In this document: positions 1 to 64,000 of the stretch, piece by piece
Numbering within the stretch: the stretch's first letter is position 1
Layout of the letters: the number at the start of each line of letters is the position of its first letter
Origin: an uncultured bacterium
GTDB lineage: Bacteria > Armatimonadota > Hebobacteria > CAIYQO01
DNA: 64,000 nt
NCBI GenBank assembly: GCA_903928345.1
Contig: CAIYQO010000266.1
Location: forward strand, 2,029-66,028
Direction of reading: 5' to 3'
The notes under the pieces: generated by a model
The model's database searches: none
What the model was told of the DNA's origin: nothing
Seen by the model: the letters and a program-made list of their open reading frames with translations, nothing else
Translations under genes and position numbers: made by a program

Positions 1-129
1 ATTTCGTCCCGTTACCATACCCCATCCATCCCTTTCATCCCCGTGAATTATCACCCACAATTAAGCTAGCCCTCGCAAACACAACCAAACAACTTAACTA
101 TTATTGCCCCCACAAATGACGTTTTTCCC

Positions 130-1266
130 TCACCGCCGCTTCCCCACCCGCGCCGGGGCGATGCGCACCGCCCCCTCCGGGCAGAGTTCGTGGCAGCAGA
201 AGCAGCGGAGGCAGGGCTTCAGGTTGATGGTGGGGACGGCGCCGCGGAGGTGGGTGATGGCGTGGGGCGGGCAGTGGCCGGCGCACTTGCCGCACTTGAT
301 GCAGCGGGCGGCGTCGATGACCGGGCGGGGGGCGAAGAGCCAGCTCGACAGGTCGGCGATCCACAGCGGCATGATGCCCGACCCCTTCAGCGTGGGCGCG
401 GGCACGAAGTCCGCCACGCGCACGTCCGCCGGGTCGGCGCCGTGCAGGGTAATCTCCCCCAGCGCCTTCGGCCCCAGGCCGCGCGCCGCCGCGGCGCCTA
501 CCGTGGGCACACCGAGCGGGTCGAGGCCGATGAGGTGCGTGCCCACGAAGTCCAGCGCGTAGACGCTGGGGCTGGCGAGGAGCAGCCCCACCTGGCGCGG
601 CGTGCCGTGCGACGGCCCGTTGCCCTCCATCGCCGTCACCGCGTCCATGATGGTCAGCGCGGGGGGCAGCGTCTCGGCGATGTCCAGCAGCAACTCGGCA
701 AAGTCGTCCAGCCGCTTGCCCGCGTGCAGGTGGTACTCCACCTTGCGCATCCCCGGCAGGTACCCGTAGAGCAGCTTCACCGCGCCGGTGTAGAACATGA
801 AGCCGTGGGTCTTCAGCTTGGGCAGCCCGATCACCACGTCGGCGTCGAAGGGCGCCTTCACCAGGGTGAGCTTCTTATACACCCGCGCCCGCGGGCAGTC
901 CACCTCGACGGTGTCCGCGTCGAAGAAGACCACCGCGCAACCTGTCTCGTCGATCACCTGCTGGATGCCCGTCGCCTTCAGCAGCGCCGGGTAGCCGCCG
1001 TTCATGTTGATCATGCCCGGCGAGTCGCCCACCACCGCCGTGGCGCCCAGCGCCTGCACCGCGCGCACCACCGCGCGCACCAGCGCCGGGTGGGTGGTCA
1101 CCGCCGCTTCGGGCGGTTTGGCCATCAGCAGGTTGAGCTTCAGCAGCACGCGCTGCCCGGGCTTAACGAAGGCGGCCAGCCCGCCGAGGGGGGCCAGCGC
1201 CTCCGCCAGCGCGGCGTCGACGGCGTCATAGGAGGGGCAGCGGGTGATGGTGACGGTGTTCGGCAT
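130..1266 (-). CDS. DUF362 domain protein with C-terminal 2x CxxCxxCxxxCP 4Fe-4S ferredoxin-type motifs
   Basis: 378-aa ORF. C-terminus has CIKCGKCAGHCP and CLRCFCCHELCP motifs. Lies 31 nt downstream of the ABC-F gene on the same strand. Confidence 0.7.
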   Translation of the reverse strand: MPNTVTITRCPSYDAVDAALAEALAPLGGLAAFVKPGQRVLLKLNLLMAKPPEAAVTTHPALVRAVVRAVQALGATAVVGDSPGMINMNGGYPALLKATGIQQVIDETGCAVVFFDADTVEVDCPRARVYKKLTLVKAPFDADVVIGLPKLKTHGFMFYTGAVKLLYGYLPGMRKVEYHLHAGKRLDDFAELLLDIAETLPPALTIMDAVTAMEGNGPSHGTPRQVGLLLASPSVYALDFVGTHLIGLDPLGVPTVGAAAARGLGPKALGEITLHGADPADVRVADFVPAPTLKGSGIMPLWIADLSSWLFAPRPVIDAARCIKCGKCAGHCPPHAITHLRGAVPTINLKPCLRCFCCHELCPEGAVRIAPARVGKRR

Positions 1267-1297
1267 GGGAAGAGTATACCCGTTTCCCGCTCCCCCG

Positions 1298-3103
1298 TCA
1301 GCCGCCCGCCTTCGCTTCCAGCTCCGCCCAGCGGGTGTAGAGGGTCTGCACGTGCTCCTGCGCGGCGTGGTGCTCGGTGCTCAAGGTGTGCAGGCGCTGA
1401 TGGTCGGCGAGCACGGCGGGGGTCTGCAGCAGCGCCGCAAGGCCGGCCAACGCGTCCTCCGCCGCCAGGATCGCCGCCTCCATCCCCTCCAGCTCGCGCT
1501 CCTCGCGCCAGGTCATCTTCTTGGCGGCGCGGGCCACGGTGGGGCGCGGGGCGGTCTTTACCGCCGGCTCCTTGCGCACTGCCGCCCGCGCCGCGGTGGC
1601 GCGCTCCCATTGGGACAGGTCGGCGTAGTAGGCGGGCACGGGGTCGTCGGATTCCAGCGCCAGCAGGCCGGTGCACAGGCGGTCGAGCATGAAGCGGTCG
1701 TGGGTCACCAGCAGCAGCGTGCCGGGGAAGTCGGCCAGGCTCTCCTCGAGCACCTGCAGCGAGGGGATGTCCAGGTCGTTCGTCGGCTCGTCGAGCACAA
1801 GCACGTCGGCGGGTTGGCGCATCAACTCGGCGATGTAGATGCGCGCCTGCTCGCCGCCGGAGAGTTCGCTCACCGGCAGCGGCAACTGCTCCGGGGTGAA
1901 GAGGAAGCGCTTGGCCCACGCAGTGACGTGGATATACGACCCGCGGTACGCCACCTGGTCGCCGGTGGGGGCGAGCGCCTCGCGCAGCGTGAGGTGCGGA
2001 TCGAGGGCGGGACGGTGCTGCGCGAAGTAGACCACCTTCAGGTCGTCCGCGCACCACACCGTGCCGTGGTCGGGGGGCAGCTCGCCGCCAAGTACGCGCA
2101 ACAGCGTGGTCTTCCCCGTGCCGTTGGCGCCAAGCAGGCCCAGGCGCATACCCGCCAGCAGTTCGATGTCGAGCCCGCGGAAGAGGCAGCGCCCACCGAG
2201 CGACTTCTCCAGCCCCGTGCCGATGACCAGCCGCTTGGTGCGGCGTCCCCCGGCGGTGAAGTCGATCTGCACGGTGCGCCCCTGCGTGTTGCGCTCCTTC
2301 GTCTCCGCCAGCGTGGCGATCATCGCTTCGGCATCCTCGATGCGCCCCTTCGCCTTGGTGGTGCGCGCCCGCGCGCCGCGCTGCAGCCACGCCACCTCGC
2401 GCCGCACGGTGCTCTCCAGCGCCTGCTGCTGGCTCTGCTGCCCCAGCACGAACTCCTCGCGCTTGAGCAGGAAGTCGCTGTAGCCGCCCTCCACGCTGAA
2501 GGCGCCGTCGGGGTAGACGCGGCTCAGCTCCAGCACGCGGGTGGCGGCGTGCTCCAGCAAATAGCGGTCGTGGCTGATGAAAACGCACGCGCACGACGCC
2601 GCCTGTAGCAGTGCCTCCAGCCAGAGGATGCCGGGCAGATCGAGGTGGTTCGTCGGCTCGTCGAGGAGGAGCAATTCGGGCTCCGTGACCAGCGCGCGCG
2701 CCAGTGCGAGGCGCTTCTTCCAGCCGCCGGAAAGGGTCGCGGCCAGGGCCGCGGGGTCGGGGAACTCCAGCTTGCCGCAGAGCATGTCCGCGCGCACGCG
2801 GCTGATGTGGGGGTCCAGCATGTGGTCCTCCGCCGCCAGCAGCACGTCGAGCACCGAGGCGCCGTCGGGGAAGGCATCCACCTGCGGCACGTACCCCACG
2901 CGCAGCCCGCGCCGCAGGGTGATCTCGCCGGCGTCCGGCGTCTCTTCCCCCGCCAACATGCGCAGCAGCGTGGACTTACCCGCCCCGTTCGGCCCGATCA
3001 CCCCCAGCCGCTCCCCTTCGCCCACGCCGAAGGACACCCCCGCAAAGAGGGTGCGCAGCCCAAACGCCTTACCGATCTTATCGCAGTTGAGTACAAGTGC
3101 CAT
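1298..3103 (-). CDS. ABC-F family ATPase (tandem ABC ATPase domains, no TMD; Uup/YheS-like)
   Basis: 601 aa. Two Walker A motifs (GPNGAGKST, GANGTGKTT), LSGG signature motifs, and a C-terminal charged or coiled tail. Confidence 0.85.
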   Translation of the reverse strand: MALVLNCDKIGKAFGLRTLFAGVSFGVGEGERLGVIGPNGAGKSTLLRMLAGEETPDAGEITLRRGLRVGYVPQVDAFPDGASVLDVLLAAEDHMLDPHISRVRADMLCGKLEFPDPAALAATLSGGWKKRLALARALVTEPELLLLDEPTNHLDLPGILWLEALLQAASCACVFISHDRYLLEHAATRVLELSRVYPDGAFSVEGGYSDFLLKREEFVLGQQSQQQALESTVRREVAWLQRGARARTTKAKGRIEDAEAMIATLAETKERNTQGRTVQIDFTAGGRRTKRLVIGTGLEKSLGGRCLFRGLDIELLAGMRLGLLGANGTGKTTLLRVLGGELPPDHGTVWCADDLKVVYFAQHRPALDPHLTLREALAPTGDQVAYRGSYIHVTAWAKRFLFTPEQLPLPVSELSGGEQARIYIAELMRQPADVLVLDEPTNDLDIPSLQVLEESLADFPGTLLLVTHDRFMLDRLCTGLLALESDDPVPAYYADLSQWERATAARAAVRKEPAVKTAPRPTVARAAKKMTWREERELEGMEAAILAAEDALAGLAALLQTPAVLADHQRLHTLSTEHHAAQEHVQTLYTRWAELEAKAGG

Positions 3104-3343
3104 AATGCAAGCGGCGTCCAGACACGCCGGAGGATATGATACAGGGATTTCGGGGTTCCGGCCACTGAGAGCGGTTGATGCGGGAGAATCCTCCCGAGCG
3201 GATGAGCCCCGTCAAGATCAATCGGCCCGAGAATCATCGTTACCATTTCCGTATTATTGCGGGATCAAGGAACAATGCAGGCTTCCCTGGTGTCCTACCA
3301 TACATTCCGGCATGTAGCCGATCCGATCTATGGAGGTTGACAC

Positions 3344-3802
3344 ATGGTACTCCTGACACGAAAACATCTCATCCTTGCGCTGCTTGGTGTGCTGGCGTTA
3401 GTCGTGACCGGCACGACGTTGTTCGGTGAAGAGCCGCCGGCACCGCCGGTCGATACCGCGGTCCGGTGGGCCAGTGCCGACGGCGCGATGGAGATCATCC
3501 TCACGCCGGTCGTCAACGCGAAGACCAAGACGAACTATCGCCTCATCGTCATCTCGGCGAAAGAGCTGCAGGTCACGTATCACACCAGCCTGAATAGCTC
3601 GACCAAGGTCGACAAGGTGCTCAAGCCTCTCGCCTCGACTTTACGCGATGTGAAGGTCTATGAATTCGGGCATGAGTTTTCGCGCACCACGATCTGGATG
3701 GCGCTGACATTCGCGCATAACGGGAAACCGGTGACGGAGCTGACCCGGACGTTCTATGACGGGATTGACCATACCGTGCCGAATGCGAACTTTCTGAAGT
3801 AG
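3344..3802 (+). CDS. hypothetical secreted protein (signal peptide)
   Basis: 152-aa ORF with an N-terminal hydrophobic signal-like segment (LILALLGVLALVVTG). Lower GC than the flanks. Confidence 0.5.
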   Translation: MVLLTRKHLILALLGVLALVVTGTTLFGEEPPAPPVDTAVRWASADGAMEIILTPVVNAKTKTNYRLIVISAKELQVTYHTSLNSSTKVDKVLKPLASTLRDVKVYEFGHEFSRTTIWMALTFAHNGKPVTELTRTFYDGIDHTVPNANFLK

Positions 3803-3900
3803 CGCTGGGAAACCGCTGCCGCCTGCCCGATGCGTGGCGACGGCTCCATGCCCAACCAGTCTGCTCGAGCAGCAGATGACCATACGAGAGGGAGAATGTT

Positions 3901-5142
3901 ATGACCAGACTCGCAGCATCTTTCGCCGCAACCAGGCACACGCGCACTCACCGCGGCCTATCCCGGCTTATGCAAAGTTTCGCCTTGCTGCTGCTCATTG
4001 CGACCGGAGACGCGCTTATCGTCACAAGAGCCGGCGCCGCGGCTCCCGCCACCGAGAAGGCGAATGCTGTGGTCGTCACCAAATGTCAGCAGGACCTGGC
4101 GCAACGGCTCAATATCCCGGTGAAGGATATCGCGGTCATCGATGCCGAAGCGAAGGTCTGGCCGGACGCCGCGCTGGGGATGCCGGAACCCGGAAAAGTG
4201 TACGCCCAGGTGCAGACACCCGGCTGGCGTATCGTGCTGGAAGCGCGGCAGATTCGCTATCTATATACCGCTAGTGACCACGGGTGCAAATTCGGTGGGC
4301 CGCTGTCCCTGTGGGACTACTCGATGCTCTACGTGCTGCCGGTGCCGCAAGAACCGAACCTCAATGGCGACCTGTATCAGTGCTCGTTGGTGGGCACGAA
4401 CCACCTCCGCCTCGTTTCCGGAGTCGATTCGTATTACCCACAGGCCAAAGGGGTGGTGCTCTTCACGCGGCGCACTTCACGTTCGGGGTTCGAGCTATTG
4501 TCGATAAAGGCCGGCGCGGGCAAAGAGGCGCAACGGCTCCATTCGGCATTCTCCATCGGTGCGGCGGCGCTCAATGAAGCGCAGGATACCTGGGCCGCCT
4601 TCGTGCGACCGGGCTTGGGCAACGGGTGGAAGGTCGTGGTCGCACGCATCGGGCAAGATGACGTCGTCACGCTCCCGTTGCCGGATGACGCACAGCAACC
4701 GCAACGTATCGTCTGGTCGGGTGAGCGGCTTATGATCCAGGTTGGCACCGCGAAGGGCACGGCCTGCTTTGCGACGACCCCGGCTAAGGCAGCCCCCGAG
4801 TGGCACGCGGTGGATCACGTCCAATTCCAGGAGGCACAGGGATACCGGCTGAACAAGAGCGAATGGTTGGAGATTACGCAAACCGGCACGGAGAAGAAAC
4901 CCTGCGTGGAAGTGTCGCGGGTCTGGTTTACCGGCGACCGCAATGACGTGGCGACGATCAATGGCTTGACATTACGCGGACACGAGTTGCTCAACGCTGG
5001 TTATGCCTTCATTTGGGGTGAACAGCATGGGCAGGCCGCCGCCTACACCGTGGATATCTCTTCCGGCGAGGTGACGCCCGGTTTCCATGGCGTGTGCCAG
5101 GATATCAAACCCTTCACCTACCCGCCCAGCACCACACCCTGA
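3901..5142 (+). CDS. hypothetical secreted protein
   Basis: 413-aa ORF with a hydrophobic N-terminus (FALLLLIATGDALIV). No recognisable motif. Lower GC. Confidence 0.5.
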   Translation: MTRLAASFAATRHTRTHRGLSRLMQSFALLLLIATGDALIVTRAGAAAPATEKANAVVVTKCQQDLAQRLNIPVKDIAVIDAEAKVWPDAALGMPEPGKVYAQVQTPGWRIVLEARQIRYLYTASDHGCKFGGPLSLWDYSMLYVLPVPQEPNLNGDLYQCSLVGTNHLRLVSGVDSYYPQAKGVVLFTRRTSRSGFELLSIKAGAGKEAQRLHSAFSIGAAALNEAQDTWAAFVRPGLGNGWKVVVARIGQDDVVTLPLPDDAQQPQRIVWSGERLMIQVGTAKGTACFATTPAKAAPEWHAVDHVQFQEAQGYRLNKSEWLEITQTGTEKKPCVEVSRVWFTGDRNDVATINGLTLRGHELLNAGYAFIWGEQHGQAAAYTVDISSGEVTPGFHGVCQDIKPFTYPPSTTP

Positions 5143-5198
5143 GCGCGGACGTTGACGGAGGCTGCGTGCACCGGCCTCCGTCAACGCGCGGTCGCAGA

Positions 5199-6374
5199 CT
5201 ATTTCCCGACAAATCCCCACTTGCCATTCAGCTTGACACCCGCCAAGCCGCCGTGGAAACCCAGCACTTCGTCGAAGGTGGGTGGGATCACTTCGCGCCC
5301 CGTCTTATCGATGAATCCCCATTTGCCGTCCAGTTGCACACCGGCCACACCTTCGCTAAATGAGAGTGCACTCGCGTAGCGCAGGGGGATCGCAAGCTGA
5401 CCGGTCGGATCGATGTAGCCCCATTGCTCGTTTAATTGTACACCAGCAAGACCTTCATGAAAGTTTGCGGCACGGGTATAGGTAAGCGGCACGACTTCAT
5501 GGCCGGTCTTGTCGATAAACCCCCATTTACCGTGCAGGCTCACGACCGCCATGCCTTCGGAGAAGGTACCGCCGGGAAACGTGGATTCGTAGCGGGGCGG
5601 CACGATCTCCTTGCCGGTGCGGTCGATGAAGCCCAAGCGGTTTTTGTTATTCTCCACGCCCGCGAGCCCTTCGGAAAAGGCCTCACACAAGTCATATTGG
5701 CAGGCGATGACTTCGCGCCCGGTGTTGTCGATATACCCCCACAGTTTATTGTGTTGCACGGCGGCCAACCCTTCATGGAAGGAGTCGGCGTCTTCGTACG
5801 TCAGTGGAATCACCTCGCGCCCGTTTTTATCGACGAATCCCCATTGTTTCTGCAGTTTCACGGCCGCCAGGTCACCGGCAAACGAGAAGACCAGGTCATA
5901 GCGTAGCGGAACGACCACATGTCCGGCCTTGTCGATGAACCCGCATTTTTCATCGCGCTTCACCATCGCCAGATCTTCAGCGAAGGGCCAGGCTTCATCA
6001 TACTGGAACGGAATAACCGTCTTCCCGGTCTTGTCGAGAAAGCCGAACCAATCGTCTTCGGTCGCCAGACAGGCCAGCGCTTCGGTCATGCCTTCGGTGG
6101 GAAAATACGTTTTATACTTACAGGGAATGACTTCGCGCCCCGTGGCATCCACATACCCCCAGAGCTTGTTGTGCTCCACGAGGGCCATGCCATCGGCAAA
6201 GCTATACACGTCATCATAGTTGCACGGCACAATGAGGGTGCCCGGCCGTGTTGGCGCCGTTTGGGCCTGCGCCTGCAAAGCCGGGAGAAAGAAAACACAA
6301 GCCAGTAGGAGCACAGCGCGCTGCATAGACGACATAACCACCATCCCTCCACTCAACCTGCACCATCCTATCAC
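5199..6374 (-). CDS. WG-repeat (KWG/WG_beta_rep-like) secreted protein
   Basis: 391 aa. Signal peptide, then about 10 tandem ~35-aa units of the form KWGFIDKTGKEVIP...F.EGLA.V. Confidence 0.75.
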   Translation of the reverse strand: MIGWCRLSGGMVVMSSMQRAVLLLACVFFLPALQAQAQTAPTRPGTLIVPCNYDDVYSFADGMALVEHNKLWGYVDATGREVIPCKYKTYFPTEGMTEALACLATEDDWFGFLDKTGKTVIPFQYDEAWPFAEDLAMVKRDEKCGFIDKAGHVVVPLRYDLVFSFAGDLAAVKLQKQWGFVDKNGREVIPLTYEDADSFHEGLAAVQHNKLWGYIDNTGREVIACQYDLCEAFSEGLAGVENNKNRLGFIDRTGKEIVPPRYESTFPGGTFSEGMAVVSLHGKWGFIDKTGHEVVPLTYTRAANFHEGLAGVQLNEQWGYIDPTGQLAIPLRYASALSFSEGVAGVQLDGKWGFIDKTGREVIPPTFDEVLGFHGGLAGVKLNGKWGFVGK

Positions 6375-6578
6375 GATCAGCCGTGGGTTGGAAGCCGGCG
6401 GTCATGCGCGGTCCGAGCAATGGCACATCGACTGTGACGGATCGGGTGTCACGCGCGAGCGAAATCAGATCAGCCGCGAAGGGGATACACGCTGAATATT
6501 TTCACGTTCTCAGTACCAACTTTATTTGTAATCAAATGCTACACGAGATAGACTATTTCCCTATTCGTCTCAATTTTG

Positions 6579-8111
6579 TTACCTCCCCGCCCCTCTATCC
6601 ATCGTCCGAAACTGCACCGCCTCCGCGACGTGGGGGACGGCTAGCGACTCGTCGCCGGCGAGGTCGGCGATGGTGCGGGCGAGTTTCAGGATTCTATCGT
6701 ACGCGCGGGCGGAGAGGTGGAGCTGGTCGATGGCGGTGCGCAGCAGGCGCTGCACATCGTCGTCGAGGGGGCAGAACTGGCGGATGTCCTTGGGGCGCAT
6801 CTGCGCGTTGTTGGCGATGGGCGTGCCGGCGAAGCGGCGCAGTTGCACCTCGCGGGCGCGCGTGACGCGGGCGCGCACATCAACGGACGCCTCGCCCAGG
6901 CGCGTGGAGAGCAGCTCGTCGTGGCGCAGGCGCGGCACCTCGATGTGGATGTCCAGCCGGTCGAGCAGCGGCCCGCTGATGCGCGCCTGATATTTGGCCA
7001 CCTGCGCGGCGGAGCAGGTGCACCCGCGCACGCCGTCGCCGCGATAGCCGCACGGGCAGGGGTTCATGCTGGCGATGAGCTGCAGCCGCGCGGGATACGA
7101 CAGGTTGGCGGCGGCGCGGGAGATGGTGACCAGCCCGTCTTCCATCGGCTGGCGCAGCACCTCCAGCGTGCGGCGGTCGAATTCGGGGAATTCGTCGAGG
7201 AAGAGCACCCCCTGGTGCGCCAGGCTGATCTCACCCGGGCGCGGAATGCTGCCCCCGCCCACCAGCCCGGCGCTGCTGATGGTGTGGTGCGGCGACCGGA
7301 AGGGGCGGTGGCGGATGAGCCCGCAGCCGGCGGGGAGCATGCCGGCGATGGAGTAGATCTTCGTGATGTCCAGCGCTTCGGTCAGCGTGAGGGGCGGCAG
7401 GATGGTGGGCAGGCGCCGCGCGATGAGCGTTTTGCCCGACCCCGGCGGGCCGATCATAATCATATTGTGCCCGCCCGCCGCCGCCACTTCCAGCGCGCGC
7501 TTCACATGCTCCTGCCCCTTGACCTCGGAGAGGTCCATCTCAAAGGCCAGGCTCTCGGGCGCCCATTCCACTTCGCCGGTCAACGGGGCGCGTGTGCCCG
7601 GGTCGCCGAGTACGGTCGCGGCTTCCGCCAGCGTGGCGACCGGGTAGACCGCCAGCCCCGCCACCACCGCGGCCTCTGGCGCGTTCTCCGTGGGCACGAT
7701 GATCGCCGTTTTGCCGCGCGCCTTGGCGTCCAGCGCGATGGGCAACACGCCGGAGACGGGGCGCACCGAGCCGTCGAGGGATAGCTCACCAATTGCCACG
7801 AACTGCGCGGCGTCGCCGCCCTCCACCTGCCCGCACGCCATGAGGATGGCCAGCGCGATGGGCAGGTCGAAGCCCGGGCCCTCCTTGCGGATATCCGCCG
7901 GGGCCAGGTTGATGACCATGTGGATATTGGAGGGGAATTTGAACTGCGAGTTGCGGATCGCCGTGCGCACGCGCTCGCCGGCCTCCCGCACCGCGGTGTC
8001 GGGCAAGCCGACGATAGTGAACTTGGCGTCTCCCGGTGCAGCATCCACCTCGACCGAGACGAGATAGGCGTCGATGCCCAGAATCGCCGCTGAATCCAAT
8101 TGCGCAAGCAT
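6579..8111 (-). CDS. YifB/ComM family Mg-chelatase-like AAA+ ATPase
   Basis: 510 aa. N-terminal MLAQLDSAAILGIDAYLVSVEVD (Lon-like/ChlI N-domain), Walker A GPPGSGKT, and a C-terminal Mg-chelatase ChlI-like segment. Confidence 0.85.
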   Translation of the reverse strand: MLAQLDSAAILGIDAYLVSVEVDAAPGDAKFTIVGLPDTAVREAGERVRTAIRNSQFKFPSNIHMVINLAPADIRKEGPGFDLPIALAILMACGQVEGGDAAQFVAIGELSLDGSVRPVSGVLPIALDAKARGKTAIIVPTENAPEAAVVAGLAVYPVATLAEAATVLGDPGTRAPLTGEVEWAPESLAFEMDLSEVKGQEHVKRALEVAAAGGHNMIMIGPPGSGKTLIARRLPTILPPLTLTEALDITKIYSIAGMLPAGCGLIRHRPFRSPHHTISSAGLVGGGSIPRPGEISLAHQGVLFLDEFPEFDRRTLEVLRQPMEDGLVTISRAAANLSYPARLQLIASMNPCPCGYRGDGVRGCTCSAAQVAKYQARISGPLLDRLDIHIEVPRLRHDELLSTRLGEASVDVRARVTRAREVQLRRFAGTPIANNAQMRPKDIRQFCPLDDDVQRLLRTAIDQLHLSARAYDRILKLARTIADLAGDESLAVPHVAEAVQFRTMDRGAGR

Positions 8112-8267
8112 GCCTTATCAATTCAAGGGTTCGCTGGGAATTCCTCCCGTGGCCGAAAAAATGTTTGCGTCACGTTAATTTTTCCGCCGGGGGGATTAAG
8201 GGAATTGTTAGTTGGGCAAGCTGTAAGCAGCAATGCGGGACGGCAGTCGTGCGTTGCGCTTCCTCGC

Positions 8268-8296
8268 TTGACGATTGTGTTTTGTCCTCGTAAGCT
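8268..8296 (+). promoter_or_regulatory. sigma70-like promoter TTGACG-17-TAAGCT upstream of the response regulator
   Basis: -35 at 8268-8273 and -10 at 8291-8296 with a 17-nt spacer. G-rich RBS GGGGGGA lies before ATG 8319. Confidence 0.4.
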
Positions 8297-8318
8297 ATGG
8301 ACAGGGGGGAATATTGCG

Positions 8319-9023
8319 ATGTCGTCGGAAATTCTCATCATTGAAGATGACGAGCAGGTACTCGGCCTGGTGGCGCGTTATCTGGAGCGCGAAGGATTCA
8401 GCACGGTGACGGCGCGCAACGGGCGCGTGGGCTTGGAGACGGCGATCGCGCGCCGGCCGATGCTGGTGCTGCTCGACGTGAACCTGCCCGACCTGGATGG
8501 CTGGTCCATCCTGCGCCGGCTGCGCGACGACCCGGCGCTGGCGCCGGCGGTGATTATGCTCACCGCGCGCAGCGACGAGCCCGACCGCCTGCTGGGGTTA
8601 GACCTTGGTGCGGACGATTACATCGTAAAACCTTTCAGTCCCCGCGAAGTGGTGGCGCGTGTGAAAGCCGTGCTGCGCCGCGTGCATCCCGCCAACGCGC
8701 CGGCCACCGACCAGGACATGGCCTTCCCCGGCCTGCGCATCGACCTGGCGGGCCGCACCGTGTGGCACAACAACGCCGCGGTGAACCTGACCCCGAAAGA
8801 ATTCGACCTGCTGGTGCTGCTGGCCAGCCACCCGAACCGCGTGCTCACCCGCACCGCCCTCTACGACGCCGTGTGGGGCAGCGACGGCCAGGGCGACGAC
8901 CACACCCTCGACGTGCATGTGAACCGCCTACGCCGCAAGCTCACCAACCCCGACGGCACCCAATTCCTCGTCACCGCCCGCGGTGTGGGCTTCAAGTTCG
9001 AGGTACCGCATGGCCGTGCGTAG
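8319..9023 (+). CDS. OmpR-family response regulator
   Basis: MSSEILIIEDDE..VLLDVNLPDLDGW receiver domain and a winged-helix C-terminus. The listed ORF 8100..9023 is extended; the internal ATG at 8319 follows a G-rich RBS. Confidence 0.85.
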   Translation: MSSEILIIEDDEQVLGLVARYLEREGFSTVTARNGRVGLETAIARRPMLVLLDVNLPDLDGWSILRRLRDDPALAPAVIMLTARSDEPDRLLGLDLGADDYIVKPFSPREVVARVKAVLRRVHPANAPATDQDMAFPGLRIDLAGRTVWHNNAAVNLTPKEFDLLVLLASHPNRVLTRTALYDAVWGSDGQGDDHTLDVHVNRLRRKLTNPDGTQFLVTARGVGFKFEVPHGRA

Positions 9024-10455
9024 GCCCTCCCTGCTGCTGCTCGTTGCGCGGAATTACCTGTGGGCGATGCTGGCGACACTGCTGGTGTTGCTGCTTATCG
9101 TGCTGGCGATCACCGACGGCGTGGTGTTGTACGCGCGGCGGAACGCGCTCTCCGCGCAGCTCTCCGCCGTCGAGTCGGTGGACAACGCCATGCTCATGCT
9201 CTATGAGATCAACGGCGGCGAAGGGCACGAACGCGCGGGGAACCTGCTGCTGGACGCCGAGGGGCACTGGGTGAGCGGGCCGGATTCCGACGGCCAACCG
9301 GCGGAGGCCGCGTCCACCCCCCCCACGATTCACCGCTGGCCGAAGGCGGCGGAAGTCAACCGGCGCGGCGGTCTGCACGGCATGGAGCGGCTGCCGTGGA
9401 CGCGGGACGTGGTGATCTGGGCCGCGCGCCCGATGACCAGCCCCGACGGCGAGCCGCAAATCCTCATCGCCTGGGAGCAGGTCGGCGCCATTCGCCACGC
9501 CACCATGCCGGTCTACCTCAGCGTCATCGTCACCACCCTGCTCGCCTTCGGCATTTGCGCCCTCATCGGCATGCGCACCGTGCGCGGTATCACGCGCGTG
9601 CTGGACGGCATCGCGGAATCCAGCTCGCGCATGGCCGCCGGCGACTATCACATTCGCCTCCCCGCGCAGCCCGCCGAGGAACTCGCGCGCGTCACCATGG
9701 CCATCACCAGCCTGGCGCGCAATCTGGAGCAGACCACAACGGCGCTGCGCGCGGAGCACGTGCGCCTGTCGCAACTGGAGGGCCTGCAGCGGCAATTCGT
9801 CGCCGACGCCTCCCACGAGCTGCGCGCCCCGCTCACCGCCATGCGCGTCACGCTGGAGGCCTGGCAGGACGGCATCCTGCGGACCGAGGAGCAACCGCAG
9901 GCGCTGGAGCAGTTGGCCGACGGCGTGACGCGGCAGAGCAAGCTGGTGACGCGGCTGCTCGACCTGTCGCGCATCGAGTCGGGCCGCGAGTTGGTGATTA
10001 CCGAGCCGGTGGATCTGCGCGCGGTGGCGCTGGGCGTGGCGCGCGACGTGGCCGGCACGCCGGGCGCGCCGGTCACCGTGGAGGTGCCCGCCCTGCCGCT
10101 GGCCCTCGGCGACCACGACGCCATCACGCGTATCCTGACGAACTTCGTGGAGAATGCCCGCCGCTTCACGCCGCCGGATGGCACGGTGCGCATCGTGGCG
10201 ACCTCCGCGGGGGACACGGTGCGGTTGGCGGTCAGCGACACTGGCTGCGGCATCGACCCCGACTTCCTCCCCCGTGTCTGGGACCGCTTCGCCCGCGACC
10301 CGCAGGCCCGCGCCCAGGGAAAATCCGGCAGCGGGCTGGGGTTGGCCATCGTGCAGGCACTGGCGCAGGCCATGAACGGCGAAGTCGGTGCCGACAGCAC
10401 CCTCGGCGTCGGCACCACTATGTGGGTCCGCCTGCCGGTAGCGGTGGAGGAGTAG
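9010..10455 (+). CDS. sensor histidine kinase (TM, HAMP, HisKA, HATPase_c)
   Basis: H-box SHELRAPL, N/G boxes. The start ATG at 9010 overlaps the RR stop (ATGGCCGTGCGTAG). Confidence 0.8.
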   Translation: MAVRRPSLLLLVARNYLWAMLATLLVLLLIVLAITDGVVLYARRNALSAQLSAVESVDNAMLMLYEINGGEGHERAGNLLLDAEGHWVSGPDSDGQPAEAASTPPTIHRWPKAAEVNRRGGLHGMERLPWTRDVVIWAARPMTSPDGEPQILIAWEQVGAIRHATMPVYLSVIVTTLLAFGICALIGMRTVRGITRVLDGIAESSSRMAAGDYHIRLPAQPAEELARVTMAITSLARNLEQTTTALRAEHVRLSQLEGLQRQFVADASHELRAPLTAMRVTLEAWQDGILRTEEQPQALEQLADGVTRQSKLVTRLLDLSRIESGRELVITEPVDLRAVALGVARDVAGTPGAPVTVEVPALPLALGDHDAITRILTNFVENARRFTPPDGTVRIVATSAGDTVRLAVSDTGCGIDPDFLPRVWDRFARDPQARAQGKSGSGLGLAIVQALAQAMNGEVGADSTLGVGTTMWVRLPVAVEE

Positions 10456-10466
10456 GGCATCTCTCT

Positions 10467-10549
10467 AATCGTAATCGTGCTCGTGCTCGTAATCGACCGT
10501 ACCCTCGGGCAAAAGCGTATCGATTACGATTACGAGCACGAGCACGATT
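10467..10549. repeat. long imperfect inverted repeat built from hexamer units (AATCGT)2(GCTCGT)2AATCGA / TCGATT(ACGATT)(ACGAGC)2ACGATT
   Basis: Arms at 10467-10496 and 10520-10549. Sits between convergent genes (HK and metalloprotease), consistent with a bidirectional terminator or REP-like element. Confidence 0.5.
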
Positions 10550-10558
10550 TTTGCGCCC

Positions 10559-11287
10559 TCACCGCATCCGCACCGTCACCAGCGGCCCGGTAGAAGGCGG
10601 CGGCGGGGCGAGGCGGGCTTTCGTGACGAAGAACTGCGGGTACAGCGACTCGATGGTGTTCAGGTCGTGGGCGCTGATCGTCACCACGCTGTTCAAGTCG
10701 AAGCTCGGGTACATGATGTCGGTCGGGTCGGGGCTGTGGCCGCTGATGCCCAATGCGTGGCCCATTTCGTGGGTGGCGGTGGCCAGGTCGTCGTCGAACT
10801 GCCGCGCCGACATGCCGTCCCACAGGTTGATGGTGATGTCGGCGCCCGCCAGCTCCAGCGTCGACTTGTAGTATTTATCGTTAGTCACCCCCAACTCGGC
10901 GCCGTTCGCCGGCGGGTCGACCTTGGCGAAGGTCACGGTGATGTCCGCCACGCTCGCATTGCTGATCCAATTGTAGGTAATCACGCCGTGCGTCGCCGAA
11001 ATCCAGGCGTCAAAACCGCTTTTGAAGTGTGCCTGCGCGCTGACGCCGTTGTAGGTCATGTCATTAGTGAAGGCGATGGTGCGCGGGAAGCTGCGCCACC
11101 AGAGCACGTGATCCAGCGACGCCACGTAGTTTGGCGTGTAGACGTTGAAGCCGTATTGCAGCGCCGGGTTGGCCGTGGTGCCGGCCGGACCGCCGGACGT
11201 GCCGCCCCTGGAACTCCCGCTGCCACACCCGGCCAGCGCCAGCAACACGCCCAGCCCCGCCACCCAGCCGATCCACCGCAATCGCAT
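10559..11287 (-). CDS. matrixin-like zinc metalloprotease, probable lipoprotein
   Basis: 242 aa. Signal peptide with ALAGC lipobox, and a HEMGHALGISGH zinc-binding motif (HExxHxxGxxH). Confidence 0.7.
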   Translation of the reverse strand: MRLRWIGWVAGLGVLLALAGCGSGSSRGGTSGGPAGTTANPALQYGFNVYTPNYVASLDHVLWWRSFPRTIAFTNDMTYNGVSAQAHFKSGFDAWISATHGVITYNWISNASVADITVTFAKVDPPANGAELGVTNDKYYKSTLELAGADITINLWDGMSARQFDDDLATATHEMGHALGISGHSPDPTDIMYPSFDLNSVVTISAHDLNTIESLYPQFFVTKARLAPPPPSTGPLVTVRMR

Positions 11288-11404
11288 CGCTTGCTCCCCT
11301 TACCCGTCGTTTATGGTATACTTCCAGCATAACATACCCATACTGTGGCGTCTCACACAGAGGTGTACAGCAAAGCAGGTAATTGCTTTGTCTGTAATAC
11401 TTTG

Positions 11405-11436
11405 TTGACGTTCTGTTGAGGTTTTCGTGTTACAAT
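11405..11436 (+). promoter_or_regulatory. candidate promoter with extended -10 (TGtTACAAT) and TTGACG -35-like
   Basis: TTGACG at 11405-11410, TG at 11428-29, TACAAT at 11431-11436. AGGAGG RBS at 11464-69 before ATG 11478. Confidence 0.35.
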
Positions 11437-11477
11437 AATCCAAGAGGCAATTCGCCTATCCAGAGGAGGAGGTTTCC

Positions 11478-11903
11478 ATGAAGAAAGTACTCGTTAGTCT
11501 CGTTTGCGTGGCCGTCCTGGCCAGTGCACTTGCCGCGTTCGCGCAGGCGCCGGCCAAGACTGCCCCGAAGGCTAAGGCTACGACAACGGCGAAGGCGCCC
11601 GTCAAGACCACCGCCAAGACCGCCGCCAAAACCACAGCCACGAAACCGGCGACCACGAAAAAGGTTGCGGCTCCGAAGAAGGCTGCCCCCGTTGCCAAGT
11701 CCGCTCCCGTGAAGAAGACCGCCAGCAAAAAGATGGTCAATAAGCACAAAAAGCACGGCAAAAAAGGCAAAAAGGGCGCCAAAAAGATGATGAAGCCCGC
11801 GACGAAGACCACCAAGCCGGCCGTGAAGACCGCTCCGAAGGCTGCCAAGCCGGCCCCGAAGGCCGCCCCGAAGGCCGTCAAGCCGGTCGCGAAGAAGAAA
11901 TAA
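11478..11903 (+). CDS. secreted lysine/alanine-rich low-complexity protein (histone H1-like composition)
   Basis: 141 aa. Signal peptide, then AKAP/KTTAK/PKKAA repeats. Strong RBS. Confidence 0.65.
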   Translation: MKKVLVSLVCVAVLASALAAFAQAPAKTAPKAKATTTAKAPVKTTAKTAAKTTATKPATTKKVAAPKKAAPVAKSAPVKKTASKKMVNKHKKHGKKGKKGAKKMMKPATKTTKPAVKTAPKAAKPAPKAAPKAVKPVAKKK

Positions 11904-11926
11904 GACCTGTACACACGTACACCCAC

Positions 11927-11966
11927 GGCCCCCGGCAAATCGCCGGGGGCCGTGTTGTTTGTATTT
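11927..11966 (+). terminator. intrinsic terminator
   Basis: Stem GGCCCCCGGC / GCCGGGGGCC with an AAATC loop, followed by GTGTTGTTTGTATTT. Confidence 0.6.
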
Positions 11967-12150
11967 GGGATTGGGGCGGGAGGGGGAGAGCGAGTCGCCT
12001 GCCTGGTGTTTGTCTGAACCTTGATTTGTCGGATTACTGGATGCCCTTGATTACATTGAGAGGAAAGCGGAAATCAGGGTAATCCGTTCATTCCATCAAT
12101 CAGGGTTCAGACAAGAACCGACCGTTCTTCCCCCCGCCCCAATCCAAAAT
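11961..12150. repeat. composite nested MITE-like element. Outer IR is GGGATTGGGGCGGGAGGGGGA / TCCCCCCGCCCCAATCC. Inner element at 12010-12114 has TTGTCTGAACC...GGTTCAGACAA termini.
   Basis: Inverted termini read directly from the sequence. The inner termini match the TIR family seen at 58088 and 59263. Confidence 0.5.
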
Positions 12151-12159
12151 CCAAGTGAC

Positions 12160-13167
12160 TCAGACCGGCGGCAGCGGGGTGAGCAGGGTGCCGTAGGGTG
12201 CTTCCGCCGTCTCGCGCGTCTGCCGGCGACCGGCGCAGAGGAAGTACAGCGTCAGCAGCACGGCCTCGCAGACGGCGACGGCGAACTTGATCCGCTCGTC
12301 GATATTCAGCGGCGAGAAGAGGCCCTCGATGAGGCCGGCGATCACCAGCATACTGGCCACGCCGATCATCAGCGGCAACGTCTCCTTGCCCGCCTCGCGC
12401 AGCGCCACCCGGCGCGGCAGCTCCCCCGGGTTCACGATGGCGTACGCCAGCAGCAACCCCGCCGCCCCCGCGATGAAGATCGCCGTCAGCTCGAACACCC
12501 CATGCGGTGCGATGAAGCCCCACAGGTTGATCGCCGTACGCGTACTGTAGCAGGACGCCGCCGTGGCGATGCCCAGCATCAACCCGTTGTAGATGAGCAT
12601 CAGCACCGTGACGATGCCCACGGTCATTCCCCCGGCGATCGTGACGATGGCGATGGTGATGTTGTGCGTGAGAATCGTCGTGGCCATCTGCGGGCGCTCG
12701 GTGGAGGTGGTCCAGTCCTTCGGGGCCTTGTGCCGGTCGATGAGGTAATCGATGGAGTTCATCAACTCCTTGGGCATCAACTGGTAGGCGATGGTGCGGT
12801 CGTGCATGGTGAGGCCGAAGCTGATGACCGCGGGCACCAGCGAAATGAGAATCGCCAGCACCACCCACAGCGCGTGGCGGCGGATGGCGCGTGGGAAGTC
12901 GCGCGTGTAGAAGGCCACCACGCTGGGCCAGGGACGGCGCGGCGCGGCGTAGACGTAGGGGTAGCAGCGCCCGAGCAGATCGTTGAGGTAGATCAAGCGG
13001 GCGGCGTCGGCTTCGTGGGTGCGAAAAAAGGCCAACTCGGCGGCCGCGCGCCGGTACAACTTGCCGAACTCGATGATCTCCTCGGCGTGCAGCGGGGCAA
13101 ATCCCTGCTCCTGCACCACGGCGAGCAGCTCCTCCATGCGCTTCCATTCCGGATAAGCGGTCGGCAT
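12160..13167 (-). CDS. SpoIIM/DUF95-family integral membrane protein
   Basis: Start chosen at MPTAYPEWK (ATG at 13167). Soluble N-domain followed by about 6 TM helices. Confidence 0.55.
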   Translation of the reverse strand: MPTAYPEWKRMEELLAVVQEQGFAPLHAEEIIEFGKLYRRAAAELAFFRTHEADAARLIYLNDLLGRCYPYVYAAPRRPWPSVVAFYTRDFPRAIRRHALWVVLAILISLVPAVISFGLTMHDRTIAYQLMPKELMNSIDYLIDRHKAPKDWTTSTERPQMATTILTHNITIAIVTIAGGMTVGIVTVLMLIYNGLMLGIATAASCYSTRTAINLWGFIAPHGVFELTAIFIAGAAGLLLAYAIVNPGELPRRVALREAGKETLPLMIGVASMLVIAGLIEGLFSPLNIDERIKFAVAVCEAVLLTLYFLCAGRRQTRETAEAPYGTLLTPLPPV

Positions 13168-13343
13168 GGACGCATTATACCATATTCGGCGCGGGGTGCG
13201 AGGGGGGACGGAATGACGGGGGGAACCGCGCGGCGCATGGTGTGGCGGCGGCACATCGGCGCGGAATGGTGTGTCCGCACCGCACACCGGGCAGGGCGGA
13301 CGCGGCACAATACGGGGCAATCGCTCTGCGTGAGGAGGCCACA

Positions 13344-13790
13344 ATGCAAGCCCGAGAAATCATGACGGCGAACCCGGTGTGCTGCACGACGTCGGATACG
13401 CTGCGCGCGGCCGCGCAACTGATGCGCGACAACGATTGCGGCTCGTTGCCGGTGGTGGATACGTTGGACGCCAAGCGCCTGGTCGGCGTGGTAACGGACC
13501 GCGACATGGTCTGCCGTGTGCTCGCCACGGAGCAGGATTGCAACACCGCCACCGTGGGCAGCGCCATGACGACCGGCCAGCTCTGGTCGGTGAATGCCGA
13601 AGCGTCCATCGACGACGTGATCGAACTGATGGAGGACGGCCAGGTGCGCCGCATCCCCGTCCTCGACGAGGACAAGCGCGTGATCGGCATCGTCTCCACC
13701 GCCGACCTCGCCCTCGAACTCGACGAGGTGGAGGACGTGGCGGAAGTCTTCGAAGAGATCTCCGAACCGACGCATCTGAACGGACGGTAA
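13344..13790 (+). CDS. CBS-domain pair protein
   Basis: MQAREIMTANPVCC... Two CBS motifs (GSLPVVD, RRIPVLDED). RBS GAGGAGG at 13333-39. Confidence 0.8.
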   Translation: MQAREIMTANPVCCTTSDTLRAAAQLMRDNDCGSLPVVDTLDAKRLVGVVTDRDMVCRVLATEQDCNTATVGSAMTTGQLWSVNAEASIDDVIELMEDGQVRRIPVLDEDKRVIGIVSTADLALELDEVEDVAEVFEEISEPTHLNGR

Positions 13791-13987
13791 CGGCGCCGGG
13801 TGCCCCCCCCGATTGCATCGGGGCAGGCTCCGGCTGATCGTCTCAAGCATGCTGATGCTCTTTGACAATTGTTTGCGGCTCGGGTAGCAGCTACGTGCGT
13901 TCGGCCTGTAGGGCATGGGCGCCGTCCCATGCCTGGTCGCCGCATTCCTATTCCGCTGGAGCAGCGAGCAATGGCCGACGCAAATTT

Positions 13988-14141
13988 TGGGAGGGCGAGC
14001 GTCCCCGCGAGCCGCGCGCGAGGCAGCCGTAGATGACAAAAAGACGGCCTGGACGTGAAACCCCTACACACATCCAGGCCGTCTTCTGTTAGCGATTCCC
14101 GGCTCAATTGCACGCGGCTCGCGGGGACGCTCGCCCTCCCA
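13988..14141. repeat. 154-bp element with a perfect 28-nt terminal inverted repeat and a nested inner hairpin
   Basis: GGGAGGGCGAGCGTCCCCGCGAGCCGCG at 13989-14016 is the exact reverse complement of 14113-14140. The inner hairpin has a 14-bp stem, GAAGACGGCCTGGA / TCCAGGCCGTCTTC (about 14040-14053 and 14072-14085). Confidence 0.55.
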
Positions 14142-14280
14142 AGGTTCTCACGGCGCTTCTCTGTTGGCTCCATCGGCATAGACCTGCGACGGGCAGACAG
14201 GGGCGGATGCGTACCCGTGAGGTAAATCAACGGACCGACTGGAAGTCGGTCCGTAAGTGATAAAACGACCGTATGGTGCC

Positions 14281-17200
14281 TTACTCGAAGAGGAACTCAC
14301 CCCAGTTGTTCGGCTCCATCTTCAGTTCATACACCTCGTCAGCGACGAGGCCGGTGGCCTGGTTGTTCCAGTAGGTGCGCAATACCGTGTCGGTGCCGGG
14401 GGCGTCGCCGTGGGTGGCCCCGATATCACCGGTGAGCTTCAGGCCGGAGCTGGGGGTCAGGCCGATGGCGCCGAGGGGCACGGCGGCTTCCACGGTGTAG
14501 CTCTTCCCGCGCGGATCGACCTTCACGCTGATCTTCGCGGCGTCGAGTACGATGACGCTCTGCATCTCATACCCGCCACGCACCACGCCCGAGTAGAACT
14601 TGCGCGGGTGCGCGTCCGCCGCCACGCGGCGATACACCACCGCGGTCGGTTTCCCCTGGAAGTTGCCGATGGACAGGCGCAGGTCGCCGAGGACCGCCTC
14701 GCCACGCTTGCGCGGCGCTTTCGGGTCGGTGCCGAGTTGGAAGTCCACCGTGTCGCCGGAGCAATACATCACCGCCGGTTCGGTCGCCCCGTTGACCCAC
14801 GGCGTATCGTCGTTGACCTTCCAGCCGAGGTAGAGGTTGGCGTCGTCGTAGGCGAGGGCGGCTTCGATGCGCGCGGCGGCGCTCTTCTCGAAGGCCAGCG
14901 GCTCCTTGGTGTTGAAGTCCTTGCGCATGTCGCCGGTGAAGGCCACGGTGGCCTTGCGCACGGTGGCGATGCGCGTGCCCACGCTCTGCTGCAACAGCTT
15001 CTCGCGGAAGCCGGCGGCGAGCTTCAGGTCGGTATCCTTCACGGTGAGCTTGCCGTTGCCGAGGCGTTGCACGGTCTCCAACCCGACGACCTTCATGTTG
15101 ATAAAGGCCGTTTTTCCCGCCTGCACGTAGAGCTGGCCGTCCTGCGTGACGCTGATGGAGCCGCCGAAGTCCTCCGCGCCCATGCCCGGGGGCACGCTGT
15201 CCATCACCGCGCCGGGCACGGCGGGGTTGGGCAAGTGGATCTTCATCGGGTCGCTCTCGAACAGCTTCGTCAGGTAGAACCCCTCGCCGGTGAGCAGGTG
15301 CCATTCGCCTTTGTCGGTGGGGATGGCAAAGATGTCGCCGATGGGGTCGGGCAGCTTGCCGGTGCCCACGATGTCATACGCGGCGCGGATCAGGCCGGCC
15401 GCCGGCGGGGGCGCCAGATGGCCGCCGTGCACGCCGACGTAGGTGTTCGGGTACGTCCATTTCAACTGCCCGGTGTTCACGTCGAAGCACTGGAAGTCGC
15501 TGTGGGCGGCGGCGTAGTGGCCGTTGTAGACCATCAGCGTGCCGTCTTCGTTGCCGCAACCGCGCTGGGCGCCCATGCCGCCGCGCGCCTGCACGTCGGC
15601 AGGGGCGGGCAGTTGTTTCTCCTGCGCCAGGTCGTACTCCGGCGCGCCGCAGGCCGTCCAGCCGGTGGGCGCGATGCGGTAGAAGCCGCCGTAGAAGGTG
15701 AGCGACTGCGTCATCGGCATGTACCAGCCGTTCACCCAGCCGCCCAGGTTCATCGGGAAGTCGTGCATTTCGTTCGGCTGGACCTGCTCGTCGCCGTTCT
15801 CGTCGGACCACACGCGGATGCCGGCGAGCTGGCCTTCACGTACCGACTCGCCCAGGTAGCTCTTCTCGTCCTTGCCGATGGCCAGCAGCTTGGTGCGCAG
15901 CTTCCACTGTCCGGCGGCGATGCGTTCATAAATCGACACGGGGTGCGAGCCGTGCCCGCCGTTGCCCACGGCGACGTAGAGCCGGTTGTCCTTCCCCAGG
16001 CCGAAGCGCGCGTTGCTCACGCCGCCGCGGTGGAAGACCGCCAGGCACGTCGCTTTGCCGGTGGTGGGATCCAGGTGCCACTCGCACCCCTGGCCGACCA
16101 TCGTCAGCGTGTCGAGGGGGTCGATGGCGCCACCGCCCGCGCCGTAATCGGTGGGGCCGAAGAATTCCTTCACGAAGGCGCCCGTTTTGGCGTCCCACAC
16201 GGAGATGCGCCGCGGCGTGTCGTCGTTTTCCGCCACCCAGAGCTTGCCCTGGACATCGACGCGCAGGCCGCTGATGAAGCGCATGCCGCCCTGTTCCCAC
16301 GGCCCGAGCAGCGCGCGCCCGCCGGTCTTACCGATGGTGCGCAGTGGCGTGCCGTCGGCGCCGAAGACCTTCACCTGGTTGTCGGGGTCGCCCACGCCGA
16401 CATAGAGCGCGCCGGCGGCGTCCACCGCCAGTGCGTTGGCGGCGGTGAGGCCGTCGACGACGGTGGCGGTTTTGTTATCGGCCAGATTTACGCGCAGCAC
16501 CTTGCCCCCCGCGGCGAGCACGTACAGCGCGCCGTCGGGGCCGATTTCCAGGTCGCCGGCGCCGTCCACAGGAATGGTGGTGAGCAGTTTGCCGGTGGCA
16601 ATATCGACCACGCCGACCACGTTGTCCCCCGCGCAACTGAGGAGCAGCTTGCCATTGACGGCGGTCATGCCGGTGAGCACCGGGGTGGCGCCGGCGGGGG
16701 TGACGTCCTTCAGCAGCGCGGTGATGTCCAGCGTGGCGCTCTCGGTGCCCGGCCAGGAGGAGTACGCGTCCTTCACGGCATCGAGCCGGTAGACGACGTT
16801 GTCGCCCTGCTGGCGGTCGTAGACGTAGAGGATGCCGCCGTCCACGGCGAGCAGCCGCGCGTTGCCGAAGCCGCCGCGCTTATGGCGCCACTTCACGTTG
16901 CCGTCCAGGTCGGTGCACACCACCGCCTGCCCGGCCTCCGCGCCGCTCCAACCCAGGAAGATCGACGTGCCGTCGCTGTCCACCGCCATCGGGTTGCCCT
17001 GGTCGCCGCCCCAGTTGCCGCCGGGGCTGTCGAAGGGCGCGCGGCCCCCGTTGTGCGCCCAGCCGACCAGCCGCAGGCCGATGTCGCCGTGGCGGATCGC
17101 TGACCAGGTATACGCGCCGGCGGGCACCACCTCGCCCGGCTGCATGTGGCTCATATTCGTCAGCCCGTCCCACGGCACGCTGTGCTTGCCCTTGGTGTAA

Positions 17201-18147
17201 AAGGCGGCGTTGAGCAGTTGTCGCACCACCTGGCCGTCGGCGTTCTTGATGTTCAGCGACACGTAGCCGTCTTCCGGCATGGTGAAGGGGATATCGGTGA
17301 AGCCGGCCATCTTCTTCTCTTCGAAGAGGCCGGTCCAATCGACCGCGGGGGTGCCTTTGTCCAGACGCACGGGGAACTCGCGGTTGTCGGCCAGGCGGAG
17401 CGGCTGCGGCTCGACGCCGTCTTTGGCGGCCAGGAAGCCGTAGCCCCAGCAGTTGACGGCGCGGAAGGTGAAGACGCGGTCGGGGGTGACGCCGGGGCGG
17501 AAGATGTCCTTCATGGTGATGCGGAAATGCGCGTCGGTGCAGAAGTTCGGCTCGGCGGAGATGACGATGCGCCCGCCCGTCTTCGGCGTAATGCCACCCT
17601 TGATGAGGGTCGTCCACGGCAGCGCGATCTCCTGCGTGTAGCCCTTGCCGTCGGCGTTCTTCAGGAAGGCCTGCTGGGCGCCCAACTTCTTCGCGTCGGG
17701 GGTGTTGATGCCGTCGCCTTTGTAGCATTGCAGCGCGACTACGTCCTTGGCATCGCGGTCACGCCAGGCGGTGAGCCAGCAGATGGATGGGTTGGCGTCG
17801 TCCGGGTTGACGATAAGGCGCAACTGCAGGCAGTCGCCGTTCCAGCCCATGTCGCCGGCGATGCTGCCGGGGTTGTTCATCGGCGTTTCGTCGACCCAGC
17901 GCGCCAGAATGTACAGGTTGTCCTTGTCATACTGGGCGTGCAGCCACACCGCCAGCTTGTCGCGCAAGTGCTCCACGTCGCTGCAGGTGAAGACCCCGCC
18001 GGAGAGATCCCAGTCGTCGGTCTTGCCGTCGATGACCATCTTCCCCGGCGTGGGGAGGACGCGGATGTTCAGGTTTTCCGTCTCCGTTGCCAGGACGGCG
18101 GTACCGAGCGCCAGCAACACGAGCGCAAGCAGGAAGAAGCGAGTCAT
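14281..18147 (-). CDS. giant secreted multidomain protein, type A (CBM9-like N-domain, FlgD-Ig-like, NHL/beta-propeller-like repeats, CBM9-like C-domain)
   Basis: 1288 aa. Signal peptide. IDGKTDDWDLSG motif (CBM9-like). WDGL..G..VP.GAYTW (FlgD-Ig-like). Repeated ALAVDAAGALYVG..DPDNQVKVF (NHL-like). Paralog of the ORFs at 28533 and 54257. Confidence 0.8.
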   Translation of the reverse strand: MTRFFLLALVLLALGTAVLATETENLNIRVLPTPGKMVIDGKTDDWDLSGGVFTCSDVEHLRDKLAVWLHAQYDKDNLYILARWVDETPMNNPGSIAGDMGWNGDCLQLRLIVNPDDANPSICWLTAWRDRDAKDVVALQCYKGDGINTPDAKKLGAQQAFLKNADGKGYTQEIALPWTTLIKGGITPKTGGRIVISAEPNFCTDAHFRITMKDIFRPGVTPDRVFTFRAVNCWGYGFLAAKDGVEPQPLRLADNREFPVRLDKGTPAVDWTGLFEEKKMAGFTDIPFTMPEDGYVSLNIKNADGQVVRQLLNAAFYTKGKHSVPWDGLTNMSHMQPGEVVPAGAYTWSAIRHGDIGLRLVGWAHNGGRAPFDSPGGNWGGDQGNPMAVDSDGTSIFLGWSGAEAGQAVVCTDLDGNVKWRHKRGGFGNARLLAVDGGILYVYDRQQGDNVVYRLDAVKDAYSSWPGTESATLDITALLKDVTPAGATPVLTGMTAVNGKLLLSCAGDNVVGVVDIATGKLLTTIPVDGAGDLEIGPDGALYVLAAGGKVLRVNLADNKTATVVDGLTAANALAVDAAGALYVGVGDPDNQVKVFGADGTPLRTIGKTGGRALLGPWEQGGMRFISGLRVDVQGKLWVAENDDTPRRISVWDAKTGAFVKEFFGPTDYGAGGGAIDPLDTLTMVGQGCEWHLDPTTGKATCLAVFHRGGVSNARFGLGKDNRLYVAVGNGGHGSHPVSIYERIAAGQWKLRTKLLAIGKDEKSYLGESVREGQLAGIRVWSDENGDEQVQPNEMHDFPMNLGGWVNGWYMPMTQSLTFYGGFYRIAPTGWTACGAPEYDLAQEKQLPAPADVQARGGMGAQRGCGNEDGTLMVYNGHYAAAHSDFQCFDVNTGQLKWTYPNTYVGVHGGHLAPPPAAGLIRAAYDIVGTGKLPDPIGDIFAIPTDKGEWHLLTGEGFYLTKLFESDPMKIHLPNPAVPGAVMDSVPPGMGAEDFGGSISVTQDGQLYVQAGKTAFINMKVVGLETVQRLGNGKLTVKDTDLKLAAGFREKLLQQSVGTRIATVRKATVAFTGDMRKDFNTKEPLAFEKSAAARIEAALAYDDANLYLGWKVNDDTPWVNGATEPAVMYCSGDTVDFQLGTDPKAPRKRGEAVLGDLRLSIGNFQGKPTAVVYRRVAADAHPRKFYSGVVRGGYEMQSVIVLDAAKISVKVDPRGKSYTVEAAVPLGAIGLTPSSGLKLTGDIGATHGDAPGTDTVLRTYWNNQATGLVADEVYELKMEPNNWGEFLFE

Positions 18148-18388
18148 ACAGGTCTCCTCGGGTGGATTCGTTGCGCGACACGTCCGGGGAAATACGGCGC
18201 AAGCCCTTGTTCCCGGCGTGGCGGGTGATATACATACCTTGCCCCATTATACCTGATAGATGACCGGTAATACCAGCCTCCTTTTAGGGGTTGCGGCAGG
18301 CAAATAATAGGCGACCTGACAGGACAATCCGTGCGGAACGCGAAAGTGCTGTATCTATAAGCAGAAACCGATCCGGAAAGGTGTCTCC

Positions 18389-20515
18389 ATGCCGCAATCC
18401 TCTCGCGTCCTCCTCCTGCTCATCGTCGTGCTGCTCGCCGCCGGCGCGTGCGCGGCGGAGACGCCGTTGAAGTATTCCGCCGGGTGGCTCGGGAACAGCT
18501 TTGCCAACCCGCAGTGGATTCAAAAGGACGGCCTGGGGCTGGCGGTGGGGGCGGACGGCGCCTGCTACCTCACCGCGTCGTGGGACGAAGTCGGCAAGGG
18601 GCTGGGTATCTATCGCGACGGCAACGCGGTCGGGATGTGCCAGGGCATCAGCGTCGGCGACGGCGCGGTGGCGGTGGACGACAAATACATCTATGGCGGC
18701 ACCTACCGCGACATCGCGGGCAAAGGGACGCATGGCATCGGGCGTTGGGGGCTGGACGGCTCGCCGGCACCGACCGCGGGGGGCTCGAACTTCCTGCCCA
18801 TCGGGGCGGCGTGGATGGCCGCCGCGACGGCGTACCAGGGCGAATTATTCGTCGGGGATACCGACGCGATTCGCGTCTACGACCGGGAGACGCTGGTGGA
18901 GAAGCGCCACTTCCCCTGCCCGCACCCGTTTCGGCTGGCGGTGGACCACACCGGGCTGCTGTGGGTGATCGGGTGCGTCGCGACCACCGAGGCGGGCATG
19001 CCGGCCACGCTGACGCAATACACCCGCGACGGGGCGCTCACCGGCGTGCGGATCGCCGATGTGGACGGCGCCACCGCGCTGGCGATCACCCCGACGGGGG
19101 GGCTGCTGGTGGCCGGGCCGCGGCAGCAGGTGCTGAAATACGACCTGTCAGGCCAGGCGCCTAAACTGGTCGGCACACTGGGCGTGGCGGGCGGCGTGTG
19201 GGCCGGCACGCCCGGCGCGATGGCACCGAACAAGCTGCTGGGGCTGATCGGCGTGGGGTGCGACGCGCTCGGAAATATCTACACGTTGGGGCGCGCCCCG
19301 GCGGTGGGCGGCGGCGTGGACTTGCGCAAGTTCAAGGCCGACGGCACCCTCATCTGGCAGCGCTTCAACACCGGCTTCACCGACTGCGCGGACGTGGACC
19401 CGGCGTCGGACGGCCTGGACGTCTACACCCGCGACGAGCACTTCGTTTTCGACGCCAAGAAGCCGCTCGGGGCGCAGTGGGTATGGAAGGGCTACACCCT
19501 CGACCCGCGCTATGACGACGGTCGCGCCGAGGGGCGCGCTTGCGGCGACAGCATGTTCAACTGGGGCTCGCCCCTCGTGCGGCGGCTGCAGGGGCGGCTG
19601 TACCTGTTCACGCGCCCGGGCAGCTACTTCGGCATCTTCCGCCAGGGGAAGGGCGAGGTGTTCCTCCCCAGCGGGCTCATCGGGCTCACGCCGACATGGC
19701 TTATCGTCGCCCCCGCCGACAACCGGCGCGACACCGTGTGGCCCCCGCAGCAACCCACCCCGCGCTCGCGGTGGAACTGGCGCGACGCCAACGGCGACGG
19801 CAAAATTCAGCCCGAGGAGATCACCAACTCCCCCAAGCTGCTGACCGAAGTGGAAGCGATCAACGGCTCCTGGGTGGATGACCAGGGGGATATCTGGCTG
19901 GCCGGCTCCTCGAGCGGCATCCGCTGCCTGTGGCACATGCCGCTGCTGGGCTTCGACGCGCAGCAGAACCCGATCTACACGTGGGAGAAGACGCAGCGCC
20001 TGCCCTTGCCCAAGGAGTTCACCGATTGCGGCCGCATCCAGTATGACGCGCGCACGGATACCATGTATCTCTCCGGCATGACCCCGGAGCACCCGAACGA
20101 CACGCACTGGGGGGACATCGGGCCGGTGATCGCGCGGTATGACCACTGGTCGAAACCGGAACGCACCCTGCGCTGGACAATTCAGGAGCCGGCCGGCCCG
20201 CCGAAGTCGGCGAACGGCGACGCCTTCTTCCCCGCGCTCGCCATCGCCGGCAATCGCGTCTTCGTGATGCAGCGCTACGGGGCGCGCATCTGGGTCTACG
20301 ACGCGGACAGCGGCGCCTACGCCGGCATGGTCACCACCACGCCGGAGGTCGGCCCCTCCGGCTGGTGCGATATGCCCTTCGGCCTGTCCGCCTTCGCGCG
20401 CAAAGACGGCAGCGTGTTGCTGCTGGCGGAAGACGACTACCGCCCGAAGGTGCGCACCTACCTGGTGCCGCCGCAGCCGCTGGACCCCAAGGCGGTGCGC
20501 CCGGCGGCGTGGTAA
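18389..20515 (+). CDS. large secreted beta-propeller-like protein, type B paralog
   Basis: 708 aa. Signal peptide. Shares GFDAQQNPIYTWEK and a C-terminal AEDDY module with 25884 and 45163. Divergent from type A gene 14281. Confidence 0.7.
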   Translation: MPQSSRVLLLLIVVLLAAGACAAETPLKYSAGWLGNSFANPQWIQKDGLGLAVGADGACYLTASWDEVGKGLGIYRDGNAVGMCQGISVGDGAVAVDDKYIYGGTYRDIAGKGTHGIGRWGLDGSPAPTAGGSNFLPIGAAWMAAATAYQGELFVGDTDAIRVYDRETLVEKRHFPCPHPFRLAVDHTGLLWVIGCVATTEAGMPATLTQYTRDGALTGVRIADVDGATALAITPTGGLLVAGPRQQVLKYDLSGQAPKLVGTLGVAGGVWAGTPGAMAPNKLLGLIGVGCDALGNIYTLGRAPAVGGGVDLRKFKADGTLIWQRFNTGFTDCADVDPASDGLDVYTRDEHFVFDAKKPLGAQWVWKGYTLDPRYDDGRAEGRACGDSMFNWGSPLVRRLQGRLYLFTRPGSYFGIFRQGKGEVFLPSGLIGLTPTWLIVAPADNRRDTVWPPQQPTPRSRWNWRDANGDGKIQPEEITNSPKLLTEVEAINGSWVDDQGDIWLAGSSSGIRCLWHMPLLGFDAQQNPIYTWEKTQRLPLPKEFTDCGRIQYDARTDTMYLSGMTPEHPNDTHWGDIGPVIARYDHWSKPERTLRWTIQEPAGPPKSANGDAFFPALAIAGNRVFVMQRYGARIWVYDADSGAYAGMVTTTPEVGPSGWCDMPFGLSAFARKDGSVLLLAEDDYRPKVRTYLVPPQPLDPKAVRPAAW

Positions 20516-20523
20516 GGGCGTAA

Positions 20524-21264
20524 TCATTCCCCCGCGCGCACCACTTCGGTGTAGTCATACACGCCGGTGATGCGCTGGCCGGCGGGCACGGTCAGGTATT
20601 CGGCCGCGGACCATTCGCCGTCGATGAGGCCGCGAATCAGGCGGATGTCGCCGTCCAGGCGGGTGCAGGCGCGGCCCTCGGCGGCCGCCTTCACGCGGAA
20701 CTCCTCGGCGTAGCCCAGGTGCGCGGTTTCGGGCAAGTCGATGAAGACGGCGGGGTGGCCTTCGGCGGGCTCGGGGTGCATCGTCTCCCACACATAGCGC
20801 GCATCCTCCTCGCCGTACTGCTCCACCAGCGCGGCGAAGGCATCGCCCACGAAGAGCTTGTTCTCGCCATCCTCGACGCGCAGGAAGTAATCACCGCGCT
20901 CCAGGTAGCCAGCAGAGCTGAAGGGTGTGCTGGGGTGGTCGCCGAAGTGTTCCACAAAGCGCTCCCGGGCCCCGAGCAATATAGTGCAGCAGTCGTGGGC
21001 GCGCGGCAACACCAGTGGCACGCGTCCCGCCTGCAGGCCGACCGTGGCATTGCCGCACACGCCGAAGAGGAGCAATATGGCGTCGTACGCCTTGCCGGCG
21101 GAGTCGGCGGCATCGATGCGCGCCTGCAGCGACGCGCGCAGCGTGTCGCTGTGCACGTGCTCGCCCAGCTCGGTGAATTCCACGTCGAAGACGTGCGGCG
21201 ACCGGGAAACGCACAGGCAGGCTTCCCGGAGAAAAACGTTGCAGGCAATCAGCTTCAACAGCAT
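20524..21264 (-). CDS. DUF1638-family protein
   Basis: 246 aa with LLLFGVCGN and AHDCCTILLG motifs typical of DUF1638. Confidence 0.6.
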   Translation of the reverse strand: MLLKLIACNVFLREACLCVSRSPHVFDVEFTELGEHVHSDTLRASLQARIDAADSAGKAYDAILLLFGVCGNATVGLQAGRVPLVLPRAHDCCTILLGARERFVEHFGDHPSTPFSSAGYLERGDYFLRVEDGENKLFVGDAFAALVEQYGEEDARYVWETMHPEPAEGHPAVFIDLPETAHLGYAEEFRVKAAAEGRACTRLDGDIRLIRGLIDGEWSAAEYLTVPAGQRITGVYDYTEVVRAGE

Positions 21265-21365
21265 GGATCATCCCCCCGAGGCAAGTGTACCGGGGGGCAC
21301 GGCAACCTGTAAAGGGGTAAGTCGCCGGGCGGTTCAGCTAAGCGTTTCGCGCTCTCGCGCGACCC

Positions 21366-21520
21366 TCATCCCCCAGCCCCTTCTCCCAGGGGGAGAAGGG
21401 GGGCGTCCGATCGGCGTACACGCACGGGGACCAACACGCCCTCTCCCCGCTGGGAGAGGGTTGGGGTGAGGGCCGCGCCGGGAGGCGCGGAACGTATAAG
21501 TGAACCGTATTGGGGCAGAT
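21366..21520. repeat. G-rich hairpin repeats (CCCTTCTCCC-AGGG-GGAGAAGGG; CCCTCTCCCCGCTGGGAGAGGG...GGGTGAGGGCCGCGCCGGGAGGCGCGG)
   Basis: A block of about 85 nt at 21437-21520 is about 90% identical to 28343-28425. A related hairpin lies at 59368-59389. Confidence 0.45.
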
Positions 21521-21658
21521 CGCCGCGCGGGGTGTTCACTGTTCGCTTATCTGTTTCCGAGCTGACAATCAATCATCAGGTCGAAGAGCAGGCAACCGCA
21601 TACAAAGATCAAACAAGTATAATGGGAGCCGACGCATCCCTCGCTAATCCAGTCGGAG

Positions 21659-23731
21659 GTGAACGCCATGTCCCGCGAGCATATCTGTCAGACCCTGAAA
21701 CCTTTCCCGATGGCCCCGTACGTCTTCATCACCGAAGAGACGACGGCGGACGATCTGGCGCGCTACTTCGCCGACATCAAGGCGTGCGGCTTCGACGCCG
21801 TGCGCACCGGCAACGCGCCGACCTACCTGGGTCCCGACGAGATCGACTACACGGTGAGCGACCTGTTCTTCCGGCTGGCGGAGGAGCACGGGCTGCTGCT
21901 CTTCCCGCACTTCCAGATGAGTTACTGCGGCTGGATGGGCGCGGCGCCGCACGCTATCGATCCCGTGCGCAACCTGCTGGACGAGCGCTACCATGCCCTG
22001 CTCGACGCCTACTTCACCGCCGTGGTGCGCCGCTACCGCGAACACCCCGCGCTGCTGGCGTGGATCGGCATCGGCGAGCCGGGCAGCTTTCCCGAGGCGC
22101 TGCTCGACGACCCGCAGGTGCGCGCCCTATACCGTGCCTGGCTGCAGGAACAGTACGGCTCGCTGCCGGCGCTGGAGCACGCGTGGGGATTCGGCAGCCG
22201 GTTGCCGTATGGCCACGAAGAGGTGACGGCGTGGGACGCCGGGGCGCACTGGGCCGGGCAGGTCTTCGAAAAGTACCGCCATCAGCGCGACTGGCTGCGC
22301 TTCCAGACGGAGTTCCTGCTGGAGCAGACGACGACCTGTGAACGGGTGACCATGCGCGAGGACGACCGACATCCTCTCCTCACCGGCATCCACAACGTGC
22401 TGGCGAACGCGGCGGCGAAGACGTGGGATTTCGGCCTGCAGGCGAGCCGCGCGGACGGGCTGATGTCCTCCATCCACGCGGGGTGGCACTCGGGACTCGG
22501 CGACTACGAATTCTTCCTGCCGCTGTATGTCCAGGCGCGCATGACGCGCGATTTTTGCAAGGACGGCTGGGCAATCGCCTACGAAACCACCGGCGGCCCG
22601 AACTTCCGCTCCGCCGACCGCGGCTACAACCTGCACCCGCGCGAGCGGTATCAGATGATGCTCGGGTACCTGGCCGCCGGGCTGCAAGGCGGCGGCTTCT
22701 GGACGTGGAACGCCCGCCTGACCGGCTACGAGGCGGGGGAATACGCGCTGACCACGCTGCAAGGCACGCCCGCCGCGCGGGCACGGCTGCTGGGCGACTT
22801 TGCCCGCCGCATGGCGCAGTGGCGGGAGGAGCTGTACGACGCGAAGCCCGAACGCCTCGCCGCGGTGCTCTACAGTTGGGAGAGCGAGGCCTTCTGCGCC
22901 TACGACCGGCTCACCCACGCGGAGTCCATGCAGCGCGACGCGGGCTCGCGCCACCGCCTGGGTGCCGCGCGCAGCCTGACGGACGCCAACATCCCGTGGG
23001 AGTTCGTCACCGACGCGGAGCTGTGCGACGGCACCGTGCACGCCTACCCGGTGCTCGTGATCCCCGGGATGCCGGTGGTGTCCGATGCCGCGCTGGCGGC
23101 GCTGGACGACTACGTCCGCGGCGGCGGCACGCTGATCGTCGATATGCCCTTCGCGGTCTACGATGAAAACGGCCGCATCCGCACCGCAGGCGCCGGGGGC
23201 GCGGTCGACCGCGTGCTGGGCGCCTACCTCGCCGACATCTATGACACCTTCAACGAGCCGATGGCGCTGGGCGCGCTGCCGGTGGAGGGCACCTTCGGCG
23301 AGTGGGTGCCGACGGCGGCCACCGTGCAGGCGACCTTCGCCGACGGACGCCCGGCGGTATTGGAGCACCGGCTGGGCGCGGGGCGTGCCGTGTGCTTCGC
23401 CTTCGAGGTGTGCGGCCGGAGCGCGTCGGCCGGCCAACCCGACTATGAACACCTGCTGGCGGAGACGGTGCTGGCGGGGCGCGCACACCCCTGGACGTGC
23501 CCCGACGCCGTGGCCTTCCGGCGGCAAGTGGGCGCGGTTGATTACTACTACCTGGTCAACCTCGGCGCGGCCCGCGACACGACCCTGCAGGTGCACGACG
23601 CGGCGTACCGCACCGTGCACGATGTCATGGCCGACGCCGCCCTCCCATACACGACGAACGACGAGGGGTGCGCGGTCCCCGTGCATCTGCCCGCGGGCAT
23701 GGGCGCCTGGCTGCGTTGCGAGCGCGGGTGA
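21659..23731 (+). CDS. glycoside hydrolase, GH42-like beta-galactosidase family (TIM barrel plus trimerisation-like middle domain)
   Basis: 690 aa. The middle domain YPVLVIPGMPVVSDAALAALDDYVRGGGTLI resembles the GH42 M-domain. The N-terminal TIM-barrel region is consistent. Confidence 0.55.
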   Translation: MNAMSREHICQTLKPFPMAPYVFITEETTADDLARYFADIKACGFDAVRTGNAPTYLGPDEIDYTVSDLFFRLAEEHGLLLFPHFQMSYCGWMGAAPHAIDPVRNLLDERYHALLDAYFTAVVRRYREHPALLAWIGIGEPGSFPEALLDDPQVRALYRAWLQEQYGSLPALEHAWGFGSRLPYGHEEVTAWDAGAHWAGQVFEKYRHQRDWLRFQTEFLLEQTTTCERVTMREDDRHPLLTGIHNVLANAAAKTWDFGLQASRADGLMSSIHAGWHSGLGDYEFFLPLYVQARMTRDFCKDGWAIAYETTGGPNFRSADRGYNLHPRERYQMMLGYLAAGLQGGGFWTWNARLTGYEAGEYALTTLQGTPAARARLLGDFARRMAQWREELYDAKPERLAAVLYSWESEAFCAYDRLTHAESMQRDAGSRHRLGAARSLTDANIPWEFVTDAELCDGTVHAYPVLVIPGMPVVSDAALAALDDYVRGGGTLIVDMPFAVYDENGRIRTAGAGGAVDRVLGAYLADIYDTFNEPMALGALPVEGTFGEWVPTAATVQATFADGRPAVLEHRLGAGRAVCFAFEVCGRSASAGQPDYEHLLAETVLAGRAHPWTCPDAVAFRRQVGAVDYYYLVNLGAARDTTLQVHDAAYRTVHDVMADAALPYTTNDEGCAVPVHLPAGMGAWLRCERG

Positions 23732-23738
23732 AGGCGCG

Positions 23739-24740
23739 CTACGCCTCGTCGGTATAACGCAACAACACCTTGCCGGTTTGCCCCGCGGCGAAGCGCGCGT
23801 AGGCATCGGCGGCGTCGGCGAAGGGCAGGCGGTCGGTGATAAGGTCGTGCAGGCGCAGCCCGTCGCGGTACAGTTGCAGCATGGCGGGATATTCGCCGAA
23901 GTGATAGAACCACGCGCCGACGGCGGTAATGTCGCGGCGGATGAACTGCTCGCTGGGCGAGATGGGCAGCGCCCCCTGCTCGCCGTTGAAGACCACGGTG
24001 CCCGCGGTGCGCACGGCGGCGAAGCAGGCCAACGCGCTTTCCGGGCGCCCCGCCGCTTCGATGCAGACGTCCGCGCCGGTGTCGTCGGTCAGCGCGCGCA
24101 CGGCGGCCACGGGGTCGCCATCGTCGACCTGCACCACCGCCTGCGCCCCCAGGCGCCGCGCCAGCGCGAGGCGGGTGGCCGAGCGGTCCACCGCGATGAC
24201 GCGCCGCCCCAGGTGGGCCTGCAGCAGCACGCTGCCCAACCCCACCGGTCCCACGCCGAAGACCGCGACGGTACGCACGGAATCCGCGAGCTTCGTCGAG
24301 GTATGGTACGGCACGCCCAGCCCGTCGCCGGTGAGCAGCACGCCGGCCTCCCAGGCGACATCATCGGGCAACGGGTGGCAGGCGTTGGCGGCGGCAAGGA
24401 ACTGCTCCGCGTGCATATTGCCGTAGAAGCTGAAGCCCCGGCACCAGGTATACTGTCCCAGCGCGCAATAGGTGCAGTGCCCGCACCCCGCGATGGCGCT
24501 CACGCCCACACGCTGCCCCACCGTGAGGCCGGTCACCCCCGCGCCGAGGGCACGCACCCACCCCGCGGCTTCGTGCCCGTTGTTGCCGCCCGCCACGCCG
24601 CCGCTGCGATAGTCGTGCAATTCGCTGCCGCACAGCGCGGAGACCGCGGTCTGAATCACGACCTCACCCGGGCCGGCCACCGGCTCCGGCGCGTCGGCCA
24701 TTGTCACCCGGCTCTCGCCGTCGAGGATAAGGCGTTTCAT
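23739..24740 (-). CDS. zinc-dependent alcohol dehydrogenase (MDR family)
   Basis: MKRLILDG.., GHEAAGWV, CGHCTYC structural-Zn motif, and GVGPVGLG Rossmann. The ATG overlaps the TGA of the upstream gene (ATGA). Confidence 0.8.
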   Translation of the reverse strand: MKRLILDGESRVTMADAPEPVAGPGEVVIQTAVSALCGSELHDYRSGGVAGGNNGHEAAGWVRALGAGVTGLTVGQRVGVSAIAGCGHCTYCALGQYTWCRGFSFYGNMHAEQFLAAANACHPLPDDVAWEAGVLLTGDGLGVPYHTSTKLADSVRTVAVFGVGPVGLGSVLLQAHLGRRVIAVDRSATRLALARRLGAQAVVQVDDGDPVAAVRALTDDTGADVCIEAAGRPESALACFAAVRTAGTVVFNGEQGALPISPSEQFIRRDITAVGAWFYHFGEYPAMLQLYRDGLRLHDLITDRLPFADAADAYARFAAGQTGKVLLRYTDEA

Positions 24741-25729
24741 ACGCGAACTCCTAACATCGGCAGCGGGAATTCCCCCTGCACGTCGACCGGGCGGCGTTCC
24801 GCGACGGCGCGCCGCAGTGCCGCTTCGAATTGCAGCTCCACCACGCCGGCCAACCCCGGCACGGGCGGGGGCGCGTCGGCGCGAATGCTGTCGAGATACG
24901 CGCCCAGCGCCTGCTCGAAGGAGGCATCGTACTGGTGCCAGCGCGAATGGTTGGGGATGAGGGCGTGGGTTTCCGCGTAGCGGCTCCCGTTTTCGTAGAC
25001 TTCCAGCGTGCCGTCCAGATCGCGGAAGCGCAACATGCCGTGGGCAAAGCACAGCGTCATGTCGTACAGCGCCAGCGAGAAATCCGTGCCGCCGGTGCCG
25101 AGAATCGTGCCGGTGGCCCCCTGGACCAGCGTGAAGGCCGCCGCCACGTCGCCCGCCTGGCCGGCGTCGCCCGCCAGCGCGGTGATCGTCGCCGCCCGCC
25201 CGCCGAACAGGTGCAGCAGGTCGATGCAGTGGCTCCAGCAGGCGAAGTGCACCAGCAGCGTGGCCTGCTGCAAGGGGCCGAAGTTGCGCTCCGCCACAAT
25301 GCGCCGGGCGCGCTGCGACTGGGCGAAGAAACGGTAGTTGAAGACCATCGCCGTCTGCACGCCCGCCCCCTCCGCGCGCGCCAACAGCGCCGCGGCGCGG
25401 GTGAAATCGCCCTCGCACACCTGCGCCTGCCCATGTTGGGCGACGAGGGGTTTCTCGAAGAAGAGGCGCTTCACCGGCCCGGCGTCGAGCAGTGCGGTGG
25501 CCGCCGCGTCGCGGGTAGTCTCATTAGTGAGCAGCAGCACGGCATCCGGCGCGTCGTCCACCAGCGCGCGCAGGGAGTCGTAGACGCGCCCGCCGAAGTC
25601 GCGCGCGCAGGCCTCCGCCTTCTCCCGCGTGCGCGAGAAGTAGCTCAGCGTCACGTCCGCCTGCCCCGCGAGAAACGGGAGATAGTTGCCGCGGGCCACG
25701 GCGCCCGTGCCGACGATGGCGATCTTCAT
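24737..25729 (-). CDS. Gfo/Idh/MocA-family NAD(P)-dependent oxidoreductase
   Basis: MKIAIVGTGAVARGNYLPFL N-terminal Rossmann fold. 330 aa. Confidence 0.8.
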   Translation of the reverse strand: MKIAIVGTGAVARGNYLPFLAGQADVTLSYFSRTREKAEACARDFGGRVYDSLRALVDDAPDAVLLLTNETTRDAAATALLDAGPVKRLFFEKPLVAQHGQAQVCEGDFTRAAALLARAEGAGVQTAMVFNYRFFAQSQRARRIVAERNFGPLQQATLLVHFACWSHCIDLLHLFGGRAATITALAGDAGQAGDVAAAFTLVQGATGTILGTGGTDFSLALYDMTLCFAHGMLRFRDLDGTLEVYENGSRYAETHALIPNHSRWHQYDASFEQALGAYLDSIRADAPPPVPGLAGVVELQFEAALRRAVAERRPVDVQGEFPLPMLGVRV

Positions 25730-25883
25730 CGGGTCACCTTTCTGCGTGCCGGCTACCGATGGCCGGGTTGGTTCATCTTACCAACTGCCGACCGGGTTGG
25801 CAATGCAACGTAACGCGTCATCGGAAGGGATTTGCACCGGAATAGCAAATAACAGAGCTATCCGTTTTCGGGGAGGCGTGCCC

Positions 25884-28250
25884 ATGCACACCCGCCTGTT
25901 CCTTATCGTCGCGCTGCTGTTCGCCGGGCTGGCCGTGTCCGCGGCGGAGCCGTCGCGCTACCGCTTTACCTACACGCTGCCGACGGCGGCGGCGCTGACC
26001 AGCGCGGGGGTATACGATGCCCACGACCACCTGGTGAAGACGCTGTGGACGCTGCAGCCGCTGGCGGCGGGGGTGCAAACGGCCGCCTGGGACGGGCTGG
26101 ACGCCGACGGGCAGCCCGTGCCGGCGGGCGCCTACACCTGCAAGGTGGTGGTGAACCGCGGGGTCTACACGCAGCGCGGCATCATCGGCAACACGGGCAC
26201 ACCGAGTAATACCTTCGGCCACGTGCCCATCAACTTCGAGGCGGTGGCGGTGGATCGCGACGGCTTCATCTACACCGTGCATGACTGGGATGAGCCGCAC
26301 AACGACGTGATCCGCTGGAACCCCGCCACCGGCGCCGTGGCCTCGCACTCCGGGCACCCCATCGGCGACCTGATGAAGGCGGTGGCGGTGGACGACGCTT
26401 ACGCCTACGTCTCCCTTTACAGCAACCTGGACGACCGCGCCAAAGCGAAGTTTTACCTGGCTCGCCTGCGCATCGACAAAACGCCAGGCGCCGCGGGATG
26501 GGCGGTGACGCCCTTCACCAAAGCGGGGCGTTTCCTCATGGTTTACGACGACGGCGCGGCGTACCCCGACGGGGTCAGCGACGCCGACCGCGGGCTGATG
26601 CGCGTGCCGCTGCTGTCGCTGGCGGTGCACGGACAGACCCTCTACGCCGTCGACGCGCTGGCCGGGCTGGTGCGGATGTATGACAAAACGACCGGCGAGG
26701 CCACGGGCCACATCGCCGTACCGCTGCCGCAAGCGGTGGCGGTAGCCCCCGACGGGCGGGTGTGGGTGGGCCACGCGCACCACCGGGTGAGCGTCTTTAC
26801 TGCCGACGGCAAAGCGGTCGGCACGCCGATCACCGACCTGACGGAGGTGAACGCGCTGGCCTTCGGCCCCGACGGCGCGCTCTACGTGGCCGACCAGGGG
26901 GCCGGGCAGGTGAAGGTCTACGCGGTAGCCGGCGCCGCCGTCACGCCGCGCCGCACGCTGGGCACCCCGGCACTGCCCGGCGACCGCGCGGCGGACCACT
27001 TCTTCCACCTGCACGGGCTGGCGGTAGACGGCCAGGGCAACGTGATCACCGCGCAGAACGAATACTTCTTCAACGGCGGGCGGCTGGCCAAATTCGCCGC
27101 GGACGGCACGGTGCAGTGGGAGCAGTACGGGCTGGAGTTCCAGTCCAACGGCACCTACGGGGCCAACGATCCGGACACCTTCATCTCCGTGATGGACCAC
27201 GCCTACCGGCTGAACCGCGCCACGGGGAGCGCCGCCTACCTGGGGCAGGGCTACACCGGCACCGGCTATCACGGCGGCCCCAGCGGCACGCCGCGGGTGT
27301 GCCGCCTGGGTGCGCACGACTTCTACTACTTCCCCAGCGGAGACGGCGTGCAGGTGTACCGCATCGACCCCAACCCCGCCGGCGGCAGTCCGCTGCTCAC
27401 CTTCGTGTCCATCCTGGGCCGCGCCCAGCCGCTGCCCACCGGCGTGATGGCCGAGGCGGTGTGGAAGGGCGAGAACTACTACCTGTGGTCGTGGCACGAC
27501 GCGCGCGGCGACCACACCGTGCACCCGGAGGACGTCTCCCTGTGGGCGAAGCCGGAGGACAAGCGTCCCCTGTGGCAGTACGGCCCGCTGACGGTGGACG
27601 CCGACAAAAATATCTGGATGCCGTCCTACGACCGTGGCGGCAACACGCCGGAGCAGAACTCCGTGTGGATGGTGCCGCTGGCCGGGCTGGACGCGCAAGG
27701 CAACCCGATGTACGAGTGGAAGAACGTTGTGTGCGTGGTGCCGCGCGGGTCGCTGCTGTGGGACACCGGCGTGAAGATGGTGCAGCACGACGCCGACGGC
27801 TACACCTACCTTTACGGCGCGACGAAGCGCAAGGACGCGCCGCAGAACGGCGGGGTGTGGATGGGCGGCAACACGCTGGCCTGTTTTGACGGCCCCGAGC
27901 GCCGCTGGCAGATTCTGCTGCCCGACATCTGCGTGGGGATGGACGTGATCCCCGGCAACCAGGGTGGCTGCATTCTCGGCGGCGACCCCTTCCACGGCGG
28001 GCTGCACCATTACACGCGCGACGGGTTGCTCATCGGCAAGGTCGGCCCCGACCCGAAGCTGATGGGTGCGCCGCCGAATAACCCCAGCGGACTGCTCGAC
28101 TTCTTCGGCGCGGTGGTGGTGAAACGCAACCCGCGCGACGGTATCCTGGACGTCTTCGCCGAGGACGACTACAACCTGCGCATCGCCTGGTACCGCATCG
28201 ACGACCGCGCCATCGACACCATCAGCGGCCCGCTGACCGTTGCGCGGTAA
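25884..28250 (+). CDS. large secreted protein, type B paralog (FlgD-Ig-like plus NHL/beta-propeller-like plus C-terminal AEDDY module)
   Basis: Start at MHTRLFLIVALLF (RBS GGGAGG at 25871-76). Motifs WDGLDADGQPVPAGAYTCK and LAFGPDGALYVADQGAGQVKVY. Confidence 0.7.
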   Translation: MHTRLFLIVALLFAGLAVSAAEPSRYRFTYTLPTAAALTSAGVYDAHDHLVKTLWTLQPLAAGVQTAAWDGLDADGQPVPAGAYTCKVVVNRGVYTQRGIIGNTGTPSNTFGHVPINFEAVAVDRDGFIYTVHDWDEPHNDVIRWNPATGAVASHSGHPIGDLMKAVAVDDAYAYVSLYSNLDDRAKAKFYLARLRIDKTPGAAGWAVTPFTKAGRFLMVYDDGAAYPDGVSDADRGLMRVPLLSLAVHGQTLYAVDALAGLVRMYDKTTGEATGHIAVPLPQAVAVAPDGRVWVGHAHHRVSVFTADGKAVGTPITDLTEVNALAFGPDGALYVADQGAGQVKVYAVAGAAVTPRRTLGTPALPGDRAADHFFHLHGLAVDGQGNVITAQNEYFFNGGRLAKFAADGTVQWEQYGLEFQSNGTYGANDPDTFISVMDHAYRLNRATGSAAYLGQGYTGTGYHGGPSGTPRVCRLGAHDFYYFPSGDGVQVYRIDPNPAGGSPLLTFVSILGRAQPLPTGVMAEAVWKGENYYLWSWHDARGDHTVHPEDVSLWAKPEDKRPLWQYGPLTVDADKNIWMPSYDRGGNTPEQNSVWMVPLAGLDAQGNPMYEWKNVVCVVPRGSLLWDTGVKMVQHDADGYTYLYGATKRKDAPQNGGVWMGGNTLACFDGPERRWQILLPDICVGMDVIPGNQGGCILGGDPFHGGLHHYTRDGLLIGKVGPDPKLMGAPPNNPSGLLDFFGAVVVKRNPRDGILDVFAEDDYNLRIAWYRIDDRAIDTISGPLTVAR

Positions 28251-28294
28251 GCGGCGCGAAGAGGAAGAAACGGTCGCCGGTGATGGGAACCGGA

Positions 28295-28440
28295 CGAAAA
28301 ACTGGTATTAGCCCAATACCGTTCAAATATCCGCATCCGTCAGAGCCCCTCTCCACGCTGGGAGAGGGGTTGGGGTGAGGGCCGCGCGGGAGCGCGGAAC
28401 GACGGTTGAACGGTATTGGGTATTCGCCCGAAGTATAAGC
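28295..28440. repeat. MITE-like element carrying the G-rich core, with TIRs GGTATTAGCCCAATACCGTTCAA / TTGAACGGTATTGGGTATTCGCC
   Basis: TIRs at 28296-28321 and 28405-28430. The core is about 90% identical to 21437-21520. Confidence 0.5.
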
Positions 28441-28493
28441 TCACCGCCCGCAAGCCGACCGGTATATCGCTGTGTTTTTTCGGCCAAATCGCC

Positions 28494-28499
28494 TATAAT
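28494..28499 (+). promoter_or_regulatory. consensus -10 TATAAT about 34 nt upstream of ATG 28533
   Basis: GCCTATAATAGG. The -35 is weak. Confidence 0.3.
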
Positions 28500-28532
28500 A
28501 GGCACATCATTACCCCACGAAAAGGTGTCACC

Positions 28533-31500
28533 ATGCCTACCCGCGCGTTTTTCCTCGCCCTCGGCGTTTGCGCCGTGCTGTGCCTCGCCGCTCTGACGGC
28601 GCGCGCCACGGAGACGGAGCATCTCGGCCTGCAGGTCCTCCCCGCGCCCGGCGCGGTGACGGTGGACGGCAACGCCGCCGACTGGGATCTCTCCGGCGCC
28701 ATCTTCACCTGCGGTGATGTGGAAGGGCAGCGCGAGCAATACGCCGTATGGCTCTCCGCCATGTACGACGCCAAATACCTCTACGTGCTGGCGCGCTGGG
28801 CCGACTCGACGCCGATGAACAACCCCGGTCAGACGATTGCCGACTACGGGTGGGACGGCGACTGCCTGCAGGTGCGCCTCATCACCAACGACGGCACCCC
28901 GCGGAAGCAGGTCAGCGTGGCGAACTGCTGGAAGGGCAGCGATGGCGCGGACGTGGTGCAGATGGACATCGAGGGGCAGGGGCACGGCCCGCGCGGCCTC
29001 GACATGAAGCCGCAGGGTGTGCTGCAGGCCTTCCGCGCCAATCCGGACGGCAAAGGGTACGTGCAGGAGATCGCCTTCCCGTGGGCGCTGCTCACCGCCG
29101 ACCACCAGCCGCTGACCGCCGGCGGCTCCTTCATCCTCACCATGGAACCCAACTTCACCATCGGGCGCAAGGGGCGCCTGAGCATCAAGGACATCTTTCG
29201 CCCCGGCGTCACCATCGACCGCGTCTTCACCTTCATGGCCGCGAACACCTGGGGCGTTGCCACGCTGGAGAAGAAGGGCCACGTCGTCCCGCGCCCGGTG
29301 CGCCTCTCCGACGCGCGCGAGTTCCCGGTGAAGTATGCCGACGGCCAGCCGGTTATCGACTGGACGGGGCTGATCAAGCAAAAGACGTTACTCGGCTTCA
29401 AACCGATCACCTTCACCATGCCCGACGACGGCTATGTGTCGTTGAACCTGTACGATAAGGACGGCACCGTGGTGCGCCAGTTGCTGAACAGCGAATTCCG
29501 CACCAAGGGCAAGCAGACCGTGCTGTGGGACGGGCTGACGACGACGAATTTCCGCACGCCGGGCACGCCGGTCGCCGCCGGCAGCTACACCTGGCATGCC
29601 ATCGTGCACAAGGGCATCGGCGTGCGCCTGCGCGGCTGGGCCGCCAACAGCGGCAGCGCCCCGTGGGACGCCAGCGCCACCAGCAACTGGGGCGGCGACC
29701 ACGGCATCCCCTGTGCCTGCGTCGCCGACGACGAGCGCGTCTACCTGGGCTGGAGCGCCGCGGAAGCCGGCAAGGCGCTCCTCGCCTGCGACCGCCAGGG
29801 CCACGTGCTCTGGAAGAACAGCCGCGAGGGCATGGCCGGCGCCGAGTTGCTGGCCGCGGACCACGGCACCCTCTACGTGCAGCACTGGGGCGGCTGCCTG
29901 TACCGCCTCAACACGAAGGACGGCAGCTACCTGGCGTGGGACGGCACCACCTCCGCCGACATCTTCGTGAAAAACTTGTGGGGTGATGCCAAGGGCATGC
30001 CCGAGCGCGCCGACACCATGGCGGTGACCAACGGCACGCTGTACCTGGGCTTCACCAAGGAAAACCTGATCCTCGCCGTCGACGGGAAGAGCGGCGCCGT
30101 GCGCGGAAAGTTCGCCTGCCCGGCGCCCGTATCCCTCTACGCCACCGCCGGCGCGCTGTACGCGGTGAGCGGCGGCACGCAGGTGCTGCGCCTCGACCCG
30201 CGGGACGGCAAGACGACGCCCGTCCTCACCGACCTGACCGCCGCCCACGCGCTCACCCGCGACGCCGCCGGCAACTTCTACGTGGGCATAGGCGACCCGG
30301 ACAACCAGGTGAAGGTGTATTCACCCGACGGCAAGCTCCTCAAGGCGCTCGGGCGTCCCGGCGGGCGCGCGCTGCTCGGTACCTGGCAGCCGGACGGCAT
30401 GCGCTTCATCAGCAGCCTGGCCATCGATGCCGACGGCCAACTGTGGGTGGCGGAGAATGACCGCGTGCCCAAGCGCTTCAGCACGTGGAACACCACCACG
30501 GGCGCGCTGGTAGCCGAATTCTTCGGCCCCTCCTCCTACGGCGCGCTGGGTGGCGCCATCAACCCCCGCGATCCCTACCTGATGGTCGGCCAGGGCTGCG
30601 AGTGGCGGCTGGACCCGAAGACGGGCACGGCACGCTGCCTGGGCGTCATCACCCGCGACGGCATGGAGAACGCGCGCTTCGGCATCGGCGCCAACGGCCG
30701 CCTGTACCTGGCGGTGGCCGCGGACTGGTTCAACGGCCCGGTGGCGATCTATGAGCGGCTGGGCGACGCGAACTACAAGCTGCGTACGCTCCTCACCCCG
30801 CCGAAGCAGGGGCAGCAGATGATTACCGTCTGGTCCGACGCCAACGACGACGGCCGGCAGCAGCCCGAGGAAGTCAAAACATATACCCTGGACCTGAAGG
30901 GCTGGCTCAGCGGCTGGTTCATGCCGATGACCGGCGACCTGACCTTTTGGGGCACGGTGTATGGGATTAAGGTCACCGGCTACACCGCCTGCGGCGCGCC
31001 GCTCTACGATCTGACGCAGGCGGTCAAGCTGCCGGAGCCCGCCAATCTGGCCGGACGCGGTGGCATGGGCGCGCAGTTGGGCCTGGGTTCCACCGACGGG
31101 AAGTTCATGCTCTACAACGGGCATTACATGGCGTCGAACAGCGACTTCGTCTGCTACGACATCGCCTCCGGCAAGGTGAAGTGGACGTACCCCAACAACT
31201 TCGTCGGCGTGCACGGCTCGCATAACGCCGGCCCGCCGGAGCCCGCGCTGATCCGCGGCGCTTATGACATCGCCGGCGCCGCCAAGCTGCCGGTCGTCGG
31301 CGACGTATGGGTGATCGGCACCAACTTCGGCGAGTGGCACCTGCTCACGCAGGACGGTTTTTACCTCACCCGCCTCTTCGAGCCCGACCCGTTGAAGGTG
31401 AAGTGGCCGGATCCGGCGGTGCCCGGCGTAGATATGAACCACGTGCCCAGCGGCATGGGCGGCGAAGACTTCGGCGGCTCAGTCACGCAAGGCACCGACG

Positions 31501-32351
31501 GCACGCTGTCGCTGCAGGTCGGCAAAACGGGGTACTGGAACGTGGAAGTGACCGGCCTGCCGGAGATCCAGGCGTTGAAGGGCGGCGCGGTGACGATCAA
31601 GCCGGCCGAGGTGGTGCAGGCGCAGGGCTTCCGCGAAGGATATCTGCAGGCTGCGGTGGGCAAGCAGCGGCTGAGCGTGGCCCACGCCTCCCCCGCCTTC
31701 ACGGGCGACCCGGCGGCGGATTTCAAGGGGTGCACCCCCGCCGCCTACCGCAAGCAGGACGACGCCGCGGTGAAGACGATGGCCGCCTGGGACGACACCC
31801 ATCTGTACCTGAGCTGGGACGTGGCGGACGCCACCCCGTGGCAGAACAGCGCCACCGACCCCTTCCAGATGTATATCGGCGGCGACACGGTGGACCTGCA
31901 ACTGGGCACCAACGCGGCGGCGGATAAGAACCGCGGCGAAGGCGTCCTCGGCGACCTGCGCGTCTCCATCGGCAACTTCCGCGGCACGCCCACGGCGGTG
32001 CTCTACCGCAAGGTCTCCGCGGTGAAGCAGCCGTATACCTTCAGCTCGGGCGTCATCCGCGCCTACCCGATGGACTACGTGAGCCTCATCGACGGCGCCC
32101 TCATCCACGTGAAGGTGCAGCCGGGCAAGGGGTACGTGGTGGAAGCCTCCCTGCCGCTGGCGGCGCTGGGCTTCACCCCGCGCGAAGGCCTCACCCTGCA
32201 CGGCGACTTCGGCGTCACCCACGGCGACGCCGCAGGCCGCACCCGCCTGCGCACCTACTGGAGCAACCAGCACACCGGCATCGTGGACGACGCCGTCTTC
32301 GAGCTGCAAGTGGAGCCGAAGAACTGGGGCGAGTTGGAATTCAAGCCGTAA
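28533..32351 (+). CDS. giant secreted multidomain protein, type A paralog
   Basis: 1272 aa from MPTRAFFLALGVCAV. VDGNAADWDLSG (CBM9-like). The C-terminal 250 aa are about 60% identical to the C-terminus of 14281. Confidence 0.8.
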   Translation: MPTRAFFLALGVCAVLCLAALTARATETEHLGLQVLPAPGAVTVDGNAADWDLSGAIFTCGDVEGQREQYAVWLSAMYDAKYLYVLARWADSTPMNNPGQTIADYGWDGDCLQVRLITNDGTPRKQVSVANCWKGSDGADVVQMDIEGQGHGPRGLDMKPQGVLQAFRANPDGKGYVQEIAFPWALLTADHQPLTAGGSFILTMEPNFTIGRKGRLSIKDIFRPGVTIDRVFTFMAANTWGVATLEKKGHVVPRPVRLSDAREFPVKYADGQPVIDWTGLIKQKTLLGFKPITFTMPDDGYVSLNLYDKDGTVVRQLLNSEFRTKGKQTVLWDGLTTTNFRTPGTPVAAGSYTWHAIVHKGIGVRLRGWAANSGSAPWDASATSNWGGDHGIPCACVADDERVYLGWSAAEAGKALLACDRQGHVLWKNSREGMAGAELLAADHGTLYVQHWGGCLYRLNTKDGSYLAWDGTTSADIFVKNLWGDAKGMPERADTMAVTNGTLYLGFTKENLILAVDGKSGAVRGKFACPAPVSLYATAGALYAVSGGTQVLRLDPRDGKTTPVLTDLTAAHALTRDAAGNFYVGIGDPDNQVKVYSPDGKLLKALGRPGGRALLGTWQPDGMRFISSLAIDADGQLWVAENDRVPKRFSTWNTTTGALVAEFFGPSSYGALGGAINPRDPYLMVGQGCEWRLDPKTGTARCLGVITRDGMENARFGIGANGRLYLAVAADWFNGPVAIYERLGDANYKLRTLLTPPKQGQQMITVWSDANDDGRQQPEEVKTYTLDLKGWLSGWFMPMTGDLTFWGTVYGIKVTGYTACGAPLYDLTQAVKLPEPANLAGRGGMGAQLGLGSTDGKFMLYNGHYMASNSDFVCYDIASGKVKWTYPNNFVGVHGSHNAGPPEPALIRGAYDIAGAAKLPVVGDVWVIGTNFGEWHLLTQDGFYLTRLFEPDPLKVKWPDPAVPGVDMNHVPSGMGGEDFGGSVTQGTDGTLSLQVGKTGYWNVEVTGLPEIQALKGGAVTIKPAEVVQAQGFREGYLQAAVGKQRLSVAHASPAFTGDPAADFKGCTPAAYRKQDDAAVKTMAAWDDTHLYLSWDVADATPWQNSATDPFQMYIGGDTVDLQLGTNAAADKNRGEGVLGDLRVSIGNFRGTPTAVLYRKVSAVKQPYTFSSGVIRAYPMDYVSLIDGALIHVKVQPGKGYVVEASLPLAALGFTPREGLTLHGDFGVTHGDAAGRTRLRTYWSNQHTGIVDDAVFELQVEPKNWGELEFKP

Positions 32352-32511
32352 CTGCACGCGCGACCATGCGGTTCGCCGCGGTGGGGCAAGCGGGCACACA
32401 CAGGCCGCACCCGTAGCAGCGGGTGCGGTCGAGGTGCAGCGCGCCCTCCGCCATGGTGCGCGCGTGGAAGAGGCAGTGGTCGACGCAGGCGCCGCAATCG
32501 GTGCAGCGCAC
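32341..32511 (-). CDS. small 2x[4Fe-4S] ferredoxin (57 codons, GTG start), absent from the ORF track
   Basis: Hand translation gives (V/M)RCTDCGACVDHCLFHARTMAEGALHLDRTRCYGCGLCVPACPTAANRMVARAVTA*. Two CxxCxxCxxxC(P) motifs. The purine-rich GGTGAGGGG lies 6 nt upstream of the GTG. The stop overlaps the 3' end of 28533 by 11 nt (convergent). Confidence 0.5.
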   Translation of the reverse strand: MRCTDCGACVDHCLFHARTMAEGALHLDRTRCYGCGLCVPACPTAANRMVARAVTA

Positions 32512-32521
32512 TCGGTGCCCC

Positions 32522-33181
32522 TCACCCCAGCAACATCCCCGCCAGTTCGAGCACCGAGGGGAGGAGCAGGTCGGGGTGGGCGGCGGTGAGGGCGGCGGCG
32601 TCGGACTGGCCGGTGAGCACCGCCACGGTGGGCATGTGCGCGGCGTGGCCCATTTCGATATCCATCGGGTGGTCGCCGACCATCAGCGTGACGGCGGGGG
32701 TGCGCTCCAGCAGGTGCAGCATCTCCAGCACGTGCGCCGGGTGCGGCTTGGGACGGTGCACGGCTTCGCGGCAGAGCAAGGCGTCGAAGGGCAGCGGCGC
32801 GTCGCCGATGATGCGCGCCACCGCGGCGCTGGAGTTGCGCGTCACGATGCCCAGCCGATACCCCGCCTGCCGCAAGGCGGCCAGCGCCTCGACCACCCCC
32901 GGCAGCAGGCGGGTGACGGCGGCGGCTTCGTATTCCAACGCGCTCAGCCGCCCCATCGCCTCGTCGCGGAAGGCCGCCGCGCGCAACTGATCCGCCCCCA
33001 GCAGCTCCGCCCCCGCCGCGATCGTCTCCAGCAGTCCCAGCTCGCCCAGGTGCAGCGGGTCCAGCCCGTGTGCGCGCGCCGCGTCCAGCACCACGCGCCG
33101 CATGTGGGCGAAGTCATACGGGCACGTGGCCAGCGTGCCGTCGAAGTCAAAAACCAGCGCCGTTATCCCGAGCAAATGCAT
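32522..33181 (-). CDS. HAD-superfamily hydrolase (phosphoglycolate phosphatase-like)
   Basis: Start MHLLGITALVFDFDGTLA (DxDGT motif I). Motif III/IV GDHPMDIEMG. Confidence 0.75.
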   Translation of the reverse strand: MHLLGITALVFDFDGTLATCPYDFAHMRRVVLDAARAHGLDPLHLGELGLLETIAAGAELLGADQLRAAAFRDEAMGRLSALEYEAAAVTRLLPGVVEALAALRQAGYRLGIVTRNSSAAVARIIGDAPLPFDALLCREAVHRPKPHPAHVLEMLHLLERTPAVTLMVGDHPMDIEMGHAAHMPTVAVLTGQSDAAALTAAHPDLLLPSVLELAGMLLG

Positions 33182-33240
33182 ACCGGCTTCTTCCCCGGTT
33201 GACCGGGATCTCCTGCCACCCCGCGCGTACCATGCCGATA

Positions 33241-33269
33241 TTGACAACGCAAAAGAGCAGTCGTATAGT
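33241..33269 (+). promoter_or_regulatory. sigma70 consensus-like promoter TTGACA-17-TATAGT
   Basis: -35 at 33241-46 and -10 at 33264-69. RBS CAGGAGG, then ATG 33299. Confidence 0.5.
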
Positions 33270-33298
33270 TAGCTATTCTTTTCCCAGGAGGTTCCCCC

Positions 33299-34453
33299 AT
33301 GCGCAAGGGCTTTACCCTGATCGAACTCCTTGTCGTGATAGCGATAATTGCTATCCTGGCCGCTATCCTTTTCCCCGTCTTCGCCAAGGCGCGCGAGAAG
33401 GCGCGGCAGACGGCGTGCATCAACAATCAGAAGCAGATCACCACCGCGACGCTGATGTATGCGCAGGACAACAACGAAATGCTCCCCGACGCCGGCAGCT
33501 TCTGGGGCGCGCTGAACATCGACCGCGGCGTGTTGAAGTGCCAGACGAAGAGCCGCCTCGCCAACGGCTACGTCTACTACAGCGCGATCTCCGGGCAGGC
33601 GCTGGGGAAGATCAACGCGCCGGAGAGCACCGCCCTGACGGGTGATGGGTTGCACAACGCCACGACGACCCCGCTCACCTATGACAACGTGGCCTACACC
33701 GACGCCGACTTCGATACCGCGCGCCACGGCGGCAAATATATCGTCTCCTTCGTCGACGGCCACCAGGAGCTGTACAGCACCGGCGTCTTCGGCAACGCGG
33801 CCGTCTTCGCGCTGGACGAAAACACCGGCACGTCGGCCGGCGACTCCAGCGGCAAAGGCGGCACCGGCACGCTCTTCAACACCGCCAGTTGGACCGCCGG
33901 GCATCTGGGCTACGCGGTGAAGTGCGACGGCAACAACAGCTACGTCGAAATCACCAACAACGCCAACCTGGAGAACGTGCAGGAAAGCAACTACACGCTG
34001 GCGGCGTGGTTCAAGCCCAACAGCAACCCCGCCGGCACCGGCTCCGCCAACAACGCCTGCTACGGCATCATCTGCAAGCAGGGGTACCATACCGGGCTCA
34101 CCTACAACAACGGCGGCACCTTTTCGATGTCGCAGTGGTATAACCCGGGGCCGGCGTGCGCGGGCGCCACGACAAGCGGCACCTACGCGCCGGGGAGCTG
34201 GTATCATGTGGCGGCCACCATCGACCGCACCAACGGCATCGTGAAGCTCTATGTCAACGGGACGCAGGACGGCACGAGCAGCTATACCAAGAACGCCGCC
34301 ATTTACGAGTACAACCAGATGCAGTGGCGCATCGGCATCGCGCAGCCCGGCGCCGGCACGTACCGCTGGTGCGCTGACGGCATCATCGACGACGCGCGCA
34401 TCTACAACAAGGCGCTCTCCGACGCGGAAGTCGCCTACCTCGCCGCGCAGTAA
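33299..34453 (+). CDS. prepilin-type N-terminal cleavage/methylation domain protein with LamG-like (concanavalin-type) domain
   Basis: [28 protein letters not shown] (type IV pilin-like N-terminus). C-terminal ...[24 protein letters not shown]...[16 protein letters not shown] (LamG-like). Confidence 0.8.
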
Positions 34454-34473
34454 GGCGCCGCGCTTCCCCCCCG

Positions 34474-34503
34474 CCCCGGCGGCACCGCCGGGGCGGGTTT
34501 TTT
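34474..34503 (+). terminator. intrinsic terminator
   Basis: CCCCGGCGG-CA-CCGCCGGGG stem followed by CGGGTTTTTTGT. Confidence 0.6.
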
Positions 34504-34534
34504 GTGGAGTCCACCTCCCGCGCGCGGGCACGAG

Positions 34535-34563
34535 TTGACAGCCGCCGTGCGCTCTGGTAGTGT
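34535..34563 (+). promoter_or_regulatory. candidate promoter TTGACA-17-TAGTGT upstream of the NSS transporter
   Basis: -35 at 34535-40 and -10 at 34558-63. Confidence 0.35.
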
Positions 34564-34596
34564 GATGATACTCTAAACGTGACTGAAGGCGTCGGT

Positions 34597-36237
34597 ATGA
34601 CACGTCGCAATGACGAGCACTGGGCGAGTCGGATGGGGGTCATCCTGGCGGTGGCGGGCAGCGCGATCGGGTTGGGGAGTTTTCTACGTTTCCCGACCCA
34701 GGCCGCGCAGTACGGCGGCGCGTTTCTCATCCCCTACCTGGTCGTCCTGCTCTTCATCGGGTTGCCGCTCATGTGGCTGGAGTGGTCCTTCGGCCGCTAC
34801 GGCGGCATTTGGGGCAAACACACCCTGCCCGGCATCTACGAAGCGGCCACCGGTAAAAGCTGGGCGCGCTATCTCGGCGTGCTCGGGCTCTACATCCCCT
34901 TCGTCATCGTCGTCTACTACCTCTACGTCGAGTCGTGGACGCTGGCCTACTCCTTCTTCACCGCCACGAACCAATTCGCCGAGGGGCATGGCGCGGCCGA
35001 CTACCTGCATACCTTCCGCGCCTTCCTGGGCATGAACGATGGCCGGTACGCCTTCTCCTGGCTCGCGGTCGGGGTGCTCGTGCTCACCCTCGTCATCAAC
35101 TTCGTCGTGGCGGCCCAGGACGAGCGCCGCGGCTTGGAGCGCCTCACCTCGGTGGCCATGCCGCTACTATTCCTGCTCTCCGTGGCGTTGGTGGTGCGCG
35201 TGTTCACTCTGCCCGGCGTCGAGGCGGGGCTGGGCCACTTGTGGAAGCCCGACCTGGGCAAGCTGGTGGCGCCCATGACCCTCTTCGGGCACACCTTCCC
35301 CTTCCTGGAACCGAAGGTCTGGCTGGCGGCGCTGGGGCAGGTCTTCTTTACCCTCAACCTGGGCCTCGGCACCGTGCTGGTGGGCGCCAGCTATCTGCGC
35401 AAGGACGACGACACCGCGCTCTCCGGCCTCACCGCGGTCTCGCTGAACGAATTCGGCGAGGTGGTCCTCGGCGCGAGCATCGCGCTACCGGCGGGCATCG
35501 CGCTCCTCGGCGCGTCGACGGTGCTGAAGGTCGCCGCCGACGGCCCGTATACGCTGGGCCTGGTGACCATCCCGCTCATCTTCGAGCGCATGCCCTTCGG
35601 CAGCATATTGGGCGCGGTATGGTTCGTGCTCATCTTCTTCGCCGCCGTGGGCGCCTCCATCGCGCTGCTGCAGCCGATCATCGGCTTTTTCGTGCACGAA
35701 ATCGGCTGGTCGCGGCGCAAGGCGACGATGACGCTGCTCGTCATGACGCTGCTGTATCTCGTCCCCGTGGTGCTCTTCCAACGGCAAGGCTTCATGGCGG
35801 AGATGGACTTCAACGCCGTCAACCTGCTGCTGGCCTTCGGGGCGCTGGTGGAGCTGATCATGTTCCTGGGCGTGTTGGGCATCGAGCGCGGCTGGCAAGG
35901 CATCACCGCCGGCGCCCGCCTGCGCCTGCCGCGCCTGTGGAAAAGCATTCTGTGTTACGTCACCCCCACGCTGCTGATCGTCATCCTGCTAAACTGGTTC
36001 GTGCAGGTCGGCGACGATGCCGCCACGCTGGTGGGGATACCGGACGAGTTCCGTAAGTTCCACATCCTGTCGCGCGTCTGCATGGCGGTGGCGCTGCTGG
36101 GGATGCTGCTGGTCGTGCGCGCGGCCTGGCGCCGCCCGCTGCCCGCGCCCGACGCGGGCCCCGAAGCGGACCTGGGCAGCCTACTCCCGCCGGACGACGC
36201 GCCGCTCATCGCCGAGGAGGTGCCCGGTGTCCACTGA
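34597..36237 (+). CDS. neurotransmitter:sodium symporter (NSS/SNF) family transporter
   Basis: HWASRMGVILAVAGSAIGLGSFLRFP NSS N-terminal signature and about 12 TM helices. ATG 34597 is preferred (RBS GAAGG) over the upstream GTG 34579. Confidence 0.85.
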   Translation: MTRRNDEHWASRMGVILAVAGSAIGLGSFLRFPTQAAQYGGAFLIPYLVVLLFIGLPLMWLEWSFGRYGGIWGKHTLPGIYEAATGKSWARYLGVLGLYIPFVIVVYYLYVESWTLAYSFFTATNQFAEGHGAADYLHTFRAFLGMNDGRYAFSWLAVGVLVLTLVINFVVAAQDERRGLERLTSVAMPLLFLLSVALVVRVFTLPGVEAGLGHLWKPDLGKLVAPMTLFGHTFPFLEPKVWLAALGQVFFTLNLGLGTVLVGASYLRKDDDTALSGLTAVSLNEFGEVVLGASIALPAGIALLGASTVLKVAADGPYTLGLVTIPLIFERMPFGSILGAVWFVLIFFAAVGASIALLQPIIGFFVHEIGWSRRKATMTLLVMTLLYLVPVVLFQRQGFMAEMDFNAVNLLLAFGALVELIMFLGVLGIERGWQGITAGARLRLPRLWKSILCYVTPTLLIVILLNWFVQVGDDAATLVGIPDEFRKFHILSRVCMAVALLGMLLVVRAAWRRPLPAPDAGPEADLGSLLPPDDAPLIAEEVPGVH

Positions 36238-36319
36238 CGCCCTGCTCTTCATGAGTATCACCTGGTGTAGCATTGCCCTGGTCACTTTCTACTGCCTGTG
36301 GCGGCTGGAAAAACGTTAG
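36227..36319 (+). CDS. 30-aa single-TM peptide overlapping the NSS stop (MetS-like small subunit candidate)
   Basis: GTG at 36227, preceded by GAGGAGG (36214-20). Translation VSTDALLFMSITWCSIALVTFYCLWRLEKR. Codon third positions are GC-biased as in genes. Confidence 0.4.
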   Translation: MSTDALLFMSITWCSIALVTFYCLWRLEKR

Positions 36320-36436
36320 CCACGCGCATGAAACTGCCGCGCGCCGGGTACGATACCCCAACGACGCGCCGCCCTGCCGCGTGTTGACCCGCCCTCCCCG
36401 CCGGGTCGCCCATTCCGAGAAGGAGAAGCTCCGCCG

Positions 36437-37291
36437 ATGCCGATATTTGCCGCGTCACCCCTGCCGGATGCCGCGCCGCCCAGCTTCTGGGTGGTCCAGA
36501 CGCTGCCGCACTTCTGGCTCTACGTGCTGGTCAGCACCGTGCTCTTCGTCGGCTTCATGGCCCTGCTGCACCAGTTGCCCGCGCGCGGCAAAAAATGGCT
36601 GATGCTCGGTACCACCTTCCTGGCCGGGTGCTACTTCGTGCTGGAATACTTCCTGCCCGTCCACAAGCTGGATGACGGCACCCTGGGGAACTTCATCACC
36701 CCGACGACGGACCCGGTCAATAACTTCATGATGATCGTGCTGTCGTGGCCGGTGCTGCTGGGCCTCATCAGCCTGGCGACCGTACACGGCACGCGCCTCG
36801 CGAAGGGCAAACCGGGGTGGCACAACAGCCTGGCCTTCTTCCTGGCGCTTATCGGCATGCTCGTGGTCGGCTTCTGGGCGGAGGGGCACGCCAACGCGCC
36901 CGCCGCCGTGCAATTCATTCACGACTCGCTCTATAACGGCCTGCTGGTGAACCTGGACTCCGCCATGTTCGCGCTGCTCGCCTTCTACATTGCCTCCGCC
37001 GCCTACCGCGCCTTCCGCATCCGCACCGCGGAGGCCGCGCTGCTGATGGTTTCCGCGCTGGTGGTGATGCTCGGTGTGGTGGGCGTGGGCGTGGCCATCA
37101 CCAGCCATATCCCCGAGAGTTCGAACTGGGCCTTCTTCCGGCTGGAAAATCTCTCCCTCTGGCTGCTCAAGTGGGTGAATATGCCCGGGCAGCGCGCGGT
37201 GATGATCGGCGTGGCGGTGGGCGCGCTGGCGATGGCGATCCGCCTGTGGCTCAGCCTGGAGCGCGGCGCCTTCTTTTCGGTGGAGGGGTAA
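36437..37291 (+). CDS. polytopic membrane protein (about 6 TM), uncharacterised
   Basis: 284 aa. RBS GAAGGAG. First of three tightly linked membrane-protein genes. Confidence 0.6.
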   Translation: MPIFAASPLPDAAPPSFWVVQTLPHFWLYVLVSTVLFVGFMALLHQLPARGKKWLMLGTTFLAGCYFVLEYFLPVHKLDDGTLGNFITPTTDPVNNFMMIVLSWPVLLGLISLATVHGTRLAKGKPGWHNSLAFFLALIGMLVVGFWAEGHANAPAAVQFIHDSLYNGLLVNLDSAMFALLAFYIASAAYRAFRIRTAEAALLMVSALVVMLGVVGVGVAITSHIPESSNWAFFRLENLSLWLLKWVNMPGQRAVMIGVAVGALAMAIRLWLSLERGAFFSVEG

Positions 37292-37294
37292 ACA

Positions 37295-38245
37295 ATGGGG
37301 CGTTTTCTCGATCTCATGCAGAATCTCGACCGCCGCATCATTTACCTGGTGATCGGCGTGTTGCTGGTAGTGGTGCTGCTCCTCGGCAAGTCGGAAACCG
37401 GCGTGGTGCTGGAGCCGACGCAGAAGTTCTTCGACTCGGTGCAGGCCGCGGATACCTCGCCGCAATCGCACAAGATCATCGTCGTCGGCGTCACCTTCGC
37501 CGCCAACACGCTGGCGGAGAACGGCAACCAGATGCGCGCGCTGGTGCGCCACTTGATGCTCACACACAAACGCTTTGCCGTCGTCGCGGTGGGCGAGCCG
37601 CAGGGCGCCGCCCAAGGCCCACGCATCGTGAAGGATCTGGCCGCGCAGTACGGGTACACCTACGGCACCGACTGGATCGACTTCGGCTACCAGCTCCCGT
37701 CGCTGGGCTTCTACAAGCTCTATACGAAGGACATTCCGAACGCCATCAAGGAAGACGGGCAACTGAAAAAGCCGATCGCCTCCTTCCCGATCATGGACGG
37801 GATCAAGACGGTGAGCGACAATGTCGCGATGCACGTGGAGATCACCGCGTCCTCCAGCGTCTTCGACTGGATTCAATACGTGCAGAACGCGACGCACTTG
37901 AAGATCGGGTATGCCTGTACCGGCGTGATGGCCTCGGAAGCCTACCCGCTGCTCGACTCCGGGCAAATCTCCGGGCTGATGGCCGGGCTGAAGGGCGCGG
38001 CGGACTACGAGCAGTTGACGGACAGCCTGGAGCAGGCACAGGTGCAGGCCGGCACGCGCAAGGCGATGTATGACCCGAAGGCCACCCCCAGCCTGCAGTT
38101 GCCGCAGCCGGCACGCATGTTGATGTTCACGCAAAGCGCCGCTCACCTGGCGATCATCATCTTTATCATCCTGGGCAACGTAGGCCTGTTGTTGTCGACG
38201 CGTCTCGCCCGCAAGAACGGAAAGGAGAGTTCCGCGCATGACTGA
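37295..38245 (+). CDS. bitopic membrane protein with large extracytoplasmic domain, uncharacterised
   Basis: 316 aa with N- and C-terminal TM segments. Starts 4 nt after the previous stop. Confidence 0.6.
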   Translation: MGRFLDLMQNLDRRIIYLVIGVLLVVVLLLGKSETGVVLEPTQKFFDSVQAADTSPQSHKIIVVGVTFAANTLAENGNQMRALVRHLMLTHKRFAVVAVGEPQGAAQGPRIVKDLAAQYGYTYGTDWIDFGYQLPSLGFYKLYTKDIPNAIKEDGQLKKPIASFPIMDGIKTVSDNVAMHVEITASSSVFDWIQYVQNATHLKIGYACTGVMASEAYPLLDSGQISGLMAGLKGAADYEQLTDSLEQAQVQAGTRKAMYDPKATPSLQLPQPARMLMFTQSAAHLAIIIFIILGNVGLLLSTRLARKNGKESSAHD

Positions 38246-39080
38246 CGACACGCAAGCACAACCGGTGCGCCGCCCGGACGGTGAAGAGTCTCCCCTGTGG
38301 ATCGGCGGGCTGCTCGCGCTGATGGTGGTGCTGGTGGTGATCGGCGCGGTCTTCGTCGCGCCCACCCAAGCCTATCACGGGCCGTGGATCACCGTCCTCG
38401 GCGTCATCGCGACGCTGGGCATCTTCTCCATCCTGTACAAGGAGAACCCGCTCTTTCGCTTCTTCGAGCACATCTATATCGGGTTGGCGACGGCTTTCGG
38501 TATCTATTTTCTTTGGAACGACTTCATGATGGCGCACTGGTGGCAGCCGATGTTGCCCAAAATGGCCTCCAATCCGGCTGGCCAGGGGCAGTGGTGGCTG
38601 ATCTTCACCTTGCTCATCGGGGGGCTATTCTTCACCGTCTACTTCGCGAAGATTACCTGGATGAACCGCTTCATCATCGGCGTGCTGATGGGCTGGGGCG
38701 CGGGGTATGCCTTCTCCGCCTTCATGAGCCTCATCGCCCCGCAGCTCACCGCCTCCTTCCGCCCGCCGGTGTCGCACGAGTCGATGGTGGCCGTGGGGAT
38801 GACCAAGGAAAACAACTTCCCGTGGCACGGCCTGTACTGGCACCCGTGGCTGCTCATTTCGCTCATCGTGCTGCTCTGCGTGATGGCGTACTTTTTCTTC
38901 TCCGTGGAGCACCGCTCGGGACTCATCAAGCACCCCGCCATCGCCGGGCGCTACTTCCTGATGATCACCCTGGGCGCCATCTTCGGCACCACGGTAATGA
39001 GCCGCTTCACGCTCCTCATCGGCCGCCTCGACTTCCTCATCCACGCGGTGAAGGACCTGCTGGCGGCGATACACCACTAA
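38238..39080 (+). CDS. polytopic membrane protein (about 7 TM), uncharacterised
   Basis: 280 aa. Overlaps the previous gene by 8 nt. Confidence 0.6.
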   Translation: MTDDTQAQPVRRPDGEESPLWIGGLLALMVVLVVIGAVFVAPTQAYHGPWITVLGVIATLGIFSILYKENPLFRFFEHIYIGLATAFGIYFLWNDFMMAHWWQPMLPKMASNPAGQGQWWLIFTLLIGGLFFTVYFAKITWMNRFIIGVLMGWGAGYAFSAFMSLIAPQLTASFRPPVSHESMVAVGMTKENNFPWHGLYWHPWLLISLIVLLCVMAYFFFSVEHRSGLIKHPAIAGRYFLMITLGAIFGTTVMSRFTLLIGRLDFLIHAVKDLLAAIHH

Positions 39081-39081
39081 G

Positions 39082-39160
39082 CGTTCCACGTTCCACGTTC
39101 CAAGTTCAACGGGATGACCGACTTGCGTATCGCGTTGAACCTTGAACGTGGAACGTGGAA
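39082..39160. repeat. near-perfect 29-bp stem hairpin built from (GTTCCAC)3
   Basis: CGTTCCACGTTCCACGTTCCAAGTTCAACG ... CGTTGAACCTTGAACGTGGAACGTGGAAC. Starts 1 nt after the stop of 38238..39080. Confidence 0.55.
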
Positions 39161-39180
39161 CTCGTCCGAAGGACGCTTGC

Positions 39181-39705
39181 ATGCTCGACCGTTTTCGCCC
39201 ACATCGCCTGGCCCGCCGGCTGGAGGAAGTCGACATCGCCGATCTCCTCGCCCGCGGGGTGCAGGGGGTGATCCTCGACCTGGATAACACGCTAACGCTG
39301 TGGAAAAGCACCGCGGTGACACCCGCGGTAGTGGCGTGGGTCACGCGGCTGCGCGCGCAGGGGCTGCAGGCGTGCGTGCTGAGCAATGCCGCCGGCGCGC
39401 GGCGCGTGCGCGTGGTGGCCGACGCGCTGGGCCTCCCGTGGATCACCCGCGCGGGCAAACCGCTGCCACGCGGCTTTCGCCAGGCGATGACGCGCATGGG
39501 CACCACCCCGGAAACTACCGTCGCCATCGGCGACCAGGTCTTCACCGACGTATGGGGCGGCAACCGCCTCGGCCTCTACACCATCCTCCTCGACCCCACC
39601 TCGCCCCACGAATCGTGGTTCACCAAACTCGTGCAACGCAACCTGGAGCGCGCCATCGGCCGCATTGCCAAAGACGACGCGGCGCCGACGGCGGGGGCGC
39701 GCTAA
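39181..39705 (+). CDS. YqeG-type HAD-IIIA phosphatase
   Basis: Start MLDRFRP. DLDNTLT motif I and GDQVFTDVWGGN motif. Confidence 0.7.
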   Translation: MLDRFRPHRLARRLEEVDIADLLARGVQGVILDLDNTLTLWKSTAVTPAVVAWVTRLRAQGLQACVLSNAAGARRVRVVADALGLPWITRAGKPLPRGFRQAMTRMGTTPETTVAIGDQVFTDVWGGNRLGLYTILLDPTSPHESWFTKLVQRNLERAIGRIAKDDAAPTAGAR

Positions 39706-39795
39706 CACTTATCCGCAACGCCAGCACCCTACCCAGAGAAACATCCAGTTTGCCACATGCAGGTATGCTCCGGTACAGGCATTCCGTGCTCGAGC

Positions 39796-39832
39796 CTGCA
39801 ATCCGCATTCTGCAATCCGCATTCCGCAATCT
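39796..39832. repeat. tandem GCAATCCGCATT(C) units. An inverted copy lies at 41203-41232, on the other side of argF.
   Basis: CTGCAATCCGCATTCTGCAATCCGCATTCCGCAATC here and GATTGCGGATTGTAGATTGCGGAATGCGGATT at 41203-41232 share the 19-mer AATCCGCATTCCGCAATCT in inverted orientation. Confidence 0.4.
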
Positions 39833-39888
39833 TTCGACCCACCGACCCTTCCGCGAACACAAACGGCCGACCACCTTCTGCCTTGCCC

Positions 39889-39917
39889 TTGGCATCCTTT
39901 CCGTTGCCGAGTACAAT
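39889..39917 (+). promoter_or_regulatory. sigma70 consensus-like promoter TTGGCA-17-TACAAT (argF operon)
   Basis: -35 at 39889-94 and -10 at 39912-17. Confidence 0.45.
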
Positions 39918-39922
39918 AAGGC

Positions 39923-40267
39923 GTGCAAGATGCGACGGTATTGATGTTGGGCGTGACGGCGGTAGCGCTGCTGCTGGTGAGCTACCTGCTGTACCTGCGG
40001 CTCGGATCCGAAGGGGCGTCGCCGCGGCGCCTCCGGTGGACGATAGCGGAGCTGTGGGTGACCTTTGCCCTCATTGCCACCGCCTTTGTCGTCGCGCGTC
40101 ACCTGCTGGGCGCCGGCGAGCTGCTCGAGCTGCTCAGCCATGCCCGCGCGTTGCCGCTGCCCGAGCAGGTCGCCATCTACGGGCTGCTGCTCATCGGCGT
40201 GCTGCTCTTTGTCCATCTGCTGCTCACGCTGCGCCCAGCGAAGCCAAGGGAGGATCACCATGACTAG
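39923..40267 (+). CDS. small 3-TM membrane protein upstream of argF (GTG start; alternative ATG at 39944)
   Basis: Hydrophobic 107-114 aa. GC3-rich codons. The stop overlaps the argF start. Confidence 0.35.
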   Translation: MQDATVLMLGVTAVALLLVSYLLYLRLGSEGASPRRLRWTIAELWVTFALIATAFVVARHLLGAGELLELLSHARALPLPEQVAIYGLLLIGVLLFVHLLLTLRPAKPREDHHD

Positions 40268-41201
40268 CCTGCGAGGCCGCCATCTGCTGTCGATTGCCGA
40301 CTACACGCTCGACGAACTCACCAGCGTACTCGACGCCGCGCTGCGCCTGAAGCGCCAACCGTCGCTGGTAGCGGGATTGGCCGCGGGCAAAACGCTGGCG
40401 ATGATCTTCGAAAAGCCCTCCCTGCGCACGCGCGTGACCTTTGAAACCGCCATGACGCAGATGGGCGGGCACGCCATCTACCTGCAACCGTCCGACATCG
40501 GCATCGGCACGCGCGAAACGGCGCAGGACGTGGCGCAGAACCTGTCGCGCTGGGTGCAGGCGATCATGGCGCGCACCTTCAAACACGGCACTATCACGGA
40601 ACTGGCGCAATACGCCACCGTACCGGTGATCAACGCCCTCTCCGACCTGGAGCATCCCTGCCAGGCGCTGGCGGATTTCCTCACCCTTACCGAGCATAAG
40701 GCGTACCTGAAAGGGCGCAAACTGGCCTATGTGGGCGACGGCAACAACGTGGCGCACAGCCTGATGCTGCTGGCCGCGCTGGTAGGCACGCACTTCACCA
40801 TCGCCTGCCCCGAGGGGTACGACCCGTCGCCGGAGGTGCTGGCCCAGGCCCGCGCGCTGGCGAAGGAGAGCGGCGCGAAGATCAATGTCGTGCGCGATCC
40901 GGTCGAGGCGGTGAAGGGCGCCGACGCCCTCTACACCGACGTGTGGACGAGCATGGGCCAGGAGGAGGAGCGCGCCAAACGGCTGGCCGTCTTCCCGCCC
41001 TACCAGCTCAACGCCGCGCTGCTGCGCCACGCCAAGCCCGACGCCATCGTAATGCACTGCCTGCCCGCCCACCGCGGCGAGGAGATCAGCGCCGAGGTGC
41101 TCGACGGCCCGCAGTCCGTAGTGCTCGATCAAGCCGAAAACCGCCTCCACGCCCAAAAAGCCGTCCTCGCGCTGGCACTGGGGTGGGTGCCGAACGAGTG
41201 A
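40260..41201 (+). CDS. argF: ornithine carbamoyltransferase
   Basis: STRTR carbamoyl-phosphate motif (SLRTRVTFE), HPCQALAD, HCLPAHRGEE. RBS AAGGGAGG. Confidence 0.9.
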   Translation: MTSLRGRHLLSIADYTLDELTSVLDAALRLKRQPSLVAGLAAGKTLAMIFEKPSLRTRVTFETAMTQMGGHAIYLQPSDIGIGTRETAQDVAQNLSRWVQAIMARTFKHGTITELAQYATVPVINALSDLEHPCQALADFLTLTEHKAYLKGRKLAYVGDGNNVAHSLMLLAALVGTHFTIACPEGYDPSPEVLAQARALAKESGAKINVVRDPVEAVKGADALYTDVWTSMGQEEERAKRLAVFPPYQLNAALLRHAKPDAIVMHCLPAHRGEEISAEVLDGPQSVVLDQAENRLHAQKAVLALALGWVPNE

Positions 41202-41382
41202 TTTGATTGCGGATTGTAGATTGCGGAATGCGGATTAAGGCTGGGAGTCGTTCCGCTCTTCTGTAATCGACCCCCGGCCCCGCCCCCGTCACAGGATTGT
41301 TACGGGGGTGAGGGGCCGACAACAGGTAAACGGAACGATTCACAATACGATCCACCATTTACGATCCCCAGGAGGCCCCCCC

Positions 41383-43566
41383 ATGCAGCCGTTGACCTTC
41401 GACCACACCAGTTTCCTCGCGAACGGGGAGCGCATCTTTCTCATCTCCGGCGAGGTGCACTACTTCCGCGTGCCGCGGGCGGGGTGGGGCGATCGGCTGC
41501 GGAAGATGCAGGACGCCGGGGGCAACTGCGTGGCGACCTATGTCCCCTGGCTGCTGCACGAGCCGGAGGAGGGGCGCTTCGACTTCGACGGCGCGCAATT
41601 GGAACTGGAGGCCTTTCTCGACCTCTGCAACGAGGTGGGCCTCTGGGCGCTGGTGCGGCCCGGGCCGTATCAGTACTCCGAGCTGGCGTACGACGGCCTG
41701 CCCGGCTGGTTGTGCGAGGGGTATCCCACCCTGCGCGCGCAAAACCTGGCGGGCAAGGATTTCCGCGTCTCCTCCATCTCCTACCTGCACCCCGACTTCC
41801 TCGCCAAGGCGCGCCGCTGGTTCCACGAGGTGGCGCCGCGCATCGCCCGGCACCTCACCTCGCACGGGGGCGCCGTGGCGGCGGTGCAAGTGGATAACGA
41901 ATTGATGGGCATCCACGAATGGTTCGGCAGCCTGGATTACCACCCCGCGGCGATGGGCGTGGGACGGGAGATGGGGCGCTGGCCGGCCTTCCTGCAGACG
42001 CGCTACGGTTCGCTGGACGCGGTGAACGCCGCCTACGGCCTGCGTGCCAAGACGTGGGCAGCGGTGCGACCTCTCGACGCGGTGACCGCCGGCACGCCGG
42101 AAGAACGGCGGCGCGTGCAGGACTACGCGGAATGCTACCGCGGCAGCGTGGCCCACTACGCGCGCATCCTGGCCGATTGGCTGCGCGAGGGCGGCGTGGA
42201 CGTGCCCATCGTGCACAACTCGCCCAACCCCACGTCGAACGCCGACTTCCGCGAGCTGGTCGAACGCATGGGGCCGGACTTCCTGCTCGGTTCGGACCAC
42301 TACTACGCACTGGACATGGACTGGGACGGCAACAACCCCACACCGAAGTATGCCGCCAAATGCTTCTACTCCCTCGAGGAGTTGCGCCACTTCGGCGTGC
42401 CGCCCACCGTGTTCGAAATGCCCGGCGGCAGCCTGTCCGACTTCCCGCCCGTCACCGCTCACGACGCCGAGTGCGCCTACCTGCTCAACGTGGCCTACGG
42501 GTTGAAGGGGTACAACTACTACATCTTCGCCGGGGGTTACAACGTGCCCGGCACCGGCACCACCAGCGAAGTCTACGACTACGGCGCGGCGGTCTCCCCC
42601 GACGGCGAGTTGCGCCCCCTCTACGGCGCGCAGCAACGGCTGGGGCAATTCCTGGCCGACCACCGCTGGCTCGCGGGCGCGGGGTGCGCCGCCGATTGCC
42701 GCATCGGGCTGCTGTGGGAGTACAGCCGCGCGGGTAAGCACGGGGCCGACCACAAGGGCGGCATCGACTTCTCCGCCGCCGACGCGTGGGGACTCTTCTG
42801 GAAGGGCCTGCTGATGACCGCCTTCAGCGCCGGACTCACCCCGGAACTGGCGGATCTCGCCAGCGACGACGTGCTGGCGCGCCTGGATCTCCCCCTCGTG
42901 GTGCCCACGGCGCACACGATGTCCCGCGCCGTGCAAGAAGGCCTGGTCGACTTCGTGCGGGCGGGGGGGCAGTTGCTCCTTGCGCCGGTGGTGCCCGCCC
43001 TCGACGAAGCGTACCGCCCGTGCACCGTGCTGGCGGACTTCCTCGGCGCGCCGGTGCAGGAGGCCTACCGCTGCATGGCGCCGCTGCTCACCGCCTTCGA
43101 CGTGCGCAACGTCTTTGTGAACGGCGGCCTCTTCGCCACCACCGCCCGCCCCGAGGACGCCGTGCCGGTGGCCGTGGAGGAGCGCGGGAACCGCGAGATC
43201 GGCTGGCGCCGCGCCTACCCCGGCGGCGGCTGCGCCACCATACTCGGCCTGCACTGGAAACACGCCAAGCACGAACACGCGACCATGCTCGCCAACGCCC
43301 TCACCGACCTCGGCCTGCAGCGCCGCGTGCAGTGCAGCAACCCGTTGATCTGGACGGCCTTGCGCAGCGACGGGCAACGCACCATGCTCTTTCTGCTCAA
43401 CCTCTTCACCGCCCCGCTCACCACCCGCGTCTCCTTCCGCGACACCACCGGCACGTGGATCGACACCGGCGAGCACACCCTCCCCGGCATCTCCGTCACC
43501 GCGTGGACGGACGGGCGGGTGGTGTATAACACGGCGGATGGGGCGAAAATAGGAGGACGGGGATGA
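41383..43566 (+). CDS. glycoside hydrolase family 35 beta-galactosidase-like
   Basis: ISGEVHYFRVP...WGDRLRKMQDAG.N.VATYVPW.LHEPEEG.FDF.G...LE.F...C...GLWALVRPGPY...E...GLPGWL. Nucleophile region VQVDNELMG. Confidence 0.8.
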   Translation: MQPLTFDHTSFLANGERIFLISGEVHYFRVPRAGWGDRLRKMQDAGGNCVATYVPWLLHEPEEGRFDFDGAQLELEAFLDLCNEVGLWALVRPGPYQYSELAYDGLPGWLCEGYPTLRAQNLAGKDFRVSSISYLHPDFLAKARRWFHEVAPRIARHLTSHGGAVAAVQVDNELMGIHEWFGSLDYHPAAMGVGREMGRWPAFLQTRYGSLDAVNAAYGLRAKTWAAVRPLDAVTAGTPEERRRVQDYAECYRGSVAHYARILADWLREGGVDVPIVHNSPNPTSNADFRELVERMGPDFLLGSDHYYALDMDWDGNNPTPKYAAKCFYSLEELRHFGVPPTVFEMPGGSLSDFPPVTAHDAECAYLLNVAYGLKGYNYYIFAGGYNVPGTGTTSEVYDYGAAVSPDGELRPLYGAQQRLGQFLADHRWLAGAGCAADCRIGLLWEYSRAGKHGADHKGGIDFSAADAWGLFWKGLLMTAFSAGLTPELADLASDDVLARLDLPLVVPTAHTMSRAVQEGLVDFVRAGGQLLLAPVVPALDEAYRPCTVLADFLGAPVQEAYRCMAPLLTAFDVRNVFVNGGLFATTARPEDAVPVAVEERGNREIGWRRAYPGGGCATILGLHWKHAKHEHATMLANALTDLGLQRRVQCSNPLIWTALRSDGQRTMLFLLNLFTAPLTTRVSFRDTTGTWIDTGEHTLPGISVTAWTDGRVVYNTADGAKIGGRG

Positions 43567-43694
43567 ATGAAAAGTGAAAAGTGAATAATGGAAAATGAAA
43601 ATTGGCGGGTTTCGGCCTAATAGAAGACGGTTACACCTTCTGAACGGCCATTCCCAATTTTCACTTTCAACTTTTCATTTCTCACTTTTCATTC
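43565..43694. repeat. AT-rich long imperfect inverted repeat (GAATGAAAAGTGAAAAGTGAATAATGGAAAATGAAAATTGG / CCAATTTTCACTTTCAACTTTTCATTTCTCACTTTTCATTC)
   Basis: Arms of about 40 nt at 43565-43605 and 43654-43694. AT-rich in a 70% GC background. Lies between GH35 and the amidase. Confidence 0.5.
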
Positions 43695-43711
43695 CCTCGC
43701 AGGATATCCCC

Positions 43712-44392
43712 ATGTCGCATCGCGCCTGGACAATTCTGCTGACGACGAGCATCGCGCTGGCGGTTTTCGCGGTGAGTTGGGCGGCGGTGGTGCTGGTGCG
43801 GCACTTCCACCGCGGCGTCGTCGTGTCACGCACCAGTTTCCCGGTGGGCATCGTCATCCACCACACCGCCACGCCGCCGCGGGTGGGGGGCCGGTTGGTG
43901 GACTCCGCTTTCATCGACCGCATGCACGCGGTGCGTAGCTTCTGGGTGGCCGACAGCAACGGGGCGGTCTACCACATCGGCTACCATTTCCTCATCATGC
44001 AGGACGGCACGGTGCAGCGCGGGCGGCCCGAGCACCTGCACGGCGGGCACGCGCGCGGACACGCGGATATGCTGGGCATCGTGCTGGTGGGCAACTTCCA
44101 CGCCGCCAGCAACCGCGGGCAGGAAGGCCCCCTCACCCCGCCGCCCGCGCAGCTCCTCGCCACCGAGCGCCTTACGCGGCAGCTCATGACCAAGTACGGC
44201 CTCACCCCCGCGGATGTCTATCTGCACCGCGACCTCTGCCCCACCGCCTGCCCCGGCGACCACTTCCCGGAAAAAGCGTTCCGCGCCGCCCTCACCCACC
44301 CCGACCCCGGCCCGCCGGTCGTCGTAAAACCCTTCCCGCCCCCGGCATGGCTGCCGAAGACGGTGGTAAAAACGGTACCGGTCACCCATTGA
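43712..44392 (+). CDS. N-acetylmuramoyl-L-alanine amidase (Amidase_2/PGRP fold), membrane-anchored
   Basis: GIVIHHTA, HGGHARGHADMLGIVLVGNF, HRDLCPTACPG zinc-ligand pattern. N-terminal TM. Confidence 0.7.
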   Translation: MSHRAWTILLTTSIALAVFAVSWAAVVLVRHFHRGVVVSRTSFPVGIVIHHTATPPRVGGRLVDSAFIDRMHAVRSFWVADSNGAVYHIGYHFLIMQDGTVQRGRPEHLHGGHARGHADMLGIVLVGNFHAASNRGQEGPLTPPPAQLLATERLTRQLMTKYGLTPADVYLHRDLCPTACPGDHFPEKAFRAALTHPDPGPPVVVKPFPPPAWLPKTVVKTVPVTH

Positions 44393-44451
44393 ACGTGTTC
44401 AATTCCCGGCTAAACGCCGACTTGCCGCCCGGCGTGCTATACTGAAACGAG

Positions 44452-45135
44452 ATGATGAGACACCGGCTGATCGCGGTAGGGGTGTTGCTGGCGCTGGCGC
44501 GGCTGTGCGCCGGGGCGACGGTGCTGCCGACCGTGCATGCGGCGGTAAAGCTGGTGGTGGACGGCGACGCGGGCGAGTGGGCCGCGCTGCCCGGCGTGCT
44601 CACACGGCAGTTGGGCGACAAGCCGGACGGCCCCACCGTGGCGATGACCTGGGACGGCGCCAACCTCGACCTCGCCTTCACCGTGCCGCAGCCCAAGGAT
44701 ACCGTGACGCGCGTGCCCATCAGCCTGCCCTTCAGCGACGGCCTGTGGCGGCGCGGCGACCGGGTGGAGTGGTACGTCACCGTCGGCGACGACACCTTCC
44801 ACTACGTCTTCATGCCCACCGGCGACTGCTTCCGCATCATCGTGAAGAAGGGCGGTTTCGAGGAAGGGCACGACGCGGACTTCGCCTACAAAGCGCGCAT
44901 CCTGCCCGACCGCTGGTGCGGCGAGGTGCAGATCGGCCTCGAAGACAGCCCCTTCCCGCTCCCCAAGCGCCACCCGGACTGGGCGATGCGCTTCGTGTAT
45001 ACCAACATCGCCGCAAAGACCACCCTCGCCTGGCCGGTGCCGAAGGCCGACGCCGATCCGCCACCGAGCGAAACGGTCCACTTCTCCCCCGACCCGCCGG
45101 CGAAACCCGTGCCCCCGGCGCCCGCGGGGAAATGA
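44452..45135 (+). CDS. secreted stand-alone CBM9-like domain protein
   Basis: Signal peptide. VVDGDAGEWAALPG motif. 227 aa. Immediately upstream of type-B gene 45163. Confidence 0.6.
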   Translation: MMRHRLIAVGVLLALARLCAGATVLPTVHAAVKLVVDGDAGEWAALPGVLTRQLGDKPDGPTVAMTWDGANLDLAFTVPQPKDTVTRVPISLPFSDGLWRRGDRVEWYVTVGDDTFHYVFMPTGDCFRIIVKKGGFEEGHDADFAYKARILPDRWCGEVQIGLEDSPFPLPKRHPDWAMRFVYTNIAAKTTLAWPVPKADADPPPSETVHFSPDPPAKPVPPAPAGK

Positions 45136-45162
45136 CGTTCTGCCGACAATACGAGGTGCCCC

Positions 45163-48100
45163 ATGCATATCACACTGCGCCTGTTCGTACTGGCCGGGCT
45201 CTGCGCCCTGGCGCTCTTCCCCTGTCGTGTGTGGGCGGAGGACGACACCGCCGTTATGCCCATCTACCCCGTCGCCGGGCCGATCACCGTGGACGGCAAC
45301 CTGACCGACGCCGAGTGGGGGGGCGACCGGCTGGCGTGGCCCATCGACATCCCCGAATTCGGCACGGTGGCCGTCTACTGGCTGCGCTACGACCAGCACA
45401 CCCTGTACGGCGCCTTCAAAGTGACGGACTCCTCCCCGGCGAAGAATACGCGGTTGATGCACGACCGCTGGGAAGGCGACCAGCTCGAAATCTGCCTGTG
45501 CACCGACCCCGCCAATCACCCGCAGCACAGCAGCTTCGGCGACTACGACCACCAGGTCTTCCTGGGTCGCGACGGCGAAGGCGCGGTGAACGCCTACGTG
45601 AACATCAACGACAAGCTCAGCGGCACCCTGCCGGTGGGCAGCCACGTGGCTATCACGCCGTGGGCGGACGGCAAAGGGTACAACCTGGAGTTCAGCCTCC
45701 CGTGGGCCTCCCTCAACCGCCCGGCAGACTTTGCGCCCAAGACGGGCCTGCAGATCGGCTGGCAGGTGCAGGTGGACTTGAGCACGCCGGACGGCGAGCG
45801 GCTGGCCTACACCGCGAAGTGGTGGCCGCATGGCATCCATTTTCAGCACCCCAACCAGTGGGCGTGGGCTCGCTTCCTGGCGCCGGGCGAGGAGCGCCCG
45901 GCCCCGCCGCGCCCCGCCGCCGCCATCGCCACCTCCGGCAGCGAGGTGCAGTTCCCCACGCCAACCGACGGGTTGGTGAGTGTCAACATCACCGACGACA
46001 AAGGCGCGCTGGTACGCCGGTTGGTCATCGGGCAACACCTGAACAAGGGCACCAACGCCGCGCTGTGGGATGGGAAGGATGACGCGGGCCACGCCGTGCC
46101 TCCGGGCACGTATAAGCTGAAGGGCAGCGTGGCGAACCTGGGTGTGAAGTACCTGACCACGCTGGGCAACACCTCGCCGGAACCATACGGCGGCCTGCGC
46201 CGCAGCGCCGGGGGCGAATACCGGCACGGCTGCTGGTCGGATGTGATTACCAACCCCGACGGCACCTTCTATGTGCTCAACTGGGGCGGCGAAGGCCCGC
46301 CCGCCCTGCAACAGGTCGATCCCAAACAGCACTTCCGCGTGATCTGGGGCGGCACGACCACCACCTCCGGCAACGAGTTCCAGGAATACGGCGCCCGCGA
46401 CGGGAACACGCTCTATTTCACCCACGAGCGCCGCGTGGGTGCGGCGCAACGCATCAGCACCCTGTCGCGCATGAACGCCGTCACCCACAAGGGCGAGCGC
46501 TTCACCTCCGGCGAGTGGACGGTGCCGCTGGGGGAGCCGCGTACCGGGCAGTGGGCCCCCGACGCCGACGTGTGCGGCCTGGGCGCGCACGGCGGAAAGG
46601 TCTACGTGCCGTGTCGCTACGAGAACCGTGTCGATGTCTACGACGGCACCAGCGGCGACAAGGTGGGCACGATCACCAACCCGGCCTTCACCGGCCCGAT
46701 GGACATTGCCTTCGCCGCCGACGGGACGATGTTCGTGGTGGATAAAACGTCGGTCTACACCTACGACACGGCGCAAAAGTGCACGGGCACCATCACCACC
46801 GGCCTCACCCAGGGTGCGGCGGTGACCGCAGAGCCGACCGGCGGGGTATACGTCACCGACGCCGGCACCAATCAGGTGAAGGCCTTCACGTTAGCCGGCA
46901 AGCCGCTGAAAACCATCGGGCCGAAAGGCGGCGCGGCGTCCACGCTGGCGAAGTACGGCATCGACGGCGTAGGCGGCAAGATCCACGACGACTGGTTCTA
47001 TCACCCCGCCGGGCTGGCGTTCGACGCGGTGGGCAACCTGGTGGTGGTCGACACCGGCAACCTGCGCATCCAGGTCTTCAACCCAGCCGGGAAATGCGTC
47101 AAGAGTCTGCTCGCCGCCATGTATGCGAACCTCTGCATCGATCCCAAGCATCCCGAGACGGTCTTCGAGTTCGACGCGCAGGGGGTGATGCTGGCCCACC
47201 ATATGAACTGGCAGACCGGCGCCTCGCGGATCGACGGGGAATACACCCTCAACGCCCGGGCGAGTTTCGTGAAATTCCACCACGGCACGCCGTATTTCTT
47301 CGGCGGCGATTGCTCGGTGTGGACGATCGACAAGGGCAAAGCGCGCATGCGCACCGCGCTGTACCGCTATGCCTACCCCTCGTACGAGCAGTTTGCGCCG
47401 GTGCTGGAGAACGGCAAGGTGGTGCGGAAGAACTACCAGCAGATCTCCGGCAACAAGATTCCCATCTCCCTCCCGTGGGAGTTCCGCGACCTGAACGGCG
47501 ACGGCCTGCCGCAACTAAGCGAGTACCGCTGCTACACCAAGGAGCAGGCCAGACCGTGGTGGGGCTACAACGGCGGCGACTTCTACGTGGACGACGACTG
47601 GAACATGTACCTGGGCAACTGGAATTGGCAGGACGGCCATTCGTATGTGGTGAAGATCCCCTTCCAGGGCTTCGACAAGACGGGCAACCCGATCTACACC
47701 TGGGAGAAGTCGGAGATGAAGTTCAGCTCCGCCAACGACCCGGCGTGGAACAGCGACAACTTCAAGGCGCCGCAGATGAGCGGCATCCACCTCGGCGCGG
47801 ACGGCTCCGTCTACCTGGCGCTCAACGACCGCCCCGGCTTCGAGCCCCTCGACAACCGGCTACGCAAATATAACCCGGACGGCACCCGCGCGTGGAGCAT
47901 CTGCCACGGCACGCGCGGCTTCTGGCACAAACCGGGCGAGGAGCTGACGTGGATCACCGACATGGGCGGCCCCATCGATGGCCTGCTGGTGGGGATTGAG
48001 GAGACCGGTTCCTTCGAGTTCTTCAATCCGGATGGCTTCTACATCGGCACCGCGCTGCAGCCGTCGGACATGACGCCGGATGCCTACGGCACCGACGTGC

Positions 48101-48279
48101 GCTACCAACCGACGGGCGAGCAATGGGCCGGGCAGGTCTTCAAACACCCGAAGACGGGCCGCGTCTACATCGTCGCCCAGCCCAACGCCCAACCGCTCCT
48201 GCTGCTCTACGAAGTGACGGGCACCGACAAGGTGCAGTACTTCACCGGCACCTGCCAACTGCCGGCGGGCGGGAAGTAA
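45163..48279 (+). CDS. giant secreted protein, type B paralog with N-terminal CBM9-like domain
   Basis: 1038 aa. ITVDGNLTDAEWGGD (CBM9-like). ALWDGKDDAGHAVPPGTYKLKG (FlgD-Ig-like). NHL-like repeats (LAFDAVGNLVVVDTGNLRIQVF). FQGFDKTGNPIYTWEK. Confidence 0.75.
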   Translation: MHITLRLFVLAGLCALALFPCRVWAEDDTAVMPIYPVAGPITVDGNLTDAEWGGDRLAWPIDIPEFGTVAVYWLRYDQHTLYGAFKVTDSSPAKNTRLMHDRWEGDQLEICLCTDPANHPQHSSFGDYDHQVFLGRDGEGAVNAYVNINDKLSGTLPVGSHVAITPWADGKGYNLEFSLPWASLNRPADFAPKTGLQIGWQVQVDLSTPDGERLAYTAKWWPHGIHFQHPNQWAWARFLAPGEERPAPPRPAAAIATSGSEVQFPTPTDGLVSVNITDDKGALVRRLVIGQHLNKGTNAALWDGKDDAGHAVPPGTYKLKGSVANLGVKYLTTLGNTSPEPYGGLRRSAGGEYRHGCWSDVITNPDGTFYVLNWGGEGPPALQQVDPKQHFRVIWGGTTTTSGNEFQEYGARDGNTLYFTHERRVGAAQRISTLSRMNAVTHKGERFTSGEWTVPLGEPRTGQWAPDADVCGLGAHGGKVYVPCRYENRVDVYDGTSGDKVGTITNPAFTGPMDIAFAADGTMFVVDKTSVYTYDTAQKCTGTITTGLTQGAAVTAEPTGGVYVTDAGTNQVKAFTLAGKPLKTIGPKGGAASTLAKYGIDGVGGKIHDDWFYHPAGLAFDAVGNLVVVDTGNLRIQVFNPAGKCVKSLLAAMYANLCIDPKHPETVFEFDAQGVMLAHHMNWQTGASRIDGEYTLNARASFVKFHHGTPYFFGGDCSVWTIDKGKARMRTALYRYAYPSYEQFAPVLENGKVVRKNYQQISGNKIPISLPWEFRDLNGDGLPQLSEYRCYTKEQARPWWGYNGGDFYVDDDWNMYLGNWNWQDGHSYVVKIPFQGFDKTGNPIYTWEKSEMKFSSANDPAWNSDNFKAPQMSGIHLGADGSVYLALNDRPGFEPLDNRLRKYNPDGTRAWSICHGTRGFWHKPGEELTWITDMGGPIDGLLVGIEETGSFEFFNPDGFYIGTALQPSDMTPDAYGTDVRYQPTGEQWAGQVFKHPKTGRVYIVAQPNAQPLLLLYEVTGTDKVQYFTGTCQLPAGGK

Positions 48280-48280
48280 A

Positions 48281-49399
48281 CTACTTTCCGCCCGGCACCT
48301 TCTCTCGCGGCACGAAGGTGAGCGACGCGGAATTCATGCAGTAGCGCAGGCCGGTGGGCTTGGGGCCGTCGTCGAAGACGTGGCCGAGGTGGGCGCCGCA
48401 GCGGCGGCAACGCAGCTCCGTGCGCGCCATGCCGAAGGTGGTGTCGGTGACCGTGCTGATATTCTCCGGCGCCACGGGAGCCCAGAAACTCGGCCAGCCG
48501 GTGCCGGAGTCGAACTTCGTCGCCGAGGTGAACAGGTCGGTGCCGCACCCCGCGCAGCGGTAGAGGCCCGTCGCGTGGTTGTCCCAGTATTTGTTATTGA
48601 AGGGCGGCTCGGTGCCGGCGTGGCGCGCGATATTGAAGGCATCGCCGACGAGGATGGTCTGCCACTCCGCCTCGCTGATCGTCACCGGTGGCAGCTCCTC
48701 ATACGTCCCCTTATCCACGTTGTACAGCTTCACCTTGGCGTCCGGGTGCGCGGGGTCGACGCCGGAGGTCGTTTCCACCGGCACCGTGCCGCACGAGCCG
48801 GGCGTGGTGCCGCAGGTGTTGGCCGGCGGCGTCGCGGGCCTGGCGGACGCGGCGCACACCCCGTGGGTGATGCCATGCTTGGTGTAGTAGTGCTGGTGGT
48901 AGCCCTCCGCCGGGTAGAAGGTGGGCGCAGGTTCCACGGCGGTGAGGGGTTTCTCGCCCTTCGCCTCCAGGCGCGCCAGCGCCGCCACCGCCTGCGCGTG
49001 CTGTGCCGGGGTGTGGAAGAAGATCACCGAGCGGTACTGCCGCTTCTCGTACGCCGTCGGGTCGTGCGCGGCAAAGAAGACCTCCAGCAGCGTGTCGTAG
49101 TTCGTTTTCGCCGGGTCGTAGGTCACCTCCACGCTCTCGGTATGCCCGGTGGTGCCCGAGCAGACCTGCTCGTAGCTGGGATTCTGTGTCGTCCCGCTCG
49201 CGTAGCCCACGCGCGTGGCCGTCACGCCGTCGAGGTGCTCGAAGGCGGACTCCACGCCCCAAAAACAACCGGCGCCAAATGTTGCTGTCTCCATAGTATC
49301 CTTCTTCCCCGCCGTCGGCCCCGTGCCGCATACGCGGGACACCAATAACGTCAGCCCCACCAGCCCGACCGCCACCAACAGCACGCGCATTGCACCCAT
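48281..49399 (-). CDS. msrAB: secreted bifunctional peptide-methionine sulfoxide reductase MsrA-MsrB fusion
   Basis: GAGCFWG (MsrA active site) and RCGAHLGHVFDDGP plus CxxC pairs (MsrB zinc ligands). N-terminal signal peptide. Confidence 0.85.
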   Translation of the reverse strand: MGAMRVLLVAVGLVGLTLLVSRVCGTGPTAGKKDTMETATFGAGCFWGVESAFEHLDGVTATRVGYASGTTQNPSYEQVCSGTTGHTESVEVTYDPAKTNYDTLLEVFFAAHDPTAYEKRQYRSVIFFHTPAQHAQAVAALARLEAKGEKPLTAVEPAPTFYPAEGYHQHYYTKHGITHGVCAASARPATPPANTCGTTPGSCGTVPVETTSGVDPAHPDAKVKLYNVDKGTYEELPPVTISEAEWQTILVGDAFNIARHAGTEPPFNNKYWDNHATGLYRCAGCGTDLFTSATKFDSGTGWPSFWAPVAPENISTVTDTTFGMARTELRCRRCGAHLGHVFDDGPKPTGLRYCMNSASLTFVPREKVPGGK

Positions 49400-49499
49400 C
49401 GCCTGGCCTCCCTCGGAAATGCGACATTTCCGATGAAGTTATTCCCCTTACCGCCTGCTTCAAACAGCGGAAGGAGGGGTGCGTCGCACCCCCAACCCC

Positions 49500-49660
49500 G
49501 TACGAAAACCGCAAAGACGCAGAGTACGCAAAGGGGACACGAAGGGAAACGGATTGGGCCAAGGTGGAATGTCATGGCCGAACACAAACATCTACGTGTG
49601 AAGTTGAAAAATCTCTTCGCGGTCTCCTTTGCGTCCTTTGCGTCTTTGCGGTTTTCGTAC
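49500..49660. repeat. MITE-like element with 35-nt near-perfect TIRs (GTACGAAAACCGCAAAGACGCAGAGTACGCAAAGG / CCTTTGCGTCCTTTGCGTCTTTGCGGTTTTCGTAC)
   Basis: Three mismatches in 35 nt. The 91-nt spacer is itself 59% AT. Confidence 0.5.
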
Positions 49661-49704
49661 AAGCGCAACAAAGGGCGGCCCGCCTGCCACACGGCGCGGT
49701 GCCG

Positions 49705-49713
49705 TGGTATAAT
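49705..49713 (+). promoter_or_regulatory. extended -10 promoter TGgTATAAT upstream of the HEAT-repeat gene
   Basis: TG at 49705-06 and TATAAT at 49708-13, about 25 nt before ATG 49738. Confidence 0.35.
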
Positions 49714-49737
49714 AAGGTTACCGAACGAGGTGCGGCC

Positions 49738-50988
49738 ATGGACCGGCGCGTTATGCTCTTACTCCTGCTCCTCGCCCTCCCGGCGGCCCTGCCCGCCGCC
49801 TCCCCCGCACGCCTGCGCGCGATGCTGGCGAGTTCCGACCCCCACGTGCGCCTGCAAGCCGTGACGGTGCTGACGCACCAACGCGTCCCCCATACGCGGT
49901 GGCGCTTGGCGAAATTACTGGGTGACGAAGACCCGGCCATCGAACGCGCGGCGTTGCATGCCTATGTATTTCAGGGGGGATCGCGGATTGCGGCGCTGAT
50001 GCAATTGATGGTCGATCATCCCTGCACGGATTACATTAAAGCCGCGCGACTACGCAGCGACGCGAAATGGGCACTGGCGCACCTGCGAAACCCGAAACTC
50101 ATCCCCGAGATGCTCGATCGCATTGGCCTTTGCTATCTTTCGAGCGGACCAGAGATGTATTTCAATGATGATGGCAGTAAGGATCTTCGCACCAGTATTG
50201 TCTCGATGGGCGCAACGGCAATCCCGGCATTATGCCGCGCGATGAAAGAGCCGGATCGCTTTAAGCGCTTTATCGGTGTGGATATTTACACGACGCTCGC
50301 CGGCCACGACCTTGGCGCCTTGCTGGCTATTTACAACGATACCAGCTTCGCTTTTGACGACGTTCGCGTGGCGTTGCTGACCGCCATCGATGCGACGCAC
50401 GACGCGCGAGGGGTCGATGTCGTCCTCATCGCGCTCGACGACCCGTCGGATGACGTGAAGACATTTGCCGCCCGTCTGGCCGCCCCCTGGTATGCCGGAC
50501 CTAACAAGGCTCGTTTACGCCGCTTTGCCGTAGAACACTCCGCGCTGGCCATCCCGATTCTGCGGCAAATGGCGGATGCCCATGATCCGGATGCGACCCG
50601 GTTGTTGGTTTCAGTGTTATGTCAGGATAATGAGTCGAGTGTAACTAATGCCGCGTATACCCTCCATGATATTTACGACAATCATGAAGAAAGCTTCCTG
50701 CAAATGGCTATCGATGCTGGTGCCCCCCAAATGCACCTGTTAAAGATATATCTAAATTTCTGGCACGGTCCGAATCCCGTTGTCCCGAGCCCGTTACCCG
50801 ATGATGACCTCCTCCCCATGTTCCGACAGCATCAAGTAGCTGCGCCGCCACGACCCGCGCCAGCCCCCGATGCTTTCGAGCAACAATACCACTGGCTGGC
50901 GCGCACCGACCGGCGGATGGATAGGGAGTATCACGCAGACACGCTGAACGAACGATTCATCCCCTATTTTCGTCCAATGAACTTCTGA
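49738..50988 (+). CDS. HEAT-repeat (PBS-lyase-like) secreted protein
   Basis: Start MDRRVMLLLLLLALPAALPAASP. Repeated DP.VR..A...L HEAT-like units. About 53% GC in the gene body. Confidence 0.55.
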   Translation: MDRRVMLLLLLLALPAALPAASPARLRAMLASSDPHVRLQAVTVLTHQRVPHTRWRLAKLLGDEDPAIERAALHAYVFQGGSRIAALMQLMVDHPCTDYIKAARLRSDAKWALAHLRNPKLIPEMLDRIGLCYLSSGPEMYFNDDGSKDLRTSIVSMGATAIPALCRAMKEPDRFKRFIGVDIYTTLAGHDLGALLAIYNDTSFAFDDVRVALLTAIDATHDARGVDVVLIALDDPSDDVKTFAARLAAPWYAGPNKARLRRFAVEHSALAIPILRQMADAHDPDATRLLVSVLCQDNESSVTNAAYTLHDIYDNHEESFLQMAIDAGAPQMHLLKIYLNFWHGPNPVVPSPLPDDDLLPMFRQHQVAAPPRPAPAPDAFEQQYHWLARTDRRMDREYHADTLNERFIPYFRPMNF

Positions 50989-51049
50989 CCAAACACCACC
51001 GGGCGCCCTCCCGGGCGCCCGGCGGTGTTTTGCGGAATAACGGCGTGCC

Positions 51050-52252
51050 TTACATCGTCGATGCCGAGCCTTTGATACTGGCCTGGGCGAGGCGGCGGAT
51101 CATCTGGCGCATTTCGGTGGGGTTGCCGGCGTAGGCGATGGCGCTATTTTCGCTGATGGAGCCGTCGCGGAAGTGGTTGAGCAGCGACATATTCATCGAC
51201 TGCATGCCCCAGTAGGCGCCCTCGGTGATGGCTTGCGGCACGTTGCCGGCGCGGCCCTCTTCGATGAGTTTGGCGATGGTGGGGGTGTTGATCATCACCT
51301 CGATGCCGCAGCGGCGCCCCTTGCCGTCCACCGTAGGCACCAACTTTTGCGAGCAGACGCCCAGCAGGGTGGCGGACAGGCGCAGACAGATCTGCGGCTT
51401 CTCGTGCGGCGGGAACATGTTGACGATGCGTTCGATGGTTTCCGCGGCGCTGTTGGTGTGCAGGGTGGAGTAGACCAGGTGGCCGGTTTCCGCCGCGGTC
51501 ATCGCCACGGCCATCGTTTCCACGTCGCGCATCTCACCGACGAGGATGACGTCCGGCGCTTGGCGGAGCACGGCGCGCAGGGCGTTGCCGAAGTTGAGGG
51601 TGTCCAGCCCGATCTCACGCTGGCTGATGATGGACAGTTTGTCGCGGTGGGCGAACTCGATCGGGTCCTCGATGGTGATGATGTTGGTGCGGCGGTTGGT
51701 GTTGATCAGGTCGATCATGGCCGCCAGGGTGGTGGACTTGCCGGAGCCCGTCGGGCCGGTGACGATGCACATGCCCTTCTTGTGCGTGACCAGCGAGGCC
51801 AGCACCTTGGGCAGCCCGAGTTCTTCCAGCGTGGGGATTTCCAACGGAATGAGGCGCATCACGCTCGCCATCCCGCCGCGCTGCTTGTAGATGTTGACGC
51901 GGAAGCGGATGACATCGGGGATTTCCAACGCGGTGTCGATCTCCGGGTTCTTTTTGAAGCGTTCGCGCTGCTCCTCGTTCATCACCGAGTAGAAGAAGAT
52001 CTCTTCCATCTGCTTCATGGTCAGCGGCTCGATGTCCAACTGCGCGATGCGGCCCGCGAGGCGGAGGCACGGCGGCGAACCGACCTTCCAAAAGATGTCC
52101 GACGCGCGCTCTTCCACCGCCTGCAGACAAATGGCGTCGAAAAACGCGCGGGGATTCGTGGCCAACAGGTCCTGCAGCTCGCCTTCGGAGAGCTTGGGAC
52201 TTACGACTTCGCGAATCTCGGTGAAGAGTTCGTTGAGACTACCTTCGATCAT
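51050..52252 (-). CDS. pilT: type IV pilus retraction ATPase PilT/PilU family
   Basis: Walker A GPTGSGKST, Asp box, His box (TLHTNSAAETIERI), AIRNLIRE-like motif. Confidence 0.85.
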   Translation of the reverse strand: MIEGSLNELFTEIREVVSPKLSEGELQDLLATNPRAFFDAICLQAVEERASDIFWKVGSPPCLRLAGRIAQLDIEPLTMKQMEEIFFYSVMNEEQRERFKKNPEIDTALEIPDVIRFRVNIYKQRGGMASVMRLIPLEIPTLEELGLPKVLASLVTHKKGMCIVTGPTGSGKSTTLAAMIDLINTNRRTNIITIEDPIEFAHRDKLSIISQREIGLDTLNFGNALRAVLRQAPDVILVGEMRDVETMAVAMTAAETGHLVYSTLHTNSAAETIERIVNMFPPHEKPQICLRLSATLLGVCSQKLVPTVDGKGRRCGIEVMINTPTIAKLIEEGRAGNVPQAITEGAYWGMQSMNMSLLNHFRDGSISENSAIAYAGNPTEMRQMIRRLAQASIKGSASTM

Positions 52253-53000
52253 GCTCGGCCCCTTGCTCCTCCCGCGCCCGTCGCGCCGGAAGGAAACGCA
52301 CCATGATGAATCCTACGCAGGCCCCGACGATACCCGCCAGCAGCACGCCCAGCAGCACCAGCCAGAGCGTACGGTGCCCGTTGGGCGGCGGCGGCGCGTC
52401 GGGCACGTCGGCTTGCAACGTGGAATTCCTAATAATAGCATGCACGCCATAAAATGCAACGGGTTGCGGCGCGTCGGCGGTTGTTTGATCGGGTTTATCG
52501 ACGGTGTATTCGACATCGGAACGCGTAAAGTGCTCGTAGCCGGTGTAGATGAAAGGCCCCTGGATGATGTAGGCGATCTCGATATGGTGCACGTAGGACG
52601 CCAGGGCTTCGACAAAGGGCCCGATGGGCAAGCGCCCCCCCCGATTCGACACCAGGGGCAACTGGCACCGCAGCCCGATTCCGTGGTCATGGACCACCTC
52701 GGGGTCGGGCGGGGCAAAGGTGACATCGGTAGGGGTGGTGTTGAGCTTGGCCGCGATGGCTTGCGCGATGGCCGCGAGCACCGTGGTGTCGGTGTTGTCC
52801 ACAATGCGCACCGTCACGTCGTCCAGGCGATTGGTGCTGAGGTCGGCAATCACGCCTACCTCTGCCGTGCCGCGCTCCCAGGCCGTCTGCGCGTGAGCGA
52901 GGGATAAACACGCGAGAGAGAGGAAGAGGAGGGCCAGGCCGCGCCATGCCGGGCGCCACCTCGACTGCGGAGTACCTGTGTCGTGCATCCCGGTGTTCAT
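52239..53000 (-). CDS. hypothetical protein with signal peptide and C-terminal TM anchor
   Basis: 253-aa ORF upstream of pilT. The 3' end overlaps pilT by 14 nt. Start uncertain. Confidence 0.4.
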   Translation of the reverse strand: MNTGMHDTGTPQSRWRPAWRGLALLFLSLACLSLAHAQTAWERGTAEVGVIADLSTNRLDDVTVRIVDNTDTTVLAAIAQAIAAKLNTTPTDVTFAPPDPEVVHDHGIGLRCQLPLVSNRGGRLPIGPFVEALASYVHHIEIAYIIQGPFIYTGYEHFTRSDVEYTVDKPDQTTADAPQPVAFYGVHAIIRNSTLQADVPDAPPPPNGHRTLWLVLLGVLLAGIVGACVGFIMVRFLPARRAREEQGAEHDRR

Positions 53001-53101
53001 GATGCGGAAACGCTCACCTCATACGGGGCGACAGAGGGGGAAAGGACCGACCGCTCGGGAAAAAAAATCCGTGCCGCCGACCGGCACGGATGGAAAACGG
53101 G

Positions 53102-53177
<76 letters not shown>

Positions 53178-53189
53178 ACGCACAGGATT

Positions 53190-53218
53190 ATGATACCTCA
53201 ACGCCGGCGGGGTGTCAA
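53190..53218 (-). promoter_or_regulatory. promoter TTGACA-17-TATCAT for tRNA-Ala
   Basis: Reverse complement of 53190-53218. Confidence 0.45.
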
Positions 53219-53243
53219 TAGCCGTTGTGAGGCACGTCGCGCC

Positions 53244-53272
53244 TTGACCCCACCCAGGCGCGCGGGTACAAT
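53244..53272 (+). promoter_or_regulatory. promoter TTGACC-17-TACAAT for tRNA-Arg
   Basis: -35 at 53244-49 and -10 at 53267-72. The tRNA starts at 53282. Confidence 0.5.
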
Positions 53273-53281
53273 ACGACAGGC

Positions 53282-53358
<77 letters not shown>

Positions 53359-53366
53359 ATCCGTAA

Positions 53367-53406
53367 CAATGCAAAATGAACAATGGAGAATGGAAAATGC
53401 AGAATG
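53367..53406. repeat. A-rich AATG-periodic repeat (AATGCAAAATGAACAATGGAGAATGGAAAATGCAGAATGG)
   Basis: Shares the 11-mer AATGGAAAATG with the 43565 element. Confidence 0.4.
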
Positions 53407-53443
53407 GTTTGACCGCTGACACGCTTTCGGAAAGGTAGTTCCC

Positions 53444-54169
53444 ATGACACTTGCGACTCGGTATGCCGCGGAGACGGCGCTGTTTATTGACGTGCTGCAA
53501 CGGCTGGCGCGCAACCGGTTCGTCACCTCGTCCGGCGGCAACGCCGCGTGGAAGGTGGCGGACGACGTGATCCTCATCACCCCCACGCAGTTGTACAAGG
53601 GGGACGTGACCGTGGATGACGTGGTCTTCCTCAACCCCGCCGGGGAGACGATGGAAGGCCGCCGCCGCCCCACCGGCGAGAAGCCGATGTACCTGAAATT
53701 CTTCGCCGACCGGCCGGACATCGTCTCCGTGATCCACTGCCACCCGCCCTGCGTGTGCGCCGCCGCGGTGCTGCGGGACCCGACCTTTCTGATGCGCCCG
53801 TACTTTCCGGAGACGAGCATCGAAGTCGGCCCGGTGCCGGTGGTGCCGTACGCGCAGCCGCTCACGCAGCGCCTCGCCGACAACTTCGCCCCCTACCTGC
53901 CCAAGTACAACAGCTTCATCATGGAGAACCACGGCCTGGTCACCATGTCCCGCGCGGATATCTACACCACCTACCAGCTCGTCGAGCTGCTGGAAGGCTC
54001 GGTGGACTCCCTGCTGCGCGCCATGGCCGTCGGCGCGCTCAAGGAGATCCCCCGCGAAGGCGTGCGCGAACTCAGCGACGTGATGGCCACCCGCAGCCTC
54101 CCCCTCTTCGGCGCCCCCGGCGCCAACGCGTCGCTGGAAGCGTTGTACTTTGAGACGGTGACGGCGTAG
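53444..54169 (+). CDS. class II aldolase/adducin-family protein
   Basis: VTSSGGNAAWKV.., VIHCHPP metal-ligand region, MENHGLV. Confidence 0.8.
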   Translation: MTLATRYAAETALFIDVLQRLARNRFVTSSGGNAAWKVADDVILITPTQLYKGDVTVDDVVFLNPAGETMEGRRRPTGEKPMYLKFFADRPDIVSVIHCHPPCVCAAAVLRDPTFLMRPYFPETSIEVGPVPVVPYAQPLTQRLADNFAPYLPKYNSFIMENHGLVTMSRADIYTTYQLVELLEGSVDSLLRAMAVGALKEIPREGVRELSDVMATRSLPLFGAPGANASLEALYFETVTA

Positions 54170-54256
54170 GGTTCCGGCGAATACACTGCGAAACTAAACG
54201 GCCTGTGCAGAGGATGTATTCTCCGCACAGGCCGTTTTTGTGCCTCGAACAACTCC

Positions 54257-57200
54257 CTACTCTACTGCCGCCGTCCCCCAGTTCGCCGGCTCCAGGCGGC
54301 TTTCGTTGGGTACGTCGTCCACCACGTTGGCGGAGAAGCTGTTGTTCATCCAGTAGGCGCGCAGGGCGGCCTGGGTGCCTTGCGCGTTCTTCGCGAAGAT
54401 GTACCCCGCGTCCATGCGCACGGCGCTACCGGGTTGTGGCGTCCAGCCGAGTAGCGCGAGGGGCACGGTGACGACGGCGGTGAACTCCTCCTGGCCCGCG
54501 CGGTACTCCAGCTTCACGTCGCTCGCCACGGTGATGGCGTCGAAGGCTTCCTGGCCGGTGGGCGATTTGAGCACGATCGGGTCGCCGGCGAAACCCTGCA
54601 CCTTCGGGCGGTAGAGCACCGCGAAGGGCTTGCCGTCTTGCCGGGTGACCACCAGCCGCACGTCGCCGACGGCCGGCGTTTTGCGCGTCGGGTCGGCGGC
54701 AGGATCGGCGGCGAATTGCAGGTCGATGGCGTTGCCGCCCTTGAAGAGCAATCGCGGGTCGGCGCTGCTGTTCGCCAGCGCGTAGGGGCTGCGCACGGTA
54801 TACTGCACGTACAGGTTCGTCGCGTCATAGGTGGCGCGCACGGTGAAGTCCCGCGTGGCGTCCACCACCTTGTGCACTTCCTTGGCGGCTTCCAGCCCGG
54901 CGCGCCCGCCGCGGCCGATCTCAAAGCGCGCGGTGCGGGTGAGTTGCGCGGCGTAGGCGGCCTGCGCCTGCACGCAGCGCTGCACATCGGCGTCCGTGTG
55001 GGTATACATGCCACCGGGGAGGCGCTGCACGGTGTCCAGCCCGCGGATCTCCGTCACGCGGCCATCCTGGTCGCCGGCGAGCAGGAAGTAGCGTTGCGAC
55101 CCCACGGGCTGCACCAGTTGGCCGACGAAGTTCTCACACGCCTCGATGTCCGCCCCCAGGCCGCCGCCCAGCCGCCCGTCGCGCATCACCATGCCCACGT
55201 AGAGCCCGTCGCGCGTGAAGAGGTGGAAGGGGCCGAAGTAGGTGGCGATGCCGGTGTAGTCGCCCGCCACGCCCAGCGGCATCGTCGGACCCCACAGCTT
55301 GCCCGCGGTGACCGGCGGCATGTTGATGGCGGCATGCCAGTCCACCGTGCCGGTGTAGCCCCACCGCAGCTTGCCGTCCGGCGACCAGCGCGCCAGGCCG
55401 GGGGTGGAGCCGGGCGAGGAGGTATACACCGTGCCGTCCCGCGGGTCCGTCCACAGCCCGCCGGTGTTGCTCACGGCGAGGGTCTCCGGCTTGGTGAAGT
55501 CGTAACGTGGGCGACCGTCGGGGTCGAAGCCCAGGCAGCGGTAGACGCGCCCGTTCGCCCACAGGTCCAGGTTGGCGTCCATCCACTGCGGCGGGTAGAA
55601 GTTCCACGCCGCCTTGCGGTCGTCGCCGATCATCGTCATTTCGCTGTCCTGCATGATCCCGTCGCGGTTGGTATCCGACCAGATGTAGGTGCCGTTCGGA
55701 TACTTCTTGATATCGTTCATGAACGGGTACGCGGGCCACGGGGTGAGGGAGTGCCCGTTGGTGCTGCGCAGGTAGAACAGATACGGCTTGAAAACGTCCT
55801 TGTCGCGCATGAAGAGGACGGTCCCCTTGGCGTGCAGGCTGCCCCAGGCGTACTGGCGTCCGTTCTTCGCGGTGATGACGTGCAGATCGTGCGGCACGGC
55901 AGGCGAGTTCGGGTCGCTGGATCGCCAGCAGGTGCTCACCGGACTCCACGTGCCTTTGTCCAGGTCGATCTTCCACTCCGTGCCGTGACAGTAGACGGTG
56001 TCGGCGTGCTGGGGGTCCATCCACACGAAGGTGGAGTAGTTGCTGCCGCCGAAGAAGTCGCGTACGATGGCGCCCTTCCGGGTGTCCCACACGCTCACGC
56101 GGCGCGGTTCGTCGAGGTTTTCCGCCACCCACAACCGGTGCTGCGCGTCCACCGCGATGCCGCCGGGCTCCAGCATCCCCGTGCCGCTGAAGGTACCCAG
56201 CCGCGGGCGCCCGCCCTTGGTGCCGATGCTGCGCCGATATTTGCCGACGGCGGTGAAGACGCTCACGTTCTGCAATTTCCCGCGGTTGGCCACGTAGATG
56301 GCGCCCGCGGCGTCCACGGCGAGGCTCACCGGCGCGTCGAGGTGCGTCGTGACGCACGGCGTCGCCTTGCCGTCCCGCAGCGCGAGTACCGCGCCGCCGC
56401 TGATCACCAGCAGGCGGCCATCGGGATGCACCGCCAGCCGCCCCGGCGCGGGCACGGGCCAAGTGGCTTTCAGGTCGCCGCTCACGGCGTCGTAGGCCGC
56501 CACCAGGTTGCGCGCCCCCCAGGCGACGTACACCGTGCCCGCGGCGTAGGCCAGGCCGGTGGCGACGTTCGTCTTCGCGTCGCCGCCGTCCGGCGCGGCG
56601 AGGGCGGGCTTGCCGTTGCCCCAGTTGAGCGGGCGCGCGTCGGCCATGTCGAAGACCTTCACCGAGTGCTCGCCTTCGCTGCCGTTGTCGCCGCGCACGA
56701 AGAAGCGCGGGCCGTCGCAGGCCAGATCCTCCGCGTTGTGCTTGCTGCCCCACTTCTTTTTGCCGTTCGCATCGACGCGGATGATCCCCCAGCCGCTCTC
56801 GCAGTAGGTCCAACCGAGTAGCAGATCGTTCCCCGCGGCGGCGGCGCATTCCGGCACGCCGTGGTCGCCGCCCCAGCCGCCGGTGTTGTCGTCCGTCTTA
56901 TACGGCGGATTACCCGAGTTGTGCACGGAGAGCTTGAATTTGGTCGTCAGTGGTTGGTGGATGAGCCCCTTCCACGTGTATGAGCCCGCGGGGACCGGCT
57001 TGCCGGCGTCGTCCAGGCCGTCCCACGCTACCGTGTCGTGCCCGGCCTTACGCGGGGCGGAAGCTACCAGCGTGCGCACCGCCATGCCCGCGTCGCTCCA
57101 CAACTGCACCGTCACCTCGCCGTCGGCGGGCACGTCGTAGCCGAAGGTCAGCGGCGTGGGCGGCACGGGGGGCGTGGCGTCCTCCACCATCTCGTGCGGC

Positions 57201-58000
57201 AGGTTGCCCGTCTTCGCGAAGGCGATCTTCCCCCAGCAGGCGGAACTCTGGAAGGTGAAACCGGGGCCGGCCATCACGTCATACAACCACCCGCCGCCCG
57301 CGGAGAGGCCGTCGGGTGTGCTGAAGTTGAGCTGCACGGTGCCGGGCACCAGATCGCCGCCGACGGGGATATGCTTCGCGCCCAGCGTGCTCCACGGGAT
57401 GCGGTATTCGAAGGTGTAGCCCTTGCCGTCCGGCTTGAGCAGGTACGCCGCCTGGTAGAGGTCGTGCGGCACGATGCCGAAAGGCGCCCACGCGGGCCGC
57501 CCCGGCAGGTAGTTCATGCCGGTCTGCACTTCCAGCACGGGCTCCTTGCGGTCGGTGTAGTACCACAGCGTGAAGTGCGCCATCTGGTCGTTGGGCACCG
57601 GATTAAACGTACCCTGCGTCACCGGAAAGCCTTGCGTGGGGTCGAGCACCATGCGGAACTGGCAGGAGTCGCCGTTCCATCCCTTGTCGCCGTTCACTTG
57701 CGGGTCGTTGCGGTTCATCAGCGGCGAGCCGTCGCGCACGTCGCCGGAGAGGTAGACGGCGTCGGCGTCGTACATCATGGCGAACTTCGCGCTGATCTGA
57801 TCGGCGGTCTCCGACACGATATACATGTACAACTGGCCGGATAAATCCCAGTCGTCCAGCTTGCCGTCGATCACCACCTTGCCCGGCACCGGCACGGCGA
57901 AGAGCTTCTTATGCTTCCCCCGTCCGCTGTCCGCCGACGCCGCCAGCGCCAGCAACAGGGCAACGAACAGCACGAGAAAACGCGACAGGGGGATACGCAT
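54257..58000 (-). CDS. giant secreted multidomain protein, type A paralog
   Basis: 1247 aa. Signal peptide. IDGKLDDWDLSG. TVAWDGLDDAGKPVPAGSYTWKG. NHL-like LAVDAAGAIYVANRGKLQNVSVF. C-terminal CBM9-like domain. Confidence 0.8.
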   Translation of the reverse strand: MRIPLSRFLVLFVALLLALAASADSGRGKHKKLFAVPVPGKVVIDGKLDDWDLSGQLYMYIVSETADQISAKFAMMYDADAVYLSGDVRDGSPLMNRNDPQVNGDKGWNGDSCQFRMVLDPTQGFPVTQGTFNPVPNDQMAHFTLWYYTDRKEPVLEVQTGMNYLPGRPAWAPFGIVPHDLYQAAYLLKPDGKGYTFEYRIPWSTLGAKHIPVGGDLVPGTVQLNFSTPDGLSAGGGWLYDVMAGPGFTFQSSACWGKIAFAKTGNLPHEMVEDATPPVPPTPLTFGYDVPADGEVTVQLWSDAGMAVRTLVASAPRKAGHDTVAWDGLDDAGKPVPAGSYTWKGLIHQPLTTKFKLSVHNSGNPPYKTDDNTGGWGGDHGVPECAAAAGNDLLLGWTYCESGWGIIRVDANGKKKWGSKHNAEDLACDGPRFFVRGDNGSEGEHSVKVFDMADARPLNWGNGKPALAAPDGGDAKTNVATGLAYAAGTVYVAWGARNLVAAYDAVSGDLKATWPVPAPGRLAVHPDGRLLVISGGAVLALRDGKATPCVTTHLDAPVSLAVDAAGAIYVANRGKLQNVSVFTAVGKYRRSIGTKGGRPRLGTFSGTGMLEPGGIAVDAQHRLWVAENLDEPRRVSVWDTRKGAIVRDFFGGSNYSTFVWMDPQHADTVYCHGTEWKIDLDKGTWSPVSTCWRSSDPNSPAVPHDLHVITAKNGRQYAWGSLHAKGTVLFMRDKDVFKPYLFYLRSTNGHSLTPWPAYPFMNDIKKYPNGTYIWSDTNRDGIMQDSEMTMIGDDRKAAWNFYPPQWMDANLDLWANGRVYRCLGFDPDGRPRYDFTKPETLAVSNTGGLWTDPRDGTVYTSSPGSTPGLARWSPDGKLRWGYTGTVDWHAAINMPPVTAGKLWGPTMPLGVAGDYTGIATYFGPFHLFTRDGLYVGMVMRDGRLGGGLGADIEACENFVGQLVQPVGSQRYFLLAGDQDGRVTEIRGLDTVQRLPGGMYTHTDADVQRCVQAQAAYAAQLTRTARFEIGRGGRAGLEAAKEVHKVVDATRDFTVRATYDATNLYVQYTVRSPYALANSSADPRLLFKGGNAIDLQFAADPAADPTRKTPAVGDVRLVVTRQDGKPFAVLYRPKVQGFAGDPIVLKSPTGQEAFDAITVASDVKLEYRAGQEEFTAVVTVPLALLGWTPQPGSAVRMDAGYIFAKNAQGTQAALRAYWMNNSFSANVVDDVPNESRLEPANWGTAAVE

Positions 58001-58087
58001 GGCAAAGCACTCCCGGGTGGAATTTCTACGTAGAAAGACACGTTAACGGGGCAAACGTTGCGGGGATCACGACGCCTCGCCGCGCAA

Positions 58088-58255
58088 TTGTCTGAACCGG
58101 GATTTGGGGGGATGAAAGGATTTCCGTGATGGGAGAACGGAATAAGGCTTGCATGGCTGCGAATCACGGGAGGAAATGAGAGGGAATATGGGATTTCTCA
58201 ATTCGTTCCCCCATCATGGAAATCCCTGAATCCCCCCAAATCCCGGTTCAGACAA
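58088..58255. repeat. 168-bp MITE-like element with about 52-nt TIRs (TTGTCTGAACCGGGATTTGGGGGGAT... / ...ATCCCCCCAAATCCCGGTTCAGACAA)
   Basis: Arms at 58088-58140 and 58204-58255 with about 5 mismatches. Lies in the upstream region of gene 54257..58000. Confidence 0.6.
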
Positions 58256-58364
58256 TTCCGATTCCAAGCGCGCCGCGCGGAGCTTGTAGCGGATCGACGG
58301 TTCGTCGGAAGCCAGCATTTGTTTGAGGATCGGTTCCATCGCGCGACCATGTTTCTCGGGAACG

Positions 58365-58946
58365 CTATAAATCCAATCTCCCAGTTCCTGGTACTTTATC
58401 ACTCGTCTCCTCGTAGGTGCCATACACACGAATACGGCAATGCGGGCAATAGACATATGGTTGGCTATTTAGCAAGCTTTCGCAATACAGACAATGATCC
58501 GTTTCCAGCGGGATGACGCGCTGCCGTCGTTCTTCATTGAGCAGATCGACCGACTTGGTTTTCCTGACGAAGGCAAAGTAGAGCAAAAAGCAGGCAGCCA
58601 GGGGGAGCGCGAAGCGCAATACCCAGTTAAGGACTGCCCCGTCAGGACTGACGGGTGATTCCCACTCGACGATGGTTGGGACGATGAAGATGAGCGATGA
58701 GACGCCGGCGATGACTTTCCAAAAGCTGGGTGACGATCGATAGCGCGCGCGCGGATCTGCTCCACATGAGGTGCATTGCCATTCCGCACGCCACCATAAT
58801 GGCACCAATGGAATGAAAAAGAAATGCCAGACCCAGAATGCACGGATTTGTTCGGTGTGTGTTTCGTGCAGGCAGGCGTTACAGAAATCCCGGCGTGTGC
58901 CGATGCACTGCGGTTTGAACCGGTAGATGCCATGGATCAGATGCAT
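58365..58946 (-). CDS. zinc-ribbon (two CxxC pairs at each end) polytopic membrane protein
   Basis: Start MHLIHGIYRF (ATG 58946, RBS GGGAGG). CNAC...CTSC and CLYC...CPHC. About 48% GC. The listed ORF's N-terminal extension was not accepted. Confidence 0.5.
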   Translation of the reverse strand: MHLIHGIYRFKPQCIGTRRDFCNACLHETHTEQIRAFWVWHFFFIPLVPLWWRAEWQCTSCGADPRARYRSSPSFWKVIAGVSSLIFIVPTIVEWESPVSPDGAVLNWVLRFALPLAACFLLYFAFVRKTKSVDLLNEERRQRVIPLETDHCLYCESLLNSQPYVYCPHCRIRVYGTYEETSDKVPGTGRLDL

Positions 58947-59018
58947 GACGGTTGCCTCCCTGGTAGCGACCATATTCCGTATACATGACGGGCATACCTG
59001 CCGCCTCCCCTGTCGTGC

Positions 59019-59051
59019 CCGTAATCGTGCTCGTGCTCGTGCTCGTAATCG
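59019..59051. repeat. hexamer-unit element GTAATCGT(GCTCGT)3AATCGA, the same unit set as 10467-10496
   Basis: Direct sequence identity of the units. Located about 75 nt upstream of the start of the zinc-ribbon gene. Confidence 0.4.
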
Positions 59052-59091
59052 AAAATCCATACAACAACGCGAATCCTCCTCATCCCCAATA

Positions 59092-59190
59092 CTGTTCAAA
59101 TCTGAAAAGTGGCACGGGCGTCCCGCCCGTGGGACCTTCGTCGTGGCCTGGCCGTCTCGGCCATGCCACTTTTCAGATTTGAACGGTATT
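59092..59190. repeat. nested palindromes: 20-nt perfect IR TTCAAATCTGAAAAGTGGCA / TGCCACTTTTCAGATTTGAA, plus inner CACGGGCG-TCC-CGCCCGTG
   Basis: Read directly from the sequence. Confidence 0.45.
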
Positions 59191-59221
59191 GCCGTGATCC
59201 GCAACTGAGCACGCTCAACCA

Positions 59222-59284
59222 TGTTCTCCCATCATGTAAATCCCTTCATCCCCCCAAATCCCGGTTCAGACAATTCCGATTCCA
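59222..59284. repeat. solo copy of the right TIR of the 58088 element plus 11 nt of shared flank (direct repeat of 58204-58266)
   Basis: GTTCTCCCATCATGTAAATCCCTTCATCCCCCCAAATCCCGGTTCAGACAATTCCGATTCCA. No TTGTCTGAACC left end was seen nearby. Confidence 0.55.
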
Positions 59285-59420
59285 TGCCCGGAAGCCCGGG
59301 GGTCTAGGCCCGCGGGGGGAGAATCGTGTATCATAAGGGGATATCATTGGGATCTTCCCCCGTTTCCCCCCTTCCCGCGAGGGAAGGGGTCGGGGGGTTA
59401 GGTCCTACGAAGGAATGTGC

Positions 59421-61097
59421 ATGTCCGACCAGCAGGTCATTTACTCGATGGTGCGCGTAGGGCGGGTGTATCCGCCGGGCAAGCAGGTGCTGCGCGACAT
59501 CTCCCTGGGCTTTTATTACGGCGCTAAGATCGGCGTGCTGGGCCTCAACGGCTCCGGCAAGAGCACGCTGCTGCGCATCATGGCGGGCACCGATCCCGAC
59601 TATCTGGGCGAAACGGTGCGCTCGGAGGGGTACACCACGGGCATGCTGGAGCAGGAGCCCTACCTCGACCCCGCCAAAACGGTGAAGCAGGTGGTGGAAG
59701 AGGCGATGCAGCCGATTGTCGACCTGGTGGCGCGCTACGACGCCGTCTGCGCGTCCTTCGGCGACGACGACGCGGACATCGACGCGCTCATCGACGAGCA
59801 GAGCAAGCTGCAGGAACAACTGGACAAGCATGACGCGTGGACGCTCGATCAGCGGCTGGAAGTGGCGATGGAAGCGCTGCGCTGCCCGCCGGGCGAGACA
59901 GCGGTCAACGTGCTCTCCGGCGGCGAGCGGCGCCGCGTGGCGCTCTGCCGCCTGCTGCTCACCGAGCCGGACATCCTCCTGCTCGACGAGCCGACGAACC
60001 ACCTGGACGCTGAGTCCGTGGCGTGGCTGGAGCGGCACCTGCAGCAGTACAAAGGCACGGTGATCGCCGTCACCCACGATCGCTACTTCCTGGACAACGT
60101 GGCGGGGTGGATTCTGGAACTCGACCGCGGCCACGGCATCCCGTGGAAGGGCAACTACTCCTCGTGGCTGGAGCAGAAGCACGCGCGATTGGCGCAGGAG
60201 AAGAACACGGAAAACAAGCGCCGCCGCACGTTGGAGCGCGAGTTGGAGTGGATTCACCTGTCGCCCAAGGCGCGCCAGGCCAAGGGTAAGGCCCGCGTCA
60301 CCGCGTACGAATCGCTGCTGAGCCAGGAGACGGAACAGCGCCGCGAAGAGCTGGAGATCTTCATCGCCCCCGCGCCGCGGTTGGGCGACGTGGTGATCGA
60401 GCTGTCCGGCGTCACGAAAGCCTACGGCGACCGCCTGCTGCTGGACAACTTCACCGCGTCCATTCCGCCCGGCTCCATCGTGGGCGTGATCGGCCCCAAC
60501 GGCGCGGGCAAAACGACGCTGCTGAAGCTCATCACCGGCGCGGTGGCACCCGACGCGGGGGAGATCACCATCGGCAAAACGGTGCAACTGGCCTGCGTGG
60601 ATCAGTCGCGCGAGACGCTGAACGACGCACGCACGGTGTGGGAAGAGATCTCCGGCGGGCAGGAATTCCTGCAACTCGGCCCGCGCTCGGTGAACTCGCG
60701 CGCCTATGTGTCGAGCTTCAACTTCCAGGGCACCGACCAGCAAAAAACGGTGGGCAACCTCTCCGGCGGCGAGCGCAACCGTGTGCACCTGGCGAAGATG
60801 CTCGCGCAGGGGGCCAACGTAATTCTCTTCGACGAGCCGACGAACGACCTGGACATCAACACGCTGCGCGCGCTGGAAGAGGCCATCGAGACCTTCGCCG
60901 GCAGCGCGGTGGTGGTGAGCCACGACCGCTGGTTCCTCGACCGCGTGGCCACGCATATCCTGGCCTTCGAGGAGGACGGCAGCGTCACTTGGACCGAGGG
61001 GAACTTCTCCGACTACGACGCCGCGCGCCGCACCCGGATGGGCGTCGCCGCCGACACCCCGCATCGCCTGACCTATCGCCGGCTGACGCGGGACTAA
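59421..61097 (+). CDS. ettA: energy-dependent translational throttle ABC-F ATPase EttA
   Basis: Collinear with E. coli EttA throughout as recalled ([16 protein letters not shown].., [26 protein letters not shown]). Confidence 0.9.
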
Positions 61098-61101
61098 CGA
61101 C

Positions 61102-61197
61102 GCGTCACTCGTCATCGTAACGCGTTATCGTCGTCGAAATCGGTCGTCTGTCCGTCCGATTACGATAACGCGTTACGACGACGATGACGATTAATGG
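61102..61197. repeat. hairpin-forming repeat built from CGTCG and TAACGCGTTA units. A related direct copy lies at 61990-62058.
   Basis: Shared blocks ACTCGTCATnGcGTTATCGTC and GATAACGnGnTACGACGACGAnnCGATT at both ends of the comB-like gene. Confidence 0.4.
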
Positions 61198-61205
61198 GAT
61201 AACAC

Positions 61206-61991
61206 ATGACTAATCCTTGCACCCATCTCACCCGCGGCACCGCCGGGTGCGCGCTGGCGGTGCGCGACGGCGCGGTGGCAATCGTGGTCGACGCATTGCG
61301 CGCCAGCACCACGTTGGCCGTGTTGCTGGCGCACGGCGCGGCACGCATCCTGGTGGTGGCGCGCGTGGAGGATGCCCGCGCGCTGGCGGAGACGTTGCCC
61401 GACGCGCTGCTGGTGGGCGAGCGCGGCGGCGAGCGCCTGCCCGGCTTTCACCTGGGCAACAGCCCGCTGGAGGTGCTCGCCTCGCCGCGCATGGACGGGC
61501 GCACGGTAGTCTTCACCTCCAGCAACGGGGCGCAACGCCTCACCGCGAGCTGCCTGGCCGACCGGGTGCTGGTGGGTAGCGTCGCCAACGCCTCCGCGGT
61601 GGCGACCTTCGCCCGCCCCTACGCCGACGCCACGGGCCGCGACGTAGTGTGCGTCGCCGCCGGCAAGTATCCCGACGAAACGTACGTCTCCCCCGAGGAC
61701 GAAGCCACCGGCGCCTACCTGGCGCTGCGCATCGGCCTGCCCTTCGCGGAGGACAGCCAGGCCGACGCCGACGCCTGGGAGCGCCGGCTGGTGCTCGACG
61801 GCCTGGAGTCGATCTTCCGCGCCTCCCGCCACGCCCAACGGCTGATGGAGATCGGCTACGGCGAGGACGTCCTCTACTGCACGCGCCCCGACACCGTCAC
61901 CGCCGTCCCCACCGTCACCGCCGTCGTCACCCTGCACAACCGCGACATCGGGGTGGAGCTGGTGGCGCTGGCCCCCAATCGTCCCGCGTAA
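61206..61991 (+). CDS. 2-phosphosulfolactate phosphatase (ComB)-family protein
   Basis: IVVDALRASTTL motif typical of the ComB family. 261 aa. Confidence 0.65.
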   Translation: MTNPCTHLTRGTAGCALAVRDGAVAIVVDALRASTTLAVLLAHGAARILVVARVEDARALAETLPDALLVGERGGERLPGFHLGNSPLEVLASPRMDGRTVVFTSSNGAQRLTASCLADRVLVGSVANASAVATFARPYADATGRDVVCVAAGKYPDETYVSPEDEATGAYLALRIGLPFAEDSQADADAWERRLVLDGLESIFRASRHAQRLMEIGYGEDVLYCTRPDTVTAVPTVTAVVTLHNRDIGVELVALAPNRPA

Positions 61992-62058
61992 CTCGTCATG
62001 CGTTATCGTCACTCGAATACCGAGTGACGATAACGAGATACGACGACGACTCACGATT
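61990..62058. repeat. repeat copy with perfect 15-bp hairpin CGTTATCGTCACTCG-AATAC-CGAGTGACGATAACG
   Basis: Related to 61102-61197. Confidence 0.4.
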
Positions 62059-62233
62059 GGGCGTCGTCCTCTTTCCCCCGGTCGAACCGCACGCGCTCGT
62101 GCACGAATTCGGCGCACATGGGCAGGCCGTCTTCGATCTTCACCTCGCGCAGCGTGCCGAACCGCCAGCGGCGCAACTGCTGCAAAAACCGCATCTCGAT
62201 CGGATGCACTTCCACCAACATTCGTTGCATCAT
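62051..62233 (-). CDS. hypothetical 60-aa protein
   Basis: AGGAGGTG RBS 6 nt upstream of the ATG. Candidate promoter TTGACA-18-TATGCT (62301-62330, minus). GC3-rich codons. Confidence 0.4.
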   Translation of the reverse strand: MMQRMLVEVHPIEMRFLQQLRRWRFGTLREVKIEDGLPMCAEFVHERVRFDRGKEDDAQS

Positions 62234-62403
62234 TCCACCTCCTGCACTCGTTACTCGTCAATCAGTACTCGGCTTGGCCAATACATACATACCGTCGCCT
62301 AGCATAGCAAACATTTGTTTCATTTGTCAAGAGGGGCGCCGGGATAAGTTATCCACAGCGTGGGGATGAGGTGTGGTTAATGGCCGCGATGCCCCCGTAT
62401 AAC

Positions 62404-62447
62404 GCAAAAACGCGTGTGACCCCGGCGAAAAGCCGGGGTCACACGCG
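62404..62447 (-). terminator. intrinsic terminator of gpmI
   Basis: CGCGTGTGACCCCGGC-GAAAA-GCCGGGGTCACACGCG, followed on the minus strand by a T-run. Confidence 0.6.
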
Positions 62448-62469
62448 ATGTATCCATGTAAAAGCGCTA

Positions 62470-64000
62470 TTACCGCGCCACCAGCTCCGCCGCCCCCACG
62501 TTGACGACGCTCGGGTCGTAATCCGCCGGGGCCTGGAAACCGAGCAGGTTGAGCACCGTGGCGGCCAGGCTGCTGATGCCCAGGCCGGGGATTCCGCTGA
62601 GCGTCACCTGCGCCGTGCCGGCGGGATCGTAAATATACACCGGCACGGGGTTGAGCGAGTGCGCCGTCTTCACCTTGCGCTTGCCCGTCTCCGGGTCCAC
62701 CGGCACCGCGCCGGTCTTCTTCAGGTGCTCGAACATGTCATCCGCGTTGCCGTGGTCGGCGGAGATAACCAGGATACCCCCGGCGGCCTCCACCGCGGGC
62801 AGCAGGCGCCCGAGGCACAGGTCCACCGTCTCCACGCCGATCTGCGTCGCCTGATACACCCCCGTGTGCCCCACCATGTCGCCGTTCGGGTAGTTCAGGC
62901 GGATGAAGCGGTAGTCGCCGCTCGCGATGGCCTTGAGCACGTAGTCGGTGATCTCCGCTCCCTTCATCCACGGGCGCTGCTCGAAGGGCAGGATGTCGGA
63001 GGGGATCTCCACGTAGTCCTCCAGCGCCGCGTCGAACTTGCCGGAGCGGTTGCCGTTGAAGAAGTACGTCACGTGCCCGAACTTCTGCGTCTCGCTGATG
63101 GCGAGCTGCTTCACCCCCGCGTGCACCAGGAACTCCCCCACCGTGCGGTCGATGGCAGGCGGGTCCACCAGGAAGTTCGTCGGCAGTTTCAAGTCGCCGT
63201 CGTACTGCATCATCCCCGCGTAGACCACCCGCGGGCGCACGCCGCGGTCGATCTTGGTGAGGCTGTCGTCCTCGAAGGCGCGGGTGATTTCGATGGCCCG
63301 GTCGCCGCGGAAGTTGAAGAAGACCACGCTGTCGCCGTCGCAAATCGGCCCGACGGGTTGCCCGTGCTCGGCGACCACGAAGGCGGGCAGATCCTGATCG
63401 ATCACGCCCGGCTTCTCGGCGCGGAACGCCGTGATGGCTTCCCGCGCGGAGGCGAACTGCCGCCCCTGGGCGTGCACGTGGGTGTCCCACCCGCGCTGCA
63501 CCATCGACCAGTCGGCGCCGTAGCGGTCCATGGTGATATACATGCGCCCGCCGCCCGAGGCAATGCGGAAATCCACCCCGCCCGCGTTGCAGTCGGCCAG
63601 GAAGGCTTCGAACGGATCGACGTAGTCCAGCGCGGAGGTTTCCCCTACGTCGCGGCCGTCGAGCAGGATGTGCACGCGGGCGCGGGTGACCCCCTCGGCC
63701 TGCGCCTGAACCAGCATGGCACGCAGGTGATCCAGGTGGCTGTGCACGTTGCCGTCGCTGAAGAGGCCGATGAAGTGCAGCACCGAACCGTTCGCTTTAC
63801 AGTTGGCGATCAACTGCTGCCACACCGCGCCGCGGAACATGGCGCCGGACGCGATGGCCGCGTTCACCAGCTTGGCCCCCTGCGCAAAGACGCGCCCGCA
63901 GCCGATGGCGTTGTGCCCCACCTCGCTGTTGCCCATGTCGTCGTCGCTGGGCAGCCCCACCGCCGTGCCGTGCGCCTGCAATTCACTATAAAGCGCGTGC
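62470..64000 (-). CDS. gpmI: 2,3-bisphosphoglycerate-independent phosphoglycerate mutase, N-terminus beyond the window
   Basis: GNSEVGHNAIG, DGRD, SADHGN motifs. About 35 N-terminal residues are missing. Confidence 0.85.
   Translation of the reverse strand, partial: HALYSELQAHGTAVGLPSDDDMGNSEVGHNAIGCGRVFAQGAKLVNAAIASGAMFRGAVWQQLIANCKANGSVLHFIGLFSDGNVHSHLDHLRAMLVQAQAEGVTRARVHILLDGRDVGETSALDYVDPFEAFLADCNAGGVDFRIASGGGRMYITMDRYGADWSMVQRGWDTHVHAQGRQFASAREAITAFRAEKPGVIDQDLPAFVVAEHGQPVGPICDGDSVVFFNFRGDRAIEITRAFEDDSLTKIDRGVRPRVVYAGMMQYDGDLKLPTNFLVDPPAIDRTVGEFLVHAGVKQLAISETQKFGHVTYFFNGNRSGKFDAALEDYVEIPSDILPFEQRPWMKGAEITDYVLKAIASGDYRFIRLNYPNGDMVGHTGVYQATQIGVETVDLCLGRLLPAVEAAGGILVISADHGNADDMFEHLKKTGAVPVDPETGKRKVKTAHSLNPVPVYIYDPAGTAQVTLSGIPGLGISSLAATVLNLLGFQAPADYDPSVVNVGAAELVAR

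What the first reader, a model, noticed from the sequence alone, without database searches (positions are those of the whole stretch)
32341..32511. Unannotated 57-codon 2x[4Fe-4S] ferredoxin gene with GTG start, convergently overlapping a giant-protein gene
Hand translation of the minus strand gives a clostridial-type ferredoxin with two CxxCxxCxxxC(P) motifs and a purine-rich RBS. It was not in the supplied ORF track (non-ATG start, under 60 aa). It fills the 170-nt gap between 28533..32351 and the HAD hydrolase gene, and its stop overlaps the A2 stop region by 11 nt.
Basis: seen in the sequence. Interest (0 to 1): 0.6.

Follow-up and report, generated by a model that had tools for sequence, protein, structure and literature searches.

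The report
Small unannotated two-cluster ferredoxin gene
The 170-base gap between two annotated genes holds a real but ordinary 56-residue iron-sulfur electron-carrier (ferredoxin) gene that public annotation missed; it is unusually short at its front end and has no close relatives.

Summary
Window 32341..32511 (-) is an open 56-aa GTG-start ORF with two CxxCxxCxxxC motifs separated by 18 residues, the canonical spacing. It fills the 170-nt gap between the HAD phosphatase gene and the convergent 1272-aa gene, overlapping the latter by 11 nt. It is not chance: no double motif arose in 300 simulated windows. Pfam Fer4, Fer4_7 and Fer4_9 score above their gathering cut-offs. GC3 is 0.86, like host genes. 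A Shine-Dalgarno match of -9.0 kcal/mol is reached by only 3.8% of internal start-like codons. The AlphaFold model (pLDDT 93.8) superposes on clostridial ferredoxins. Both flanking proteins are in public collections but this peptide is not, so it is unannotated. It belongs to a recognisable subfamily (C-x-F-x-A-R after cluster motif 1) that mostly forms the C-terminal domain of uncharacterised CxCCxCCC proteins. It is as conserved as other members. Caveats: only 2 residues precede the first Cys (at least 8 in verified relatives), the best relative is 64% identical, no redox partner lies nearby, four HAD-bearing relatives lack it (no synteny survives there), and a 515-bp sister scaffold breaks off after codon 30. 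Best reading: a functional stand-alone 2x[4Fe-4S] ferredoxin co-transcribed with HAD (about 0.65). Main rival: a recently severed, possibly non-functional domain remnant (about 0.27). Ordinary; low interest.

The parts
32341..32511 (-). Ferredoxin CDS: 56 aa, GTG start, TGA stop, 2x[4Fe-4S] dicluster domain
   Evidence: ORF. Pfam Fer4/Fer4_7/Fer4_9 above gathering. GC by codon position 0.67/0.63/0.86, like host genes. AF2 pLDDT 93.8 and ferredoxin fold matches.
32473..32505 (-). Cluster motif 1, CTDCGACVDHC (C3, C6, C9, C13), followed by the subfamily signature L-F-H-A-R
32386..32418 (-). Cluster motif 2, CYGCGLCVPAC (C32, C35, C38, C42), followed by Pro
32518..32528 (-). Shine-Dalgarno-like GGGGTGAGGGG that embeds the HAD stop codon TGA (32524-32522), 6-16 nt upstream of the GTG
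   Evidence: Anti-SD duplex energy of -9.0 kcal/mol. Only 3.8% of 1009 internal start-like codons reach this value, and confident starts in the window give -9.3 to -11.9.
32522..33181 (-). Upstream cistron: HAD-family phosphatase (219 aa from ATG 33181). It ends 10 nt before the ferredoxin start, and no terminator lies between them.
   Evidence: Pfam HAD_2 at 82.9 bits. The exact 219-aa protein is in public collections. No terminator-like site was found.
32341..32351 (.). 11-nt tail-to-tail overlap of the ferredoxin 3' end with the 3' end of the convergent 1272-aa CBM9-like gene (28533..32351 +)
   Evidence: Coordinates. The 1272-aa protein is in public collections.

Best explanation
This is a genuine protein-coding gene for a minimal stand-alone 2x[4Fe-4S] ferredoxin. 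Shown: the ORF, the motifs, the family membership, the codon-position bias, the SD site and the predicted fold. Inferred: it is transcribed as the second cistron of a two-gene HAD-ferredoxin unit. Only 10 nt separate the genes, the SD overlaps the HAD stop codon, and there is no terminator, so translation is probably coupled to HAD. Inferred from established knowledge of clostridial-type ferredoxins: C3, C6 and C9 plus C42 hold one cubane, and C32, C35 and C38 plus C13 hold the other. The protein would then shuttle low-potential electrons between oxidoreductases encoded elsewhere in the genome. It belongs to a subfamily (C-x-F-x-A-R after motif 1, C-x-GCGLC in motif 2) that usually forms the C-terminal domain of uncharacterised 130-220-aa CxCCxCCC proteins. 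It most likely descends from such a domain, or from a stand-alone member like P0049, and it has lost the N-terminal strand.
For: Chance is excluded. Three Pfam dicluster models score above gathering. All 8 Cys and the invariant or near-invariant subfamily residues G7, F15, A17, R18, G34, G36 and L37 are kept. Mean identity to 63 subfamily cores is 50.4%, against 51.3% among the members themselves. The out-of-sample subfamily HMM score is 72.6 bits, within the members' range of 60.8-85.6, so there is no sign of relaxed constraint. GC3 is 0.86 in this frame only among the frames that stay open. The SD strength is in the top 3.8% of background and equals that of true starts. The GTG sits exactly at the domain boundary, and the ORF exactly fills the intergenic gap. 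AF2 gives pLDDT 93.8, and the top Foldseek PDB hits are 9g03_E, 1fdn and 1fca. A verified stand-alone subfamily member exists in the same kind of setting: P0049, 63 aa, 11 nt behind thiD on 3 contigs. An independent scaffold reproduces the HAD-spacer-GTG junction at 100% identity, and a gene caller used the same GTG there. Rfam finds no RNA family in the gap. The canonical CX2CX2CX3C-X18-CX2CX2CX3C spacing (PMC12920312) is met.
Against: Only 2 residues precede the first Cys. In all 32 signature-bearing hits the first Cys is at least 8 residues in. The two apparent 3-residue cases found later (P0162, P0167) proved to be internal-Met calls inside frameshifted long-form genes. The strand that normally pairs with the C-terminus is therefore missing. 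No relative exceeds 64% identity, so selection cannot be measured on orthologues. No ferredoxin lies within 6 kb of HAD in four Armatimonadota relatives. No redox partner is nearby. The 515-bp scaffold L014, reported in 2 samples, breaks away after codon 30 into another gene's C-terminus, which suggests the gene may be disrupted in a sub-population. There are no expression data.
Confidence: 0.65

Rival explanations
1. The ORF is a recently severed domain remnant: the C-terminal ferredoxin domain of a long-form CxCCxCCC protein whose N-terminal part was lost in a rearrangement that placed it directly behind HAD. It is still intact in sequence but is not, or is no longer, a functional stand-alone protein. 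It would be unstable without the N-terminal strand, or not translated.
For: The closest relatives (P0075 at 64%, and P0074, P0026 and P0100 at 55-61%) carry this domain at the C-terminus of larger proteins. Homology starts within 5 residues of the HAD stop, and the 8-12-residue N-terminal lead is missing. The HAD C-terminus in the window is the shortest of the five orthologues, which fits a junction at that point. There is no orthologue, no synteny and no partner gene. The scaffold L014 shows this locus rearranged again inside the ORF. In other lineages (L027-L030), disrupted long-form genes leave exactly this kind of callable 54-56-aa ferredoxin ORF. Public annotation did not call the ORF.
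Against: The ORF shows no excess divergence from the subfamily. All diagnostic residues are intact. GC3 matches the host. A start codon and a strong SD sit precisely at the domain boundary, where background sites reach that SD strength only 3.8% of the time. A random breakpoint would rarely preserve the whole 8-Cys domain while removing everything upstream. No trace of the N-domain is found in any frame of the window.
Confidence: 0.27
2. The ORF is an assembly artefact or part of a larger product. Either the window contig is chimeric near 32422, so that the ORF does not exist in any cell, or the ferredoxin is made as a fusion with HAD through recoding.
For: L014 and the window disagree downstream of 32422, so at least one of the two assemblies differs from some genome in the sample.
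Against: A chimeric join would not produce an in-frame ferredoxin whose two halves both carry the same subfamily signature and whose conserved hairpin G-x-L-x-x-D-x-x-x-C spans the junction. The HAD-ferredoxin junction itself is reproduced at 100% identity in L014. The ferredoxin frame is +1 relative to HAD and lies after its TGA. The HAD orthologues end at the same place without any ferredoxin, and no HAD-ferredoxin fusion appeared among the hits.
Confidence: 0.04
3. The ORF is a chance open frame in GC-rich DNA, or the gap holds a non-coding element (a terminator or a structured RNA) between convergent genes.
For: GC-rich genomes have many spurious ORFs. The ORF is under 60 aa with a non-ATG start.
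Against: No double motif arose in 300 simulations, and the analytic expectation is around 1e-6 to 1e-5 per window. Pfam E-values are 4e-11 to 1e-9. There are no Rfam hits and no terminator-like sites.
Confidence: 0.01

Closest known systems
Classical clostridial 2x[4Fe-4S] ferredoxins (e.g. C. acidurici 1fdn/1fca, C. pasteurianum 1clf, C. autoethanogenum 9g03_E; 52-57 aa)
   Same: They have the same total size and the same CX2CX2CX3C-X18-CX2CX2CX3C spacing. The predicted fold superposes at 1.7-1.9 A over 44-48 residues, with TM 0.68-0.76. Sequence E-values are 4.6e-5 to 4.8e-4.
   Different: Identity is only 30-34%. The lead before the first Cys is 2 residues here against 7 there, so the N-terminal strand is absent, while the C-terminal tail is longer (14 residues against about 9). 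Leu replaces Pro after motif 1. The NCBIfam FdxA_fam score is 34.3 bits against a cut-off of 65. The subfamily HMM gives the window peptide 72.6 bits but a classical clostridial ferredoxin only 33.2.
C-x-F-x-A-R ferredoxin domain at the C-terminus of uncharacterised 130-220-aa Cys-rich proteins (CxCRE ... RPFRD ... GIC-x-CC-x-CCC-x-YF), e.g. P0075, P0074, P0026, P0100, P0143
   Same: These are the closest sequences, at 55-64% identity. They share the full signature C..C..C...C-x-F-x-[AS]-[RK] ... C-x-GCG-x-C...C, with the same 13-residue stretch between the [AS]-[RK] pair and the first Cys of motif 2.
   Different: The window has no N-terminal Cys-rich domain in any frame. The ORF starts at the domain boundary. 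The family itself has no Pfam or NCBIfam model for its N-domain and no known function.
P0049, a stand-alone 63-aa ferredoxin of the same subfamily (L023-L025)
   Same: It is 53-56% identical and is a true independent gene, with a stop one codon upstream of its ATG. It sits 11 nt behind a non-redox housekeeping gene (thiD), much as this ORF sits 10 nt behind HAD.
   Different: P0049 keeps a 12-residue N-terminal lead and starts with ATG. Its genomic neighbours are different.
Ferredoxin domains and delta subunits of 2-oxoacid:ferredoxin oxidoreductases (OOR 5c4i_B; PFOR PorD 9bt4_G/H)
   Same: These are good fold matches, with TM 0.75-0.79 normalised to the query and rmsd 1.4-1.6 A. The NCBIfam PorD_KorD alignment covers residues 2-51.
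   Different: The scores are far below the family cut-offs (32.3 against 60 bits). No OFOR alpha, beta or gamma genes are in the window.

Membership tests
2x[4Fe-4S] dicluster ferredoxin domain (Pfam Fer4 / Fer4_7 / Fer4_9) | Score above the curated gathering threshold of the Pfam models | tested here: met
   Fer4 scores 42.6 against 21.1, Fer4_7 39.8 against 27, Fer4_9 38.5 against 27 and Fer4_2 34.5 against 24.5.
2x[4Fe-4S] dicluster ferredoxin domain (Pfam Fer4 / Fer4_7 / Fer4_9) | Two CX2CX2CX3C motifs separated by about 18 residues (8 ligand cysteines) | tested here: met
   C3, C6, C9 and C13, then 18 residues, then C32, C35, C38 and C42. The canonical spacing is taken from PMC12920312.
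2x[4Fe-4S] dicluster ferredoxin domain (Pfam Fer4 / Fer4_7 / Fer4_9) | Pseudo-symmetric (beta-alpha-beta)2 ferredoxin fold | tested here: met
   AF2 gives pLDDT 93.8. Foldseek PDB hits are 9g03_E, 1fdn, 1fca and 5c4i_B with probability 1.00 and rmsd 1.4-1.9 A. This is a prediction only.
2x[4Fe-4S] dicluster ferredoxin domain (Pfam Fer4 / Fer4_7 / Fer4_9) | Actual binding of two [4Fe-4S] clusters and a low redox potential | not testable with these tools
   This needs anaerobic expression or reconstitution, UV-vis, EPR and electrochemistry.
Classical clostridial-type stand-alone ferredoxin (NCBIfam FdxA_fam NF058577) | Score above the curated cut-off (65 bits) | tested here: not met
   The score is 34.3 bits. 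The ORF is therefore not filed as a classical FdxA-type ferredoxin.
Classical clostridial-type stand-alone ferredoxin (NCBIfam FdxA_fam NF058577) | Cys-Pro at the end of both motifs, and a ~7-residue N-terminal strand pairing with the C-terminus | tested here: not met
   Motif 1 ends C13-Leu, and only motif 2 ends C42-Pro. Only M-R precedes C3. DSSP on the model shows only the central hairpin, E18-21 and E24-27.
C-x-F-x-A-R ferredoxin subfamily (defined here from the search hits) | Signature C..C..C...C-x-F-x-[AS]-[RK]-x13-C-x-GCG-x-C...C | tested here: met
   The regex matches the window peptide and 32 of the top 149 HMMER hits. The invariant residues F15, A17, R18, G34, G36 and L37 are kept. 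The out-of-sample HMM score is 72.6 bits.
Long-form CxCCxCCC + ferredoxin proteins | N-terminal Cys-rich domain (RPFRD ... GIC-x-CC-x-CCC-x-YF) upstream of the ferredoxin domain | tested here: not met
   tblastn of P0026, P0033, P0074 and P0075 against the window hits only the ferredoxin domain. The upstream frame is off-frame HAD.
Expressed stand-alone small gene | Canonical start codon with a ribosome-binding site at the proper distance | tested here: met
   The start is GTG 32511. The SD duplex energy is -9.0 kcal/mol, in the top 3.8% of background.
Expressed stand-alone small gene | Conservation of the ORF in related genomes | tested here: inconclusive
   It is absent next to HAD in L002-L005, but those loci share no other gene with the window. 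No relative above 64% identity was found anywhere.
Expressed stand-alone small gene | Transcript and protein detected | not testable with these tools
   No expression data are available.

The most novel reading that the evidence does not exclude
The ORF is a young gene born by domain escape. The C-terminal ferredoxin domain of the uncharacterised CxCCxCCC protein family was severed and captured directly behind a HAD phosphatase gene, using a GTG and an SD formed around the HAD stop codon. It now works as the shortest-lead natural 2x[4Fe-4S] ferredoxin, with no N-terminal strand. The L014 hybrid has the same SD, start and first cluster motif fused in frame to another gene's C-terminus, which would mark the locus as a site of ongoing gene-fragment shuffling.
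Probability: 0.2. Interest if true: 0.4.

Novelty: new member of a known kind. Interest (0 to 1): 0.25.

Why it matters
The main value is practical. This is a clear example of a real Fe-S protein gene lost to ORF-length and ATG-only filters, and also absent from the public annotation of the contig. Metabolic reconstructions of this Armatimonadota-like MAG would therefore undercount its electron carriers. There is secondary interest for ferredoxin evolution and design. If functional, it is a natural dicluster ferredoxin without the N-terminal strand, derived from a domain that normally sits on an uncharacterised Cys-rich protein. It does not open or resolve any long-standing question.

Tried and rejected
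(1) The single-sequence word-index search returned 'no candidate'. I rejected it as evidence of orphan status, because P0075 shares at least seven 5-mers with the query, so the search was simply insensitive for this short Cys-rich query. The exhaustive HMMER search and the profile search replaced it.

(2) P0162 and P0167 (54 and 56 aa, 3-residue lead) first looked like natural precedents for the minimal architecture. Inspection of their loci showed they are internal-Met calls inside frameshifted long-form genes, so I dropped that argument. P0021 and P0070 sit at contig ends and are probably truncated calls.

(3) I looked for the source contig's gene calls through the flanking proteins, but they are not in that index. 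The only place returned for the pilin-like neighbour was a 1.5-kb scaffold.

(4) By eye I took the non-window part of L014 to be a GT2 glycosyltransferase C-terminus. Pfam does not support this at E < 0.01, so I describe it only as another gene's C-terminal part in its native frame.

(5) I considered a HAD-ferredoxin fusion or recoding and rejected it, because the frame is +1 after a TGA, the HAD orthologues end at the same place, and no such fusion appeared among the hits.

(6) Rfam found no structured RNA in the gap, and the scan found no terminator.

(7) I looked for a functional link through neighbours, but none is a redox gene. The thiD-ferredoxin pairing of P0049 and the HAD-ferredoxin pairing here may be coincidence.
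Full report
OBSERVATION. The minus strand of window 32341..32511 is an open reading frame of 56 codons plus stop, starting with GTG. It translates to MRCTDCGACVDHCLFHARTMAEGALHLDRTRCYGCGLCVPACPTAANRMVARAVTA. It holds two CxxCxxCxxxC motifs (C3/6/9/13 and C32/35/38/42) separated by 18 residues. That is the canonical CX2CX2CX3C-X18-CX2CX2CX3C spacing of bacterial dicluster ferredoxins (abstract of PMC12920312, found). Only the second motif is followed by Pro; the first is followed by Leu. The ORF fills the 170-nt gap (32352..32521) between the stop of the + strand 1272-aa gene (TAA at 32349-32351) and the stop of the HAD gene (TGA at 32524-32522). The frame upstream of the GTG has no ATG/GTG/TTG and is an off-frame reading of the HAD 3' end. 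GTG 32511 is therefore the only canonical start that keeps all eight cysteines.

NOT CHANCE, AND CODING. In 300 third-order Markov simulations of the window, a single CxxCxxCxxxC motif arose 0.12 times per six-frame translation, and two motifs in one open frame never arose. GC content by codon position is 0.67/0.63/0.86, against 0.64/0.48/0.92 for the giant gene and 0.77/0.47/0.92 for HAD. The only other frame of the interval with high third-position GC contains a stop. Rfam finds nothing in 32150..32700 at E <= 1, and the scan of 32000..33600 finds no terminator-like site.

FAMILY. Pfam Fer4 (42.6 bits), Fer4_7 (39.8), Fer4_9 (38.5), Fer4_2 and Fer4_6 all exceed their gathering scores. NCBIfam gives only sub-threshold matches to ferredoxin domains of many enzymes and to FdxA_fam (34.3 bits against a cut-off of 65). 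Sequence matches in the PDB are polyferredoxin MvhB, FwdF, RnfB and the clostridial ferredoxins 1clf and 1fdn. An exhaustive HMMER search of 1.84 billion representatives gives 2652 hits at E <= 1e-3. An AlphaFold2 model built on a 32-sequence alignment has mean pLDDT 93.8. By Foldseek it is closest to the C. autoethanogenum ferredoxin 9g03_E, to C. acidurici 1fdn and 1fca, and to the ferredoxin domains of oxalate and pyruvate oxidoreductases, at rmsd 1.4-1.9 A.

A DISTINCT SUBFAMILY. The best full-length matches (47-64% identity) share a signature beyond the cysteines: C..C..C...C-x-F-x-[AS]-[RK] ... C-x-GCG-x-C...C. It is present in 32 of the top 149 hits and in the window peptide. F15, A17, R18, G34, G36 and L37 are invariant or nearly so in the alignments and are all kept here. 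Most members carry this domain at the C-terminus of 130-220-aa proteins with an N-terminal Cys-rich region (CxCRE ... RPFRD ... GIC-x-CC-x-CCC-x-YF). Neither Pfam nor NCBIfam has a model for that region. One member, P0049 (63 aa), is a verified independent gene. A stop lies one codon upstream of its ATG, it sits 11 nt behind thiD (TIGR00097, 324 bits), and it is identical on three contigs. The window peptide is as similar to 63 subfamily cores (mean 50.4%) as they are to each other (51.3%). It scores 72.6 bits against a subfamily HMM built without it, where members score 60.8-85.6 and a classical clostridial ferredoxin scores 33.2. It therefore shows no sign of relaxed constraint.

TRANSLATION START AND OPERON. 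The 20 nt upstream of the GTG (GCTGGGGTGAGGGGCACCGA) pair with the 16S anti-SD tail at -9.0 kcal/mol. Only 3.8% of 1009 in-frame internal ATG/GTG/TTG codons in the window's genes reach that value, and confident ATG starts give -9.3 to -11.9. The SD-like GGGGTGAGGGG embeds the HAD stop codon, and the gap between HAD and the ferredoxin is 10 nt. I infer co-transcription and probably translational coupling with HAD. The HAD gene (ATG 33181) diverges from a prepilin-type gene (33299 +), which has a near-consensus sigma-70-like promoter at 33241-33269.

ANNOTATION STATUS. The HAD protein from ATG 33181 (P0152) and the 1272-aa protein from ATG 28533 (P0153) are both in the 15-billion-protein collection, from a 67,330-bp NCBI/ENA contig. 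So is the prepilin-type protein. The 56-aa peptide is not, and neither are the alternative ORFs across the gap. 'Unannotated' is therefore supported for the public record, not only for the first stage's ORF track.

WHAT SPEAKS AGAINST A NORMAL FERREDOXIN GENE.
(a) Only Met-Arg precede the first cysteine. In all 32 signature-bearing hits the first Cys is at least 8 residues in. Two later hits with a 3-residue lead (P0162 and P0167) turned out to be internal-Met calls inside frameshifted long-form genes. The model shows only the central hairpin as beta structure.
(b) There are no close relatives. The best representative is 64% identical, the best hit in the profile search of the 90%-clustered collection is 58%, and the best hit in a tblastn-confirmed scan of JGI metagenome contigs is 56%, with all hits there being domains of larger proteins.
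(c) Four Armatimonadota MAGs have HAD orthologues at 66-69% identity. None has a ferredoxin downstream of HAD or anywhere within 6 kb. However, those loci share no other gene with the window, so this is weak evidence.
(d) There is no redox partner nearby. The neighbours are a CBM9-like secreted giant protein, a paralogous beta-propeller/Ig protein, a prepilin-type protein and an SNF-family transporter. The only other Fe-S gene is a DUF362+Fer4 protein 31 kb away.
(e) L014, a 515-bp scaffold from the same project that is reported in two samples, is 100% identical to window 32561..32422. That stretch covers the HAD 3' end, the spacer and ferredoxin codons 1-30. L014 then continues in frame into about 115 codons of unrelated coding sequence with native GC3 (0.85), and it was called there as a 145-aa protein from the same GTG. 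It is either a real sub-population variant in which the ferredoxin is disrupted or fused, or an assembly chimera. The window version cannot be the chimera, because both halves carry the same subfamily signature and the conserved hairpin spans the junction.

INTERPRETATION. That this is a genuine ferredoxin-domain coding sequence is nearly certain. Whether it makes a working stand-alone protein is less certain. In favour are the intact diagnostic residues, the subfamily-typical divergence, the host-like codon bias, and a strong SD plus start placed exactly at the domain boundary. I put a functional minimal 2x[4Fe-4S] ferredoxin, co-expressed with HAD, at about 0.65. Cluster ligation (C3/6/9 + C42 and C32/35/38 + C13) and low-potential electron shuttling follow from established knowledge of the fold and were not tested here. 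Work on designed half-ferredoxins that dimerise and bind two clusters (PMC12648291) shows that much-reduced versions of the fold can still bind clusters. The main rival, at about 0.27, is a recently severed C-terminal domain of a long-form protein that is still intact but unstable or untranslated. An assembly or recoding artefact (about 0.04) and a chance ORF (about 0.01) are minor. Together these four add up to 0.97; the remainder covers readings I have not thought of.

NOVELTY AND INTEREST. This is a new member of a known kind: a small ferredoxin gene missed because of its length and its GTG start. The truncated N-terminus, the orphan status and the link to an uncharacterised Cys-rich protein family are mildly interesting, but they would not surprise a specialist. 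Interest is 0.25.

Noticed in passing
L014 (515-bp ENA scaffold BUCK21-1_SAMEA6872785 scaffold_658005), compared with window 32422/32421: The scaffold is 100% identical to window 32561..32422 (HAD 3' end, spacer, ferredoxin codons 1-30). It then continues in frame into about 115 codons of an unrelated gene's C-terminus (GC3 0.85). It was called as a 145-aa hybrid protein (P0011) from the same GTG and is reported in 2 samples. It is either a strain variant or a chimera.
   Followed up: partly
L027 2811-3165, L028, L029 and L030 2838-3171: The small 54-56-aa 'ferredoxin' genes called there (P0162, P0167) are internal-Met calls inside long-form CxCCxCCC genes that are split by a frameshift. The first part of the N-domain lies in another frame. 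The same split structure occurs on three contigs from three JGI samples, and the shift site differs between L027 and L030. These could be pseudogenes, a systematic sequencing error or recoding.
   Followed up: partly
P0026, P0074, P0075, P0099, P0100, P0143; L015 4599-5303; L026 4001-4396: This is a compact, widespread protein family of 130-220 aa: CxCRE, then RPFRD, then GIC-x-CC-x-CCC-x-YF, then a C-terminal 2x[4Fe-4S] domain with C-x-F-x-A-R. Its N-domain has no Pfam or NCBIfam model, and its function is unknown. In L026 it sits next to msrA and msrB.
   Followed up: partly
L023 1-1064 (also L024, L025): A verified stand-alone 63-aa ferredoxin of the same subfamily (P0049) lies 11 nt downstream of thiD (HMP-P kinase) and upstream of an RRM-domain protein gene, in a GC-rich (67%) genome. 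This resembles the HAD-ferredoxin arrangement in the window.
   Followed up: partly
window 130-1266 (-): A DUF362 protein (186 bits) with a C-terminal Fer4 dicluster region (CIKCGKCAGHC at 271-303 and an atypical CLRCFCCHELC at 181-213). It is the only other Fe-S gene in the window, 31 kb from the ferredoxin.
   Followed up: partly
window 32522-33247 (-): The longest HAD ORF starts at TTG 33247, but the protein held in public collections starts at ATG 33181 (219 aa). The HAD C-terminus (…ELAGMLLG*) is 2-12 residues shorter than in the four Armatimonadota orthologues.
   Followed up: partly
window 33241-33269 (+): A near-consensus sigma-70-type promoter (TTGACA, 17 nt, TATAGT; 11 of 12 matches) lies 30 nt upstream of the prepilin-type N-methyl-domain gene 33299-34453. 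It sits in the 117-nt divergent region shared with the HAD-ferredoxin unit.
   Followed up: no
window 25686-28250 (+) and 28533-32351 (+): Two large tandem genes have FlgD-Ig-like hits. The hit is above Pfam's cut-off in the 854-aa protein (46.7 bits, with SGL and NHL beta-propeller hits). It is only sub-threshold in the 1272-aa protein (15.5 against 27 bits), which has an above-threshold CBM9-like domain. They may be related surface or secreted proteins. The relatives that carry the HAD orthologue have neither gene within 6 kb.
   Followed up: no
window 36437-39080 (+) and 18389-20515 (+): Three consecutive ORFs (284, 316 and 280 aa) and a 708-aa ORF have strong coding signatures (GC3 0.88-0.92) but no Pfam family at E <= 1e-4.
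   Followed up: no

What the first reader, a model, noticed from the sequence alone, without database searches (positions are those of the whole stretch)
36227..36319. 30-aa single-TM peptide gene translationally coupled to the NSS transporter
GTG 36227 is preceded by GAGGAGG and overlaps the last codons of the NSS gene. The product (VSTDALLFMSITWCSIALVTFYCLWRLEKR) is one hydrophobic helix with a basic tail. Small accessory subunits paired with Na+-coupled transporters are known, for example MetS with the NSS-family MetP in Corynebacterium and DUF485 proteins with SSS transporters. This could be an analogous auxiliary subunit.
Basis: partly seen in the sequence, partly recalled or inferred. 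Interest (0 to 1): 0.55.

Follow-up and report, generated by a model that had tools for sequence, protein, structure and literature searches.

The report
Small partner protein of LeuT-type transporter
A 30-residue, single-helix membrane protein gene sits on the end of a sodium-symporter (NSS, LeuT-type) gene, and the same arrangement recurs in most relatives across many bacterial phyla, so it is very probably an unnamed small subunit of this transporter, of the kind already known from MetS/MetP.

Summary
GTG 36227 lies 6 nt after GAGGAGG (36214-36220), overlaps the NSS stop (TGA 36235-36237) by 11 nt, and opens a 30-codon ORF ending at TAG 36317-36319.

The ORF alone could be chance in 66% G+C DNA. 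Comparison settles it. Relatives whose NSS is 85% and 60% identical keep the same 30-codon ORF, overlap and Shine-Dalgarno site. They use ATG starts and different stop codons, and CLWRLEKR is invariant despite synonymous changes.

In 159 loci of this NSS clade, 133 have a homologous 28-60 aa single-helix ORF. All but one (an in-frame fusion) lie just after the NSS gene, 84 of them overlapping its end (ATGA in 67). One Aminicenantes locus fuses it in frame to the NSS N-terminus.

The partner NSS belongs to the LeuT clade (41% identity to Aquifex LeuT; other partnered members reach 50-68%). The six closest LeuT relatives lack the ORF.

Curated MetS models do not accept the peptide (NF033493 13.8 bits against a cutoff of 25; PF16951 no hit). 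Profile comparison suggests distant homology. Database members are all "hypothetical protein" or "uncharacterized membrane protein" (about 2,200 cluster representatives).

Verdict: a real gene and a probable 13th-helix subunit of the transporter. It is a new member of a known kind. Its function was not tested.

The parts
34597..36237 (+). NSS (SNF/LeuT-type) transporter gene, 546 aa from ATG 34597 (an in-frame GTG at 34579 is also possible), stop TGA 36235-36237. This is the large subunit.
   Evidence: PF00209 at 140.5 bits. Identical to database protein P0001, 546 aa. Closest solved structure is LeuT of Aquifex aeolicus, E 1.5e-104, residues 6-468, 41% identity.
36214..36220 (+). Shine-Dalgarno sequence GAGGAGG, 6 nt before the GTG start, lying inside the last codons of the NSS gene.
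   Evidence: Read directly. Conserved as GGAGGAGG and TGAGGAGG at the same distance in L090 and L091. An SD-like 4-mer precedes 123 of 133 homologous small ORFs.
36227..36319 (+). Small protein gene: GTG start, 30 codons, TAG stop. Product: MSTDALLFMSITWCSIALVTFYCLWRLEKR.
   Evidence: Gene callers called the equivalent 30-aa gene in L090 (1717-1809) and L091 (6502-6594). Family HMM hit E 0.0031 with an HMM excluding its own phylum, and 1.5e-8 with the whole-family HMM.
36227..36237 (+). 11-nt overlap between the small ORF start and the NSS gene end (start at -8 from the stop codon). This is the geometry of translational coupling.
   Evidence: L090 and L091 have the same -8 offset. Across 133 loci the offset is -1 (ATGA) in 67 and -8 in 16.
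36239..36301 (+). Predicted transmembrane helix (residues about 5-25, ALLFMSITWCSIALVTFYCLW). It includes Trp13, invariant in the seed alignments and nearly so family-wide, and the conserved (F/Y)-C motif near the cytoplasmic end.
   Evidence: Alignments A2 and A5: W13 is invariant in A2 and in at least 90% of A5 sequences. Hydropathy computed.
36302..36316 (+). Basic C-terminal tail RLEKR, predicted to be cytoplasmic. It is part of the motif CL(W/Y)RLE, which is invariant in the Armatimonadota group.
   Evidence: Family members carry on average 3.2 K/R in the 15 residues after the helix and a net charge near 0 before it.
34470..34497 (+). Strong intrinsic-terminator-like hairpin plus T-run ending the upstream gene. 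It marks the 5' boundary of the NSS transcription unit.
   Evidence: 12 G-C pairs, followed by TTTTTTG.
36320..36436 (+). 117-nt spacer to the next gene. It has no terminator-like site and no unusual structure, so transcription probably continues in this lineage.
   Evidence: no terminator here. (fold z-score -0.36).
36437..39080 (+). Three same-strand membrane-protein genes (284, 316 and 280 aa) of unknown function. They are syntenic with the pair only in Armatimonadota and are not part of the conserved two-gene unit.
   Evidence: ORFs. (no Pfam hit). (tblastn hits only in L001, L003, L056, L090, L091). (in other phyla the gene after the small ORF is on the opposite strand).

Best explanation
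36227-36319 is a real gene for a 30-residue single-pass inner-membrane protein. Its N-terminus is predicted to face out, and its basic C-terminal tail to lie in the cytoplasm. Its start lies 6 nt after a strong Shine-Dalgarno site and 8 nt before the NSS stop codon. Ribosomes finishing the NSS gene can therefore re-initiate on it, so both proteins are made from one mRNA in a fixed ratio.

The small protein most likely packs against the 12-helix LeuT-type transporter as a 13th helix. The mid-membrane Trp followed by small residues would make the contact, and the tail would anchor the helix. In that role it would support folding, stability or activity of the carrier, as MetS does for MetP in Corynebacterium.

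Shown here: the ORF, its coupling geometry, its conservation as a coding sequence, its near-exclusive linkage to this NSS clade across phyla, and one natural fusion with compatible topology.

Inferred: translation, physical association, stoichiometry, and any effect on transport.
For: (1) Codon-level conservation. L090 (NSS 85% identical) and L091 (60%) have the same 30-codon ORF with the same -8 offset and the same SD site. Both start with ATG, and the three stops are TAG, TGA and TAA at the same position. CLWRLEKR is invariant despite synonymous changes. The second codon position changes least.

(2) Family-level conservation. An HMM built from 24 non-Armatimonadota small ORFs finds a hit in 64 of 80 genome loci. 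All are on the NSS strand, and 63 lie just after the NSS gene (in L073 the hit is upstream, fused in frame). It finds this ORF as the only hit in the window. It also hits 64 of 80 metagenome loci fetched with LeuT. Overall 133 of 159 loci have the ORF. Offsets are -1 in 67 and -8 in 16. Start codons are ATG in 118, and 123 have an SD-like site.

(3) Independent direction. Small proteins found by profile search (P0155, P0143) lie 4 nt into the end of a PF00209 gene. The next gene there is on the opposite strand.

(4) Rosetta-stone fusion. In L073 the small protein is fused in frame to the NSS N-terminus, behind its own AAGGAGG-ATG. This fits a cytoplasmic C-terminus (positive-inside statistics) joined to the cytoplasmic NSS N-terminus.

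(5) Similarity to real MetS proteins taken from annotated plasmids. hhalign gives probability 91%, E 1.1e-6, score 32.2. None of 200 column-shuffled controls reached this (maximum 29.1). A weak NF033493 hit covers residues 1-13.

(6) MetP/MetS is described as a two-subunit NSS carrier (PMC3219685, citing Trotschel et al. 2008). My recollection of that paper's abstract is that complementation required both subunits.

(7) The family is large. It has 2,191 cluster representatives at E<=0.001, and nearly all of the 150 listed are 30-70 aa and match from residue 1.
Against: There is no expression, proteomic, interaction or transport data for any member. Curated MetS models do not accept it: NF033493 gives 13.8 bits against a cutoff of 25, and PF16951 gives no hit. 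No solved structure contains a relative. Twenty-four of 159 loci lack the ORF, including the six closest relatives of LeuT (76-89% identity). LeuT itself binds and transports substrate alone (general knowledge), so the partner is not universally required by this clade. Single hydrophobic helices give inflated similarity scores, so the homology to MetS remains uncertain. The first, smaller profile comparison gave only 52% probability.
Confidence: 0.75

Rival explanations
1. It is a real small membrane protein, but not a stable subunit of the NSS. It might be an assembly or insertion aid, a regulator that modulates or inhibits the carrier (as AcrZ, MgtS or SgrT do for other transporters), or, in this lineage, a component acting with the three downstream membrane proteins.
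For: In the window there is no terminator between the small ORF and the 284/316/280-aa membrane genes, and that five-gene order is kept in all Armatimonadota relatives. The partner has been lost from several lineages, including the closest LeuT relatives. That fits a modulator better than an obligatory core subunit.
Against: Outside Armatimonadota the three downstream genes are absent, and the gene after the small ORF is often on the other strand. The only constant neighbour is therefore the NSS. The start/stop overlap implies a fixed production ratio, and the in-frame fusion implies permanent proximity.
Confidence: 0.15
2. It is a translational-coupling or leader ORF. The act of translating it matters, for example to set expression of downstream genes or to keep the mRNA open, and the peptide itself has no function.
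For: It is short, overlaps the upstream stop, and has a strong SD site. In this window more genes follow on the same strand.
Against: The peptide sequence is conserved across phyla: Trp13, the (F/Y)-C motif, the basic tail, and a hydrophobic helix of constant length. The invariant CLWRLEKR carries synonymous changes. In many loci nothing follows on the same strand.
Confidence: 0.04
3. It is a chance ORF in G+C-rich DNA, or a frameshifted C-terminal piece of the NSS gene (a sequencing or assembly error), and not a separate gene.
For: ORFs of 30 codons are common here: 3,971 start codons open at least 25 codons. The longest version of this frame (36017-36319) is an ordinary overlapping frame.
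Against: Three independent assemblies show the same 11-nt overlap and frame. In total 133 loci have a separate ORF with its own start and SD site. None of the 120 closest NSS proteins carries the domain at its C-terminus. The HMM hit is the only one in the window.
Confidence: 0.03

Closest known systems
MetS, the small subunit of the MetP/MetS methionine-alanine NSS importer of Corynebacterium glutamicum. Families: NCBIfam NF033493 'MetS family NSS transporter small subunit' and Pfam PF16951 MaAIMP_sms 'methionine/alanine import family NSS transporter small subunit'.
   Same: Both are single-helix proteins of 30-50 aa with a short polar N-terminus, Trp plus small residues in mid-helix, and a basic tail. 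Both are encoded immediately after an NSS gene on the same strand, overlapping or abutting its stop: L082 3021 against an NSS end of 3021, L084 3045 against 3042, L081 2977 against 2964. The N-terminal pattern M-x-x-x-A-(I/L/V)-(I/L/V)-x-M is shared with the Armatimonadota versions. Profile-profile similarity exceeds the shuffled controls.
   Different: The peptide fails both curated models. Its conserved Trp is at position 13 followed by one small residue, whereas MetS has W17-G18-G19. It has a conserved (F/Y)-C-(F/L) motif that MetS lacks. Its partner is a LeuT-clade NSS, only 26-31% identical to the NSS genes paired with MetS proteins. Functional dependence has been shown only for MetPS.
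LeuT of Aquifex aeolicus (PDB 2A65 and many others), the structural model of the NSS/SLC6 family.
   Same: The large subunit here is a LeuT orthologue: E 1.5e-104 over residues 6-468 and 41% identity. Other partnered NSS genes are 50-68% identical to LeuT.
   Different: LeuT is studied as a single polypeptide. Its closest relatives in metagenomes (76-89% identity) have no small ORF. An SppA-like gene or a 138-aa membrane-protein gene follows instead. The window NSS also lacks the two hydroxyl side chains of LeuT's Na2 site.
Small subunits of other Na+-coupled carriers, such as DUF485/YjcH with the SSS transporter ActP, and single-helix partners of eukaryotic SLC6 carriers (collectrin or ACE2 with B0AT1). 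Recalled from general knowledge and not tested here.
   Same: The concept is the same: a small one- or two-helix membrane protein paired with a LeuT-fold carrier. In bacteria it is encoded next to the carrier gene.
   Different: No sequence relationship was found. Pfam gave no such hit. The gene order and the transporter family differ.

Membership tests
NCBIfam NF033493, MetS family NSS transporter small subunit | Score at or above the curated cutoff (25 bits) against the family model | tested here: not met
   13.8 bits, E 0.035, covering only residues 1-13. Of 28 family peptides only 3 match at E<=1, with a best E of 0.0035.
NCBIfam NF033493, MetS family NSS transporter small subunit | Small single-helix protein encoded directly after an NSS gene on the same strand | tested here: met
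   30 aa, one hydrophobic helix, start 8 nt before the NSS stop. The geometry matches that of the annotated MetS genes in L081, L082 and L084.
NCBIfam NF033493, MetS family NSS transporter small subunit | Detectable homology to bona fide members | tested here: inconclusive
   hhalign gave 52% probability with 3 MetS sequences. With 9 MetS and about 80 family sequences it gave 91%, E 1.1e-6, and 0 of 200 shuffles reached the score. The MetS set has low diversity, and both sets are hydrophobic helices.
NCBIfam NF033493, MetS family NSS transporter small subunit | The transporter depends functionally on the small subunit | not testable with these tools
   This needs complementation or transport assays. 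It is reported for MetPS only (Trotschel et al. 2008, cited in PMC3219685).
Pfam PF16951, MaAIMP_sms (methionine/alanine importer small subunit) | Match to the Pfam model | tested here: not met
   No hit for the window peptide at E<=1. One of 28 family peptides matches at E 0.84. True members (P0175 and others) carry PF16951.
Unnamed family of small proteins linked to LeuT-clade NSS genes (defined here) | Match to a profile built without the query's own lineage | tested here: met
   E 0.0031, 17.5 bits, the only hit in the window among 17,623 ORFs searched, with noise starting at E 0.19. E 1.5e-8 with the whole-family profile.
Unnamed family of small proteins linked to LeuT-clade NSS genes (defined here) | Position immediately 3' of, and usually overlapping, a LeuT-clade NSS gene | tested here: met
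   The offset is -8 here. Of 133 loci, 84 overlap the NSS end and 39 start within 25 nt after it.
Unnamed family of small proteins linked to LeuT-clade NSS genes (defined here) | Conserved Trp at about position 13, an (F/Y)-C motif near the cytoplasmic end, and a basic tail | tested here: met
   The window peptide has W13, Y22-C23 and R26/K29/R30.
NSS / SNF transporters (Pfam PF00209), for the partner gene | Score above the Pfam gathering threshold, with the LeuT fold core present | tested here: met
   140.5 bits against a cutoff of 27. Aligns to LeuT residues 5-468.

The most novel reading that the evidence does not exclude
Most LeuT-type NSS transporters in bacteria may be two-subunit carriers. 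Their single-helix partner would be a large, unnamed family (about 2,200 sequence clusters in more than 15 phyla) that curated MetS models miss. Aquifex LeuT, the structural reference for the whole SLC6 field, would then be an atypical member that lost this partner. If so, the small subunit would be a general, ancient feature of prokaryotic NSS carriers, with MetS as one branch. It would also be a bacterial counterpart of the single-helix partners of eukaryotic SLC6 transporters.
Probability: 0.4. Interest if true: 0.7.

Novelty: new member of a known kind. Interest (0 to 1): 0.55.

Why it matters
Small subunits of NSS carriers are known from one characterised case (MetPS) and two curated sequence families. 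This work shows that a different, unannotated family of single-helix proteins accompanies the LeuT clade itself in most lineages sampled. Three consequences follow.

(1) Genome annotation. Thousands of "hypothetical" 30-60 aa genes could be given a name and a context.

(2) Transport biochemistry. LeuT orthologues used as models may behave differently with their natural partner. LeuT from Aquifex appears to be a partner-less exception.

(3) Experiments. The pair offers a simple bacterial system for asking what a single accessory helix does to a LeuT-fold carrier. The natural fusion in L073 suggests a ready-made construct.

For this window specifically, the finding is a correct gene call with a plausible role.

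Tried and rejected
I re-ran it with a 50-aa member first.
- The window's own contig could not be found by exact look-up of P0001, so the source annotation of the small ORF is unknown.
- The Aquifex aeolicus genome could not be reached. I used metagenome relatives at 76-89% identity as a proxy.
- The original MetPS paper is not held. One literature query was malformed. The other searches found no description of a small partner for LeuT-type NSS transporters.
- No chain in the PDB resembles the peptide family.
- No Rfam family and no riboswitch lies near the operon. The sigma-70 consensus scan called no promoter. By eye there is a TTGACA at 34535-34540, a 17-nt spacer and then TAGTGT, which is only a weak lead.
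- Rejected: a frameshifted NSS C-terminus. None of the 120 NSS homologues carries the domain.
- Rejected: a link to the three downstream genes. They are absent outside Armatimonadota.
- I considered looking for NSS residues that distinguish partnered from partner-less transporters to locate the docking site. I did not run this, because the partner-less set represents only a few independent losses.
- Structure prediction of the complex was not possible.
Full report
**1. The observation**

- GAGGAGG lies at 36214-36220.
- GTG lies at 36227-36229, six bases later.
- The stop codon of the upstream gene, TGA, lies at 36235-36237.
- The small frame runs to TAG at 36317-36319.

It encodes (M)STDALLFMSITWCSIALVTFYCLWRLEKR. 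This is four polar residues, a hydrophobic stretch of about 21 residues, and a basic tail. The upstream gene (34597-36237, 546 aa) is a sodium:neurotransmitter symporter family (NSS) protein, scoring 140.5 bits on PF00209.

On its own the ORF proves little. The window is 66% G+C, and 3,971 start codons open frames of at least 25 codons. The combination is rare, however. Only 41 of those starts have GGAGG at -15..-4, and only two of these encode a 25-60 aa product with a membrane-helix-like stretch. This ORF is one of the two.

**2. Conservation in the closest relatives**

The protein search with the NSS found relatives mostly from Armatimonadota metagenome bins. Two contigs carry NSS genes 85% (L090) and 60% (L091) identical to the window's. 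On both, gene callers had already called a 30-residue gene that overlaps the NSS end by 11 nt.

Aligned with the window, the two contigs show the following:
- the same start position, as ATG in both, against GTG in the window;
- the same Shine-Dalgarno site (GGAGGAGG and TGAGGAGG);
- the same length.

The three sequences use three different stop codons (TAG, TGA, TAA) at the same position. They share an invariant C-terminal CLWRLEKR that carries synonymous differences (CGG/CGA, CTG/TTG, AAA/AAG, CGT/CGC/CGA). Differences are fewest at the second codon position. This is the pattern of a translated gene under purifying selection, not of a chance frame.

**3. Conservation across phyla**

A scan of one genome per species with an alignment of the NSS returned 80 loci. 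They come from Armatimonadota, Ignavibacteriota, Bacteroidota, Omnitrophota, Planctomycetota, Nitrospinota, Zixibacteria, Acidobacteriota, Verrucomicrobiota, Gemmatimonadota, Margulisiibacteriota, Aquificota (Persephonella) and others.

A simple script found a 28-57 aa hydrophobic ORF starting within a few bases of the NSS stop in most of them. The recurring pattern is M-x-x-x-G-W-I-F-x-x-x-S-W-G-x-I-x-x-L-x-x-F-C-F-x-K.

I then built an HMM from 24 of these ORFs, excluding all Armatimonadota, and searched every stop-to-stop ORF of at least 18 codons in all six frames of the 80 loci and the window (17,623 ORFs).
- The top 65 hits were 64 loci plus the window. All were on the NSS strand, and all but one (the L073 fusion, section 4) lay just after the NSS gene.
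- The window ORF scored E 0.0031.
- Noise began at E 0.19.

**4. Geometry, independent confirmation and a fusion**

Pooling these loci with 80 metagenome loci fetched with LeuT (section 5) and with L090 and L091 gives 159 loci with a complete NSS 3' end. Of these, 133 have the small ORF.

| Feature (133 loci) | Count |
|---|---|
| Start 1 nt before the stop codon (ATGA) | 67 |
| Start 8 nt before the stop, as in the window | 16 |
| Start overlapping the NSS end, in total | 84 |
| Start within 25 nt after the stop | 39 |
| ATG start | 118 |
| SD-like 4-mer upstream | 123 |
| Median length | 38 aa |

The reverse direction gives the same answer. Two small proteins recovered by profile search (P0155 on 24 contigs read, P0143 on 17) each lie 4 nt into the end of a PF00209 gene. 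The next gene there is on the opposite strand. The conserved unit is therefore the pair and nothing else.

In one Aminicenantes locus (L073) the small protein lies upstream, behind its own AAGGAGG-ATG. It is fused in frame to the NSS: MTYWGWIFFVVGWTTIIGLSVYCFSRVLLAKKQKEVLE-MPGTGRAQW.... The family has about 3.2 Lys/Arg in the 15 residues after the helix and no net charge before it. This predicts an N-out, C-in orientation. That orientation is what a fusion to the cytoplasmic N-terminus of an NSS protein requires.

**5. The partner is a LeuT orthologue**

The closest solved structure to the window NSS is LeuT of Aquifex aeolicus (E 1.5e-104, residues 6-468). It is far closer than MhsT or any eukaryotic SLC6 protein. 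Identity to LeuT is 41% for the window NSS and 50-59% for many partnered NSS genes among the genome loci. Persephonella (L060) reaches 58.8%.

I rebuilt LeuT residues 1-468. Residues 5-468 were checked against the alignment printed; the first four come from memory. I used this sequence for the one metagenome scan.
- 64 of the 80 loci have the small ORF.
- Of the 16 without a clear hit, three NSS genes run off the contig and four score only marginally (E 0.001-0.011).
- The six closest LeuT relatives have no hit anywhere in the 2.5 kb on either side.
- In L092 (89%) and L093 (86%) an SppA-like peptidase gene overlaps the NSS stop.
- In L094-L096 and L111 (76-77%) a 138-aa multi-helix gene follows.

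By this proxy, LeuT itself probably has no adjacent partner. I could not fetch the A. aeolicus genome to check directly.

**6. Relation to MetS**

NCBIfam NF033493 (MetS family NSS transporter small subunit) touches the window peptide only weakly: 13.8 bits against a cutoff of 25, E 0.035, residues 1-13. It matches just 3 of 28 family peptides at E<=1. Pfam PF16951 matches essentially none.

All database members of the family are labelled "hypothetical protein" or "uncharacterized membrane protein" and have no Pfam domain. A full scan of 1.84 billion representative proteins gave 2,191 clusters at E<=0.001. Nearly all of the 150 listed are 30-70 aa and match from residue 1.

To compare with real MetS proteins, I found NSS genes on annotated plasmids. 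I then read their neighbours: Acinetobacter baumannii, Priestia megaterium and Peptoclostridium acidaminophilum.
- These MetS genes have the same downstream, abutting or overlapping position.
- Their NSS genes are only 26-31% identical to the window's.
- MetS has W17-G18-G19, whereas this family has W13 plus one small residue and an (F/Y)-C motif.

The profile-profile comparison gave 52% probability with three MetS sequences. With about 80 family sequences and nine MetS sequences it gave 91%, E 1.1e-6, score 32.2. Two hundred shuffles of the helix columns gave a mean of 13.7 and a maximum of 29.1.

I read this as probable distant homology, carried mainly by the N-terminal M-x-x-x-A-(I/L)-(I/L)-x-M segment. 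It is not membership by any curated criterion.

**7. Mechanism**

What is established:
- the ORF is a conserved coding sequence;
- it is coupled at the level of gene structure to a LeuT-type NSS gene;
- this linkage is the only constant feature of its context;
- a natural fusion exists with compatible topology.

From this, and from the MetPS precedent, I infer a single-pass protein made in fixed ratio with the carrier that packs against it as a 13th helix and supports stability or activity. MetPS is described as a two-subunit NSS carrier in PMC3219685. My recollection of the 2008 paper's abstract is that complementation needed both parts.

The partner has been lost in several lineages, including the LeuT lineage. 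This shows it is not indispensable for the fold, and it leaves room for a modulatory role rather than an obligatory one.

**8. Local context in the window**

A strong terminator (34470-34497) ends the upstream gene. No terminator or unusual structure lies between the small ORF and the next gene.

Three membrane-protein genes of unknown function follow (36437-39080). They are syntenic only in Armatimonadota. A long hairpin at 39083-39161 comes after them. In this lineage the pair is probably the front of a five-gene transcript, but the last three genes are not part of the widely conserved unit.

**9. Verdict**

The kind of thing, a small subunit of an NSS carrier, is known. This particular family, its size and its link to the LeuT clade are not covered by the curated models. 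I found no description of it in the papers I could search. Function remains untested.

Noticed in passing
window 35650-35655 and 34678-34680: The window NSS lacks both hydroxyl side chains of LeuT's Na2 site: LeuT T354/S355 correspond to G352/A353 here. It also has Ser in place of the Na1 ligand N27 (S28 here). The 85% relative shares all three changes, and the 60% relative has C/A at the Na2 positions. This may mean altered ion coupling in this sub-lineage.
   Followed up: partly
window 36437-39080: Three consecutive membrane-protein genes (284, 316 and 280 aa) have no Pfam or NCBIfam match. They are kept in the same order after the NSS/small-ORF pair in every Armatimonadota relative (L001, L003, L056, L090, L091) and are absent from the other phyla.
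   Followed up: partly
window 39083-39161: A near-perfect long hairpin built from repeated GTTCCAC-like heptamers lies directly after the 280-aa gene. Its free energy is -55 kcal/mol, z-score -8.3. It matched a microRNA model on both strands below threshold, which only reflects the hairpin shape. It may be a terminator or a repeat element.
   Followed up: partly
L073 2866-4566 (Aminicenantes, JAPKZK010000093.1): The small protein is fused in frame to the N-terminus of the NSS, with the gene order reversed relative to all other loci.
   Followed up: partly
P0144, P0146, P0149, P0151, P0155, P0156, P0160 and others; L045 and L172-L175: A subfamily of the small protein (one named member and locus L045 are Verrucomicrobiota) has a conserved 25-residue cytoplasmic tail, RVLTSRKHWTHPDEDIxELHHGEFGE. 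This suggests an added function for the tail.
   Followed up: no
L092 and L093 (LeuT 86-89% identity), just after the NSS stop: In the closest LeuT relatives an SppA-like signal-peptide-peptidase gene overlaps the NSS stop by 11-14 nt, in the place where other lineages have the small ORF.
   Followed up: no
L066 4437-5006: Here the small-protein domain is the C-terminal part of a longer ORF of about 154 aa that starts at the NSS stop. This may be a fusion with another membrane segment.
   Followed up: no
window 33299-34453: The upstream gene encodes a prepilin-type N-terminal methylation motif, a DUF1559 segment and a LamG/concanavalin-like domain. This is a pseudopilin-like secreted protein typical of Planctomycetota/Verrucomicrobiota-like and Armatimonadota genomes.
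   Followed up: no
P0295 (5,597 aa): The top-scoring protein in the representative-library search is a 5,597-residue protein that matches the helix part of the profile in 10 stretches. It is probably a repetitive hydrophobic protein or an artefact.
   Followed up: no

What the first reader, a model, noticed from the sequence alone, without database searches (positions are those of the whole stretch)
36437..39080. Tightly coupled three-gene membrane-protein operon of unknown function downstream of the NSS transporter
Three consecutive genes encode a 6-TM protein, a bitopic protein with a large outward domain, and a 7-TM protein. Their starts and stops are 4 nt apart or overlap by 8 nt, so they appear translationally coupled. 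The operon ends in a 29-bp-stem hairpin. No family motif was recognised. Possibly a novel transporter or membrane complex functionally linked to the NSS gene.
Basis: inference. Interest (0 to 1): 0.55.

Follow-up and report, generated by a model that had tools for sequence, protein, structure and literature searches.

The report
Conserved three-gene membrane module, function unknown
Three tightly coupled membrane-protein genes are real and belong to a large, widespread gene set (normally a four-gene cluster with a DUF6754 protein) that matched no characterised protein family or solved structure in the searches I could run, so this is a genuine piece of unexplored membrane biology and not a known transporter.

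Summary
Three coding ORFs lie on the + strand: A 36437-37291, B 37295-38245, C 38238-39080. They are 3 nt apart (A/B) and overlap by 8 nt (B/C). Each has a Shine-Dalgarno site, and a 33-nt-arm hairpin follows C.

None of the three matches any Pfam, NCBIfam or PADLOC model, or any PDB sequence. The confident model of B is a Rossmann-like ectodomain held by two TM helices, and it has no significant solved structural relative.

The triad is ancient and common. A-B-C occur in that order in about 85 of 88 loci, from Armatimonadota, Fervidibacter, WOR-3, Cloacimonadota, Eisenbacteria, TA06, Poribacteria and others. The B family has 5,320 clusters at 50% identity.

In 75 of those 88 loci a fourth gene, DUF6754 (D), sits directly upstream. 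Some loci add a GlmL/MutL-type ASKHA ATPase and a barrel-sandwich protein. The window's clade lacks an adjacent D. In 6 of its 10 loci a LeuT-like NSS gene plus a 30-aa ORF sit directly upstream of A instead.

Best reading (inferred, about 0.4): A-B-C is the membrane core of an undescribed multi-subunit translocation system. The link to NSS is lineage-specific co-expression, not an obligate partnership.

The parts
36437..37291 (+). Gene A: polytopic membrane protein, 284 aa. It has 7 hydrophobic segments here; the family core has 6 TM. Conserved motifs are LAF(F/Y)IASAAYRAFR(A/I)R and (L/G)(S/I)(L/I)ER at the C-terminus. Invariant residues are P74, S131, F178, A182, F183, A188, P226 and G258.
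   Evidence: ORF. Hydropathy. Family alignment A3. An iterated HMM finds it in 85 of 88 loci, always just upstream of B. No Pfam, NCBIfam or PDB match.
37295..38245 (+). Gene B: 316 aa. It has an invariant cytoplasmic DRR motif, then TM1, an extracytoplasmic Rossmann-like alpha/beta domain (6 strands) of about 240 aa, and a long C-terminal TM helix carrying invariant H284, G294 and N295. A conserved GLKGAA(D/E)YE loop follows strand 6.
   Evidence: ORF. Alignment A1. AF2 model with pLDDT 93.4 and pTM 0.88. Foldseek against PDB gave nothing at E <= 0.001; the best hits were LOG/PpnN/YjeF-like Rossmann folds at E about 0.01-0.08 and TM <= 0.32. There are 5,320 family clusters. Termini are placed inside by the charge distribution. 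A CARDB insert in homologue P0434 fits an outside location for the domain.
38238..39080 (+). Gene C: polytopic membrane protein, 280 aa, about 7 helices. This clade has an extra N-terminal TM. Motifs are LYK(E/D)NPxY(K/R)xxEH, YFFFSxEH and GAxFGxTVMxRxxLLIxR.
   Evidence: ORF. Alignments A4 and A6. Found in 84 of 88 loci downstream of B. The AF2 model is of low confidence (pLDDT 70.8, pTM 0.36). No PDB fold or sequence match. A natural B-C fusion, P0384, exists.
39083..39161 (+). Long imperfect hairpin right after the stop of C, with 33-nt arms and a 13-nt loop. It probably marks the 3' end of the transcript, as a terminator or stabiliser without a U-tract.
   Evidence: -55.4 kcal/mol, z -8.3. 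Unrelated long hairpins sit at the same position after C in L005 (34-nt arms), L090 (27 nt), L091 (18 nt) and L088 (17-nt palindrome). The only Rfam match is a chance, sub-threshold miRNA hairpin match.
34579..36237 (+). Context: LeuT-type NSS (SNF) Na+-coupled amino-acid symporter gene. It is probably co-transcribed with A-B-C in this window.
   Evidence: Pfam SNF at 9.4e-41. LeuT (2a65 and others) at E about 1e-104 over residues 12-474. Orthologues sit upstream of A-B-C in L005, L088, L089, L090 and L091 only.
36227..36319 (+). Context: 30-aa single-TM ORF with a GTG start that overlaps the NSS stop by 11 nt. It is a candidate MetS-like small subunit of the NSS transporter.
   Evidence: Sequence read. 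A 30-aa gene is called at the same place in L005, L088, L089 and L091. The MetS_like_NSS match is sub-threshold (13.8-15 bits against a cut-off of 25).
34470..34497 (+). Context: canonical intrinsic terminator (12-bp GC stem followed by TTTTTT) upstream of NSS. It marks the likely 5' boundary of the NSS-small-A-B-C transcription unit.
   Evidence: No significant structure or inverted repeat lies between 36319 and 36437.

Best explanation
A, B and C are subunits of one heteromeric inner-membrane complex. That complex is the conserved membrane core of a widespread, so far undescribed multi-subunit system. In most lineages the system is encoded as DUF6754(D)-A-B-C, and some loci add a small membrane protein E, a 2-TM protein F, a GlmL/MutL-type ASKHA ATPase and a barrel-sandwich protein G.

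Proposed working (inferred). The two polytopic subunits A and C form a translocation pathway for a solute, an ion or an envelope precursor. B is clamped in the membrane by its two TM helices and presents a Rossmann-like domain on the outer face. The conserved crevice of that domain (E75, G131/Y132, T209, GLKGAA loop) binds the ligand or a partner. The many conserved cytoplasmic loop motifs of A and C, and the DRR motif of B, dock a cytoplasmic partner. Elsewhere that partner would be the cytoplasmic domain of D.

In the window's Armatimonadota clade the triad has no adjacent D. It is probably transcribed together with a LeuT-like amino-acid:Na+ symporter and its 30-aa partner. That reflects lineage-specific co-expression, not an obligate NSS accessory role.

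Shown: the genes are real, the order and coupling are conserved, the distribution is wide, no homology to known families was detected, and the fold class and topology of B are as described. Inferred: physical complex formation, translocation function, ligand binding by B, and docking of a cytoplasmic partner.
For: Gene reality and coupling.

Conserved A-B-C order on one strand: found in 85, 87 and 84 of 88 loci from more than 10 phyla. Junctions are overlapping or nearly abutting in every called locus.

Evidence for a physical complex: a natural B-C fusion protein exists (P0384; P0064 appears in both the B and the C hit lists).

Fourth gene: D sits immediately upstream in 75 of 88 loci. D has an N-terminal TM, a highly conserved soluble region placed in the cytoplasm by the positive-inside rule, and a C-terminal TM.

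Extended set: the order F-E-MutL-G-D-A-B-C is seen or inferred from loci L015, L047 and L069.

B model: pLDDT 93.4, two TM helices and a 6-stranded alpha/beta domain. Invariant residues fall at the C-terminal ends of strands 1, 3, 5 and 6, the usual ligand crevice of Rossmann-like folds.

Polar residues in or near the membrane are invariant or nearly so: B H284 and N295; A H117 and R191; C N70, E77, H78, R144 and R256.

Ectodomain additions fit a surface-facing machine: a weakly Fn3-like region (PDB profile E 0.011-0.025) and long unassigned extensions in D, a CARDB insert in B, and a 200-aa insert in Fervidibacter C.

Transcription unit: a terminator lies before NSS, none lies between NSS and A, and the hairpin follows C.
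Against: There is no functional datum of any kind. No homology to a transporter of known mechanism was found.

C alone folds with low confidence, and A was not modelled, so a pore or pathway is not demonstrated.

No ATPase or other energising gene lies in the window, and D, E, F, G and MutL are all absent from its 64 kb. The docking partner in this lineage is therefore unknown.

Conserved polar residues in the membrane could equally serve catalysis or subunit packing.

The Rossmann-like ectodomain gave only weak, generic structural matches.
Confidence: 0.4

Rival explanations
1. A-B-C is a non-transport envelope complex, either an enzyme or a scaffold. The outward Rossmann-like domain of B would act on or bind an envelope precursor such as a lipid-linked sugar, a nucleotide-like head group or a surface polymer. 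A and C would anchor or position it.
For: The ectodomain of B gives its best, though weak, structural matches to LOG/PpnN/YjeF-type nucleotide- or sugar-phosphate-handling Rossmann folds. It also has a glycine-rich GLKGAA loop typical of phosphate or anion binding. Partners carry surface-type additions: a weakly Fn3-like region (E 0.011-0.025) and long unassigned extensions in D, a CARDB insert in B, and a large insert in Fervidibacter C. The family is restricted to particular phyla.
Against: No catalytic motif was identified. The structural matches are not significant (E >= 0.009, TM <= 0.32). No envelope-synthesis genes are conserved next to the cluster in the neighbour clustering.
Confidence: 0.3
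2. A-B-C are accessory or regulatory subunits of the neighbouring LeuT-like NSS transporter, or a partner transporter in the same pathway.
For: NSS plus the 30-aa ORF lie directly upstream of A-B-C in 6 of 10 loci of the window's clade, although the outer flanks differ. In the window there is no terminator between them, and the unit is bounded by a terminator and a hairpin.
Against: NSS is missing from 4 of 10 clade loci (L006, L008, P0036's contig, L092). In three of these (L006, L008, P0036's contig) a divergent gene sits upstream of A, and in L092 only a 40-aa ORF intervenes. NSS is missing from all 84 loci outside the clade. The triad is conserved across phyla with a different neighbour, D. 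The gap between the small ORF and A is 117 nt here and up to about 460 nt elsewhere, so these genes are not translationally coupled. All family-invariant residues of A, B and C are retained, which argues for the ancestral function.
Confidence: 0.1
3. The triad is a highly diverged member of a known multi-subunit membrane system with the same parts list. Candidates are ABC-2 with a GldG-like auxiliary protein, ECF-type CbiM/CbiN/CbiQ, or NqrC/D/E (RnfG/A/E).
For: The architecture is parallel: two polytopic subunits of about 200 aa flank a TM-anchored subunit with an outward domain. In other phyla a barrel-sandwich protein gives weak RnfC_N and NQRA_N hits and sits upstream.
Against: No Pfam hit to ABC2_membrane, ABC_transp_aux, CbiM, CbiQ, Rnf-Nqr or FMN_bind, even at E <= 10, across 26-28 members of each family. 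A and C are not homologous to each other, unlike NqrD/NqrE or RnfA/RnfE. No ABC ATPase is conserved nearby. No conserved Cys, flavinylation or Walker motifs appear in the alignments.
Confidence: 0.1

Closest known systems
DUF6754 (PF20539) gene clusters, an uncharacterised Pfam family
   Same: A, B and C are the invariable downstream partners of DUF6754 genes in 75 of 88 loci examined. The window's A, B and C keep all family-invariant residues.
   Different: The window and its clade have no DUF6754 gene next to the triad or anywhere in the 64 kb. A and C carry an extra N-terminal TM, and B carries a 30-aa insert. DUF6754 itself has no known function, and no paper mentions it.
GldF/GldG-type ABC-2 permease plus auxiliary protein
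   Same: A roughly 6-TM permease-like protein is encoded next to a protein with N- and C-terminal TM anchors and a large outward alpha/beta domain. This comparison rests on architecture from established knowledge of the Gld system.
   Different: No sequence match to ABC2_membrane or ABC_transp_aux. No ABC ATPase gene is conserved nearby. A second, unrelated polytopic subunit (C) is present.
Na+-NQR / RNF membrane subunits (NqrC/D/E with NqrA)
   Same: The parts list is similar: two 6-TM subunits of about 200 aa, a TM-anchored subunit with a periplasmic domain, a subunit with a cytoplasmic domain, and, in other phyla, a cytoplasmic barrel-sandwich protein with weak RnfC_N/NQRA_N similarity.
   Different: No Rnf-Nqr or FMN_bind match. 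A and C are not paralogues of each other. No conserved cysteines or flavinylation motif. No redox genes in the clusters.
ECF-type CbiM/CbiN/CbiQ metal transporters
   Same: The gene order is polytopic, then 2-TM hairpin protein, then polytopic, with tight coupling.
   Different: CbiN has only a short loop and not a 240-aa domain (established knowledge). No CbiM or CbiQ Pfam match. No CbiO ATPase.

Membership tests
   Window coordinates. HMM hits and order across 88 loci.
   No D hit in the window, even at E <= 10, nor in clade loci L005, L006, L008 and L088-L091. Whether D lies elsewhere in the genome could not be tested.
ABC-2 permease / GldG auxiliary set | An ABC2_membrane-type permease domain and an ABC_transp_aux domain. 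| tested here: not met
   These families did not appear among the Pfam matches at E <= 10 for A, C or B family members, nor at E <= 1 for the window proteins.
ABC-2 permease / GldG auxiliary set | An ABC ATPase gene in the same operon. | tested here: not met
   The operon content is NSS, small ORF, A, B and C. No conserved ATPase neighbour appeared in the neighbour clustering.
ECF / CbiMNQO | CbiM and CbiQ/EcfT domains plus a CbiO ATPase. | tested here: not met
Na+-NQR / RNF | Homologous Rnf-Nqr 6-TM subunit pair, and an FMN_bind periplasmic subunit with an SGAT flavinylation motif. | tested here: not met
   No Pfam hits. hhalign of A against C gave probability 0.5%. No such motif in alignment A1.
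NSS (SLC6/LeuT) transporter (upstream gene only) | SNF domain with full-length similarity to LeuT. | tested here: met
   Pfam SNF at 9.4e-41. LeuT at E about 1e-104 over residues 12-474.
MetS-family NSS small subunit (30-aa ORF) | A match to NF033493 at its cut-off. A single TM. Translational coupling to the NSS gene. | tested here: inconclusive
   13.8-15 bits against a cut-off of 25. The position and an 11-nt overlap are conserved at least in L005, and a 30-aa gene is called there in four further loci.
Intrinsic (Rho-independent) terminator | A GC-rich hairpin followed by a U-tract. | tested here: inconclusive
   The hairpin is strong, but no T-run follows it, so the consensus scan did not report it. 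Analogous hairpins follow C in relatives.
Anti-phage defence systems (PADLOC) | A match to any defence-system protein model. | tested here: not met
   Only a chance-level KwaA hit, E 0.016 at 13 bits, in a TM segment.

The most novel reading that the evidence does not exclude
A-B-C, together with DUF6754 and in many lineages a GlmL/MutL-type ASKHA ATPase and an NqrA-like barrel-sandwich protein, constitutes a new class of multi-subunit membrane machine. It would be a primary, ATP-driven translocator or ion pump unrelated to ABC, P-, F/V-type or NQR/RNF systems. The window holds a stripped-down version that works without an adjacent DUF6754 subunit and has been recruited next to a Na+-coupled amino-acid symporter.
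Probability: 0.15. Interest if true: 0.85.

Novelty: categorically new. Interest (0 to 1): 0.6.

Why it matters
The B family alone has about 5,300 clusters at 50% identity. The GLKGAA[ED]YE pattern matched at least 593 stretches that tblastn confirmed as B relatives, in a collection holding one genome per species. Even so, A, B and C carry no Pfam or NCBIfam model, no solved structural relative and no literature. The only named component, DUF6754, is found in at least 6,900 clusters at 90% identity and is mentioned in no searchable paper.

A conserved four-gene to eight-gene membrane system with outward and inward alpha/beta domains, sometimes linked to an ASKHA ATPase, could be a new kind of transporter or envelope machine. 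It occurs in phyla that are mostly uncultured (Armatimonadota, WOR-3, Cloacimonadota and others).

Fervidibacter sacchari PD1 carries the full E-D-A-B-C locus (L011). From my own knowledge it is a cultured isolate, so the question would be experimentally testable. The D-less, NSS-linked variant in this window is a natural experiment on which subunits are dispensable.

Tried and rejected
Pfam, NCBIfam and PADLOC scans of A, B and C gave nothing meaningful. Scanning 26-28 diverse members of each family individually at E <= 10 gave only scattered hydrophobic noise. The one recurrent hit was DUF3704 in 8 of 26 C proteins at E >= 0.005, which I judged noise.

Sequence and profile searches of A, B, C, D and G against PDB found nothing except weak Fn3-like hits in the N-terminal ectodomain of D.

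hhalign of A against C and of B against D detected no paralogy. I had suspected that B and D share a fold, because both have the pattern TM, then six beta-alpha units, then TM. That suspicion stays unproven.

I looked for D, E, F, G and MutL-like genes in the window and found none. I tried to find D on the same contigs as clade members by matching contig lengths in the D hit list. None of the top 120 matched, which is inconclusive.

Pfam scans of long or fused homologues found only one CARDB insert and no informative domains. Rfam found nothing real in 34000-40200. The hairpin motif GTTCCACGTTCCA is not a dispersed repeat in the window. Literature searches for DUF6754, PF13941 and GlmL/ASKHA found nothing relevant.

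A secreted 365-392-aa protein encoded divergently upstream in several clade loci has no homologue in the window.
Full report
**1. The observation**

Three ORFs lie head to tail on the + strand: A 36437-37291 (284 aa), B 37295-38245 (316 aa) and C 38238-39080 (280 aa).
- A ends with TAA at 37289-37291 and B starts at 37295.
- B and C overlap in ATGACTGA.
- Each start is preceded by a Shine-Dalgarno-like site 8-11 nt upstream.
- GC3 is 0.88-0.91 against GC2 of about 0.40, as in the flanking genes.
- A hairpin with 33-nt arms (39083-39115 / 39129-39161) follows the stop of C. It folds at -55.4 kcal/mol, z = -8.3, and has no T-tract.

B has two TM helices, one at each end, so it is not bitopic. 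A has seven hydrophobic segments in this lineage, not six.

**2. No known family**

- Pfam, NCBIfam and PADLOC give nothing for A, B or C.
- Scanning 26-28 diverse homologues of each protein one by one at E <= 10 gives no consistent family.
- phmmer and profile searches against all PDB chain sequences give nothing.
- The AF2 model of B is confident (pLDDT 93.4, pTM 0.88). It shows an N-terminal TM helix, a six-stranded Rossmann-like alpha/beta domain and a 40-residue C-terminal helix.
- Foldseek of that model against PDB has no hit at E <= 0.001. The best hits are generic Rossmann folds (YjeF-like, PpnN/LOG-like, MoCo carrier) at E 0.009-0.08 and TM <= 0.32.
- The AF2 model of C is poor (pLDDT 70.8, pTM 0.36) and matches nothing.

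**3. The triad is an ancient, widespread module**

B has 151 word-sharing relatives, all 'hypothetical' and without Pfam domains. An exhaustive profile search finds 5,320 clusters at 50% identity with E <= 1e-3.

The peptide pattern GLKGAA[ED]YE matched 599 stretches in a collection of one genome per species, and 593 of them were confirmed as relatives. They come from Armatimonadota, Fervidibacter (including the complete genome of F. sacchari PD1), WOR-3, Cloacimonadota, Eisenbacteria, TA06, Coatesbacteria, Poribacteria, WS1, Stahlbacteria and Fermentibacteraceae.

I built iterated HMMs from the window's A, B and C and searched 88 sources (87 loci plus the window).
- A was found in 85, B in 87 and C in 84, always in the order A-B-C on one strand.
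- Seeds from the window and from a WOR-3 locus converged on identical sets of hits.
- Junctions overlap or nearly abut in every gene-called locus.
- A natural B-C fusion exists (P0384).
- A and C are not detectably related to each other.

**4. The larger system**

In 75 of the 88 loci a DUF6754 gene (D) sits immediately upstream of A (Pfam confirmed).
- D has one TM. In many lineages this follows a signal peptide and an ectodomain, which is weakly Fn3-like and reaches about 1,000 aa in Cloacimonadota.
- Next comes a very conserved region of about 200 aa (40-52% identity across phyla, 35 invariant positions). The positive-inside rule places it in the cytoplasm.
- D ends with a C-terminal TM.
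- D has at least 6,913 clusters at 90% identity and no literature.

Other genes also recur.
- E is a protein of about 110 aa, found in 22 loci and directly upstream of D in Chthonomonadales and Fervidibacter-type loci.
- F is a 2-TM protein found in 8 loci.
- A 600-aa GlmL/MutL-type ASKHA ATPase (PF13941, E 1e-123 to 1e-128) is found in 12 loci.
- G is a 375-aa barrel-sandwich protein with Biotin_lipoyl and weak RnfC_N/NQRA_N hits, found in 14 loci.
- The order E-MutL-G-D-A-B-C is seen directly in L069. Placing F at the front is inferred from L015, where F and E lie further upstream of MutL.
- WOR-3 locus L069 carries two tandem D-A-B-C sets.
- Two MAGs carry one D-A-B-C locus and one D-less A-B-C locus each.

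**5. What is special about the window**

None of D, E, F, G or MutL is present in the 64 kb.

In a neighbour-joining tree of B, the window groups with L005, L006, L008 and L088-L091 in one clade. That clade is sister to the Chthonomonadales/Fervidibacter-type E-D-A-B-C loci. No D was detected at any of these clade loci, and none was called in P0036's contig or L092.

In 6 of the 10 clade loci examined, a LeuT-like NSS gene sits directly upstream of A while the outer flanks differ (window, L005, L088, L089, L090, L091). The window's NSS matches LeuT at E about 1e-104. A 30-aa single-TM ORF follows the NSS gene in five of these loci and was not called in L090. In the window and L005 it overlaps the NSS stop by 11 nt.

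In L006, L008, P0036's contig and L092 there is no NSS. In the first three a divergently transcribed gene lies upstream of A; in L092 only a 40-aa ORF intervenes. No NSS is found in the other 84 loci.

In the window the unit NSS-small-A-B-C is bounded by a canonical terminator at 34470-34497 and by the hairpin after C. No significant structure lies in the 117-nt spacer before A. Long, unrelated hairpins follow C in four relatives. Co-transcription with NSS is therefore likely here, but the association is lineage-specific and dispensable.

**6. Mechanistic reading**

*Shown.*
- The order and coupling are conserved, and a B-C fusion exists. Both are typical of subunits of one complex.
- The charged termini of B (invariant DRR before TM1, Arg/Lys after TM2) place its alpha/beta domain outside. 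A CARDB insert in one homologue agrees with this.
- The invariant residues of B sit at the C-terminal ends of strands 1, 3, 5 and 6 (E75, G131/Y132, T209, GLKGAA). This is where Rossmann-like folds bind ligands.
- Invariant or nearly invariant polar residues lie in or next to TM helices: B H284 and N295; A H117 and R191; C N70, E77, H78, R144 and R256.
- A and C have several conserved loop motifs that the positive-inside rule places in the cytoplasm: YRAFRxR and ERSYL in A, and YKDNPxYKxAEH, RxxPKxxWxSR and SxEHKG in C.

*Inferred.*
- A and C form a translocation pathway.
- B is the outward ligand- or partner-binding subunit.
- The cytoplasmic motifs dock the cytoplasmic domain of D, and through it G and the ATPase where these are present.
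- In the window's clade the same core works without an adjacent D.

I put about 0.4 on this translocation reading. I put about 0.3 on a non-transport envelope enzyme or scaffold, about 0.1 on an NSS accessory role, and about 0.1 on a very diverged member of a known system.

**7. Comparison with known systems**

By architecture the triad recalls GldF/GldG (ABC-2 plus auxiliary protein), CbiM/N/Q and NqrC/D/E. Every defining feature that could be tested failed:
- no domain matches;
- no ATPase partner;
- no paralogy between the two polytopic subunits;
- no cofactor motifs.

The only family it can be filed under is the uncharacterised DUF6754-linked module, and it lacks that module's name-giving gene.

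**8. Verdict**

The triad is a real, conserved and entirely uncharacterised membrane module. It has not been assigned to any known kind of system, and its function is unknown.

Interest is 0.6. It is a large 'dark' family with a testable genetic architecture and a cultured carrier, but there is no functional evidence yet.

Noticed in passing
window 36227-36319 (+): A 30-aa single-TM ORF (MSTDALLFMSITWCSIALVTFYCLWRLEKR) starts at a GTG that overlaps the NSS stop by 11 nt. A 30-aa gene is called at the same position after the NSS gene in L005, L088, L089 and L091. It gives only a sub-threshold match to the MetS-family NSS small-subunit model.
   Followed up: partly
window 39142-39705 (+): The YqeG-family HAD phosphatase ORF is listed from a TTG at 39142, which lies inside the 3' arm of the hairpin. 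An in-frame ATG at 39181 preceded by GAAGGA is the more likely start, which would put the hairpin wholly in the intergenic space. A similar phosphatase also follows C in L088.
   Followed up: partly
window 34470-34497 (+): A textbook intrinsic terminator (12-bp GC stem plus TTTTTT) follows the prepilin-type LamG protein gene (33299-34453). This contrasts with the U-less long hairpin after gene C.
   Followed up: no
L069:1394-12197 (WOR-3 scaffold JBDRZU010000001.1): Two complete tandem DUF6754-A-B-C sets are preceded by E, a PF13941 ASKHA ATPase and protein G. The whole block lies between a glycine-cleavage P-protein gene and a lipoate-protein ligase gene.
   Followed up: partly
L001:9469-14363 and L003:9457-12311: In six WOR-3-type loci the module is followed by a PATAN (DUF4388) protein and four small unannotated genes. 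In the WOR-3 loci L001 and L002 these are followed by ExbB/ExbD/TonB; a TonB-dependent receptor gene follows in L001-L004. Any relation to the module is unknown.
   Followed up: no
L026 and L058 (Coatesbacteria MAG Zod_Metabat.53); L029 and L080 (MAG binchicken_co219_312): Each of these genomes holds one D-A-B-C locus and one D-less A-B-C locus. So D-less triads also occur outside the window's clade and can coexist with a full set.
   Followed up: partly
L011:10845-12092 (Fervidibacter sacchari PD1): Fervidibacter C proteins carry an insert of about 200 aa in the loop after the second helix. It has no Pfam match and its composition looks like a beta-sandwich. Cloacimonadota D proteins carry N-terminal extensions of about 700 aa with no Pfam match.
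   Followed up: partly
L005, L006, L008, L089, L090 and P0036's contig, upstream of [NSS]-A-B-C: A block of divergently transcribed genes recurs upstream of the triad in the window's clade but is absent from the window. A secreted 365-392-aa protein without Pfam match is confirmed by phmmer in L005, L006, L089 and L090 and looks the same by position and size in L008 and P0036's contig. It is accompanied in some of these loci by an MFS transporter, DUF4178 and FtsH.
   Followed up: partly
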